Below, one piece after another: positions 1 through 64,000 of a stretch of 64,000 nucleotides of DNA. Below the pieces are notes generated by a model. The model searched no databases. It saw only the letters and a program-made list of their open reading frames with translations, and had not been told where the DNA came from. The stretch is from Macrostomum lignano (Eukaryota): NCBI GenBank assembly GCA_002269645.1, contig NIVC01003893.1:7152-71151 (forward strand), written 5' to 3'. Made by a program: the position numbers and the translations under genes. The number at the start of each line of letters is the position of its first letter. The stretch's first letter is position 1.

Positions 1-331
1 GTGGCCATCCGAATACTGCACTGGGACACAGTCGGTCTTTGAGCACATTCCAATCGGTGTGCAGCCAATCAGATGAAACGGCGGCATCGCTTCGATGCAC
101 GTGAGGTCAATGTCCGAGCCGACCTCGATTCGTCCGTCCAGCCTTGACAAGCAGTTGCCCCAACCGTCTGCGTAGCTGCCAACGACAAAGTAGCCGGCCT
201 GGTTCTTGCTTCTGATAATCTTTTGCAGTACCGCAGCGGCGCCGCTTTGCAGAACGGAGTTCTCCCGACTGAAGCCCGAGAGCAGAAGTGACTGATGCAG
301 CCGGAGGCTGTGTTGGACTGTGCTTTCCAAT
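1..331 (-). CDS. Exon 2 (partial, runs off window) of ankyrin-repeat / Mab-21 (cGAS-like, cGLR) nucleotidyltransferase
   Basis: Acceptor TTCTCCAG at 333-332, then a stop-free frame to base 1: LESTVQHSLRLHQSLLLSGFSRENSVLQSGAAAVLQKIIRSKNQAGYFVVGSYADGWGNCLSRLDGRIEVGSDIDLTCIEAM... It contains the GS and DxD motifs of Pol-beta-type/Mab-21 NTases. Phase matches the donor at 847 (CG+A = Arg). Confidence 0.75.
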
Positions 332-847
332 CTGGAGAATTGTTTGAAACTTGATTGCATAAATGTGTCTAAATTTGGCTTTGCTTCCTTTCTATTAAAC
401 AGGCCCTTCCTGTTCCGTGTAAATCGTATAAGTATTCGGAGGGCAGCAGACACCCTGGCGCAACGCCTACGGTGATATCGTCCTGCAACAAGTGGCGAGG
501 CAATTCTACCCAGTCCGCTGATTCCTGAGCACATACTGTACGCAGGCACGCACTCATACACACGCTCACACAGGGTGTACAGCAGCCCTTTGAGTTTCTG
601 ATTGTCAGGCATGTACACCCTGACTTTCACATGTCAGGGTGTGAATCGCAGGACAACTCCATTGGTCAATTTTCGTGCACACAAGCCGTAAATAAATGTG
701 GCCACACACGGGATCAAACCACGTGTCTGTGAGCGAGCGTCGGATCAAGGACAACTGTATATAGCTATATACAGTGGTCCTTGCGTCGGACGCGTTTACC
801 GACTGCTGTTCCCCTCTTTTCCTGGTTCTGAGATTTCGGTAACTCAC

Positions 848-2475
848 CGATGAACTGGCGGCAGGATGCTTCTTTTCATTGCTATAAATCTTTTGAACTC
901 TTCAACGAAAACTTCAGAACCAGTTAGGCCTGACAAGTCGTTTAGGTCGCTTGAGTGCAACAATTGCGACTCAGACAGGGAAGCGAGAACCTCAATCTGG
1001 CCCCTGTAGCACGCAAAAGCGAAGCACTTCAACTCGTCGAGGAGCATCCTGTTCCAATGTTGTCGCGTCCTACGGCGTGGATTTCTGCACGATCGAAGAT
1101 AGTTCAGAACTCGAATGCACCCGTTTTGAGCAGCAAGCCACAGTGGTGACATGCCCACAGGGTCCAGGACATCAACGTTAACTCCGGCATCCAGCAGATT
1201 GATTGCGGCTTCTTCCTGACGCATGTCGATAGCTAACACAAGCGAGCTGGTACCGGATGCGCTGACGCGGTTCAGATCCGATCCGGCTTCAATCAGGGCG
1301 CCAATCACGCCAATATTTCCGGACCGCACCGCTATGCCTAGTGGAGTCAGATGGCCTTCGCCGACTATGTTGAAATTCGCGCCGGCTTTGAGCAGCTGCA
1401 ACGCCACCGCCAAGTGACCCTCGCGCGAGGCGATCCACAATGGGCTGCAACCGAAGCAGTTGCAGTCGTCAGTTCGGGCTCCAGCCTTCAGAAGCAACTC
1501 GACTACGCGAGTGTGGCCACCCTCGGAGGCGAAATAGAGTGCCGAGCAGCCCTCGAACCCAGACTGATTCACATTCGCTCCAAACTTTAGCAGCTCACGA
1601 ACACACTCAGCGTGACCTTCGAGTGAAGCGGATGTCAGTGGACTGTTGCCAATCGTGCTGAGCACGTCCACTTTAGCTCTGTACTTCAGCAGCAGACGCG
1701 TGACCTTCAGATGTCCATTAGACACTGCAGCGTGTAATGGCGAACTGCCCATGTTATCGCAGCGATCAACAGTGGCACCAGCCCTGAGTAGACGCAACAC
1801 GGTGCTGACGTGTCCGTGATCTGCCGCCGTCCATAGAGGGGAAGCATCGGTGCAGTCTGCAAGTTCAATGTCCGCCCCAGCTCGAATGAGCTCGTCAACG
1901 ACCTTGACGTGACCATTCTGGGCGGCGATCCACAGTGATGTGCTGCCGTCATTCATTGGAAGATTCAGCAGAGCGACGCTGCACATTTCCGTTGAAAGCA
2001 GAAGCCGGACAAAGGACGCGTAACCGTTCTGGGCCGCAATATACAGAGGCGTGTAGCCATCTTCAGCTTGCTGGCTGATGTCAGCGCCAGCATTGATTAG
2101 CAGCGTCGCCACCTTCACGTGACCGTACTGCGCGGCAATGTGCATCGGCGACCAGCCCCTGTTCTCCGGTAGGTCGCAGTCCGCACCAGCGGCCAGCAAC
2201 GCGGCTACTGTTGCCGTTCGACGGTTCTGAACCGCCACGTAGAGCGGCGTGGCGCCGAACTCTTGGCGCGGATTCAGCAGAGCTCCGGCGGAGATCAGCC
2301 GCTTGACAACGCGGACGTGACCGCGCCAAGCGGCTGCGCACAGCGGCGTCCAGCCGTTGCGCTGTCGCTTGTTCAGTCGGGCACCAGTTCGAATCAGGCG
2401 GTCCACTTCTGATGGCGAGGTAAAATATGCTGCAGTCAATAAAAGCTTTTCACATTCAGTCTCTGCATTTTGCAT
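848..2475 (-). CDS. Ankyrin-repeat exon (about 13 full repeats) of the ankyrin-NTase gene
   Basis: Repeated GxTPLxxAAxxGHxxVVxxLLxxGA units. Likely start ATG at 2475 (MQNAETECEKLLLTAA). Ends at CG|GTGAGT donor (847), so the ORF-track stop at 844-846 is intronic. Confidence 0.9.
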
Positions 2476-2484
2476 CTTTTGCAC

Positions 2485-2646
2485 TAGAGGCTTTAGCACC
2501 AGGGGCTTTAGCACCAGGGGCTTTAGCACCAGGGGCTTTAGAACCAGGGGCTTTAGCACCAGGAGCTTTATCACCAGGGGCTTTAGCACCAGGGGCTTTA
2601 GCACCAGGGGCTTTAGCACCAGGGGCTTTAGCACCAGGGGCGCCAG
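2485..2646. repeat. 15-bp minisatellite (CTTTAGCACCAGGGG) x10
   Basis: Tandem units 2491-2640; the same unit occurs reverse-complemented at 63806-64000. Confidence 0.95.
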
Positions 2647-3269
2647 CAATGAACCTAACCAAAACTGCCCCACAAGCAAGTGTCTCCAGCAACAAGCCGA
2701 CTCACCCTGCAGGTCGCCTCTGTCAGCTGCCAGCCACAGAGCTGACCGGCCATCCGGCAGAACTTTTCGATCCGAGCTTCGATTTGTCTCATGCATAAAT
2801 AGCGTGTGGCATGAGCTCACTTTAGCATGCAAAATTACATGATTTGCAGTGCTTTTTACGAGCGTAAATTAAAAACACTGGCCCTAGCATATCATTACAA
2901 GTTAGAGAGCTAAAATTTTTCTTTCTTCAGAGCGTCAGCGTGTACACTTCAAATATGCACATTTAGAGCAGTGTACACGCCTAATGTTCAGCATGATTGC
3001 TTGCGTACTTTTCTTGTCAGTGAATAGTACGCAACTTCATGCCCTAACCACCCTACTTATTTTAGTAGAGTAGAGTGGTGAGTTGGTAAGTAAGTGTACT
3101 CTTAAGAATCTGTTATTTGCGCTATTAAACAGCTATAGAAATAAAAAAACAATTAGAAAACCTATAAGATGCGTGCCCACACGATTATAAGGTAAGGTAA
3201 TAAATAGAATATGAGATTTGACGCGATGAGATTAGACAGACTGTAGATTAGACAGAATAAAAATAGAAA

Positions 3270-4170
3270 AGATGAGATTAGACAAGATATGATCAGACAG
3301 GATGATTTCAGACAGGATGACACTAGACAGGATGGGAATAGTCAGGATGAGAATAGACAGAATGAGACTAGACAGAATGAGACTAGACAGAATGAGACTA
3401 GACAGAATGAGAATAGACAGGATGAGACTAGACAGAATGAGACTAGACAGAATGAGAATAGACAGAATGAGAATAGACAGAATGAGAATAGACAGAATGA
3501 GATTAGACAGAATGAGAATAGACAGAATGAGACTAGACAGAATGAGACTAGACAGAATGAGAATAGACAGAATGAAATTAGACAGGATGAGACTAGACAG
3601 AATGAGACTAGACAGAATGAAATTAGACAGAATGAGAATAGACAGAATGAGACTAGACAGAATGAGACTAGACAGAATGAGACTAGACAGAATGAGACTA
3701 GACAGAATGAAATTAGACAGGATGAGACTAGACAGAATGAAATTAGACAGGATGAGACTAGACAGAATGAAATTAGACAGGATGAGACTAGACAGAATGA
3801 AATTAGACAGGATGAGACTAGACAGAATGAGAATAGACAGAATGAGACTAGACAGAATGAGAATAGACAGAATGAAATTAGACAGAATGAGAATAGACAG
3901 AATGAGACTAGACAGAATGAAATTAGACAGGATGAGACTAGACAGAATGAGACTAGACAGAATGAGAATAGACAGAATGAGACTAGACAGAATGAGAATA
4001 GACAGAATGAGACTAGACAGAATGAGAATAGACAGAATGAGACTAGACAGAATGAGACTAGACAGAATGAGACTAGACAGAATGAGACTAGACAGAATGA
4101 GAATAGACAGGATGAGACTAGACAGAATGAGAATAGACAGGATGAGACTAGACAGAATGAGATTAGATGG
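3270..4170. repeat. 15-bp minisatellite (AATGAGACTAGACAG)n
   Basis: About 60 tandem units; the source of the RQNET/DRMRL pseudo-ORFs. Confidence 0.95.
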
Positions 4171-4577
4171 CAGTGAGTACTGTTTAGTTATGATGCGCTT
4201 AATTTAAAGGAACTGGCACAAAAGTAAAATGATACAAGTTGCAGTACAACATAATCTATCTTCTATCGACAGAATCCTGAATTCAATAATGCACACACTT
4301 GCAGTGCTTGCCAAAAATATTCAACAGATTCATACCTCGAAGGCCATAGAAACAAGAACGATATGAAACTGGAATTCACACTTATGGCATACTTTCAACA
4401 GAATAGTTCAGTCTAACGAAAAAGTTCAGAGTAAAACTTACTGCCAATGTCATTTTACATGCATGAAAAATTGGACTGCACTGGATTTAACTGAACTGCA
4501 GGCCTCTTGGGGTGGCTTTCATTAAAAATTTAAATTCTTCATCCCCTAGGCAGGGCATGCAATTGAGCTGAGAAGGC

Positions 4578-5062
<485 letters not shown>

Positions 5063-7032
5063 ATTCTACTCTATCTAGATATTCACAGAAAGGTGAAACA
5101 TCCGGTCGTTGAGATGCGCGGGGGCACTCCAAGGACAGCCAGTTGCGATCTCCAGCGCCTGGTAAAAAGCTGTAGGATTGGGATGTGTTTTTCTGGGGGT
5201 GGCGGACGCCAGGCCCCCGGTGGGATAAGTGATCACGTGAGCTGCATTTCCGTTGTCACGTGGTCCAGGCGAGCGGTTAGCGCAGGGAAGGGGAAGGGGG
5301 CGGGCCGGAGGAGGAGGAAGAGGAGGAGGAGGGGAGGAGGTGAGAATTGAGAAATCTGGTTTCTGGCCCGCATGGTGGGAGGGAGAGATTAAGAGAGGGA
5401 AGGAGGCCTGAAATTTGAAACGCCAGCCCCACCAACGCGATGCAAATATGTCCCGATGAGATCAGTGAGCTCGTACATGCACGAGTCGCTCCCCTGGCAG
5501 TCAGGGAGGATTTCAAAGGTCTATATTCAGCTTATAGGACTAGCTATAGCGCAGAAATGCTTACCATCTATGGATAATTCGCACTCGACATTTTGTTAGA
5601 GAGAGGAGGCGTTCTGCTCTGGTGCAGTGGATTGTTCGGCATCATTGAAGATTGTACGAGTACAGAGTCTCTTCAGCATTGATTTACTTTTGTCAGTGCA
5701 ATAGCAAAGAATCCCCATTCGCTGCAACAGCAGCCACTAGAGAGATGACGCACGGCTTTTGAGTGCAGCTACGACCCAGACACGAGTGCACAAAGCGCAT
5801 GATATTTTTATACTGAACAGCAATTTGTCAATGGAAAACTTCAGGAAAATTGTCATTATTTCAGCCTATTTGAATTCGCGCGGCCATTATTTCAGGCTAG
5901 CGGGAGGAGTCAGCCTAACTGAAGGAAAAGGGTTGATTTGACCATAGACTATAACAAATATTAACCGTTTAAGATTGTTATTGCTCTATCACTGTGCGTA
6001 AGATACAATGGAGGGTTGTCTGGAAGTGAGAATTCACGAGTGGCTATCGCCGCTCGTGTCTATGGCCATTACCATGTTTTCTCACTTCCAGCTAACTTAA
6101 TTGGTCAATTTGTCCACCAGGATCCGAGTGAGGAGGAATGGGGGTGTGGGGGCGAAGCCCCCACTTACAACAACAGACTATTTTATTTTACGCTCATAGA
6201 CTCGTTCTTTATTCTAAAATGATATCCCGGTAAATTGCTTTATTGTCAATTTCAAACAATGACCGGTCATTACTTGAATGTCATTGCCTTAACGTAAATT
6301 ACAATTGACAATTTAGAACTGATATCATTTTAGAAAGTGCTTTAACGTCTATGGTAAAAACCAAGTGGGTTGGTCACTTGTTGGCTATACCATTCGGCAA
6401 TACCATAGCACTGTCATCCCGCCAATCTATTGACTCCTGAGAACGCGTCGAGCTAAGTGGATTTTCGCCATAGACAAAATCGATCAAGAAAAGTCCAATT
6501 TCACTAGTTGAGCATACTGCATACAAAAATTAAGCTTAATCTGTCTTGGTTGTAAACAATTTTAGTCGAATAAAAATCCCAATTGAAAATTGTCAATCAC
6601 TATGATTGAAAGTGCAATAATTGATATCAGATTATTGTCAGACCATGTCAACTTCCCTTATATTACGTCCCTGTCATATACAGCAGCTTTACTAAGGGGC
6701 TTATTAAGACTCAAGCTCTTCCATATAAGGATACGTGGGCTGGTAAACCACCCGCAGTCCCTATAGTAGACTCTCGGTCGGGGATTAACTCCAGCAACTT
6801 GACACGAATGTTTTGATTATCGTTAGCAGCAGCTTCTACAGGCGTAGCATTCGCATGGGGTCCGCTTACGAACAGTTTGTTGACATTTACGGAGGTAGGA
6901 AACAGACGGGACTGTCTTTTTAGCTGGAGATAAAATGCAGCTGCTTGTGCGCTGCCAGCACTATGGAAATGCGAACTGCAGCCATGCAGAAACAGCACTA
7001 GCGCCCCTGCCTCCCACTGACTCCCACAGTGG

Positions 7033-7625
<593 letters not shown>

Positions 7626-7762
7626 GTCGAAGAAATAATAAGAGTAAACACACTACATTTAAATTAGATGTTCAATTGAATAAGATGAGGAGCCAGTAAG
7701 TGGGCACACGGCCCAAACCGATATATTTATATGACATTAACTTTAGGGGTGCAAGATAAGAC

Positions 7763-8502
7763 CAAGGACGACTTAAGTAGAAGGACGGGAAACCTCGTTT
7801 CTTAGAAAATTTTAGAAGGCAGGTTTTCCCGAAAAAATATACTACGGAGATAGGAAGTTTTCATTTTTTCAGCACAAAAATTGTTATTGCTTTTGATAGG
7901 AGGCAGTTCCAGTGTTCATCTTTTGATATGTTGTGCCTTTTTCATTGCTCTATCGATATTCATAGAGCTTTTCGTTCAGAAAATTAGGATTCTATGTTAA
8001 TTTCTTATTCTACGTACATTTCCGCATGTCTTGTGCCTAAATACCATTGTGTCATGCTGTACGCTCATTATTCCACGCTTAGGAATCATTATTTTAGGCT
8101 TCTAAAAATACATTCATGAGACAATGTGTTTGTGTATATGGTTTTGGAGGTAGACAATGATAAATTTTTCACGAGTGGCGAAGCTATAGATAAAACCAAT
8201 GATTTGGAGCTGTGCAATGCATTATTATTATTTTTGGTTCAGGTAATGTACGCAGAATAAAAAATTAACATAAAATCCAAATTTTCTGAACGAAAAGCTT
8301 TATTAATATCGATAAAGCAATAAGAAAGGCACAACATATCAAAAGATGAACACTGGAACTGCCTCCTATCAAAAGCAATAACAATTTTTGTGCTGAAAAA
8401 ATGAAAACTTCCTATCTCCGTAGTGTATTTTTTCGGGAAAACCTGCCTTCTAAAATTTTCCAAGAAACGAGGTTTCCCGTCCTTCTACTTAAGTCGTCCT
8501 TG
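7763..8502. mobile_element. MITE (non-autonomous DNA transposon, hAT/P-type), about 260-bp inverted arms
   Basis: Starts CAAGGACGACTTAAGTAGAAGGACGGGAAAC and ends with the reverse complement. Perfect 8-bp TSD GATAAGAC (7755-7762 / 8503-8510). Confidence 0.9.
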
Positions 8503-8744
8503 GATAAGACAAGGGGGGTGGAGTGCGCGACTGAGGAAAGAGGCGAGAACGGAGAGCCAATCAGAACGCAGCAAGGGAGAGAGAGATAAGAATAACAAGA
8601 TTGAGCTAGACAGAGAGAGAGAGAGAGAAAACAGAGTAAACAGAGACAAGTGAAGGTGAACTAAGAAATGACTAGGAAAGTCGCGACACTATACTATCTA
8701 ATCTATCTTATCTATCTATCTATCTATCTACCTATCTATCTATC

Positions 8745-8795
<51 letters not shown>

Positions 8796-8796
8796 C

Positions 8797-8829
<33 letters not shown>

Positions 8830-9707
8830 GATATATACTCCTGCCTATAATATCCTACGCCAACTGTAATTACTTCCATAAATAAAAAATCAACTTTCCA
8901 GCGAAGCGTTTCCATATCCTCGCTAGAGAAAACAAAGAATAACTAAAAAAGCCTTTATTGCCACCATGCCACTCTGATCGACACAGGACCAGAAACAGCT
9001 AAAAATAGCCCAGCCACGGTGGAATTACGAGCGAGTAACTGAGCGACAATAACAACAGCGAGGCAGCTGAGCCCAATTTTAGCGGATTCAAAAGCGCCTA
9101 CTTCGGCTACCAATATTCAAAGGCATGCATGTGCTGCACTCGTCAAAGTTAGCTCCTACACAAATAGGCTTCTGGTGTCTATTCTTAGCTACAGGAGTTG
9201 CAGCGCACAAGAGACGCAGACAGACTGGCAGCGAAAATTTATTTTCCACTTTCTTCTCCTCTACGCCGTTTTGCTCTTTTAGCAAGAGGCGGCGGCCACA
9301 CCCCCCGGGGATCTCGATGAGAGAGAGGGGAGGAACGGGGGAAAGGAGAAAAGTGGAATTAAGCAAGGATTGGAAGGCTGGGAAGGAACGGATCCAGTAG
9401 AGTGCTGGAGCATAGCTGTAGAGCACACGCTTAAGAAGTTCTGAGTCTTCCTTTGCTTGATGAGGCTCGGTCGAGATGCGGCTATTTTTAGACACAGCCT
9501 CTCTGTGACCCGACTGAAATACGACTAAGCTACTGAGCTGGTTGAATCAGAAAGCTCAGAAAGGAAAGAACCGTTAGAAAATGCTCCTAATGAACTCGTC
9601 TCTGTGTGTACTTTTGTGCAATTTAGAAGCTTTGTAGTCCCCCGCTCTTGTAAAGTGAATTCTTTAGATTGACCCGTTGTTGAAGTACATGTACTGCAAG
9701 TTCAATT

Positions 9708-10262
9708 TTATCTACGGTGCTGAAGCTAATTGGTCTGCAGTCATTGCAATTCCACTCTTCTCTTATCTACGGTGCTGAAGCTAATTGGTCTGCAGCCATT
9801 GCAATTCCACTCTTCTCTTATCTACGGTGCTGAAGCTAATTGGTCTGCAGCCATTGTAATTCCCATCTTCTCTTATCTACGGTGCTGAAGCTAATTGGTC
9901 TGCAGCCATTGCAATTCCACTCTTCTCTTATCTACGGTGCTGAAGCTAATTGGTCTGCAGCCATTGTAATTCCCATCTTCTCTTATCTACGGTGCTGAAG
10001 CTAATTGGTCTGCAGCCATTGCAATTCCACTCTTCTCTTATCTACGGTGCTGAAGCTAATTGGTCTGCAGCCATTGCAATTCCACTCTTCTCTTATCTAC
10101 GGTGCTGAAGCTAATTGGTCTGCAGCCATTGCAATTCCACTCTTCTCTTATCTACGGTGCTGAAGCTAATTGGTCTGCAGCCATTGTAATTCCCATCTTC
10201 TCTTATCTACGGTGCTGAAGCTAATTGGTCTGCAGCCATTGCAATTCCCATCTTCTCTTATC
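9708..10262. repeat. 55-bp tandem repeat x10
   Basis: Unit TTATCTACGGTGCTGAAGCTAATTGGTCTGCAGCCATTGCAATTCCACTCTTCTC, with no unique spacers. Confidence 0.95.
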
Positions 10263-10825
10263 TTTAATTATTATCGGCATATAGAAATCAGTAAAAAGCG
10301 TTTACGTTCAGATTTTTGAAATTGCTAAGATTTAGTCGCTTACAAAAAGTAGAATTCATTCAATTTTATTAATTTTATTTGGCATATCTTTATTAATTTT
10401 TCAATCGAGGCAAAAATCGCATAATCAAAGAAAACACATTTCAAGCGAGAAAAAATCAATCAGGCACATTATCGCAAAGAAACCACGATGAAGATAAAAA
10501 AATTTAAAAGTATCAATTCTTGAAATAATGCTAGATAAGAAAATTCAAACTCTATGGTCGAAACTCAAACAGTGTACATGCCTGATGATTAGAAAGTCAG
10601 GAGAACCGATGTACACCCTGTGTGAGCATGTGCAGAATTGCTATCAGCGTTGCTTGTGGGACGACCCCGCCGAAGGGGCATTGCTTCAGGGTGCCCCGCA
10701 GGCCATCAGCGAATATTTATGTTTCAAGAGCTCTAATGATCAAACTAATTACATACCCAGCACAGGTTTGGACAATAGACTAAAATATGGTTCATGGACT
10801 AAGCCTGAAGTTTCCAATCTAGAAT

Positions 10826-11235
10826 CAAGGACAACTCAAGTAGAAGGACGGGACACTAGGTTTCTTAAAAAAAGTTAAGGTTTTCGCTGAAAAATACACT
10901 ACGGATATAGGAACTTTCACTTTTTTCATATTAAAATTGTTATTGCTTTCGATAGGAGGCAGAACCAGTGTTCATCTTTTGATATGTTGTGCCTTTCTTG
11001 TAGCTCTATTGATATTCATAAAGCTTTTCGTTCAGAAAATCAGGATTCTATGTCAATTTTTTAGTCTACGTACATTTGCATTTGTCCTGTGCCTAAAATG
11101 GTTTTAAAATGGCTCATTGGTTTTATAAATCAATTTTATCATTCTTAGCTGACTTTGTAACAGTATGTGTAACAGAGATGATAAAATAGATTTAGAAAAC
11201 CAACGATTCGAGTTGTGCCATGCATTTCTGTGATT
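10826..11235 (+). mobile_element. Diverged partial copy of the 7763-8502 MITE family
   Basis: Begins CAAGGACAACTCAAGTAGAAGGACGGGA and follows the left arm and internal region of the 7763 element; right arm absent. Confidence 0.75.
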
Positions 11236-11444
11236 TTTAGATACAGCAAATCTAACTTCTAAGTTAAACTTCTAAGCTAGGGCTGGCCATAGACTATTGC
11301 TGCCCCATGTTTACACACTGCTCACCGTCATTTCAAAGACTTGGCTGTACATCATAATGTAGATTGGATAGCTACCAAGGTGCGGTCCAATAAATCAAAA
11401 AAACAGTCAACGAATAAATTCAAAATCAGTAGCAAAATTGAAGA

Positions 11445-12013
11445 TCAAAGCTTAGACGAGCGCACCGAACTCGACGCAGCCACGTGCGGCGCCAGCTCCA
11501 GTTTGGCGACTGACCTTAGATGAACTTCGTCCGGTCCATCGGCCAGCCGCAGCACCCGAGACCAGGTGTACAGCACAGACAGAGGCAGGTCAAGCGACAG
11601 TCCGGCTCCGCCGTGAATTTGAATAGCCCTATCAATTATCTCCGTGGCAACTCGCGGGGTCATTACTTTAATTAGCGCAATCTCTTTCATGGCCTTTTTA
11701 TTGCCAACGGTGTCCATCAGGTGGGCAGTTTTCAGCACTAGAAGGCGGGCAGCCTCCAGCTGGGCCCGGCTCCAAGCGATGCTCTGCTGAACACTGCCTT
11801 GAGCAGCTAGCGGCTTGCCGAACGCTACCCGGGACACTGCTCTCTGGCAAGCCAGCTCGATTGCTCTCTCGCAATGGCCGATCAGCCGCATGCAGTGATG
11901 CACCCGGCCGGGACCAAGCCGGCCCTGGGCGATTTCGAATCCGCGACCTTCGCCTAGAAGAACATTCTCGGCTGGTACAATGACATTGTCGAAACGGACT
12001 TCCGCGTGGCCAG
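11445..12013 (-). CDS. ACAD10: ACAD10 exon 9 (ACAD C-terminal domain, ends SKL*)
   Basis: CCCATTGCAG acceptor; [10 protein letters not shown]...ADGPDEVH...SSKL*. Confidence 0.95.
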
Positions 12014-15000
12014 CTGCAATGGGCACAAGAAAATTGGGGTGGAGTGAAGTATAATTGGGGTGGAGTGAAGAATAATTGGGGTGGAGTGAAGGATAATTGG
12101 GGTGGAGTGAAGGATAATTGGGGTGGAGTGAAGGATAATTGGGGTGGAGTGAAGGATAATTGGGGTGGAGTGAAGGATAATTGGGGTGGAGTGACGGATA
12201 ATTGGGGTGGAGTGAAGGATAATTGGGGTGGAGTGAAGGATAATTGGGGTGGAGTGACGGATAATTGGGGTGAAGTGAAGGATAATTGGGGTGGAGTGAA
12301 GGATAATTGAAGTGGAGTGACGGGCGATTTGGGGTGGAGTGACGGGAGCATGTAATTGATGGATAGAATGCAGGTAGAAGGGCGGATAGAATACAAGTAG
12401 AAGGTCGGATAGAATACAGGTAGAAGGGCGGATAGAATACAGGTAGAAGGGCGGATAGAATACAAGTAGAAGGGTGGATAGAATACAAGTAGAAAGGCGG
12501 ATAGAATACAAGTAGAAGGGCGGATAGAATACAGGTAGAGGGCGGATAGAATACAAGTAGAGGGGCGGATAGAATACAGGTAGAGGGGCGAATAGGCTAC
12601 AGGTAGAGGGGCGGATAGAATACAGGTAGAGGGCGGATAGAATACAAGTAGAGGGGTGGATAGAATACAGGTAGAAGGGCGGATAAAATACAGGTAGAGG
12701 GCGGATAGAATACAGGTAGAAGGGCGGATAGAATGCAGGTAGAGGGTGGATAGAATGCAGGTAGAGGGTGGATAGAATGCAGGTAGAGGGTGGATAGAAT
12801 GCAGGTAGAAGGGCGGATAGAATGCAGGTAGATGGTGGATAGAATGCAGGTAGAGGGTGGATAGAATGCAGGTAGAGGGTGGATAGAATACAGGTAGAAG
12901 GGCGGATAAAATACAGGTAGAGGGCGGATAGAATACAGGTAGAAGGGCGGATAGAATGCAGGTAGAGGGTGGATAGAATGCAGGTAGAAGGGCGGATGGA
13001 ATGCAGGTAGATGGTGGATAGAATACATTACATTACTCATAGGACTAGGTGGAACTGTGCACAGCGGGTACGGCAGCACTCAACACAATTATATTCAGGC
13101 TGCGATAAAACATATAAAACCTAGCAGATTGAAGCCGGAAATACAAAGGTAGGGGTGCAGCCTACCGACGCCACCCTGAACCGCCCTACCGAGATAAGAC
13201 ACCGCGTGACCAGTTATTTGTACAAGCATTACTATTATTAATACACAAGTACTAACCAGTCTATAACACAGGTCAGTTAAGGGCTAAGCGGAAGTGGCAC
13301 GCTAGATAACAGAAATTTTATTTGAATAAAACATCTCCCCTCGTGTCCAGAATTATAGAACTCAAAAAGACTGAAAGACGGGGAGAGGGAGACTGTAAGA
13401 GTAGGAGGATTAAGAAAGCTGGTGCCCCCCGTTAGGCCCGACCTTGCGAGAGAGAAAGAGAGGAAGGAGAAAGACAAGAACGTCATTCCCAAATCCGAGG
13501 AGTAGTTTCTGACTGGTCTGGACAAGGTTCCCACCCCCAAGTCGATTCAAAGGCCGAAAAAGGATAGGATCATTTGCATCTCTTATGCAGGAGTTGGGGT
13601 TGACGCTGTTGTGCACTGCCAGGGGGCAAGAGAGGGAGAGAGAGAGAGTTAACGCTGCGTGTACACTCGCCGTAAACGTACAATAGGCCCGCTACGTCAG
13701 TGAAAGATTTTTATTGATCTATCTCTCTCCTTCTCTTTCTTACTGCACTTCCCTGCACTACTGACAAGCCAGCACTGCCCCGCCGACTGTTCAGATTAGA
13801 ACCTACACAACCCACCATTTGCTCTCTCCCCCTCTCTCTCTGCCCTCTCCCCTGTCTGCAGCTCGCTTTTCTATTCGCTTAGCGGCAGCGACAGCAGCAG
13901 TCTCTACTGTCGCACTCGTGGGCGCCTGCGTTCTTCTCTCCGTTTCCTTCTATCCTTTTTTTTCTCTCCTGTCGTCTCTTTTATCGGCTTGATGTACCAT
14001 TTGCCTCCTTCCCCCCTCCTCTCCTCTCCCCCCTCTCTCTACACTTTTCTGAAAGCGACGGCCGAACACTGACTATGTAGTATACCAAAGGGCGTGTGCA
14101 CATGGACGAGTTAATTTGCATATATATATACGCATCTTTTCCACCGATTCGTCTCACAATCTATCGGTAAAATACTTTCTATAGAAAATCTCTACACACA
14201 TAGAGATAGAACAGCCTTGAACCAATTAGTTCTAGACGCAAACTGCGTCCAGCTTCGGTTGCTAAGGGATACATCAGTCAGAACTAGTGCGGTGCAGAAT
14301 GTCGCAAACAGGCTGCTTAGTTCGATCTAAACGAGCTTCAACTAAGAGCAATAATTCCACGGCATCGACTGTCAGCAGCGGTACAGGCGCTGCCGGCGGC
14401 GCTGCCTGCCTGTTTGGCGCCTGTTTTGGCGCCGGCGCCGGGGCAGGTAGCGGCGCGGCAGGTCGAGCGAATCCAGTAAACGCCGACGCGATTGAGAAGC
14501 TAACAGAGAGACTGGCTTATCACATCCAGCTGGGCAATACTCGGTCGGTGGAGCGGATACTCCGCAAACTGCGAGCGGTGCCTCCATCCAAGGTGGTTGT
14601 CTCGGTCAAGAGGCGACACCTCAGCCCGAATTTCCTAGCCTGGACCAACAGAAGCCAGGATCCATTTCTACACTTTCACCAAGAGTGCTCGCCAGTGGTC
14701 TGGGCAGTGGACAATCAGCAGTGGCAGATGCTGCCAATTCTAGCCAAATACGGTCACGATCCTAACAGGCCTTTGCAGTGCAAACGGTGGAACTTCTCGC
14801 CGGCGTCCAGCAATCGCTCAGCGATGGTGCCCTACAAGAAGTTCTGGACAAAGGGCCGCTACACCTACCAGTCAGCTTTGGACTACTACTTCGGATCGAT
14901 CTACGAATTTCTGGGCGAGGAGATGCAAAGAATGAGCTCGTCGGCTGTAGGCTACTCGTCGCCGTCAACGTTTTATTATTTCTTTCAGCAGTTGCCCCAG

Positions 15001-18000
15001 CTGCTACTGAGAGGCATCGACGTGCACAGAATCGATTCTATCATATTGTTCAATTCGCTAGGCTATTCGCTAAACTGGTACCTCACCAAGTACACCAACG
15101 AGAACAACACGGTGCCGGACATTCCCGAACAGAACGACTCGTGCGCCGAGATCTTCACAGTCAGAAGTTTAATCAAAGCCGGCTTTTCCGAGTTCGAATG
15201 CCTCGAGTTTCTGTCCTCGTCGCACAACTGGTTCGGCATCCTGATCTGTCTGCTGTGCCACCCCAGACTTGACCAGTACGGGTCGAACATCCAGCTACCG
15301 CCAATCATCCAGGAGGCCGCCCTGCTACTTATCAACTTCTTATCGTTGAGCAGCTCGCATCCAACAAGCGAAGAGATCAGCGAGAGCCTGGAGAACCTCT
15401 CCCTCAGGAAGCTGTACGCTAAGCGCTACTCCCAGCGACGCCAAGAGTTCAAAGACAATCTGGAGACGTTGCAACGGGCCTGCTCGGATTTCAACAAGCG
15501 ACCAATGTCGCTGAGACTGCAGGCGCGCAACGCCGTTCGACGTAACATCGGCGGCGTGGATTTTGGAGCAAAGCTGCGCAGACTGGCGCAGACCTTCCCG
15601 GCGGAGGTGGTCGCCTTCCTATCCTACGTGGACATGGACTCTCTGCACCTGCTGCACCCGCCTCGGGTGCTGCTCAAACTGGCCAAACGAGAGAATCCAT
15701 TCTCAACCGAGGACGCTGCGGAAGCTTCGAGCAGCGATGGCGAGTCTGCCGGCTCCACCAGTCATGAAGGCGAGGTCAGCGTTGTTTAGAACTATGTAAT
15801 TTTCAGTACGGAATTCGTAACTCTTATACAAAAAGTTTGAGTCCTTGTGTCCAAGATTTCATTCTTCGCTTTCTGTGAACCGATGCTTTTTCCCTCCTAC
15901 TAGCTAAACAACAAATAGTAATCATAATTATAATATTTAACCGATATGATTTTTCTATTTGCTGCTGTCCAACTCTATAAACTAACTGTGTCTTCGTGTG
16001 TCTGTTTAGTCCTTGTGCACTCTTCAGCTTTCCTTCTGTTTACCTGTATGTATAGAAATTCTGTGCAGTTTTACACATCGTTACACAAGTAATTAACCTT
16101 CTTAAATATTATTATTGTAAATTTTATACCTGTTGCCAGTTAAATCTCTGCTAACCTTGCATGGTTACTAATAGATAGAAGTTCCAACACGGTTTTTAAC
16201 GATAATAATAGTCATAAAAACAGTAACCATGCAGTCAAAAGCCAAATTTGCTATTTAAAAAACTAACTGTGGCAATTAACTATTAGCTAAATAACTTGTG
16301 CAACTGCGAGCCCGATTGTTAAAACACTGTTAACTAATCAGTCCGTTTGTGTCATTCAAAAAATTCCAATCTTGTTTCAATTGATTACAATTTATAGCGA
16401 TAATGACTCACTAATAAAAAAGTTCTGTAATTTTTTTGATTCAGTTCAGAGTCCCCTGTCAAATCTTATATGGTCGCTTGGTGTAAATACGGCAACTAGG
16501 AAACATGTGCTTCATTTTTCAAAGCAAACTATGAGCATATATAGTAAGCAATGCATAGTATTTGTTCAAGTTGATGTATACCAGCCTAGATGCATTCATA
16601 TGTCTACAATATTTAAACGGAAACTGAAAAATCCGATTGACTTAACATCACCGCACTGGCTGTTTTACTTTTAGGCAATTTTTTTTACCTGAAAAATATA
16701 CTCAAGTCAAAACAGAGGATTCTATATTAAGCAATGATAAACTCCATTTCAATTCAGTGACTTGTAATAATATTAAAAATAATTGATTACATCTGGCCCG
16801 ATTGGACCAGATGTTCAACCGACAGCTCAGCCGCAGCTATTGCGCGGCGCATCTGAAGGCTGCGTACGGCTGTTCAGTCCAAGGACTGGTGGTTCGCCAC
16901 ACACACCCTCAATTACCCCAGCTAATGCTGGCACCCATTTTACAGCTAAGTGAACTGAAGCAGTGCAGAGTTGTGTCTTGCTCAAGGGCACAAATTGTTC
17001 CGAGTGGGATCGGGAATCGAACCCCCGACCTTTAAGTCGTGAGTCTGACGCTCTAACCTCTAGGCTACAACCTCCCATTGATTTGTCGAATGGACTCTTT
17101 GCTGAGAAGACAAGGTCGTTTAATTTGGCGCCATCTCAAGCATTGATTGTGGCGCTATCTCAAGCATTGATTGTGGCGCCATCTCAAGCATTGATTGTGG
17201 CGCCATCTCAAGCATTGATTGTGGCGCCATCTCAAGCATTGATTGTGGCGCCATCTCAAGCATTGATTGTGGCGCCATCTCAAGCATTGATTGTGGCGCC
17301 ATCTCAAGCATTGATTGTGGCGCCATCTCAAGCATTGATTGTGGCGCCATCTCAAGCATTGATTGTGGCGCCATCTCAAGCATTGATTGTGGCGCCATCT
17401 CAAGCATTGATTGTGGCGCCATCTCAAGCATTGTTTGTGGCGCCTTCTCAAGCACACAACTTACTTACTTACTTACTACTGACGGGGGGCGCAGGCGCCG
17501 CGAATAGGCCGCGAGGCCCCTATCGCAACCCCAAGGTAAAAGAGCACAAGGATTAGCCTTGGGGGTGCGCCCAGTCCCCGCCAGTAGTCGGCAGGTCCGC
17601 AGTGGAGGCATCGGCGACCCTCATCCGGCCGGAGTCCCGGACGAAGGCGCGGAGGTCTCGGATATTGTCCGCGGTGGTCAGCTCGTCCATCCGCTGGGGG
17701 TGGCCGAGGTATTTGTGCCGCGCCTTGTTGAAGTAAGGGCAGAAGGTGACGTGATGCTCCGCGGTCTCCTCTCCTATGCCACAGAAGGGACAGGTGGGAG
17801 GGCAACCGGTTTGCAACGATATATGTCTCTGGAAGAATCCGTGGCCGGTTAGGACCATGCACATCTCCCTGAGGTCGGTTCTGTTAAGCGAAATCAGATA
17901 ATCAGAGACTTTCCTGTTCAGGTTAGGCATGGCAGAGCGGCTCTGCCTGTACTCGGTGCAGCTGTTCCAGTGGAGCTGGTGCTGCTGATGGAGCCACCTG

Positions 18001-21000
18001 TTGATATGGCGGGTGACTTGCGACCTGGGGGTGGGTAGCCTCATCAGACGGTGGTTGCCGTCTGGGTTGCTGCCCTCCTTGGCGAGAGAGTCCGCGAGCT
18101 CGTTGCCCAGGATGTTGCTGTGACCAGGTGTCCAGATAATTCTAATCCTGTTAAGGACTGAGAGAGATTGCACACTGCGGTGGCATTGAGATACTGTAGC
18201 AGCGGAGATATTCTCAGTGGTTAAGGCCTTAATAGCAGCTTGGCTATCAGTGTAGAAATTAATGTCAAAATTATTAATGTTCGCCTGAAACAGTTGCTGG
18301 GCACACTGCTCAATGGCGCAAATTTCAGCTTGGAAAACTGAGGTGTTCTCACCGAGGTGCAGACTTTCCTGGAGAAGCATCTTACCCTCGTGGAAAATGG
18401 CAATACCCGCTCCAGCGCGGCCGTTGAACAGCGAGCCGTCGGTGAAGCAGTGAATGCCCTGGCTGCGCCGGTTCACACCGACATCCAGCGGAATGTTGTC
18501 TCGGCCAGGGATGGCGGTCTTGAAGCCCCTCCTGATGTTGAGGGCGGGAGGTCGACTATCCACATTGCCCAGGTCCATGTGGATGTTGTTAAGGTCGCGG
18601 CGGACAAAGTCCATATGCGGGATTAATGTTTTCATTGGCATAAAGCCAGAGGGCGCGTTATTCAACGTTTTATCTCTGATAAGCCGGGAGGCAGACTTCA
18701 TAGCCTCCGCCCTAATAAATAGGTGAAGCGGAGGCAGGTTAAGGATAGTGTTCAGCCCCTCGTAAGGGGTGGACGGGTACGCACCTGTGATGGCACGGCA
18801 AATGCTGCCCTGAAGCTGGTACAGCCGCTGACGGGCGGCCTTCTGCTCCAGCACGCTAGTCCAGATGAGACTCGCGTATGTGATACTGGGCCGGATGATG
18901 CCGGTATAAATCCAACGGACCGTTCTAGGCGAGAGGCCCCAAGTCGGCCCGATGGCTCTGCGCAGCTGGGCAAAGCAGCGTTTTGCCCGACCGATGACGT
19001 TATCAAGGTGCTTCGTCCAGCGCAGGTCATGCGTTAGCGTCACACCGAGGTATTTGACCTCCTTCTTGAAGGGGATGTTTCTGCCATAGACAGTGAGGTT
19101 TTTCATCTCCCATTTACGGCGCTTGGTGAAAACGACAGCGACAGTCTTAGTGACGCTGATTTTTAGGCCATGCTGTGTAGCCCAGTCGGCCGCCTTGTCG
19201 GCGAATTGCTGCATCAGGTTGCGCAGAGTGGCGGGGTCGGGTCCGCTGACGACCGCGGCAACGTCATCGGCGTAGCCCGCCCTGGTGATACTGCTGGGAA
19301 TGTCAGCGGTTAGAAGTTCGTCCATGACGAGATTCCAGAGAAGTGGAGTTAGCACGCCACCTTGCGGGCCGCCTTTCATCTCAAGCACACAAATCCAGTT
19401 TAATTATCATAAATCAGCCCGAAAACTTTCAAGAAGGATTTGAAAAAATGGCAATAATTTAGTCAGGTGCATCAGAACATCAAAATGTCCATTTTTAGAC
19501 ATCCTTGACTATCTACCATGTCTGTCAGTCTTACATTTTTTCGAGGGTAATTATTCTCCTCCCACTTTTTATTTTCTCAATTAACTATGCTTCAGCTTTT
19601 ACTGCTGAAGTTTTCTACCTTGATTTATAGTAAAGCCAAGAGGCGAAGTAGCTGAAAAGCCTAATTTAGGCTAAAAAATCATCATAAAGTATATTTATAG
19701 CAATGATCTGGGTGCGCAATTACGAGTAGTGTAGCTGAGTTGAATTTTCAGTTCCAATAGTTCCATCAGCTTAAAACTCCATCACCTCAAACTCCATCAT
19801 CTCAAACTCTATCACCTCAAAACTCCATCAGCTCAAAACTCCATCTGCTCAAGATTCCATCATCTCAAAACTACATCAGCTCAAAACTACATCAGCTCAA
19901 AACTACAATCTGCTCAAGATTCCATCACCTCAAAACTACAGCAGCTCAAAAGTACAGCAGCTCAAAACTACAATCTGCTCAAGATTCCATCACCTCAAAA
20001 CTACAGCAGCTCAAAAGTACAGCAGCTCAAAACTACATCAGCTCAAAACTACATTAGCTTAAGATTCTAATTAGCTCAAAACTACATCTGCTCAAAACTA
20101 CATCTGCTCAAAACTACATCAGCTTAAGATTCTAATTAGCTCAAAACTACATCTGCTCAAAACTACATCAGCTTAAGATTCCATTAGCTCAAAACTACAT
20201 CAGCTTAAGATGAATGTAAAGCTCAAAACTTTATCATTTCAGAATTCCATCATCTCAAAACTTCACCAACTCAAAACTCGATCAACTGAGAAGTATGAAA
20301 ACTTGTTTCTAATACGAATGAGCAAAGTAAAAAGTTCAGCCTACAGAACAGAATACAATACGCAGAAGACAACTGCCTTCTCTCTCTAGTCAACCAACTA
20401 TATTGAAAAACTTGTTACATTTCCCGCAAAAATTGTTGTAACTTGTACTTTTAGAAAGTCCCTGTAACAAAATATATATGCACAAAAGTTCGTCCAATAT
20501 TTGTCTGTACTTTTAACTTTTCTAGCCGGCTAATTATGAGCAAACTCACATTACACTCACATGATGACTAATTAGCTTGCGGGGGAGGCAGAAAGGGAAT
20601 GGAGGCGGGTCGGGGTGGTTGTGTAATTACCACTTTATGATGTCTAATTGTTTCAAGCACAGAGCAAGGTCAAAAACAAATATGAGCGTATTATGGTAAA
20701 AAAACCTTAAACTTACAACGAAACCCAATAAAATTCTGCAATTTAATCAATTGAAGAAAAAATGACTAAAATATTATTGCATATTTAACTTCATTGTTTA
20801 CCACAGGGTTTGATCGGTTATTAGAAATTGTTTATTCACTATAGATTTCGAGAGAGAGAGTCAAATAGTGTCAGTCAAAGTAGTGTCAGTCAAAGTAGTG
20901 TCAGTCAAAGTAGTATCAGTCAAATAGTGTCAGTCAAAAAGTGTCAGTCAAATAGTGTCAGTCAAAAAGTGTCAGTCAAAGTAGTGTCAGTCAAAAAGTG

Positions 21001-24000
21001 TCAGTCAAAAAGTGTCAGTCAAAGTAGTGTCAGTCAAAAAGTGTCAGTCAAATAGTGTCAGTCAAAAAGTGTCAGTCAAATAGTGTCAGTCAAAAAGTGT
21101 CAGTCAAAGTAGTGTCAGTCAAAGCAATGTCAGTCAAAGTAGTGTCAGTCAAAAAGTGTCAGTCAAAAAGTGTCAGTCAAATAGTGTCAGTCAAAGTAGA
21201 GTCAGTCAAAAAGTGTCAGTCAAATAGTGTCAGTCAAAAAGTGTCAGTCAAAAAGTGTCAGTCAAAAAGTGTCAGTCAAAGTAGTTTCAGTCAAAGTAGT
21301 GTCAGTCAAAAAGTGTCAGTCAAAAAGTGTCAGTCAAAGTAGTGTCAGTCAAAAAGTGTCAGTCAAAGTAGTGTTAGTCAAAGTAATGTCAGTCAAAGTA
21401 GTGTCAGTCAAAAAGTGTCAGTCAAATAGTGTCAGTCAAATAGTGTCAGTCAAAATGTTTCAGTCAAAAAGTGTCAGTCAAATAGTGTCAGTCAAATAGT
21501 GTCAGTCAAAATGTGTCAGTCAAACGTGGGCCCCGAGCTCACACTGCCATGGTATCAACGTGTACAGCTGTGAGCTACTGTAGAGAGCTGACAGCTAGCA
21601 AACTGAACATTAATAAAAATTACTTTAAACTGAACTCACCTGGAGCGTCAACAAAGCCGAACACGTGCAGAGGACGAACCACGGTGACCCCGGGTGAGTC
21701 CATCGGCACAAGCAGCATCGTCTGCTGTTTGTGAGCGGCTGCTGAAGTATCAGTTTTGCCCATAAATATGGCCACTTTGCAATTGGGATGCAGGGCTCCG
21801 GAGATCCACCATTTGTGGCCGTTCACTACGTAGTGAGAGCCGTCTGGCGAGCGGCAGATCGAAGCTTCGATGTTGGTGGCGTCCGAAGAGGCGACGGCCG
21901 GTTCCGTCATTGCGAAGCAGGAGCGAATGCTGCCTGCTAGGAGGGGATCGAGCCAGCGGCGCTTCTGCTCCTCTGTGCCGTAGCGGACCAGCACCTGGTT
22001 GGGGTGTTGGATTGGGGATTTCGGGTAACTGGGGTGTTGGATTGGGGATTTCGGGTAACTGGGGTGTTGGATTGGGGATTTCGGGTAACTGGGGTGTTGG
22101 ATTGGGGATTTCGGGTAACTGGGGTGTTGGATTGGGGATTTCGGGTAACTGGGGTGTTGGATTGGGGATTTCGGGTAAACTGACAGGGTGTTGGATTGGG
22201 AATTTCGGGTAAACTGACAGGGTGTTGGATTGGGGATTTCGGGTAACTGGGGTGTTGGATTGGGGATTTCGGGTAAACTGACAGGGTGTTGGATTGGGGA
22301 TTTCGGGTAAACTGACAGGGTGTTGGATTGGGGATTTCGGGTAAACTGACAGGGTGTTGGATTGGGGATTTCGGGTAACTGACAGGGTGTTGGATTGGGG
22401 ATTTCGGGTAAACTGACAGGGTGTTGGATTGGGGATTTCGGGTAACTGGGGTGTTGGATTGGGGATTTCGGGTAAACTGACAGGGTGTTGGATTGGGGAT
22501 TTCGGGTAAACTGACAGGGTGTTGGATTGGGGATTTCGGGTAACTGACAGGGTGTTGGATTGGGGATTTCGGGTAAACTGACAGGGTGTTGGATTGGGGA
22601 TTTCGGGTAAACTGACAGGGTGTTGGATTGGGGATTTCGGGTAAACTGACAGGGTGTTGGATTGGGGATTTCGGGTAAACTGACAGGGTGTTGGATTGGG
22701 GATTTCGGGTAACTGGGGTGTTGGATTGGGGATTTCGGGTAACTGACAGGGTGTTGGATTGGGGATTTCGGGTAAACTGACAGGGTGTTGGATTGGGGAT
22801 TTCGGGTAAACTGACAGGGTGTTGGATTGGGGATTTCGGGTAAACTGACAGGGTGTTGGATTGGGGATTTCGGGTAACTGGGGTGTTGGATTGGGGATTT
22901 CGGGTAAACTGACAGGGTGTTGGATTGGGGATTTCGGGTAAACTGATGGGATGTTAGATTGGGGATTTCGGGTAAACTGACAGGGTGTTGGATTGGGGAT
23001 TTCGGGTAACTGGGATGTTAGATTGGGGATTTCGGGTAAACTGATGGGATGTTAGATTGGGGATTTCGGGTAAACTGATGGGATGTTAGATTGGGGATTT
23101 CGGGTAAACTGGGATGTTAGATTGGGGATTTCGGGTAACTGGGATGTTAGATTGGGGATTTCGGGTAAACTGACAGGGTGTTGGATTGGGGATTTCGGGT
23201 AAACTGACAGGGTGTTGGATTGGGGATTTCGGGTAAACTGACAGGGTGTTGGATTGGGGATTTCGGGTAAACTGACAGGGTGTTGGATTGGGGATTTCGG
23301 GTAAACTGACAGGGTGTTGGATTGGGGATTTCGGGTAACTGGGGTGTTGGATTGGGGATTTCGGGTAACTGACAGGGTGTTGGATTGGGGATTTCGGGTA
23401 AACTGACAGGGTGTTGGATTGGGGATTTCGGGTAAACTGACAGGGTGTTGGATTGGGGATTTCGGGTAAACTGACAGGGTGTTGGATTGGGGATTTCGGG
23501 TAAACTGACAGGGTGTTGGATTGGGGATTTCGGGTAACTGGGGTGTTGGATTGGGGATTTCGGGTAAACTGACAGGGTGTTGGATTGGGGATTTCGGGTA
23601 AACTGATGGGATGTTAGATTGGGGATTTCGGGTAAACTGGGATGTTAGATTGGGGATTTCGGGTAACTGGGATGTTAGATTGGGGATTTCGGGTAACTGG
23701 GATGTTAGATTGGGGATTTCGGGTAAACTGATAGGGTGTTATATTGGGGATTTCGGGTAAACTGATAGATGTTAGATAGGGGATTTCGGGTAACTGGGAT
23801 GTTAGATTGGGGATTTCGGGTAAACTGATAGGGTGTTATATTGGGGATTTCGGGTAAACTGATAGATGTTAGATAGGGGATTTCGGGTAACTGGGATGTT
23901 AGCTCGTAAGATTGGGGATTTTGGGTAACTGGATGGGTGTTAGATTGTGAATACATACTGCAGCAGGTGTTACAGAAGCGACAAACCTCCATATTCCCAG

Positions 24001-27000
24001 TGTCCGGAGCGGAACAGTTGAACACCTCAGAGGCATATACGGACCAGCCCATCTCTTCGCACAGGAAGGCGTACTCCAAGTTAGTGAGGCCGGGCGAGTA
24101 CAGCCGGTTCGGATCCGACTCTACAGGCAGGAACAGATTCCAGAGGCCCTGATTTTTAGCCTCAGATTTCAGCCGCTCAATACTGGGGTGCACCGTCCAC
24201 TTGGACTGGGACTCGTAGTGCGAGTTCAGCTCGGATTCTAGTGGCAAAATCCTGTCGCGAACAAATGCCCGAATTTTGGCGTGCAGTTGACGAACTTCGG
24301 GTCGGAGATCCGACAGGCTGACAGGCATGCCGGATGTCGCCGAGGCCGACGATGAGAAACTGTGACTGGGCTGGCTGGGCAGGCCGGAGCGCTGGGCCAC
24401 CGTCCAGCCGAGGCGAGCCACATCGCGAGCGAATGAGCCCACAATCTTGGCCTTCGCCGAGCTGCTCTGGCCGTCGAGGGCGCGCCTGTTGAGGGGGGCA
24501 TGTGGTTAGGCGAAATTAAGGAGGTCTGCCAATCCCCCTAGCAACTGAGGATCCGAGAGGGTCTGCCAATTCCCCTAGCAACTGAGGATCCGAGAGGGTC
24601 TGCCAATTCCCCTAGCAACTGAGGATCCGAGAGGGTCTGCACAACCCCCTAGCAACTGAGGATCCGGGAGGGTCTGCAAATCCCCCTAGCAACTGAGGAT
24701 CCGGGAGGGTCTGCATATCCCTCTAGCAACTGAGGATCCGGGAGGGTCTGCAAATCCCCCTAGCAACTGAGGATCCGGGAGGGTCTGAAAATCCCCCTAG
24801 CAACTGGGGATCCAGGGTTTACCAGTTCCCCTAGCAACTGAGGATCCGAGAGGGTCTGCCAATTCCCCTAGCAACTGAGGATCCGAGAGGGTCTGCACAA
24901 CCCCCTAGCAACTGAGGATCCGGGAGGGTCTGCAAATCCCCCTAGCAACTGAGGATCCGGGAGGGTCTGCATATCCCTCTAGCAACTGAGGATCCGGGAG
25001 GGTCTGCAAATCCCCCTAGCAACTGAGGATCCGGGAGGGTCTGAAAATCCCCCTAGCAACTGAGGATCCAGGGTTTACCAGTTCCCCTAGCAACTGAGGA
25101 TCCGGGAGGGTCTGCATATCCCCCTAGCAACTGAGGATCCGGGAGGGTCTGCATATCCCCCTAGCAACTGAGGATCCGGGAGGGTCTGCATATCCCCTAG
25201 CAACTGAGGATCCGGGAGGGTTCTGCATATCCCCTAGCAACTCACTTGTAAACGCCCTGCAAAATAGCAGCAAAGCGGAACATCACGAAGGCGTGATAGA
25301 AGTCAATGTCGGGCACCCCGCCGCTCAGGCCCAAACGCTTGCAGTAGTCTTCGATGAGCTCCGCCTCAGTGGGCACCCCGTCTGGCAGAGGCTGCAGCGA
25401 CGGCACCAAGAATTTATCGCTCCATTCCGGGTCGAGACGGTGAGCGAGAAGGCACGTGGCCAGGTCCGTTCGCGGGTGGCCGAGAGTGGACAACTCCCAG
25501 TCTAGGATGCCGATCACCTGGCAGTGGGTAAGTGGGTTGTTTTTTGTTCCAGATTGCTACTGTTCCAGAGTGCTACTGTTCCAGAGTGCTACTGTTCCAG
25601 AGTGCTATTTTTCTAGAGTGCTCCGGTTCCAGAGTGCTACTGTTCCAGAGTGCTACTGTTCCAGAGTGCTATTTTTCTAGAGTGCTACTGTTCCAGAGTG
25701 CTACTGTTCCAGAGTGCTACTGTTCCAGAGTGCTCCTGTTCCAGAGTGCTATTCTTCTAGAGTGCTCCTGTTCCAGAGTGCTACTGTTCCAGAGTGCTAT
25801 TTTTCTAGAGTGCTACTGTTCCAGAGTGCTCCGGTTCCAGAGTGCTACTGTTCCAGATTGCTACTATTCCAGAGTGCTATTTTTCTAAAGTGCTACTGTT
25901 CCAGAGTGCTACTGTTCCAGAGTGCTACTCTTCCAGAGTGCTACTCTTCCAGAGTGCTATTTTTCTAGAGTGCTCCAGTTCCAGAGTGCTACTGTTCCAG
26001 AGTGCTATTTTTCTAGAGTGCTACTGTTCCAGAGTGCTCCGGTTCCAGAGTGCTACTGTTCCAGATTGCTACTGTTCCAGAATGCTATTTTTCTAGAGTG
26101 CTCCGGTTCCAGAGTGCTACTGTTCCAGAGTGCTACTGTTCCAGAGTGCTACTGTTCCAGAGTGCTACTGTTCCAGAGTGCTACTGTTCCAGAGTGCTAC
26201 TGTTCCAGAGTGCTATAGTTCCAGAGTGCTATTTTTCTAGAGTGCTACTGTTCCAGAGTGCTCCGGTTCCAGATTGCTATTGTTCCAGAGTGCTATTTTT
26301 CTAATGTGCTACTGTTCCAGAGTGCTATTTTTCTAGAGGGCTCCGGTTCCAGAGTGCTACTGTTCCAGAGTTCTACTGTTCCAGAGTGCTATTTTTCTAG
26401 AGTGCTACTGTTCCAGAGTGCTCCGGTTCCAGAGTGCTACTGTTCCAGAGTGCTACTGTTCCAGAGTGCTACTGTTCCAGAGTGCTACTGTTCCAGAGTG
26501 CTACTGTTCCAGAGTGCTACTGTTACAGAGTGCTATTTTTCTAGAGTGCTACTGTTCCAGAGTGCTATTGTTCCGGAGTGCTATTTTTCTAGAGTGCTAC
26601 TGTTCCAGAGTGCTCCGGTTCCAGATTGCTATTGTTCCAGAGTGCTATTTTTCTAATGTGCTACTGTTCCAGAGTGCTACTGTTCCAGAGTGCTATTTTT
26701 CTAGAGGGCTCCGGTTCCAGAGTGCTACTGTTCCAGAGTTCTACTGTTCCAGAGTGCTATTTTTCTAGAGTGCTACTGTTCCAGAGTGCTCCGGTTCCAG
26801 AGTGCTACTGTTCCAGAGAGCTATTTTTCTAGAGTGCTACTGTTCCAGAGTGCTCCGGTTCCAGAGTGCTACTGTTCCAGATTGCTATTGTTCCAGAGTG
26901 CTATTTTTCTAGAGTGCTACTGTTCCAGAGTGCTACTGTTCCAGAGTGCTACTGTTCCAGAGTGCTACTGTTCCAGAGTGCCTTCTATTTAGGGGGAATG

Positions 27001-30000
27001 CCGGTTATCTTTGTGAAGGCTTTATTTTGTTGTCCGTTGGTTACTTTTAGAAAAGAGATTCTTAGCAAACATCTTTTTCCGTGCCAATTTTACACGAATA
27101 AGGGATTTGTAAAACTGAAGAAGGAATTGGTTCTTAAGAAAATGTTCTTTTTTAATGGATTTGCATGAATAATTTTTGCTCCTTGCTTATTGGGTGCCCT
27201 GAGGGGAGCACTAGACTGCGAGTCAATTAGCTTAATTGTTATTTTGCTCAAAAACACCCCATAGTAGGTCACACTAAAAAATGTCTCACAAAAATTTGAG
27301 TTTAGTTTATTATCAAAAAACACACACACACGCATTAAATTCAGACAATAATGGGAGATTAGGAAAAATCTGCATTACACAGGTGCAACAGCACTCATTG
27401 CTCACAAACACAAATGGAATTAGTGGATGATTTAGCATTGCACTCGAAGCAATGTCGCAAAGCAAGCACCAAAGAATATAAAAGGTTGTTAGTTGCCATT
27501 CGACAAATGCAGCTAAAGGTTAAAAAGCAACAACGATTCAGTTGATTAATTTTTTCACAAAAAAAGCAATCTAGCTCAGTCGTGAGAATAGGTATGATGG
27601 AGAATAGGATGCTGCCTTCAACCTCTGCATACCTATGACAAGGAATGGCAGCTTATATCTAAATACACCCCTGTACCACATTTCAGCCCTTGTTTATTGA
27701 ATATTTCTAAACACCAGCAGCCAACTTTGATTTTGCTGATGATAAATAAAAATCAATGAGAATTTTGAGGGATTAAAATCAATTGGCGTGAGTCGAAAAT
27801 TAGGGCTTCGATGCAAGAAAAAGGGGGGGGGGCGGAGAGAGAGGGGTGGAGAGGGAGGGGAGAATTGGGCGGATAGAAGCGGAGAGAGGGGCGGAGAGAG
27901 GGAGCGGATGGAGAGGCGTAAAGAAAGGGCAGAGGCAGAGAGAGGGGCAAAGAGAGGGGTGAAGAGAAAGGGCGGAGAGAAGAGGTAGAGAGGGGCGGAG
28001 AGAAAGGGTAGAGAGGGGCGGAGAGAGAGGGACGGAGAGGGAGGGGCGGAGAGAAAGGGGCGGAGAGAAAGGGACGGAGAGAGAGGGGCGGAGAGAGAGG
28101 GACGGAGAGAGAGGGACGGAGAGAGAGGGGCGGAGAGAGAGGGACGGAGAGAGAGGGGCGGAGAGAGAGGGACGGAGAGAGAGGGGCGGAGAGAGAGGGA
28201 CGGAGAGAGAGGGGCGGAGAGAGAGGGGCGGAGAGAGAGGGGCGGAGAGAAAGGGACGGAGAGAAAGGGTAGAAAGGGTAGAGAGGGGCGGAGAGAAAGG
28301 GGCGGAGAGAAAGGGTAGAGAGGGGCGGAGAGAAAATGCAGAGAGGGGCGCAATCCGAACGGAAAGGTCGGCAGAAAACCAAAGCAGAAAAGAGAATTAA
28401 ACCAAGGCCGTTGTGCCAGATTTAGACATCGAAATAGAATAATTGGGAGACTGCTAAGAAAAAACAGGTGTTGGCAAATGGTTGCTTTGCACAAAAAGGT
28501 TAAAAATATTTCCACCAAACAGGTGCCTCAAAGCGCGAAATCTGTCCCTACAGCACAGTCATCGATCATTCGCTAAATAAGCGAATTTTGTTAGACAAGA
28601 AATTTGCGTAGAAGCATATGGCGCATCCAACATTAATGACGATACGCAATTCTGCATCACGTGACTTTGATTTGCGAGCGCCGAACGACAGATTGTAGAG
28701 GGATTAATGAAAGGCATTTGAAGGTTAGAGAAATGGAAGAATATAAAGCAAAAGCAAAATAAAATTTGCTTCTAGGAAAATTAGTTTTTAGAAAACAGCC
28801 ATTCTAGGAAACAGCCATTATTCTAGGAAACTGCATTATTCTAGGAAACAGCTTTTATTCTAGGAAACAGCTATTTTTCTAGGAAACAGCATTATTCTAG
28901 GAAAAAGCTATTATTCTAGGAAACAGCCATGTTTCTAGGAAACCACCATTATTCTAGGAAATAACTTTTATTCTATGAAACAGCCATTATTCTAGGAAAA
29001 AGCCATGTTTCTGGGAAACCACCATTATTCTAGGAAAAAGCCATTATTCTAGGAAACAGCCATTATTTTAGGAAACAGCCATTATTTTAGGAAACAGCCA
29101 TTATTTGAGAAAACAGCCATTATTCTAGGAAACAGCCATTATTCTAGGAAACAGCAATTATTCTAGGAAACAGCCATTATGCTAGGAAACAGCGATTATT
29201 CTAGGAAACAGCCATTATTCTAGGAAACAGCCATTATTCTAGGAAACAGGTGAGCGAGCGCGTGACTGCCCTGCCTCCCTGCTGACTGCGGAGTCGACTC
29301 AACAAACCAGAAAATAATATTCAAATCACAAAAAGGCCTACCTGCAGCTTATCCCGATCGAATACCAAATTATCTAATCGGAAATCCCCGTGCACAACTC
29401 CGCTGGGCTCGGGGCCTTCGGGCAGATGCGCCATCAGCCATTTGTGCAGATCCGTCATCTCCGGTATCGGCTGGGCGTCGCCACCGACGCTGGCCTCGTA
29501 TTGGCCGCGCCACCGCTCGATATTGCGCGCCAGATAGCGCTCGCGCTTGCCGTAGTCCGACAGATTAGTCGAATCTGGATCTACGCTGTGGATTAGAGCC
29601 AGGACCCGGATCATCTCAGAATACACCTGCGGATGGGTGATTTCTTGGAATATAGGGGGCGATTCAAATACAATAGAACGATAGCGATTCTAAGAAAAAA
29701 ACATCCGTTTTAAAAGGAAAGTCCGACTCCAAGGAAAGTAAGACCGATTCTAAGAAATTAAGATCGATTCTAAGAAAGTAAGATCGATTCTAAGAAATTA
29801 AGATCGATTCTAAGAAAGTAAGATCGATTCTAAGAAAGTAAGATCGATTCTAAGAAAGTAAGATCGATTCTAAGAAAGTAAGATCGATTCTAAGAAAGTA
29901 AGATTCTAAAACAGACTGATTCTAAGAAAAAGCGACCGATTCTAAAATTAGCAAATAAGATCGATTCTACGAAAGTAAGATCGATTCTAAAAAAGACTGA

Positions 30001-31041
30001 TTCTAAGAAAAAGCGACCGATTCTAAAATTAGCAAATAAGATCGATTCTAAGAAAGTAAGATCGATTCTAAGAAAGTAAGATTATTTTAGTTTCTTATTC
30101 TAGTTTCTAAGAAAGTAAGATCGATTCTAAAAAAACACTGATTCTAAGAAAAAGCAACCGATTCTAAAATTAGCATATAAGATCGATTTTAAGAAAAAAG
30201 ACTGATTTTAAGAAACTAAGACCCATTCTAAAAAATAAGATCGATTTTTAAGAAATTAAGACCGATTCTGAGAGAATAAAGCCGACTTCAAAGAAATAAA
30301 GTCCATTCTTAGAAAACAACACCGATTCTAAGAAATTTAGATATGATCTCAGAAAATCCACGATCAAGATTACGATTTCTTAAGTGTCGTTCTTTAGAAT
30401 TCTAAGAATCGCTCAATGACGATTTAAAATAGGCCTTCAAAAGTCGAACCTGTCTCCTCTGGTCCGGCTTCAGGTCCGGCAGTCTCACATCGGTGAACAC
30501 CTGGCCACTCAGGTATTCCATCACGTAGAACGGCGTGCCCAACACGCTGGAATCTTCGCACAGATCGAACAGCTCGGGCAGCGGGACGCCCCGCTGTCGC
30601 AGAGCCGACATCACCCTAAACTCGCGTTCGATTGCGTGAGCCGACGGTAGCAGCTTGCCCGGCGGCTTCTTGCGCAGCACGAGTTCTCGCTGGCCCAGCC
30701 GAATGTAGTAGGTGGGGTTTGACTGGCCGTGGCTGAAGCCTCGGACTGTCAGCTCGGCAGCGGACTCGCTGGGGAACAGTTTGGCCAGGTAGGATCGGAG
30801 TCGGTCTGCATCCAGGCGCAGCCGCTCCGACACCTCAACCGTGCCCGGGGGGTGCGGAACCTGCGGCGAGGATGCGGCCGTCTGTTGAAGTGAAACGCCG
30901 ATTACAGATTCCAGATCGCGGATGGCCTGCTGGGAGCTCGTCACCTGCGGGACAGGAGTAGAGTAGATGTGACAGACAGATAGACAGACAGACAGGCAGA
31001 CAGACAGACAGACAGACAGACAGAGAGACAGACAGACAGGC

Positions 31042-31082
<41 letters not shown>

Positions 31083-31201
31083 CAGACAGACAGGCAGACA
31101 GAGAGACAGACAGGCAGACAGGCAGACAGGCAGACAGACAGACAGACAGACAGACACAGACAGACAGACAGAGAGACAGACAGGCAGACAGACAGACAGA
31201 C

Positions 31202-31234
<33 letters not shown>

Positions 31235-31267
31235 CAGACAGACAGACAGAGAGACAGACAGGCAGGC

Positions 31268-31312
<45 letters not shown>

Positions 31313-31327
31313 GGCAGGCAGGCAGGC

Positions 31328-31400
<73 letters not shown>

Positions 31401-31410
31401 GGCAGGCAGG

Positions 31411-31478
<68 letters not shown>

Positions 31479-31495
31479 TAGACAGACAGACAGAC

Positions 31496-31540
<45 letters not shown>

Positions 31541-32111
31541 CAGACTATAAAGCTTCATAAAAAGCAGTTCAAGCCCTCCAATGTGCAGTTGATAGTCGGA
31601 ATGGCCAATAAATATTTGGAAAATATAAAGACGAAGGCCGGAATTCTCCTGAATAAAAATTCAAACTGAATTTATTATTTAAACTTAATGGGCAATAAAA
31701 GTGATTGGCTTGAATTTTATACCCACACCACAAAACCCACTCAACAAATACCACATCACAAAACCCATCCCACAAAGCTATAGAATGAAATTCATTCTCA
31801 CCTTAATAGTTTTAATACCCAGCGCTTTTGCGGCCTTCAAGTTCTGGCCAATATCGTCCAAGAAGACCACACTGCTGGCTGGCAGGCCAAGCCGCTCTAG
31901 CAAGATTTTGTAGATTCTCTCGTCCGGTTTTCGGCAGCCAACTTTGCAGGATTCAACAATCTGCGAAAAATCGAAGGCAGGATGACTGCTGAAATTACTG
32001 ATTGGAAATAAAAACTTAGCAATGTCTGTTGATAAGTGAAAATATGAAATATTAATATAACTCACTGATAATGACGTTAGAGGAAATTTGTAAGAAAGAT
32101 AAGAGATACAT

Positions 32112-32144
<33 letters not shown>

Positions 32145-35100
32145 CTGAGAGAAACATGCGGGAGGAATAAGACACAGGGTGAGAGAATCGTCTGCAAGAG
32201 GGAAAAGAGAAACGTGCAAGAAGGAAAAGAGAACGTGTGAGAGGGAAAAGAGAAACGTGCAAGAATGATGAGAGAAAAGTGCAAAAGGGACTTTGAGACA
32301 TGGTTGAAATACAGAAGCTCATTCAAAGTTCCAGCCCAAAGCGACGTACAAACATACTCGTGAATGAAGTGACAGAGCGATCGAGTGAATGTCAATAGTC
32401 CAATTCAAACAAATGCGAATCGGATGCACTATTGGCTGTTTGCCAGGATTTTCCAGGCACAAATAGAGTCGGGCTATGATTATACCAGCTATCTACGATA
32501 GCTTTCGAGAAAGATAGAATGTTAAAAAATGGTACAGACAGACAGACAGACTGGGAGCTGAACGAACGCTGAGTGAGTGGGGGGGATTACTGGGGAACGC
32601 AAACTGCACAATTAAAGTCCCGCGCTCATACAAGCCATTAAGCTGGGGCACTTGGGAGTTGCTATTCATATATGGGATTAGCTGGTCTTGCTCACTGGGT
32701 CAGTAATCGAAGGCTGCTTAAGTTGAATTTTTTTATCACTATCATTTATCTATTCGTCCGTACTGTATCTCTGTCAGTGTCTTTGCTTGCTGTGTGAGAT
32801 CAAGGGCGATCTGTGTGTCTCTTTCTCACTCCGCCTGTCTTCTATCTCACTGTTCTATCCCTGATTGTGTCTATCCCTCTCCCCGCCTGTCTTCTATCTC
32901 ACTGTTCTATCCCTGATTGTGTCTATCCCTCTCCCCCGCCTGTCTTCTATCTCACTGTTCTATCCCTGATTGTGTCTATCCCTCTCCCCGCCTGTCTTCT
33001 ATCTCACTGTTCTATCCCTGATTGTGTCTATCCCTCTCCCCCGCCTGTCTTCTATCTCACTGTTCTATCCCTGATTGTGTCTATCCCTCTCCCCCGCCTG
33101 TCTTCTATCTCACTGTTCTATCCCTGATTGTGTCTATCCCTCTCCCCCGCCTGTCTTCTATCTCACTGTTCTATCCCTGATTGTGTCTATCCCTCTCCCC
33201 GCCTGTCTTCTATCTCACTGTTCTATCCCTGATTGTGTCTATCCCTCTCCCCGCCTGTCTTCTATCTCACTGTTCTATCCCTGATTGTGTCTATCCCTCT
33301 CCCCGCCTGTCTTCTATCTCACTGTTCTATCCCTGATTGTGTCTATCCCTCTCCCCGCCTGTCTTCTATCTCACTGTTCTATCCCTGATTGTGTCTATCC
33401 CTCTCCCCCGCCTGTCTTCTATCTCACTGTTCTATCCCTGATTGTGTCTGCCCCCCTCTTCACCTGTCTTCTATCTCACTGTTCTATCTCTGATTTTCTT
33501 TACCATTCTGTACGTCAACACTCGCGTCCATTTTTCCCAACTAATTGTCGCCTTTATCTTTACCCACTCTGACACGCAAAAAACTCTTACAATAGACTCG
33601 GCCAATCAACTTTATTTATAGCCTGCGCTTGCCAGCCGGCAGTTTAATTGGCGCAAAAGCCGAGCCAGACTATTTAGTACAATTATATCCGCCTACCAAA
33701 ATTGTTGCCCAAATTATTTTAATTACCCTCTTAGTCATGCTTTAGGAGACGGGGACAGCTGGTGATGACGGCCAGGCGGGTGTTTGTGATAAGAGGGCAA
33801 GGCGGGTGCTGGTGATAAGAGGCCAAGGCGGGTGCTGGTGATAAGAGGGCAAGGCGGGTGCTGGTGATAAGAGGGCAAGGTGGGTGCTAGTGATAAGAGG
33901 CCAAGGCGGGTGCTGGTGATAAGAGGGCAAGGTGGGTGCTAGTGATAAGAGGCCAAGGCAGTGCTTGTGATAAGAGGGCAAGGTGGGTGCTAGTGATAAG
34001 AGGCCAAGGCGGGTGCTGGTGATAAGAGGGCAAGGTGGGTGCTAGTGATAAGAGGCCAAGGCGGGTGCTGGTGATAAGAGGGCAAGGTGGGTGCTAGTGA
34101 TAAGAGGCCAAGGCGGGTGCTGGTGACAAGAGGGCAAGGTGGGTGCTAGTGATAAGAGGGAAAGGTGGGTGCTGGCGACAAGAGGGTAAGGCAGGTGCTT
34201 GTGATAGGAATGGAAATATTTATCTACCTGGATTTCTGTGTTACACGCAATTCAGTCTGGGCTAAATGAGAAGTGCTAAATAAAACATGCAATTATGCCC
34301 TACAGAAGTCAAAGTCGATGCCCAAGGTAAAGATAACAAGGGTCCAACGCGAGCGGAGATAAGAGAACAAATTGCAGGACGATTTATGGATAATTAATAA
34401 CTATAACTAATCACGGAGGCCAGAAGCTGGACGTCAGCAAGAAAAAGCACTGATTAAAACCACGTGACGCTATAAATGAAGGTCATTGGAATTACGCGCT
34501 TTCGACTTCTCTCTCTGTCCTCTGTACCTGCTCTTCATCAGGTCAAGTAGTACTGCTAAATTTGCAGGTGATTTTAAAGACCCAAATCAGAAAAATATCA
34601 AATTACGTAAAGCCCAAATTACAACACACATTCTAAATTACACAAACCGTAAATTACACAAATCCCAAATTAAACAAACCCCAAATTACACGAACCCTAA
34701 ATTACATATATTTCAAATTGCACAAACCTTAAATTACACAAATTCCAAATTACACAAATCCCAAATTACACAAGCCCTAAATTACATAAATCTCAAATTG
34801 CACAAATCCCAAATTACACAAACCTTAAATTACACAAATCCCAAATTACACAAACCTTAAATTACACGAATTCCAAATTACACAAACCTTAAATTACACG
34901 AATTCCAAATTACACAAACCTTAAATTACACAAATTCCAAATTGCATAAATCCCAAACTACACAAATGCTAAATCACAAAAATCCCAAATTACACAAACC
35001 ACAAACTACACGAACCCCAAATTACACAAACCTTAAATTTACACAATTTTCAAATTACACTAATCATGAAATGATACAAACCTTAATTTACAAAACTATA

Positions 35101-37883
35101 AATCACGAACTTAAGTTTCACCGTCATTTAATTTTGCAAGTATTTTCATAATTACTTTTTAGATCAGTTTCAAACAAAATGCCCTATGAAACTGAAGCAA
35201 GATTTGGCAGTGACGTATTCCTTCTCTCCCTGATCTCCCTAACCAGTCCATATTTCTTTGCATTTGAAGGATTTCCCATTCAATCAGTAGATTTTATTCA
35301 GATTTCATTTCCGTAACAAAGCTTTTTTCAGGGGTGAAATGCTATAATTAGAAATTATAATTCGGCCATAATTATAAAAAAATTTCCACCTGGCGTTCGT
35401 ATACTTGAACGCTGCTAGGAAGTCACGCCATACGGAGCTAGCTAGTTCCATCGCGTAGGTACAACATGAACTTTGGAGAATAGGAAAAAGGGATTGAAAC
35501 CTTATTGGCAGGAGTAGCAAAACTCACAGAAAAGTAGCAAAGGATTTCATAAAGCTACCTGACTGTGATTCTATTATTATTAGACAACTAACGTCAGTCT
35601 TCATCTGACGCATACTAACTTAACCAAATATAATTGAAAACTGTTAATACAGCAATTAAATCTACCAATCTTATCTGTAATTAAAATATCACTTAATCAA
35701 CAAATTCAATTATGTAAACTGATCAACCAATTAACAAAAAATAAAGAAATTACTTCAATTAAAAAATCAATTTGCTTACTTGTACATCAAACGAAGGAAA
35801 TCAATCGATCAATAAATCTAATTAAATAATTAATCAAGCAGTTGATCAGTCTAACAAATATGCAATTAAACTATTCTATATATCTATTCAGCAAGTAACG
35901 CAAAATTAGTCGATCAAATAAATTAATGAAATAGTCAATCAATCAGTTCATCAATCAACAATCAACCAATCAATTTCCTAGTTACAGTCAGGGGCTGTGT
36001 TTACCCTGGATCACTTTAAGCGGAATTGTCACACAGCCGGCGAGAGGCATTATACTGCCCTTTCCACCGACTCCCGTGAGCAGGCACACACTCACAGGAG
36101 TGTACAGAGGCCCAAAATTTATTGATCGTTAGGCATGTACACTTCACTGTGCCTTGGGGCTTAGCCCTTAAGTGCGTTAATTGCACGAGCAGAGCCAAGC
36201 CGAGATTCCAATTTAGCCCCAAATTAATGCCCCCCCTCCTCACCACATCGAACAGCCTGGCATCCAGCGGCATCAACGACGCGCCCTCCCGATTCATCCA
36301 ATTGTTAGTCAGCAGGGCGGTTCGAAAGCCGCTGCTACGGCAGGCCCGCACAGCGTCCAGCATCTCCGGCAGAGGCTCGGCCAGGTCCATGGCCTCCAGC
36401 ATGCCGGCGGCGTCGATTGGCCGACCGGCGCGGTTGGCGATTTCCCGGGAGAAAGCGACAGAAAATTCTTCTAGTGGCAATTGGCCGGTTTCCAATCTGT
36501 GCCAGGCGCCGCTGTCCCCGCCGCTGAGGATCGTCTGGCGGTCCAGTGCCGGGTGGGTGGACAGGTTGGTGGACAGGTAGATGGATAGGTAGATAACAGA
36601 TGGTCAGGTAAGCAACCGGGTGGATGGACTAGCAGATGGACTAGTATATATAATTTAAGGGTTTTCATTGGGTCCTTTGAAACTTCACAATAGCAATCCG
36701 GCCCGCTCAAGGTTTGTGTCTCTTCTCTTCCCTTTCCTCCCCTATTCTCTCCTCTCCCTCATTTTTCCCTCTCCATTTTCTCTCACCTGGCCCGCAGCCA
36801 TAAGCTGGATTCTTTATCTGGCCCTGTGAGGTAAAAAAGTTTGCCGACCCCTGCATTAGGTGGACAAGGCATGCGTGGGTGGTTGGACATGATATCACTT
36901 GACAAGCATGGACAGGTCAGGCTCATGACACGACAAGTCAGATGAAAAATATACAGGTAGATGGGTAATAGATTTTGCAGACATGCAATCAATCAAATAA
37001 CCAATCAATCAGTCAATTAATAAATCAATTATTCATTCAATAAGTCAATAAATCAATCTGGTAGTGCTACACGCTTGGCGATGAGTAGGCTCAATCCAGT
37101 CAATCAATCAATTAGTCAGTCAGCTACTCAATCAACCAAATCAACCAAAGAACCAATCAATCAAGCAAGCAATCAATCAAGCAATCAATCAATCAAGGAA
37201 GCAAGCAATCAACCAGTCAATCAACTAGTCAATTAATCAATCAAGCAATCAATCAACAATATATCAAGCAATCAACCACCAATAAATCAATCAATCACCA
37301 ATCAATCAATCAAGGAAGCAAGCAATCAACCAGTCAATCAATCAAGCAATCAACCACCAATTTATCAATCACCAATCAATTAATCAGTCAATAAAATACT
37401 CAATCAACCAGTCAATCAATCAATCAATCAAGCAATCAACCACCAATTTATCAATCACCAATCAATTAATCAGTCAATAAAATACTCAATCAACCAGTCA
37501 ATCAATCAAGCAATCAACCACCAATCAATCAATCACCAATCAATTAATCAGTCAATCAATTACTCAATCAACCAAAGAACCAATCAATCAGTCAATAAAT
37601 CAATCAATCCCTTAGCCCTCACCCGCAGTAGCTCGCCCTCAGCCAATCGATTTCGGCTTTCGAATTCGCGGAACACCACGGCCGGTCCCGGGATGAGGAC
37701 GCCGCCCATGTCGAATACGACGGCTTTGTAGGCGCCGTTACCGCCGGCCCCGGCGCCGCCGCTGCTGGCCAAGCAGCGCGCCAGATTGGCGCCACTGCCA
37801 ACACTGCCGTGCATCAGGAGAGGCGCCGCAGCGACTCGCTTCAACAACAGCGCCGCCGATTTTGGCGACGAATATCGAAGCAT
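11445..37883 (-). CDS. ACAD10: Acyl-CoA dehydrogenase family member 10 (HAD + APH/kinase + ACAD), 9 exons, 1061 aa
   Basis: Exons (minus): 37883-37623, 36534-36244, 31960-31802, 30944-30450, 29626-29342, 25517-25246, 24485-23987, 21994-21640, 12013-11445. All introns are GT-AG with consistent phases; total 3186 nt. Motifs: [69 protein letters not shown]. Confidence 0.95.
12031..13025. repeat. Two adjacent minisatellites (21-bp AATTGGGGTGGAGTGAAGGAT; about 23-bp GGATAGAATACAGGTAGAAGGGC)
   Basis: Tandem arrays at the 3' end of ACAD10 intron 8. Confidence 0.95.
14299..15789 (+). CDS. Intronless divergent ankyrin-like / SOCS-box protein (ASB-like), nested antisense in ACAD10 intron 8
   Basis: 496-aa GC-rich non-repetitive ORF. 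Ankyrin-like [26 protein letters not shown]; C-terminal SOCS-box-like [19 protein letters not shown]...FPAEVVAFL. Confidence 0.75.
   Translation: MSQTGCLVRSKRASTKSNNSTASTVSSGTGAAGGAACLFGACFGAGAGAGSGAAGRANPVNADAIEKLTERLAYHIQLGNTRSVERILRKLRAVPPSKVVVSVKRRHLSPNFLAWTNRSQDPFLHFHQECSPVVWAVDNQQWQMLPILAKYGHDPNRPLQCKRWNFSPASSNRSAMVPYKKFWTKGRYTYQSALDYYFGSIYEFLGEEMQRMSSSAVGYSSPSTFYYFFQQLPQLLLRGIDVHRIDSIILFNSLGYSLNWYLTKYTNENNTVPDIPEQNDSCAEIFTVRSLIKAGFSEFECLEFLSSSHNWFGILICLLCHPRLDQYGSNIQLPPIIQEAALLLINFLSLSSSHPTSEEISESLENLSLRKLYAKRYSQRRQEFKDNLETLQRACSDFNKRPMSLRLQARNAVRRNIGGVDFGAKLRRLAQTFPAEVVAFLSYVDMDSLHLLHPPRVLLKLAKRENPFSTEDAAEASSSDGESAGSTSHEGEVSVV
16765..17076 (-). mobile_element. tRNA-derived SINE with CORE-like central domain
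   Basis: Minus strand: GGGAGGTTGTAGCCTAGAGG (A box) ... GGTTCGATTCC (B box), followed by CCCTTGAGCAAGACAC...CTGTAAAATGGG resembling the MIR/CORE consensus; AT-rich tail. Confidence 0.75.
17122..17455. repeat. 24-bp minisatellite (TGGCGCCATCTCAAGCATTGATTG)n
   Basis: About 13 tandem units. Confidence 0.95.
17460..19378 (-). mobile_element. 5'-truncated non-LTR retrotransposon (RT C-half + RNase H + CCHC; I/Loa/R1-like group)
   Basis: ORF motifs [40 protein letters not shown]. (GTAA)n tail. 14-bp TSD TCTCAAGCACACAA at 17446-17459 and 19379-19392. Confidence 0.93.
17553..19378 (-). CDS. LINE ORF2 fragment: reverse transcriptase - RNase H - zinc knuckle
   Basis: Uninterrupted reading frame of about 608 codons; its N-terminus is lost at the truncation point. 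Confidence 0.85.
19770..20290. repeat. About 16-bp minisatellite (CTCAAAACTACATCAG)n
   Basis: Degenerate tandem array. Confidence 0.9.
20860..21525. repeat. 14-15-bp minisatellite (GTGTCAGTCAAA + TA/AA/GTA)n
   Basis: Tandem array just inside intron 8 near the donor. Confidence 0.95.
21640..21994 (-). CDS. ACAD10: ACAD10 exon 8 (ACAD middle domain)
   Basis: [14 protein letters not shown]...[16 protein letters not shown]...GHKWWISGA; donor G|GTGAGT. Confidence 0.95.
21998..23935. repeat. 30-35-bp G-rich minisatellite (GGGTGTTGGATTGGGGATTTCGGGTAAACTGACA)n filling ACAD10 intron 7
   Basis: About 1.9-kb tandem array abutting the exon 8 acceptor. Confidence 0.97.
23987..24485 (-). CDS. ACAD10: ACAD10 exon 7 (ACAD N-terminal domain)
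   Basis: RALDGQSS...[12 protein letters not shown]...[12 protein letters not shown]. Confidence 0.95.
24530..25241. repeat. About 37-bp minisatellite (CCCCCTAGCAACTGAGGATCCGGGAGGGTCTGCAAAT)n filling intron 6
   Basis: Tandem array beginning at the donor site. Confidence 0.95.
25246..25517 (-). CDS. ACAD10: ACAD10 exon 6 (kinase-like domain C-part)
   Basis: [15 protein letters not shown]...[11 protein letters not shown]. Confidence 0.95.
25545..26980. repeat. 16-bp minisatellite (GCTACTGTTCCAGAGT)n
   Basis: About 1.4-kb array with variant units. Confidence 0.95.
27830..28345. repeat. Purine-rich (GGGGCGGAGAGAGA)n low-complexity repeat
   Basis: Tandem GA/GC-rich units. Confidence 0.9.
28790..29250. 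repeat. 19-bp minisatellite (TTCTAGGAAACAGCCATTA)n
   Basis: Tandem array. Confidence 0.92.
29342..29626 (-). CDS. ACAD10: ACAD10 exon 5 (APH/kinase domain, HGDFRLDN)
   Basis: Catalytic-loop motif; clean splice sites. Confidence 0.95.
29680..30350. repeat. 20-bp minisatellite (GATCGATTCTAAGAAAGTAA)n
   Basis: Tandem array in intron 4. Confidence 0.9.
30450..30944 (-). CDS. ACAD10: ACAD10 exon 4 (APH/kinase N-lobe, HGQSNPTY)
   Basis: [23 protein letters not shown]...TPFYVMEY. Confidence 0.95.
30970..31545. repeat. (GACA)n microsatellite
   Basis: Long GACA/GGCA run. Confidence 0.98.
31802..31960 (-). CDS. ACAD10: ACAD10 exon 3 (HAD domain C-part)
   Basis: [17 protein letters not shown]...[12 protein letters not shown]. 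Confidence 0.95.
32815..33500. repeat. 52-53-bp minisatellite
   Basis: Unit CCGCCTGTCTTCTATCTCACTGTTCTATCCCTGATTGTGTCTATCCCTCTCC. Confidence 0.95.
33770..34205. repeat. 26-bp minisatellite (GTGATAAGAGGGCAAGGCGGGTGCTG)n
   Basis: Tandem array. Confidence 0.93.
34600..35100. repeat. About 16-bp minisatellite (AAATTACACAAATCCC)n
   Basis: Degenerate tandem array. Confidence 0.88.
36244..36534 (-). CDS. ACAD10: ACAD10 exon 2 (HAD domain)
   Basis: [17 protein letters not shown]...RTALLTNNW...LFDV. Confidence 0.93.
36970..37612. repeat. Degenerate (TCAA)n microsatellite
   Basis: TCAA/CCAA-rich run in intron 1. Confidence 0.9.
37623..37883 (-). CDS. ACAD10: ACAD10 exon 1 (presequence + HAD motif I)
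   Basis: [16 protein letters not shown]...[12 protein letters not shown]; donor GTGAGG. Confidence 0.93.
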
Positions 37884-38791
37884 TTTCTTGTTTCAATGTT
37901 TATCGCTGTTTTACGGTATGTTTCTATGATTTTTTAATTTTTCGCAATGGTTCACAGCTCCTACCATGCATAAATTTAGTTTCAGATTCAGAATTCAGAA
38001 ATAGATTTCTTTCAGCATTTTGCTTAAATTATAGTGAAAATCACGTTCATTTGTGAAGCGCTTGATGCATAAATCTTCAACTATAGGACTGCTATTGTTG
38101 TTCCGAAATCTCAAAACCAGAGGAGGCCTGTGTAGCCTTTAAACATCTAACACCAAGGATCTCACATTTGAGAGCGGTTTTCCTAAGGTTTGACGTTCTA
38201 AACTAAATCCACAATTCCGTGACAAACAATCAGCTTTGGCGGATCAGGATTATCTAATTTTTACAATCGACGTCATGTTGAATTAATCGATTGGATTCTA
38301 ACGCTAAGAATTCGGATTTATTTATGGTAGACTTTGAAAAACAAATCCATTACACCCTACTGCTATCGCCGAAATAAGTAGGCTAGTCAGGACAATTCAA
38401 TTTCTTAAAATCTCACCCAGTGGGACCATAAAAATTTGGCCGCTGATAAGATTTACATGATAAAACATTCACTGAAACCTAGTTAATAACTGAGTAATAA
38501 GAAGCACTAAAGATAAGGCGCGCCTTTGAACTTATTTTCTATTTATTGTATATCCGAAAGTCCATTGACTATTGTAATTCACAAAATTCAGTTACACAGG
38601 CTAAACAGTTAAAATGAAAACAACGCTGCTAATAATTCGAACTGAATTGAATTAGCTCGTAAAATAAAACAAAACAATGACGCTTGCAATTAAAACAAAA
38701 CGTGAGTATATATGTATTTATCCAGTTCTAACACTATTACAGTTAAATTCAATACTTTACAAGCAATTTTCATTGGTTGCAAAAATTTTTT

Positions 38792-39043
38792 TTAAAAGTC
38801 CTGCTCGCTCCTGGCCTGCACTTCTTTCCAATAGTTGCCTCTATGCCGCAGAAATTGCGCAATCACAATCACGTGACCAATGCCTACGACTAGGACGAAC
38901 AGATAGATTCTAAATTTCCTTCGAGCATGCAGCCAAGCCGGCTTGTACACCGACTCGTAGTCAATGGAAGCTGGCACCGATTCCGTATTGGGGTATTTCT
39001 TAGCCAGAATTAGGATTCGCTTCTGCCATTCCGTAGGTTTCAT
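38792..39043 (-). CDS. FAM162A: FAM162 family (DUF1075/HGTD-P-like) small mitochondrial membrane protein
   Basis: KPTEWQKRILILAKKY...VPASIDYE resembles FAM162 KPTDWQKKILIW...IPETVSLE, followed by a TM helix. An acceptor (CTCAG|) lies at 39073, so an upstream exon may exist. Confidence 0.8.
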   Translation of the reverse strand: MKPTEWQKRILILAKKYPNTESVPASIDYESVYKPAWLHARRKFRIYLFVLVVGIGHVIVIAQFLRHRGNYWKEVQARSEQDF

Positions 39044-39129
39044 TGCAATGCCTGTGCCGGTGTTGCTTGCACCTGAGCCCGGGGATACAAGTGGAGGGTT
39101 TGAGAAGTATAGCTTTTTTTTATAAATGA

Positions 39130-39480
39130 AGAGGGTAGTGGTACCTAGTGAAAGGAATGGAGAGGGTGTAGCAGGACTCCATCTAAAAAATGGAGAGGGA
39201 ATAGTAGGACTCCATCAAAGGAATGGGGAGGGTGTAGCAGGACTCCATCAAAGGAATAGAGAGGGTGTAGTGGGGCTCCATCAAAGGAATGGGGAGGGTG
39301 TAGCAGGACTCCATCAAAGGAATAGAGAGGGTGTAGTGGGGCTCCATCAAAGGAATGGGGAGGGTGTAGTGGGACTCCATCAAAGGAATGGGGAGGGTGT
39401 AGTGGGACTCCATCAAAGGAATGGGGTGTAGCAGGACTCAATCAAAGGAATAGAGAGGGTGTATCAGGACTCCATCAAAA
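39130..39480. repeat. 33-bp minisatellite
   Basis: Unit GAGGGTGTAGTGGGACTCCATCAAAGGAATGGG. Confidence 0.93.
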
Positions 39481-39779
39481 GAGGTCAATTATATAAGTAA
39501 ATTGGTTTTACTTACTTTTAGATGACTGGCAAAGATGAGCGATGCTCAAATTGGACCAAGGTAAAAGTTTGTATCGATGACAATGCACTGAGAAAGACTT
39601 GAAAGCAAAACCATTCAATGCTGACATTGTCTGTATAACACTAGAAAGTCTAGATTTAATTTGGGCATGCATTCAAAATAATAAAATATGCTTATACAAC
39701 ATACTTGCTATATTTATAAAAGATAAAGTAAAAACAAAATATATTAGACAATATATAAGCCATAAACTTAACTTGACCT

Positions 39780-40100
39780 ATAAACCAAGGATTACTGCAC
39801 TTGATAAGCCAAGGATTACTGCACTTGATAAGCCAATGATTACTGCACTTGATAAACCAAGGATTACTGCACTTGATAAACCAAGGATTACTGCACTTGA
39901 TAAACCAAGGATTACTGCACTTGATAAACCAAGGATTACTGCACTTGATAAACCAAGGATTACTGCACTTGATAAACCAAGGATTACTGCACTTGATAAA
40001 CCAAGGATTACTGCACTTGATAAACCAAGGATTACTGCACTTGATAAACCAAGGATTACTGCACTTGATAAACCAAGGATTACTGCACTTGATAAGCTAC
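39780..40100. repeat. 24-bp minisatellite (AAACCAAGGATTACTGCACTTGAT)n
   Basis: About 13 near-perfect units. Confidence 0.95.
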
Positions 40101-40689
40101 GGATTATGCTACTAGCCTAGAAATGGACTAATGCACTACTGAGACATCGATTTTTCACTTGATGAGTAAAGGAATTTTGCACTAGATGAGGAAATGATTA
40201 TTGCACTAGGTACTTGCTGTCTGGTAGATTTTTGCTATTTGGGGGATGCTTGCTATCTGGAAGATGCTTGCTATCTAGGGGATGCTTGCTATCTGAGGGT
40301 GCTTGCTGTCTTGGGGATGTTTTCAATTTAGGGGAATGTCTGTTATCTTTGTGAAAACTATATCTTGTTGTCTTTCTGTTAATTTTAGAAAAAATGAAAG
40401 AGATTCATTGCAAACATCTTTGTCTGTGACAATTTTACTCGAATAAGATGATTTATAAAACTGAAGAAGGAATTGGTTTTTAACTTAAACAAAAACTTTT
40501 TAATAGTTAGTAGGATAGAGGTAAACATAAAATGGAGTACAATCGTGTAAAATTAGGATTTGAGGCAAGCATTTGATATTGTTGGCTGGGTGCCGCGCAG
40601 AATGTCTGTCTGACTCTAAAACATGTATTGGAAAACTCTGGCCTCTGCCTTTGACTTTCCCTACGTCCCTTGGATCCTTTGAAACTTAT

Positions 40690-41064
40690 ATCTTCTCTTC
40701 TGTTTCCTCTCTTCTCTCTCGTCCCTCGTCTTTCCTCTCTTTTCTCTCTCCTCTCGTATCTTCCTTCTCCCCTCTATTCTTTTCTCTATCCTCTCTTCTC
40801 TCTCGTCTCTCCTTTCTCCTCTTTTATCTCTTCTCATTTCTCTCTGCTCTCTACTCTCTCTTCTCTCTCCCTCTTCTTATTCCTCACTCTCCCCTCTCTC
40901 AACACTTCCCTCTTCTCTCAACTCTCTCCTTTCCACTCTTTACTCTCTCTCCTCTTATCTCGTCTCTTCTCTCCTCTCTCCCCTCTTCTCTCGTCTCTCT
41001 CTTTGCTATCTCATCTCCTTTCTCTTCTTTATCTTTTCTCTCTTGTCTCTTCTCATTTCTCTCT

Positions 41065-41141
<77 letters not shown>

Positions 41142-41710
41142 TCTCCTCTCCCATCTTTCTTCTCCCCTCTACTCTCCCCTTCACCTCTCCATTCTCCCCT
41201 TTCCTCTCCTCTCTCCTCACTCACTTCTCTCTCCCTGTGTCTCTCCTATCTCCTCTCGTCTCTTTAATCTCTTCTCTCTTATCTCTCCTCTCCCATCTCT
41301 CGTCTGTTCACTTTCGTCTCTGCTCTCTCATCCCCCTCTTTTATTTGTCATCTTTAGTGTCATCTTATTTGTTCTCTCACCTCTCTCCTCTGTACTCTTT
41401 TCTTTCCCCTTTTTTGACTCCTCGCATTCCTTTCTCCTTTCTTCTCTTCTCTTCTCTTCCTTCTTCTATACTACCTCCCTCTCTTGTCTCCTCTCTTCTC
41501 TCTCCACTCTCCTCTCTCCTCCTTTATCTCTTATCTCTCATTTCTTATCTCTCCTTACACCTCTCTTATCTCTACAATCTTATCTCTTCTCTCTTTCCTT
41601 TACTCTCTCATCTCTCCTTTCATCTCTTTCCTCTCGCCTGTCTCCTGTCTCCTCTCATCTGCAGCTTTCTGCTCTCTCATCTCTACTTTCTTCTCTCTCC
41701 TCTTAACTCA
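40690..41710. repeat. CT-rich low-complexity region with (CT)n core
   Basis: Polypyrimidine tract of about 1 kb. Confidence 0.92.
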
Positions 41711-44700
41711 ATTTTACTTGAGTTACTCTCATCGTTGTTCTCATGCTTTGATCATGTCATCTTTCTTGCCAATTTGCAGTCCTGAAAGGAATTTGTGTAT
41801 CCTCAGCTCCACTACAGTCTGCATCAGTCTAACAACCAAGGAAATACGCATTTCTTAGGAGGCCATTTAAATTTAAAAGTACCTTTAAGAGAAACTTAAA
41901 ATTTTCATGGTGTGACTAATTTAGTAGGGTTGAATTGCATTGCATCGCCTTCTCATAAATCTTTCGCTTTTACAAACCATGCTGGATTACCTGATTTGCC
42001 ATCCACTGTTAAACTGCTGCAGAGTTTGCCTATACAGAGGACAGTGGTTAGAATTTCTCACTAAAGTTATGGATGGATAAACGTAGCCTCTCCATGGGGG
42101 AGCAGAGAAGGCCATAAACAAAGTGAGTGAGTGGCACAAAACAATAGAAAAAGCAGACAAACTTCACATGCTTACAGTTTCTGTTCTGATTGAGTTACAG
42201 AGTTACAGAGTTCCTCCTGAGTTACAGGAGGATTTTTCATTTTGAGTTTGAGACTTTATATTTAGAGAGTTAATAAGTTAAAGAAGAATTGTGTCAAGTT
42301 TCAAGTCAATGGCAGGCAGGTGGAGGTTGGGTGGCTGTCTTGCTGACAAAAAGCAGACTAACTTGAAAAAGGGCACAGCACCATTTGGGATTGACTTTGA
42401 GCCTCGATTGTGTCAAAATAGTTGAAGATTGGTTGTGTTGAATTTGAACAGGATTGGTAGAAGTAGAGTGGCACTATGGAGGATTTAGTGAAAAAATTGT
42501 GCATTTTGAGCAGTTTTTTGCACTTTTAGGTAGGAAGACTCAAATTTAGGAAATGTAAAGGTAGCCTAAGACATTTTCCATAGTGAGTTTAGGATGGGTG
42601 CAAAATTTGGTGTAATTTGGTTGAGTGGTTTGGGAGTCAGCGATAAAAATTGTACACACACAGATAGACAATTTTGATTTTTATATGTAGAGATATATAT
42701 ATTATCATTTACATATAAAATAGTAAAATGTATATTGTATATTCTTAGTAATCTGTGCCCCTTGTTAAAAGTTTTTTAGATCTCCATCTAGCACCAATAA
42801 GCAAATAAAGACACCAAAATGCTATTACCAAAAAGTAAGCAAAAAATCTAGCAATCTAACAATATCATATTATATATAAAGATAAACTCTATAGATTTAA
42901 AACCAAAAAAATTGTCAAAAACATATTATTGATAAGAATTTGCAGTTGTATTTTTATATTCCTAGACAAAATCTTATCTTTCCTTGACTTTATTCTATAA
43001 ATATAATTTCTTATTTATGCAAACTTTCAGTTTCATATTAGTAAGTTAAGTTACTTTATCTTTCTTTTTACATAATTGTTTTTGGCAATTAATAGGCCTA
43101 AGGAATTAAAATAAGGAAAGAAAATGGTATCAATAACTTCTGAATCTATATAACTAAAATAGGAAGTTAAACCTTTGCTTTTCTTATTTTTCCTAAAAAA
43201 TCAATTTTGTTTATTGAACTGGCCTAAATTTTAATATTTCTACTGAAACTTAAATTTTCTTTATATAAAAAGGAAGATAAAGTAACTTAGGAATATTGTA
43301 TTATAAAGATATCTCCACTCTCCTCTCTCCTCCTTTATCTCTTATCTCTCATTTCTTATCTCTCCTTACACCTCTCTTATCTCTACAATCTTATCTCTTC
43401 TCTCTTTCCTTTACTCTCTCATCTCTCCTTTCATCTCTTTCCTCTCGCCTGTCTCCTGTCTCCTCTCATCTGCAGCTTTCTGCTCTCTCATCTCTACTTT
43501 CTTCTCTCTCCTCTTAACTCAATTTTACTTGAGTTACTCTCATCGTTGTTCTCATGCTTTGATCATGTCATCTTTCTTGCCAATTTGCAGTCCTGAAAGG
43601 AATTTGTGTATCCTCAGCTCCACTACAGTCTGCATCAGTCTAACAACCAAGGAAATACGCATTTCTTAGGAGGCCATTTAAATTTAAAAGTACCTTTAAG
43701 AGAAACTTAAAATTTTCATGGTGTGACTAATTTAGTAGGGTTGAATTGCATTGCATCGCCTTCTCATAAATCTTTCGCTTTTACAAACCATGCTGGATTA
43801 CCTGATTTGCCATCCACTGTTAAACTGCTGCAGAGTTTGCCTATACAGAGGACAGTGGTTAGAATTTCTCACTAAAGTTATGGATGGATAAACGTAGCCT
43901 CTCCATGGGGGAGCAGAGAAGGCCATAAACAAAGTGAGTGAGTGGCACAAAACAATAGAAAAAGCAGACAAACTTCACATGCTTACAGTTTTTGTTCTGA
44001 TTGAGTTACAGAGTTACAGAGTTCCTCCTGAGTTACAGGAGGATTTTTCATTTTGAGTTTGAGACTTTATATTTAGAGAGTTAATAAGTTAAAGAAGAAT
44101 TGTGTCAAGTTTCAAGTCAATGGCAGGCAGGTGGAGGTTGGGTGGCTGTCTTGCTGACAAAAAGCAGACTAACTTGAAAAAGGGCACAGCACCATTTGGG
44201 ATTGACTTTGAGCCTCGATTGTGTCAAAATAGTTGAAGATTGGTTGTGTTGAATTTGAACAGGATTGGTAGAAGTAGAGTGGCACTATGGAGGATTTAGT
44301 GAAAAAATTGTGCATTTTGAGCAGTTTTTTGCACTTTTAGGTAGGAAGACTCAAATTTAGGAAATGTAAAGGTAGCCTAAGACATTTTCCATAGTGAGTT
44401 TAGGATGGGTGCAAAATTTGGTGTAATTTGGTTGAGTGGTTTGGGAGTCAGCGATAAAAATTGTACACACACAGATAGACAATTTTGATTTTTATATGTA
44501 GAGATATATATATTATCATTTACATATAAAATAGTAAAATGTATATTGTATATTCTTAGTAATCTGTGCCCCTTGTTAAAAGTTTTTTAGATCTCCATCT
44601 AGCACCAATAAGCAAATAAAGACACCAAAATGCTATTACCAAAAAGTAAGCAAAAAATCTAGCAATCTAACAATATCATATTATATATAAAGATAAACTC

Positions 44701-45120
44701 TATAGATTTAAAACCAAAAAAATTGTCAAAAACATATTATTGATAAGAATTTGCAGTTGTATTTTTATATTCCTAGACAAAATCTTATCTTTCCTTGACT
44801 TTATTCTATAAATATAATTTCTTATTTATGCAAACTTTCAGTTTCATATTAGTAAGTTAAGTTACTTTATCTTTCTTTTTACATAATTGTTTTTGGCAAT
44901 TAATAGGCCTAAGGAATTAAAATAAGGAAAGAAAATGGTATCAATAACTTCTGAATCTATATAACTAAAATAGGAAGTTAAACCTTTGCTTTTCTTATTT
45001 TTCCTAAAAAATCAATTTTGTTTATTGAACTGGCCTAAATTTTAATATTTCTACTGAAACTTAAATTTTCTTTATATAAAAAGGAAGATAAAGTAACTTA
45101 GGAATATTGTATTATAAAGA
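41501..45120 (+). repeat. Direct tandem duplication, 2 x 1809 bp
   Basis: 41501-43309 repeated at 43312-45120 (offset 1811), separated by TA. I noticed only one substitution (42181 C / 43992 T). Confidence 0.95.
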
Positions 45121-46739
45121 AAGCCTACTATGAGTATGAGTGTGAGTAGATGAGCCTACCCTAACCTTGATGTGATTTAATATAATATATACCCACATTG
45201 GTTTATGAATAGGACTTATAACATTAGAATTTTAGCAGAGGTTACTGTTACCCTAAGGCAAGAATTTACATATCTAATGTCATGTTTAGACAGTCTTCTC
45301 ACTACTAGGCGCTAGGTAAGACTGTACTGTAGTGCAGGCAGGCTAATAATATTATACAGTATATTCAGTTGGTTACTGCATAATCGCAAAATACCACTTA
45401 CTAAATATCGCTATTAAACTGATCAATAGGCCCTAATAAGTAGCCATGAAGCGTTTAAAAATAACATAAATAAACTTTGTATTAGTTGCCTTGAGAGACG
45501 CCAGACGCGCCTGACGCCTTTAGTTGTATTTTTCACTTTCAGTAATTTCTGTGCTCTTGGGTCTTTCGAAGAAAATATGCATTTTAAAATCCTTTTGATC
45601 GATGGGCCTTTTCATATTGCTTGCTCTGGTTCCAGAACCAGAACCAATTTGTGAAGTATAACTTTTTGTCTCCATAACTAGAGGGAAATACGTGCTATAA
45701 AGTTTTTATTATTGAATGACAATCGCCAAGAAGAAAGTGAAAAATTGTGCTAAGTTAGGTTGTTAAGGCAGTCAAATATTAACAGAGTTTAATAGTTATA
45801 CTGCTGTTTTTCTTGGAATTCCGAACCGATTCTGGTTCTGGAATTGGTAATATGAAAAGGCCCGATATCTACTTAAAGAAAGCATGAAAAAAGTGTTCAA
45901 CTCTTTTTTTAATAAAAACATGAAGCTCCAAAAGTTTTTTGGCTAGTTTTCTATGTTTTGATAATATATTAGAAAAATTATGATTTAAAAGCGCTCAAAC
46001 AAGTGACTGATTTGAACTCTCTCTTAAAACCATCTCGTCGAAACTTACGATCTGATCTCTGATCTCTCTCAGTCTTAAGTAGGCCTAGTGACCAGACCAG
46101 CTCACCATGTCAGAGAAGCAATCTATTAACTCGATCATCGTCCGGTTTTGCTGGTAATGAAGGCCCTAACCAATCTTATAAGTGAGTGTAACTATTAGTG
46201 TAGTTAGGCCTAAGATTTAATACGATTGATATCAATGAATCACAATCAATCAATATCAAGATAGGCCCTAGGCCTACGATAAGTTGCTTCCTTCTATGAC
46301 AAACACTTCACCTTTGTAAAAATTAAAAGATGTGACTGTGGCCCTATGCCTACAGCAGTAGGCTGCGGCCACATCACATGTTATGTATCTACTCTACACA
46401 TAGTCGCCCTCAGCCTCCTTTCACATTTTAGGCTTGGGAGTCGGGACCAGACAATGGCAGAGTTACAACCTACAAAGATAGGGCCTAGTCGTCAAACTAG
46501 CAATCTAGTGCCCCCCTTCGGGGCGGCCAATAAGAAAGGGGCAAAATTTATTTATTTAAATCCTGGTAGCAAGCAATTAGGCCTAGCCACCTAGTAGGCC
46601 TGGTGTCACTGGTAACAATAAGCATGGTGTCTTAAAGTATGAGTAGAGTAGGCCTAGGCCTACACTTAAAAAACTTTAGAACTATTTATAAAATTGCTAA
46701 TCCACATTGCAGAATCTGTTTCTAAGAATCTACCAATAA

Positions 46740-48370
46740 TCTCCCAATCAAGTTTGCAATAATCCCCAGTCAGGCTTGCAGTGATCCCAGTCAGGTTTGG
46801 AATGGTTCTAGTCAGGTTTGCAATTAATGATCCCAGTCAGGTTTGCAATGATATCCCAGTCAAGTTTGAAATGATCCCCAGTCAGGTTTTCAATAATCCC
46901 AGTCAGGTTTGCAATGATCTCTTAGTCAAGTTTAAAATGATCCCAGACAAGTTTGCAATGATCCCCCAGTTAGGTTTGCAATGATTCCCTAGTCCATAGT
47001 CAGGAAGGTGGCAGAGTGTGCGCCGGAATAAATTTTAGAGAGACAATCTGTGCGCTGTCTGTGCGCCATCTGTGTGCCATTTGTGCACCATCTGTGCGCC
47101 GTCTGTGCGCCGTTATTAAAAAATTGAATAATTACAACTGCACACCGAAAAAAAATTAGTGCATGCCCATTCTCAAAAATCCACTGGTGTTGCAACAATA
47201 AATGACCTTTTTTACGTTGTGACAATAAAAGACCTTTTTTAAATTGCATAGGAGACCCTTATTATTAGATAATTTTGTTGCTTTTAAAGCTTTTTCGGCG
47301 ATACTATTTACAGTGCAAAGTTTATACATGCAAAGATTTGTTTAAATACTCTTTTACAAGCTGGAAAAAACCGGAAAGCTTGAAATTTGTGCCCAAAAAT
47401 TATCTTTTTTTTCTACTTTACAATAACTCTTACGCGTGATTCTATAAAGTGCACGCCAGGTGTGCATGCATACTTTTTTCTCAGGAGTGATGCACGCTAA
47501 CTGTGCATACCTAATTTTGGCGTGCAAGGCCAATGCACGCCCGAATTTTTGGGCATATACTACATGATCCAGAGTGTGGGTGCGCCAATGTGCACTGAGA
47601 CCCTTTGTGTGCGCCGCGCTTGTGCGCCAATGTGCACTGAGACCCTTTGTGTGCGCCACGCTTGTGTGCCAATGTGCGCCAAGACCCTTTGTGTGCGCGG
47701 GAATTTTCTTCCTTAGAGGCCACCTTCCTGACTATGGTCCCTAGTCAAGTTTGCAATGATCTTAGTCAAGTTTGCAATGATCCCTCAGTCAAGTTTGCAA
47801 TGATCCTAGTCAGGTTTGCAATGATCCCCTAGTTAGGTTTGTAATGATCCCCCAGTCAGGTTTGTAATGATCCCCAGGTTTGCCTTTGCAATGATCTCCC
47901 AGTCAGGTTTGCAATGATCCCTTAGCCAGGTTTGAAATGATCCTAGTCAAGTTTGCAATGATCTGTAGCCATATTTCCAATGATCCTAGTCAGGTTTGCG
48001 ATGATCCCAGTCGGATTTGCAATGATCCCCCAGCAAGGTTTAAAATGATGCCAGTCATGTTTCTAATGATCCTAGTCAGGTTTGCAATGATCCCTTAGTC
48101 AGGTTTAAAATGATCCCAGTCAGGTTTGCAATTATCCCCCCCCCCTGGTCAGGTTTCCAATTATCCCCTAGTCAAGTTTGCAATAATCCCCAATAAGGTT
48201 TGAAATGATCTCCAGTAATGTTTTCAATGATCCTAGTCAGGTTTGCAATTATCCCCCAATCAGGTTTGAAATGATCCTAGTCAAGTTTGCAATATGATCC
48301 CTAGTCATGTTTCCAATTTTCCCAGTTAGGTTTGCAATGATCCCAGTCGGGTTTGCAATGATCCCCCATC
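46740..48370. repeat. About 21-bp minisatellite (CCAGTCAGGTTTGCAATGATC)n split by a MITE
   Basis: Arrays at 46740-46990 and 47740-48370. Confidence 0.9.
46994..47737. mobile_element. MITE with 19-bp TIRs and 8-bp TSD (hAT/P-type)
   Basis: TIR CCATAGTCAGGAAGGTGGC / GCCACCTTCCTGACTATGG; TSD TCCCTAGT at 46986-46993 and 47738-47745. Confidence 0.9.
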
Positions 48371-49295
48371 AAGGTTGAGTATATATCTTACTCACTTCAT
48401 AAGTATATAAGTGGCTAGCCACTTCAGTCTTGAGGGATAAAGTGACCATCTCTATACCCGCACCCCTCGTAGATCTAATCTGCCACTGAGGTGGTTGGTT
48501 GGTCAGAGAATTAGCATGTTGCACTTATAGACACAAATACATTAAATAGCTTAGCACATTTAGGGGGTGACAACATTCTAGCACTTAGATTATATGGTTT
48601 TATGATTTAAGCATCAAGTCCCAGCAGGTGGAGCAAGGAGAAATCCATTACATAATGTCACATGGCCACATCTTGGTTGTCTCTACTGGTTATAGAAGTG
48701 AAGTGATAATAATGCCCATAGGCCTTAGCAATTTTCTAAGCAAATAAGCAAAATAAGTAAGCAAAGTATAGTATGCCAACTAAGACTTATATAGGCCCAC
48801 TATTCCATATAGCATAACAAAAGATATATTAGTATTTGAGTATAAATATAGTTATAGGCATATTAATATTACATTATGTAATGTTTATTCAATTATTTAA
48901 GTTTATTTTATGTATATACATGTACAAGAATATAATACCAATAAATGTAAGGCTATTCAATATTATATATTTGATACTAGTTGACCTCCTAGTCCTCATT
49001 GCAACATAGTAGTATATTCTTACCAATAATCTATCTACTCCTACTAAAATGAGGAATAGAAAATGCCTATCACTGATCTGTCTGTTTGATTTGCTTATCT
49101 GTTGCTGCAATTAACAGGCCTACTGTTAGGCTCACATTTTTACAGTAAAAAGTGTATGGTGGGTCAAGTGTCAACGTTGGTCATTTTTTGAGTTTAGGCT
49201 ATTAAGATCTATTTATATATTTGTTACTAAGTATACCTGGTACATCAACTTAAATTTATATTGGAATAATTTCAGATTGTCAATGTCAGCTTAAT

Positions 49296-49987
49296 ATGTC
49301 GCATCTAGTTTCATTTCCTCGCCTACTACTTACTAGCACTTGTAGTAGTAGTAGTATACCACGATTAAGTAAGCTACCATTAAATTATTGCCGTCGCAAT
49401 TTATTTGGTCGTAAAAAGGTGCGCGTTGATCAGCACACGCCAATTCTATTTGGCGAAGTCAACGAACGCGGCGGCTATGCTGCGCCCTTTAAAGAGAGTC
49501 TGTCAATGCGCGATTGGTTGAGAATCTATAAGCGAGCTTGGCTAGAGCTGCCAGAGTCCTATGCTGAACTTCGCAATTATCACTTGTACGATCGAGTCTC
49601 ATTCAAGTCTGTAGACGTTCGCCATGGCGATTATTATTATATTGGCTATTTGTCGCGCGACGGCGGCCACCACAAATGGATTGTCACGGCCGACTCTCAC
49701 TATGGCGAAGGCTATTCTACTGGGGAATTTATCCCGTCTAGTTGGCTGACTGATGTCAAAAATAAAGCTGGAGACTGTGGCATCGATCAGGATCAACCAA
49801 TTGTCAGGTGTACCGGACTGTTTCGCGGCGTCCTTGACACCCGTGTGCCGCAGATTGGCCAGCTAGTCAGAGCCGGTTACGTCAACTTGCGCTCGCCCTA
49901 CGCTCTCATGATTAAAGGTCGAGCTAGGGGTATCAATCTGCAGCCTTTGAATTGCATTGTGATCCGGTATCGAGGCGATGGGCGGAG
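49296..49987 (+). CDS. NDUFAF1: Complex I assembly factor CIA30/NDUFAF1, exon 1
   Basis: Presequence-like N-terminus; KWIVTADSHYGEGYSTG, RAGYVNLRS, RYRGDGR. Ends at an AG|GCGAGT donor. Confidence 0.88.
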
Positions 49988-50339
49988 GCGAGTACTTGCA
50001 TTGTTCTTCTTGTTTTGAATCGATAAATCGCTGATCTTCAAGGAACCGGTATCTAACTTAGAAAAAACAGGGTGCATTGGATTTCATGGCAAAATTTCTG
50101 CTTCTAAGAATCTAAGTCCTCTTTGCAACAGAGTGGCAAATTTTTATAAACTGCATTGAACTGCTGCTCCTACTAAAAAGAGGTACATTAATATTGTTCA
50201 CAATAGTAGCCGGGCATTGATCCGTCTGTTTGTACTGCGGTTTGTTTTGTATAAACTACCAATGTGCAGCTTACAGGCCTACTGTCTGTCTTACATTTAA
50301 TAATTATTCTGATAAGCTTGTTACCAGCGAATGCTTAAA

Positions 50340-50900
50340 AAGCGTCATATAGGGCGCCAGCTACAGAGAGGGCGCCAGCTACAGAAGGGCACCTGATACA
50401 CAGGCGAGAGCAAAATAGGGGCGCTAGTTACAGAGAGTACACAAAATACAGAGAGGGCACCAACTGCAGAAGCGGAAGCTAAGAGGGGGCGCCAACTACA
50501 AAACAGGCGCCAGCTACAGAGAGGGCGCCAGATACAAGAGGCGGAACAGGGGGCGCCAGCTCCAGAGAGGGCACCAGCTACAGATGGGGTGCCAGCTACA
50601 GAGAGGGCACCAGCTACAGAGGGGGTGCCAGCTACAGAGGGGCGCCAGCTATAGAGAGGGCGCCAGATACAAGAGGCGAAACAGGGGGCACCAGCTACAG
50701 AGAGGGCGCCAGCTACAGAGAGGGCGCCAGATACAGAGAGAGCACCAGCTACAGAGAGGGCGCCAGATACAGAGAGAGCACCAGCTACAGAGAGGGCGCC
50801 AGCTACAGAGAGGGCGCCAGCTACAGAGAGGGCGCCAGATACAAGAGGCAGAACAGTGGGCGCCAGCTACAGTGTTGCCGCCAGATGCTACGCTACAGAG
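50340..50900. repeat. GGCGCC-core minisatellite (AGAGGGCGCCAGCTAC)n in NDUFAF1 intron
   Basis: Tandem 16-18-bp units. Confidence 0.9.
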
Positions 50901-51089
50901 AGGTTGTTTTGCACGTCTTGAATGGGATTTCTGAAGCGCAGGCTGGGTTTGCTGCAATGATTGAAGTAATGGTGAAATTATGCAGGCGACACTCCATTTG
51001 ATTTCCATATTAAATGCTATGGACTGGCTGATCTGAGTTTCAGAAAAAACATGGTTACTAATCGTTAACCCTTACCTCACCCACTGCAG

Positions 51090-51435
51090 GTACCGACTCA
51101 ATCTCCATCGTAGTCCGCTAGGCAAGTTAGACTACACCCTATTTGACATCTACTCGTTCCCTCTGTACACTAGAGGCGGACCATACTGGACAGTTGCCAA
51201 GATACCCGTGTCTAAACTGATTCGCACCTACAAAGGCCGGGTTCAAGATCGACCAATTCTCGATGACCTAAGCGCCTATTCCCACCTGAGCATCACTTTA
51301 TGCGATGGAATACCGGGGCCGTTCTCGCTTGAACTGGACTACGTGGCCGCATTCTATGATGCTACATTAAATGAGAAATTTGCCTACGAAATCTATCCTG
51401 TGTCTTCTTTGATGAAGAAAAATATTTCTTGGTAG
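51090..51435 (+). CDS. NDUFAF1: NDUFAF1 exon 2
   Basis: CACTGCAG| acceptor; YTRGGPYWTVAKIPVSK...GPFSLELDYV...EKFAYE matches NDUFAF1 FTRGGPYW..KIPFSK...GPFFLEIDFI...EEFAYE. Spliced CDS is 345 aa. Confidence 0.92.
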
Positions 51436-51529
51436 CTTTGTTCTGTTTTAGTGCGGCTTGACTGCGTGATCGAATGTTTTAATACTGCACTTGGCTTACC
51501 ATAATCACGGGTCGTGATCTTAAATCTCA

Positions 51530-51890
51530 GATCCCAGATCGTGATACCTGGCCTATCCCATATGATGATCCACGATCCCATATAATGATCCATATCCCCA
51601 ATATCATGATTCACGACCACTTATCTATCACGATCCCTTATCCCATATCATGATCCCCGATCCCATATAATGATCCTTATCCCCAATATAATGATCATCT
51701 ATCCCTTATCATGATCCCCTATCCCAGATCATGATCCCCTATCCCATATCATGATCCACGATCCCATATAATGATACCCGATCCCATATAATGATCCTAT
51801 ATCCCATATCTCGATTTACAATCCCATATCATGATTCCCCATCCCATATCACGATCCTTCATCCTATATCATAATCCTATACCATGTTTT
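51530..51890. repeat. About 19-bp minisatellite (ATCCCATATCATGATCCCC)n
   Basis: Degenerate tandem array. Confidence 0.88.
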
Positions 51891-52139
51891 AAAACGGTAT
51901 CCCTAAATTGGCTCAAATGTTGCTTCGTAACAATGTTGCATATTTTATTGTGTGTAGTTTCTGTTAGTGAGCATTTTCTGCTTCAGAGTATCTGATTATG
52001 TTAATAAACTGCTTCAAATGACAATTTACCCGAGTTGTAGATTCTGATTTTCTATATTTGAATAATTTATTTTTATGAACAGTGTAAAACTACTTAACTC
52101 ATCGCTTCTTTGAGAGTCTATCTCTAATCTATCCTGACA

Positions 52140-52655
52140 ATCGTCTCTAAGCTACCCTAAGAATCGTCTCTAATCCACCTTGAGAATCGTCTCTAATCCA
52201 CCTTGAGAATCGTCTCTAAGCTACCCTGAGAATCGTCTCTAAGCTACCCTGAGAATCGTCTCTAAGCTACCCTGAGAATCGTTCTAAGCTACCCTGAGAA
52301 TCTTCTCTAAGCTACCCTGAGAATAGTCTCTAATCCACCTTGAGAATCGTCTCTAATCCACCCTGAGAATCGTCTCTAAGCTACCCTGAGAATCGTCTCT
52401 AATCCACCCTGAGAATCGTCTCTAATCCACCTTGAGAATCGTCTCTAATCCACCCTGAGAATCGTCTCTAATCCACCTTGAGAATCGTCTCTAATCCACC
52501 CTGAGAATCGTCTCTAAGCTACCCTGAAAATCGTCTCTAATACACCTTGAGAATCGTCTCTAAGCTACCCTGAGAATCGTCTCTAAGCTACCCTGAAAAT
52601 CGTCTCTAATCCACCTTGAGAATCGTCTCTAATCCACCTTGAGAATCGTCTCCAA
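52140..52655. repeat. 23-bp minisatellite (GAGAATCGTCTCTAAGCTACCCT)n
   Basis: Tandem array. Confidence 0.95.
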
Positions 52656-52919
52656 TTTAACCTATTTTTAGGTTTTAAGGCCTAAAATGTCTAGTGAACA
52701 GTTAAGAGTCGCCTCTGATCTATTAAATGTGCTTTAATCCATTTTATTCTAAGAATTAAGAAATACTAAACTAAGAATTACTTCTTGGTCTTTAGTTTCA
52801 AAGTAAATTTTTTTTACTTATTTTGTTGATGGTCATTCAATTAATAACAAAAAAACCCTTCGGATCGGAGGAAATCAGATATTGCAAACCCATAATAAGC
52901 ATCCAGTCAATTAATCGTT

Positions 52920-53537
52920 ATGCCAGCCGATCTTGTACAAGAGCAAAGTCTTCATCATCCTCACAATCAGCAGCAGCGCTACTCGGCCAGCGACAGTACC
53001 ACGCCTAACAATGAGTTTGTCTACTATCCAATTGGCTCAATAATCGATCTAGTAACATCTTGCGATCGTCGAATACCCCGAGCGGAAGTGCTGTTTCACG
53101 ACCCGCTCTATAACATTGTGATAGTGAAATATCCAGCTTCTAGTGGCCGGGCAGGCCTACACGATATCACCTTTGTCCGACTGAATCACGCTAAACGCGT
53201 TGAATTGATATCTTATCCGGAACAATTCTCTGCTAATTCCAGTGCTACTGTTAGTAGTAGTAATGCTACAATTGAACAGCAATCATCTGGATCGAATAGT
53301 TCGCGCAAAACTAATGCCACATTTGCTGCTGTGGCCGCCGCTTCCGCGTCAGTTTCTGCAACAGCGAATTCTACAGTCGATGTCAATCACCATGACGATT
53401 CGAACGAGATTTTCAATGCTGCCTCCTCCGCAGCCGATATTGATCTTGACAAAGTTCGCGCCAGACTGAACCGCAGCCTACAACTAATTGATCGCGGAAG
53501 CGCTTTAATTGAAACTGAATCTAATTCGAACGAATAG
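52920..53537 (+). CDS. LSM12: LSM12-like protein (N-terminal Sm domain)
   Basis: YYPIGSIIDLVTSCDRRIPRAEVLFHDPLYNIVIVKYPASSG...HDITFVRLNHAKRVELI parallels LSM12 YFSVGSQV...GEVVAFD...KCPSSSG...DILLINL. No C-terminal AD domain is evident. Confidence 0.7.
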   Translation: MPADLVQEQSLHHPHNQQQRYSASDSTTPNNEFVYYPIGSIIDLVTSCDRRIPRAEVLFHDPLYNIVIVKYPASSGRAGLHDITFVRLNHAKRVELISYPEQFSANSSATVSSSNATIEQQSSGSNSSRKTNATFAAVAAASASVSATANSTVDVNHHDDSNEIFNAASSAADIDLDKVRARLNRSLQLIDRGSALIETESNSNE

Positions 53538-56500
53538 ATTTTACATTAATTAATTATTTTACCCGCTTGTAATGCTACACAATTTCCAGTAGGAAAACCA
53601 AGCCATTTTTTCGCCCATCGAGCTACCAAGTGGGGTGGGGGGAATTGAAATCAGAATAAAAAAATTAAAGGTGCCGACGGCGTCGGGGTGATTAATGAAT
53701 GCTTGAGAGACCAGCTGAAGATTTCCAGCAGTTAAGGCTTGCCCACTCTTGAGGCTTGATCAGCGAAACTCGACAAATTTGCATCAGAGTGTCCATAGTC
53801 ACCTGGTGCCGCCTGTTGAAGGTCCAGAAGCTCCGCCTAGGTGAAAGCCAGTAACCAACCAAGTCAGAGCTGATGCAGACAAATGCGGTCGGCGTGCTGA
53901 TGAAATTTGGAGTCTTGGCAAGGCTGCACTGAGGCGCAGTGCTGATTGGCGCACAGGGGTGTACTGAATACACTAGAGCTTATTAAAAAAGTCCGACCTT
54001 CTGGCAGAATCGTCGAATATCTTGTTTGAGAAGGTACGCAACAAAAATTTATCCCGTGTGTCTGCGTTGCTCCGTTCAGGCGCGGCAAAAAATGTCAGGG
54101 GGGGTGTCCGTCTATCTTGGTATTTCTACTGTTAATAAGGCATTGGCGTCTTAAGCCAAATAAAAATTGAGCAAAAATGCAAAAAAATAGCAATAAAAAC
54201 ACAACAAACACGCTCTACTTTACCAACAAACTTAATTTTTAAGACTTCTTATTTTACGGTATGTACGTGCAAATTGCTTGACTGACGATATGTTGAGTAG
54301 TTGTTATAGTGAGAGCAGATGTTTCGTTTCAAAAAGTATATATTGTTTGCTCATAAATGTTCTGGTATTAATAGTAGTAAAAAACAAATTAAACAGACTT
54401 CATTGGAGCGTTGTGTGTGCTAGTAGTGCCTTGCCAATAACCATAGTATACTTCTGTTTGTTGTTCAATATCTGTTTTGCTGTTATTAATAATTTGCTTT
54501 GTACTTCAGTTCTGTAATGTTGCCAAAATTGCAGATTAAATTATCATTAATGCGAGTACTATCTCTCTTTGTATTTTGCTATGAATGTTCTTCTAATAAA
54601 TGATCTTTGTTTGTTTGAACTCCATTTTAATTTCAAGTCAATCTCCCCTCAGAATCCAAGTAAATTTCTCTCGATATTGAATTTCCCTTACAAGTTGATG
54701 TTCCTTTTGAGTCCATGTTTTTAATTCTTCAAATCCTTTAAGTCGCATCAATAATCTTAGGGAAGCTAATTAAAAAACGGTTTCTAATGGTTCGTGCATT
54801 TACAACATCGCCTGTTTTCTGGGTTATAATCATTCTTGTTTATGAATTTAGTGTGAAAGAGTTTAATCTATCGAGTTAATAACGCCCTCATCTCAGAATA
54901 CTAAAACCTATTTTATCGCAAAATGCACTTTTTATAATTTATCAGTTGTTTTGTTTTATAATCTGGCACAATATGTGGCTGCAGTAGTGTGTCTTGTTAG
55001 GTTGTACGCAAATTCACAGTCAATCATATTTGCACTCTTATGCACTCCATCTAAGTGTTTTTTGTTTCCGAGTTTACAGAAACACGCGCTGCTTAAGTAC
55101 AGGTTTTTTTCATAAAGTTTAGAATATCTATGAGTTCCCTGCAAACTGCTTGAAGTTTGTGATTCAGTCTTCATCTGTTGAACCATAATTTTATTCAACC
55201 TCTTTAGTGATATTGAATGGAGGTAAGTTTTCCATTAATTGTTTTTATGATTGTGGGACATCTCATTTTGTTCTGCTTATTTTGTCATTAACTCTCTATC
55301 TCCCTTCCTCCCCGAACCAGCTTTCCCTCCTCACTTGCCCTCTTACCCCTCCACTTACCCACTCTCTGCTCCCCTTCTCTGTTATCCTCTTTTTATCTCG
55401 CCGTCGGCATCTTCCCTCATTTTCTCCTCTATTCTTGTCATCTAGAAGGCGTGTCCCTCCCTGCCCCTACTGAATTCAGCTGGAACTCAATAAATTATTC
55501 TCCTACAATTGCGCATGCAGTCACTGTATCAGCTGCTTTGTTTAGACTCTTTAATTGGAATGTTTTTACTAACACACTGTTGATATCAGTTGATGTCGAT
55601 GCTTGCGCTTGTTTCATTTCGAAAAGAAAAATATATTACGTAATAATTTGCGAGTAATCTGTTTTTTGAGTCAGATGTGCTTTACAAGTGTTCACATTTG
55701 CCCCCTTGCTTATAGCCTTGTGAGGCAACACCTGCCCAGACAAAGTTTTTATTCGTAAATTTTGCTTTTCCATTTAACTTATTGATTCGATCCTATGTAA
55801 TTGTCTATATTCGCCAGCTTCAAAATTCACAAATCAATCAGTCACATGTTATCCTCCTATATTGGCCGGCTTCCCTAATCGAACGTCAATTTGATCTGTT
55901 ATTTTGTTTCCATTTGAATTGGCGCGAATAAGAAAGCTTTCAAAGATGCGTGAATAAATGAATTCTTTTAAGAGGTTTGGTTAGTTTTTTTGAAAGTTTG
56001 ATTTTCTAAAAACGAAATAAACTAGCAAATACGGAGTTTCTACTTTCAAGCTCATTGTGAGTCATCTCACAACGTTGACGAAGTATTTTGAAGTCGTGCA
56101 GTTCCACTTATATATATATAGTCGTATATACGCCTCGTACTATATAGCATATAATAATATTCCATCTATGGATTCTGCCTAGTAATGGCTTAAACATACG
56201 GCCGCTCACGCCCACTTTTGCTACAAAATGAATATATGCGATGGGTTAACAAAGGCGAGGGTTTTTTCAGTTCATTTTATCTGTGTTTAGTGTGCCTCTG
56301 TGCTGGCCTGCCTGTCCTCAAGCTCATTTTGCTCAGTCAGACTCATTTCAGAACTCTGTCTAGTCTTGCCTGACCCCGCCACAAAAAACCGTAGATTGTT
56401 CTCTGGGCCAGGGACTTCTAGATTTAAATTCATCTGGAATAGAAGAACTGTCTTTAAAGTCTCGCTTTTTAAATGGAATTTGTTTTTTTGTTAATATTAC

Positions 56501-56809
56501 GCACGCTAACCTAAAAAAAGTATGCAAATTAAGAGGCCTATCTAAATCTTAGTTTGTAGTAGTTTTTAGTAGTATACATGTAGTGAAATTTAAGTCCATT
56601 TTCAGTATAGTGGGCTAGCAATCTGTGCTCCCTGATGTGGAGACTACAATAAATGGGGACAATTTTTATTAACTACATGTAGCCTTTGACCTTGTATATA
56701 GTAACTATTGTTAGTTTCTTTCTAGCAATCAGCCCCCCCCCCCAGTTGCGGAGCCAACAAAGAATGGAATACAAAATTTTAAATAAACTACGTCGTACAT
56801 GTGTAGCTT

Positions 56810-57020
56810 CTGGCCTCAGCCTTGACACTTCAGCAATTCCCCCTGTAAGCCTTGACACTTCAGCAATTCCCCCTGTAAGCTTTGACATCTCGGCAATTAC
56901 CCCTGTAAGCCTTGACACTTCAGCAATTCCCCCTGTAAGCCTTGACACTTCAGCAATTCCCCCTGTAAGCCTTGACACTTCAGCAATTCCCCCTGTAAGT
57001 CCTGACATCTCAGCAATTCC
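56810..57020. repeat. 30-bp minisatellite (CCCTGTAAGCCTTGACACTTCAGCAATTCC) x7
   Basis: Tandem array. Confidence 0.95.
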
Positions 57021-57947
57021 GATCCGGAAAATACTGCCCTATGGTCTTCATCTGTCTGTGATACAAAACTTATTTGAGTGTTTTTGGAGTCTAGTCTCTA
57101 CTCCAGATTTTATTTATAAGACTCCCTCGGCCAGGTGAAAGGTATATACAGGGAGAGAGACTTATAAGGCTCAACCAGATGCAGCAGCACATCTTCGGGG
57201 TTAAAAAATGGTAAAGACATTCTTTTCTCTCTCTCTCTCCTAGCTTTTTCTTAGATGCCCTGCGCGGTCCGAGTTTGCCCCGCGTCACCCCTCCTGGCCG
57301 ACCACCTCATTTTTGAGCGGCAATAAATTCCTTTGCCCAGCTGCTGCCTGCGGCTGCTTCTACTGTAGACCCAATTCCTCTGCTCTGTGACCAAAAAGTA
57401 TTCTATAGATCATATCGCATACAAGCTGCAGAGAAGATGAACGGACAGCCCAGTAGGCAATTGCCAGATCCGGAAGAACTGCTAGGCCGCAGGTTTGTTG
57501 AAAGCAGGTGAGTTTGCTATGAGTTACATGTAGATAATTTACAGGATTAAGATATGACACGTAACAATGTGGTAGCCACTTGTTTAATGGTATAATCTTC
57601 GGTTCATTGTAGTCACAGAAAACGACTTTCTAGTCAAATTCCAATCTACATGTACAGGAAGCTGGTGGGGGCTGACACATTTCACCGATACAACCTGATG
57701 TATTGTAATGCCCCTACTCAATCACTGTCATAAAAATACATGTAACACCATGAAAATTTTGCTACTTCAAAAGCTAAACCTAAATGCAATGGGCAACCAA
57801 ACTCGGGGGTGAACAGGTAAACAGGATAAGCAGGATTTGAGCTTTTTTGCCACCTCTGACGTGCCATCTACCGGCCTACAGTATGAGACAGAATGGCGCC
57901 CACCAATTTACAGGGCGCCCGCCATGAGACAGGGGCGCCTATTGTTG

Positions 57948-58870
57948 TGTTGCAGTTTCTGATCTTGTCCGAGATCTCCTCCCGAACTCGCTTCTGGTAG
58001 ACTTCCGATGCGGAAAAAATTCCATAGGGCATTCTCAGCCAACGATATCGTCCAAAAGGTGTGTGAAAGCACGTCATCAACGAACTTTCATAATCCAATG
58101 CAATCTGGTGAAAACTCGCAGTCGCATCAAAAGTTGAGAACAGAGCAGCGTTTCCGATTTCTGCAATAATTTCGTCATAAGACGGTATCTGATACTGCTC
58201 TCTCATTATGTTGGCATTCAGATGCTGAGGGTCTAGGCAAAGACGTATAGTCTTGTCTGCCTTCCAGACGACGACCACATTTGAAACGTACTTCGTGGGC
58301 TCATCACACTTGGTGATGAGTCCATCCGAAACCAGGCGATCTAATTCAGCCTTCAAAGGTTGCATTGCTGCAAACGGGATTCTTCGAGGGCGATCCGTCC
58401 AAGATTCTTTGTCATCGCGCAGGCTGATGTGATAACTCCCAGGTAAGCAACCTGTTCCTTCAAAGACATCGGGATACTCTCGAAGAAATCTTTCATCTGT
58501 CCACGTGGACTTAAACCCTTCAGGTTGAACAGAAACTCCGAAGTTGAATTTCACCAGGCCTATCTCTTCTGCAGTTTTCCATCCGATGAGTGGAATGAGC
58601 CTCTCTTTAATCACAATAAATTCATTTTTATGCTTGACTCCTTCATATTCCAGTTTCAATTGTACCTTCCCTGCGACTGTTAGGCGCGACCTTTTATAGC
58701 AAAAGAGTCTGCAAGACGTTGCTTGTATCGACGTGTTTGGTGCAATCCGCCTAAGCAGATGTTCAGGGAGTACATTTGCGTCCGCTCCTGTGTCGCATTT
58801 GCAATTCACCAGCTGACCTTCGATTTTGATACCAACAGTTGTTCTACTGTCTTTGTCGTTGCCACCCGGT
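57948..58870 (-). CDS. Gypsy pol N-part: aspartic protease + RT N-half
   Basis: CKCDTGADANVL (protease), IRLCLDPQHLN, FSTFDATASFHQI, FHTPFGRYRWLRMPYGI. Breaks at ...KIRNCN just before the FIDD motif. Confidence 0.88.
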
Positions 58871-59773
58871 CGCAGAGATGCTGACCATAACCCACGAATC
58901 TTGACGATCAGATTCTGAGCTTTCATTTGTATTTCGATCCAAGGCTCTTACGGTCTTATTCCGACAAACGTTGCTGAAGTGATTTTGCTTTCCGCAAGAT
59001 TTGCACGTCTTGCCATATGTAGGGCATGAACCTTTCTTGTGTTTCTTACCACAGAATGAGCAACCCTCCGACTTTCCTACCATCGGCTTTCCATTGGACC
59101 CAAACCTTTTGTTCGGACGTCTCTCCTTGTACTTGAGATCTGGTCTGCCTGTTGAGCGAGGCTTCACAACAGAATTGACTTCTCTCTGGATGTATTTCGA
59201 AATCTCTCCGGAGGTGTTTCCCGTCATGATCCGCACTTGGGTCTTTGATGATTCACTTGCACGGCAGATAGATATAGCCTTATCTAGCGTCAACTCCTGC
59301 TCACGTAGAAGCCGTTCTCGCAACTCTGTGTCTCTGATTCCGAGGACAATCTGATCTCTGATTATTGATTCGTTCACCGTCAATTCGTAGGCTGGCTTCT
59401 CGAATGAGCATGTCTTGATAAGTTGTTTCAGGCCGCTGACGAATGAGTCAATGCTCTCATGCTCGTTCTGCCTGCGTTGCCGAAATTTGTAGCGCTCGAA
59501 AGTTTCGTTCGCACTCGGCTTGCAATATTCTTCGAACAGTTTCGTCACTTTCGACAGCTCTTCGTCTCCTTCCGATTTCTCGAAAGTTGAATAAATCTCA
59601 CGACCTTCTTCTCCGATGGCTGTTAGCAGTGTCGCTATTTGCACTTTAGCCGGTGATTCGTCACGCTTGGTTGCAGTCATATAGAGCTCGAACGCAGAAA
59701 TCCATTTACTCCAGTTTTCCGCCTTGTGCTCATCAAAGCAGAATGGCTTTGGGGGTTTGAGCCCGCCATCCAT
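58844..59773 (-). CDS. Gypsy gag with double CCHC knuckle
   Basis: MDGGLKPPKPF...ERYKFRQRRQ...IRDQIVLG...CSFCGKKH..GSCPTYGKTCKSCGKQNHFSNVC. Confidence 0.9.
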   Translation of the reverse strand: MDGGLKPPKPFCFDEHKAENWSKWISAFELYMTATKRDESPAKVQIATLLTAIGEEGREIYSTFEKSEGDEELSKVTKLFEEYCKPSANETFERYKFRQRRQNEHESIDSFVSGLKQLIKTCSFEKPAYELTVNESIIRDQIVLGIRDTELRERLLREQELTLDKAISICRASESSKTQVRIMTGNTSGEISKYIQREVNSVVKPRSTGRPDLKYKERRPNKRFGSNGKPMVGKSEGCSFCGKKHKKGSCPTYGKTCKSCGKQNHFSNVCRNKTVRALDRNTNESSESDRQDSWVMVSISATGWQRQRQ

Positions 59774-59840
59774 TTGAATCCAGATCCAGTTGAGCACAGT
59801 ACTGCGTTTGACAATTCAAATCCAGAGCTCTTCACAAGTG

Positions 59841-59854
59841 CACCTCTGACACCA
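59841..59854 (-). promoter_or_regulatory. Primer-binding site of the Gypsy element
   Basis: TGGTGTCAGAGGTG, about 70 nt upstream of the gag ATG; the TGG start is typical of a tRNA-3'-end-complementary PBS. Confidence 0.7.
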
Positions 59855-59914
59855 TGTTGGCATTCAGATGCTGAGGGTCTAGGCAAAGACGTATAGTCTT
59901 GTCTTTCATCTGTT

Positions 59915-62185
59915 CTGCAACAATTTTATTGACGACTTCATTGTTTGGGGCAAGACTGTTGAAGAACACGATGAAGCTGTGAAGCAGCTTATGGAAATGT
60001 GCCGTGCGAAGAATTTGCGCCTGAATTATAAAAAGCGGAAAGTCGGATTGAAGGAGTTGAAATTCCTCGGCAACATACTTTCGCACACCGGAATTAAAGT
60101 CGACCCAGACAAAGTAAAAGCAATGCGCGATATGCCCCGACCAGATACTCTATCCGGTAATGAGAGAAAGCAGCAACTTATGCGATTTCTAGGATGTGCA
60201 AATTTTTTGTCCAAATTCATTTCGGATCTGTCATCTAAGGCAGCACCGCTACGCACATTGCTGACGAAGAATGCTCAGTGGAACTGGACAAATGAACACG
60301 AAAAAGCGTACGAATCAATTTTGCAGAGTCTTTGCGACGCACCAGTCTTAGCTCGCTATAACCCGAACGCACCACTTACTCTGTCAGTCGATGCTAGTCA
60401 ACACGGTCTCGGAGCAACTATCCTGCAAGATGGACACCCGCTGGAATACGCTTCGTCATCACTGACGCCATCCCAACGGAAGTATGCTCAGATCGAAAAG
60501 GAACTTTTGGCTATTGTGTTTGGCTGCAAGCGATTCCACCAGTACGTCTGGGGACACAAGGTAACGGTCGAGAGCGACCACAAGCCGCTAGAGAACATCT
60601 TCCGGAAGCCAATTTCAACTCTTACAGCAAGATTGCAGAGACTGATGCTACTAGTTCAGAAGTACGACCTGCACATTATATACATTCCCGGTAAAGACTT
60701 GCACATTCCAGACACTCTAAGCCGCGCTTTCTTAAAGAACGTACATGCCTCTAAACAACTCGAAGATGACATCGAAGGTCACGTGCTCGGTGTTAGAATG
60801 TCGGTTGGATTCCCAGAACTGATGCAGAAACTGGAAAATGAAACGGCAAAGGACTCAACACTGCAACAACTCGCTGAGATCATCGGTGTTGGTTGGCCTC
60901 ACCACAGAAGCCAGCTCGTGACTGAGCTTCGTTGTTTCTGGAACGTCAGACATGATCTGACTGCGCATGGCAATCTGATCTGGATGAAGAACCGAATAGT
61001 CGTTCCAAACTCAATGAGAATGGAAGTGCTACAGAAGCTGCATACTGGACACCCTGGAATTGTGAAGGCAAGCTTAAAGGCGTCAGAGAGCGTCTACTGG
61101 CCTGGAATTAGATGTGATATTCAAGAAATGACTTCAGCGTGCATTGCCTGCCAGGAAAGCCAAAGAAAGCCACAGAAGGAACCGATGGTGGCTCAGTGCC
61201 TACCGGACTACCCATTTCAGGAATGTGGCACGGATATTTTCCATATTGACGGGAAGAATTTCCTGATATATGTTGATAAATACAGTCGGATGATCGAATA
61301 CGCTAGGATCAACAATACTTCAGCTGCCTCTGTGATTCCCCAACTAAAGAAGTATTTCCAGACCTATGGAGTTTGCGAGATTTTAAGATCTGACAATGGA
61401 CCTCCATTCTCGGGAAGAGAATTTGGTCGTTTCGCGAAAGAGTACGGCTTCAAGCATGCTACATCATCGCCGAAGTACAGCCAGTCCAACGGATTAGCGG
61501 AAAGAGGCGTTCAAACGATCAAGAATATTTTAAAGAAGGTTCTGAAGAGCAATGAAGGCGAGCACATGGCACTGCTGCATTACAAGAACACTCCTATCGA
61601 GCATGGAATGCCATCACCCGCTGAGCTAGTCTTTGGACACAAACTGCGCTATGATTTGCCGATCCCAAAGCAGATCTAATTCCTAGACAGGTCATGTCCA
61701 GGAAAGTACTGCAGAAGCTAAAGGACCAGCAGAACAAGGCCGAAGAATATTACAACCGTGGATCTAAGGAGAGGAGAGAATTTGGTTGTGGAGAAAAGGT
61801 TTGGATGCAAGAATCAACACGACGATGGCAGCCAGCAGAAGTGCACATGAGAGTGAATGACCGTTCTTATATAGTTCGCGATGAACAAGGAAAGCTACTA
61901 CGTCGGAACAAATCGTTTTTGACTCAACGGACTGGAGCAGCAGAAGAAATCGCTGTTCCACAAAGAGAAACCCTTGAAGATGCATTCGGAAAGGAAACTA
62001 CCGCACCACTGAAAGCTTCTCAAAGTCAACCGGATAAGCACGAAGCAGTGGAGGAAAATATAGACAGCAAACAATCAGCACAAGCACCTAATGCACAACA
62101 ATGTCAGTCACCTAGGACGACAAATGGCTATACAACACGGAGTGGACGTGTGGTGAAGCCAGTCGTGCGATTTCAGGCACATTGA
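59915..62185 (+). CDS. Gypsy pol C-part: RT (FIDD) - RNase H - integrase, one frameshift at about 61677
   Basis: CNNFIDDFIVWG, VDASQHGLGA, QIEKELLAIVFG, HTGHPGI..CIAC, LRSDNGPPF, QSNGLAER. The second frame resumes LIPRQVMSRKV. Confidence 0.9.
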
Positions 62186-62272
62186 CTAATGAAAAGGTGT
62201 CAGTGTAGAACAGAACTTCCGGAAAGAGGATTTATTTTACTTACACATAGGAATCCCTCTGAAGAAGGGAGA

Positions 62273-62433
62273 TGTTATGTTATGATAGACTCATAGACTC
62301 ATTCTCTGTGTGTTTGATTTATGTCTATGGACACGACTAATAAACGAGTGTTAAAGAGCACTTATAACTACACAGCTGCTCTAGATCCATACAAGCATCT
62401 GGAAACATAAGACTTCTGTGTCGCAACACAACA
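62273..62433 (+). repeat. 3' LTR (161 bp)
   Basis: Preceded by the PPT GAAGAAGGGAGA (62261-62272); TGTTATG...CACAACA; contains AATAAA. Confidence 0.85.
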
Positions 62434-62700
62434 CCTATCAAGAGAGAGGGGCGCCTATCAAAAGGCAGGGGCGCCCACCAAGAGACAGGGGCGCCCACCA
62501 AGAGACAGGTGCTCCAACAAGAGACGGGTGCTCCAACCAAGAGACAGGTGCTCCAACCAAGAGGCAGGTGCTCCAACCAAGAGGCAGGGGCGCCCACCAA
62601 GAGACAGGGACGCCCACCAAGAGGCAGGGGCGCCCACCAAGAGACAGGGACGCCCACCAAGAGACGGGGCGCCAAGCAAGAGACAGGCGCGCTAAGCGAA
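62434..62700. repeat. About 20-bp GGCGCC-core minisatellite, continued at 57893-57942 on the other side of the Gypsy element
   Basis: Unit GGGGCGCCCACCAAGAGACA. Confidence 0.9.
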
Positions 62701-62946
62701 GCAATGATTTGTTGGCTGCGTCCCGCTTCTCTTATGCGTCGTATCGATTTGGCTCTACCAAGGACAGTAAGCTCGGGTGGTTCAGCTGTCGGAATCCGAT
62801 CTCTTCCAGCTTGGCTTGCGTATGAACAGCGTCACGTGAATTTCCTATGTGCCCGCGCAATTGGAAACTGATATTCAACAACCCCACTTGAGCCTTTAAC
62901 ATATCTAAGTAACTTTGAGCCTTCACACCTTACCCTCGTATATCAG

Positions 62947-63691
62947 AGCATCACTTAAGCACAACGCACACAGCTCAAAGCCATATCCCAAATCCCCGTC
63001 CAGCAGGGTGCAGCCAAATCCCAGCTACGGCCAGCCGCCGCCGTCGCTACCGCCGCCGTCATTTTACCAGCTCGGCGGCGTTGGCGGCAGCGTCGCAAGC
63101 GGAGCGGGCCTCCTGCGCTCGGAGTCGCCAGCCTCCATGCCTCAATTCTCGCCTGCGCAGACGCCGCCTCAGCCGATGCAGACGCCGAGAAATTTCGGCG
63201 GCGATGGACCCGGTGGCTTGCGGGTCGACAGTCGATGTTTGGCGGCGCTGCCTCGCCAGCAATGAAGGCCCATCCAATGATCAGCGATGTACACCGGGTG
63301 GAGCCGCCCAGTCTGGAGTACCAAGCCCGCATTGCTGAAATGAATTCGGCCCTGGCGAAGGCCTACGCCGAACAGATCAAGCCGTGCCTCGACCAGATCT
63401 CCAAGCTTCGCGGCCTGGGCTTCGCCAAGGAGCTGAAATTGCCATCAATTGGTGATTGGCGACCAATCGTTCGGGCAAGAGCTCCGTGCTGGAGACATCA
63501 GCGGAGTCAGCTTCCCGCGCGGCAATGGCGTGGTGACATTGTGCCCGCTGCAGCTCAGCATGCGTTCCAGCGATAAGAAATGGCGTGGCACAGTTCGATA
63601 CTTTGACGCGCAGGCAAGGAGGTGCACTGGGACATCGACTCGCCTGACGATGTGGAGAATGCTATCCAGAATGCCCAGATGCGTATTACTG
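62947..63691 (+). pseudogene. Mx-like dynamin-family GTPase, N-terminal exon with several single-base frameshifts (pseudogene or sequence errors)
   Basis: Across frames: YAEQIKPCLDQISKLRGLG..ELKLPSI / VIGDQS / GKSSVLE / ISGVSFPRGNGVVTLCPLQL, matching Mx YEEKVRPCIDLIDSLR...[38 protein letters not shown]. Donor G|GTCAGT at 63692. Confidence 0.75.
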
Positions 63692-63805
63692 GTCAGTAGT
63701 ATATCTGACTCGCCTGTTAATTTAGTGTACGAGAATTCGTTTTGCACCATTTGGTATGGAATATGAGAGGGAGGATAATGTATATGGCACCCCCTTACAG
63801 TAGCT

Positions 63806-64000
63806 CTGGCGCCCCTGGTGCTAAAGCCTCTGGTGCTAAAGCCCCTGGTGCTAAAGCCCCTGGTGCTAAAGTCCTTGGTGCTAAAGCTCCTGGCTGCTAA
63901 AGCCTACTGGTGCTTAAAGTCCCTAGTGCTAAAGCCCTGGTGCTGGCGCCCTGGTGCTAAAGCCCTGGTGCTAAAGCCACTTGCGTGCTAAAGCCACTGT
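63806..64000. repeat. 15-bp minisatellite (GCCCCTGGTGCTAAA)n, same family as 2485-2646
   Basis: Starts CTGGCGCCCCTGGTGCTAAAG like the left-edge array; units increasingly carry indels. Confidence 0.9.

What the first reader, a model, noticed from the sequence alone, without database searches (positions are those of the whole stretch)
1..2475. Hidden ankyrin-repeat + cGAS-like (Mab-21/cGLR) nucleotidyltransferase fusion: a candidate innate-immune receptor
Seen: the ankyrin ORF's stop is the TGA inside a consensus GTGAGT donor at 847. A TTCTCCAG acceptor at 332 joins in the correct phase (CG+A) to a stop-free 110-codon frame that the ORF track missed. This frame has a predicted long helix, then FVVGSYADGWGN (GS at 180-175) and GSDIDL (D112-114, D106-108). 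Established: hG[GS]x(n)[DE]x[DE] is the catalytic signature of Pol-beta-type NTases, and GSxxEG/DG...SDxD is typical of invertebrate Mab-21/cGLR proteins, some of which make cyclic dinucleotides for STING. Inference: about 13 ankyrin repeats may act as a sensor or regulatory module on a second-messenger synthase. ANK/TPR-Mab-21 fusions may already appear in genome surveys, but I know of no characterised one in this lineage.
Basis: partly seen in the sequence, partly recalled or inferred. Interest (0 to 1): 0.9.

Follow-up and report, generated by a model that had tools for sequence, protein, structure and literature searches.

The report
Flatworm ankyrin-repeat cGAS-like enzyme gene

Summary
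The ankyrin ORF's TGA (846-844) lies inside a GTGAGT donor. The CAG acceptor at 334-332 joins in phase to a stop-free frame carrying GS (180-175) and DxD (114-106). A public protein (P0001, 1218 aa) from Macrostomum lignano assembly GCA_002269645.1 matches the window exons 100% and contains exactly the ...PPVHR|LESTVQ... junction. One all-GT-AG, five-exon model reproduces it.

The part beyond base 1 supplies the third catalytic Asp and a Pfam Mab-21_C hit. An AlphaFold model (pLDDT 83) matches only cGAS, cGLR and MAB21 structures, with oyster Cv-cGLR1 the best match.

It is not new as a kind. Li et al. 2023 report ANK- and TPR-fused cGLRs. Their tables list M. lignano ANK-bearing cGLRs, and they cloned five paralogues of this family. 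None of the five is labelled active.

Corrections:
- The gene starts upstream, at ATG 2796.
- There are 14 repeats.
- A conserved C-terminal helical domain of about 270 aa has no known fold match.

Enzyme activity, ligand, product and receptor are all untested; I could not check whether M. lignano has STING.

The parts
2706..2796 (-). Coding exon 1 (Met 2796-2794 to G2706, phase 1). It encodes MHETNRSSDRKVLPDGRSALWLAADRGDLQ, the start of ANK repeat 1. The transcript-derived ORF of P0001 extends 5' to 2850 without a Met.
   Evidence: tblastn of P0001/P0078 at 100% identity; exon model
2409..2705 (-). Intron 1, 297 nt (CAGG|GTGAGT ... CCATCAG|AA). It is stop-free in the coding frame.
848..2408 (-). 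Coding exon 2 (1561 nt): ANK repeats 1b-14, a degenerate cap (LLDELKCFAFACYRGQIEVL) and a linker ending ...KRSILPPVH-R(CG).
1057..2751 (-). Ankyrin-repeat array of 14 units at about 33-aa spacing (P0078 residues 16-481), interrupted by intron 1.
   Evidence: Pfam Ank_2 E=1e-107 and Ank E=2.6e-79 with 12-13 stretches; register
332..847 (-). Intron 2, 516 nt (TCATCG|GTGAGTTA ... AATTCTCCAG|ATTGGA). It holds the ORF's TGA (846-844) and two further in-frame stops.
1..331 (-). Coding exon 3, window part (the exon is 350 nt and runs 18 nt past base 1). It encodes the N-terminal spine helices, beta1, the GS loop, the DxD strand and a His/Cys-rich variable loop of the cGAS-like NTase core.
175..180 (-). 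G602-S603 of FVVGSYADGWGN (the G[S/G] activation-loop motif).
   Evidence: Invariant S52 and near-invariant G51 in alignment A1; present in almost all 90 family copies
106..114 (-). D624-I-D626 of GSDIDL (the first two catalytic acids). The third, D685 in PAVDHV, lies in exon 4, outside the window.
   Evidence: Invariant D73/D75 and near-invariant D134 in A1; family survey

Best explanation
Window 1-2850 (minus strand) holds exons 1-3 of a five-exon Macrostomum lignano gene. It encodes a protein of about 1200 aa with four parts:
- 14 N-terminal ankyrin repeats;
- a short helical linker;
- a cGAS-like (Mab-21/cGLR) nucleotidyltransferase with an intact G-S ... D-x-D ... D active site;
- a helical C-terminal domain of about 270 aa that is conserved in the family and has no known fold match.

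It belongs to a large, apparently lineage-specific paralogue family in this flatworm, and most members carry the same ANK-NTase architecture.

Shown: the gene structure, the domain architecture, the fold assignment, conservation of the catalytic residues, and the family expansion.

Inferred: the protein is a ligand-activated synthase of a nucleotide second messenger, that is, a cGLR-type sensor. The ANK array would act as the ligand- or partner-binding or autoinhibitory module rather than the NTase groove binding nucleic acid directly. Product, ligand and downstream receptor are unknown.
For: Gene model:
- P0001, P0077 and P0078 are 100% identical to the window exons and carry the predicted junction.
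- A unique GT-AG model on GCA_002269645.1 contig NIVC01003893.1 reproduces P0001.
- The GenBank annotation of this assembly is built only from RNA-seq/transcriptome assemblies (PMC5730564).

Homology:
- The 110-aa window fragment finds 74 proteins at E<=1e-3 (24 at <=1e-10) among 1.84 billion.
- All named hits are M. lignano 'Mab-21-like HhH/H2TH-like domain-containing' or ANK proteins.
- Pfam Mab-21_C scores 28.1 bits against a cutoff of 24.1 in P0001.
- The family profile hits only cGAS/cGLR chains in the PDB; the best is Sp-cGLR1 (8gjy) at E=0.006.

Structure:
- The AF2 model has pLDDT 83.2 and pTM 0.84.
- The Foldseek top 50 are all cGAS/cGLR/MAB21L1/MB21D2; the best is Cv-cGLR1 (8gjw) at E=1.4e-7 with target TM 0.53.

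Active site:
- The motif is GS-x20-DIDL-x56-VDH, which fits the spacing rules of Li et al..
- It is conserved in nearly all of 90 family copies, most of which have N-terminal ANK.

Literature (PMC9980059):
- ANK-fused cGLRs exist.
- M. lignano PAA accessions with Ank_2 are listed in its Table S2.
- Five paralogues were cloned as cGLRs.

The core pI is 6.5, which is not the basic surface typical of nucleic-acid-sensing cGLRs.
Against: - There is no biochemical evidence for activity.
- The five M. lignano paralogue cores in the Li et al. screen have an empty 'Note' column, so none is among the 15 named active enzymes.
- The Pfam NTase-core model PF03281 does not hit any member tested, and the 110-aa fragment alone hits nothing in Pfam or PDB sequences.
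- The residue before GS is Val, not the strict [QT].
- Foldseek TM scores are moderate (0.5-0.57).
- cGAS and STING are reported lost in flatworms, though that rests on Schistosoma (PMC4117786). Whether M. lignano has STING could not be tested here.
- RNA-seq support for the junction is inferred from how the annotation was built. No reads were inspected.
Confidence: 0.72

Rival explanations
1. It is a catalytically silent Mab-21-fold scaffold. Like MAB21L1/2 or MID49/51, the domain would bind a nucleotide or partner without making a second messenger. The ANK array and C-terminal helical domain would then make it an adaptor protein.
For: MAB21L1 and MB21D2 are among the top structural matches. 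No activity is noted for the five cloned paralogue cores. The core pI is neutral. STING is reported absent from other flatworms.
Against: GS, DxD and the third Asp are kept in almost every one of about 90 diverged copies (25-45% identity), which indicates selection on catalysis. Under the Li et al. criteria, such sequences count as cGLRs with complete active sites.
Confidence: 0.2
2. There are two separate genes. An ankyrin protein would end at the TGA at 846, and an independent NTase gene would start at the in-frame ATG at 360-358 (MQSSFKQFSRLEST...).
For: An in-frame ATG exists 30 nt upstream of the acceptor, and the frame is open from about 633. M. lignano uses trans-splicing to cut polycistronic precursors. 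Some family members are NTase-only.
Against: Transcript-derived models from two assemblies/annotations join the exons. The majority of paralogues have ANK and NTase in one protein.
Confidence: 0.05
3. It is a different Pol-beta-type NTase (OAS, poly(A)/terminal uridylyl transferase) fused to ANK.
For: There are sub-threshold Pfam hits to MTPAP-like palm and NTP_transf_2 at the GS region of two paralogues.
Against: No OAS/PAP/TUTase structure appears in the Foldseek top 50. The Mab-21_C hit is above cutoff, and the profile hits only cGAS/cGLR in the PDB.
Confidence: 0.03

Closest known systems
Macrostomum lignano cGLRs catalogued and cloned by Li et al. 2023 (PAA86972.1, PAA45980.1, PAA57558.1, PAA93208.1, PAA68676.1; PMC9980059, Tables S2/S3)
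   Same: They come from the same species and the same paralogue family, with the same GS[FY].[DE][GA]W ... SD.D ... P..D ... GLK.YH.K ... CM.HFF motifs. Several carry N-terminal Ank_2 domains. PAA45980.1 clusters with P0074, and PAA57558.1 carries the P0042 sequence.
   Different: They are different paralogues, roughly 30-45% identical to this module. Only truncated NTase cores were expressed, and none is labelled active. I could not establish whether this exact protein is in their Table S1, because the file is cut and the accession is masked.
Cv-cGLR1 (Crassostrea virginica, PDB 8GJW) and Sp-cGLR1 (Stylophora pistillata, PDB 8GJY)
   Same: These are the best structural match (E=1.4e-7) and the best PDB sequence-profile match (E=0.006). 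They share the bilobed cGAS-like cage and the catalytic triad.
   Different: Identity is 14-16%. Those are stand-alone enzymes activated by dsDNA or dsRNA, with basic surfaces. This one has an ANK array, an extra C-terminal domain and a neutral core (pI 6.5).
Human/mouse cGAS
   Same: It shares the fold, the GS loop, the acidic triad and the LxSYHxK / HFFxxD helix-bundle motifs.
   Different: There is no zinc thumb at the cGAS position and no disordered basic N-terminus. Identity is 11-13%.
ANK- and death-domain-fused cGLRs of Stylophora pistillata (Li et al. 2023, Fig. 4C)
   Same: They share the architecture class: ankyrin repeats fused to a cGLR core, proposed to act as ligand- or protein-interaction modules.
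   Different: They come from a different phylum and a different cGLR clade, and they too are uncharacterised.
MAB21L1 (PDB 5EOG/5EOM) and MB21D2 (7LT1)
   Same: The fold matches at comparable Foldseek scores.
   Different: MAB21L1/2/3 are described as lacking a predicted functional active site. They have a developmental role and no ANK.

Membership tests
cGAS-like receptor (cGLR), as defined by Li et al. 2023 | Active-site motif h[QT]GS-X8-20-[DE]h[DE]h-X50-90-h[DE]h (relaxed form: G[S/G] loop plus [ED]h[ED]-X50-90-[ED]) | tested here: met
   The sequence is VVGS-x20-DIDL-x56-VDH. The spacings fit and the relaxed form is fully met. The strict form differs at one position (Val instead of Q/T before GS).
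cGAS-like receptor (cGLR), as defined by Li et al. 2023 | Sequence homology across both the NTase core and the C-terminal helix bundle | tested here: inconclusive
   The helix bundle is met: Pfam Mab-21_C scores 28.1 bits (cutoff 24.1), and the profile hits cGLR/cGAS in the PDB at E=0.006-0.4. The NTase core gets no PF03281 hit, only sub-threshold Pol-beta NTase hits in paralogues.
cGAS-like receptor (cGLR), as defined by Li et al. 2023 | Predicted structural homology to known cGLR/CD-NTase enzymes (AlphaFold) | tested here: met
   The model has pLDDT 83 and pTM 0.84. The Foldseek top 50 are all cGAS/cGLR/MAB21, with 8gjw best at E=1.4e-7.
cGAS-like receptor (cGLR), as defined by Li et al. 2023 | Ligand-dependent synthesis of a nucleotide second messenger | not testable with these tools
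   This needs recombinant protein and NTP assays. Five paralogue cores in the published screen are not labelled active.
cGLR-STING pathway | A STING (TMEM173) receptor encoded in the same genome | not tested
   No tool here searches the M. lignano genome or proteome by profile. The species is absent from Li et al. Table S5. The literature reports loss in Schistosoma only.
Pfam Mab-21 (PF03281) NTase domain | HMM match above the gathering threshold | tested here: not met
   There is no PF03281 hit at E<=1 in P0001 or seven paralogues, and none in the 110-aa fragment.
Ankyrin-repeat proteins | Tandem 33-aa ANK units matching the Pfam Ank models | tested here: met
   Ank_2 E=1e-107 and Ank E=2.6e-79; 14 units in register.

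The most novel reading that the evidence does not exclude
The M. lignano ANK-cGLRs would be a lineage-specific, massively expanded receptor family. The ankyrin array would be the sensor, for a protein or other non-nucleic-acid ligand, rather than the NTase groove. The conserved C-terminal helical domain, which has no known fold match, would be an output or oligomerisation module. The signal would be read by something other than canonical STING, in a phylum thought to have lost the pathway.
Probability: 0.15. Interest if true: 0.75.

Novelty: new member of a known kind. Interest (0 to 1): 0.33.

Why it matters
No ANK-fused cGLR has a known ligand or product, and it is unclear what flatworms use downstream of cGLRs. 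M. lignano is a tractable lab model: the genome paper read here reports transgenesis, and RNAi works in it (my own knowledge, not checked here). A family of dozens of ANK-cGLRs in this species is therefore a reasonable place to ask how appended repeat domains control cGLR activation. This single gene adds little beyond what the public annotation and the 2023 cGLR survey already contain.

Tried and rejected
- Pfam on the 110-aa window fragment alone gave only a chance WelO5 hit at E=0.11.
- phmmer of the fragment against PDB sequences gave nothing meaningful.
- A word-indexed homologue search with the 189-aa spliced linker plus fragment gave no hits. The later word-indexed searches returned only 8 and 10 hits, so they say little about spread outside M. 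lignano.
- The alternative acceptor at 484-483 (TTGTTGCAG) is out of phase with the 847 donor.
- A separate-gene start at ATG 360 is rejected by the gene models and the paralogue architectures.
- A second cGLR or ANK copy elsewhere in the window: none found.
- The C-terminal 278-aa domain was modelled alone (pLDDT 74). Foldseek against the PDB gave no match below E=0.3, only generic TPR-like helical repeats.
- The origin of the one non-Macrostomum hit (P0090, ENA ERZ24986310) could not be identified.
- Literature searches for STING or cGAS in Macrostomum found nothing relevant.
- I judged a STING homologue search with the word-indexed tool too insensitive and did not run it.

Full report
**What is in the sequence.** On the minus strand, a 662-codon ORF (844..2832) is almost entirely ankyrin repeats. 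Its stop, TGA 846-844, sits inside GGTGAGT, with the GT at 847-846. A TTCTCCAG acceptor (AG at 333-332) precedes a frame that stays open to base 1.
- Both exons share one frame, so the 516-nt intron is necessarily a multiple of three.
- The downstream frame is actually open for 211 codons. The chance of that is about 1e-4.
- An in-frame ATG at 360-358 left open the reading 'two genes'.

**The splice is real.**
- A full HMMER scan of 1.84 billion representative proteins with the 110-aa fragment returned 74 hits. The top hit was P0001 (1218 aa), covering the query at residues 570-679.
- P0001, P0077 and P0078 are 100% identical to the window exons and read ...KRSILPPVHR|LESTVQHS... across the predicted junction. 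A later search marks P0001 as a protein the window itself encodes.
- Its gene lies on two contigs of GCA_002269645.1, the Macrostomum lignano Mlig_3_7 assembly. One is NIVC01003893.1 (71 kb, the window's source). The other is NIVC01005038.1, which is 99.5% identical over 12 kb.
- A search over GT/AG sites found one model that reproduces P0001 exactly. In window coordinates the exons are 2850..2706, 2408..848 and 331..-18, followed by -1074..-2479 and -2811..-3005. The introns are 297, 516, 1055 and 331 nt, all G|GTRAG...CAG.
- The GenBank annotation of this assembly was built solely from RNA-seq and transcriptome assemblies (StringTie, TACO, TransDecoder; PMC5730564). The junction is therefore transcript-derived, although I did not see the reads.
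Met 2475 and the 15-bp tandem repeat at 2476-2641 are inside intron 1, and the CDS begins at ATG 2796.

**What the protein is.**
- The N-terminal part has 14 ANK units. Pfam gives Ank_2 E=1e-107, and the 33-aa register gives the count.
- The C-terminal 649 aa form a module conserved end-to-end in the paralogues.
- Within P0001, Pfam finds Mab-21_C (PF20266) above threshold at residues 780-879. It does not find the NTase-core model PF03281.
- An alignment of the module with 14 paralogues shows the following invariant or near-invariant features: G51-S52, G56-W57, S72-D73-x-D75, D134 (PAVD), CH.V.A.PP, GLK.YH.K and CM.HFF..DA. The last two correspond to the cGAS helix-bundle motifs.
- The spacing GS-x20-DIDL-x56-VDH satisfies the cGLR active-site rule of Li et al., apart from Val in place of Q/T before GS.
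- The family profile hits only cGAS/cGLR chains in the PDB. The best is Sp-cGLR1 (8gjy) at E=0.006.
- An AlphaFold2 model has pLDDT 83.2 and pTM 0.84. Its 50 best Foldseek matches are all cGAS, cGLR, MAB21L1 or MB21D2. Cv-cGLR1 (8gjw) leads at E=1.4e-7 with target TM 0.53, and no OAS, PAP or TUTase appears.
- The last roughly 270 aa are helical and conserved, with invariant FHPF, D.AW.F.F, FLP and NF. Modelled alone, they match nothing in the PDB.

**The family.**
- Across 90 module copies, GS, SD.D and the third Asp are almost universal, and most copies sit behind an N-terminal ANK array.
- Every named member is from M. lignano. UniProt calls them 'Mab-21-like HhH/H2TH-like domain-containing protein' or 'ANK_REP_REGION domain-containing protein'.
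- One unnamed ENA protein is the only possible outsider.

**What is already known.** Li et al. 2023 (PMC9980059) catalogued about 3,000 cGLRs.
- They state that some are fused to TPR or ankyrin modules.
- Their Table S2 lists M. lignano PAA accessions with Ank_2 domains.
- Their Table S3 lists five M. lignano proteins (#89-93) cloned for the biochemical screen. These plainly belong to this family. PAA45980.1 falls in the P0074 cluster.
- The 'Note' column, which names active enzymes, is empty for all five.
- No paper in the library characterises an ANK-cGLR.

**Mechanism.**
- Shown: the architecture, the fold and selection on the catalytic residues.
- Inferred: a ligand-gated nucleotide second-messenger synthase. 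The neutral core (pI 6.5) and the lack of reported activity for isolated cores hint at two possibilities. Activation may not be by generic dsRNA or dsDNA, and the ANK array or the C-terminal domain may control it. This is weak evidence.
- The main rival is a catalytically silent Mab-21 scaffold.
- Product, ligand and receptor are unknown, and the presence of STING in this species was not testable here.

**Verdict.** The finding is a correct and careful read of raw sequence. It describes a gene that is already annotated, from a family already catalogued as (ANK-)cGLRs. It is a new member of a known kind and of moderate-to-low interest on its own.

Noticed in passing
window 2476-2641: A 15-bp tandem repeat (11 copies, CTTTAGCACCAGGGG) sits inside intron 1 of the ANK-cGLR gene. 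The 297-nt intron is stop-free in the coding frame, so retaining it would insert 99 in-frame residues.
   Followed up: partly
window 1-75 (module residues 86-110): Invariant His86 and Gly109-His110 flank a variable, often Cys-rich loop right after the DxD strand (here HLIGCTPIGMCSKTDCVPVQYSDGH). The number of Cys varies between paralogues. It may be a metal site, at a different position from the cGAS zinc thumb. Model confidence there is low (pLDDT about 60).
   Followed up: partly
L003 9925-11856 (beyond window base 1): A family-specific helical C-terminal domain of about 270 aa, with invariant FHPF, D.AW.F.F, FLP and NF motifs, has no significant PDB fold match.
   Followed up: yes
L002 vs L003: The whole locus is present twice in the assembly at 99.5% identity over 12 kb, and there are 98-99% protein variants (P0075, P0076) on other contigs. 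This is consistent with the known redundancy and duplication of the M. lignano genome.
   Followed up: partly
window 11448-36500, minus strand: Dispersed exons of an acyl-CoA dehydrogenase gene. Pfam confirms the ACAD C-terminal domain at 11448-12000 and the middle domain at 21623-21994. Upstream exons at about 30.4-31 kb and 31.8-36.5 kb look by eye like kinase/APH-like and HAD-like parts, which would be an ACAD10/11-type architecture. The introns are full of microsatellites.
   Followed up: partly
window 14287-15789, plus strand: A 500-aa ORF in a GC-rich island with no Pfam match lies inside an intron of the ACAD gene on the opposite strand.
   Followed up: partly
window 17553-19388 (minus strand) and 57868-62185: Retroelement remains are present. 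One is a LINE-like RT/RNase H ORF. The other is a Ty3/gypsy-like element whose gag/protease/RT part is on the minus strand and whose RNase H/integrase part is on the plus strand, so it is rearranged or broken.
   Followed up: partly
window 49296-50018 and 52920-53537, plus strand: These ORFs carry a CIA30 (complex I assembly factor) domain and an LSM12-like LSM domain. They are ordinary housekeeping neighbours.
   Followed up: partly
window 3226-4167, 4579-5061, 6935-7699 and many others: Very long mini- and microsatellites, for example a 15-bp unit in 63 copies and (ATAG)n in 121 copies, generate most of the long spurious ORFs in the window.
   Followed up: no
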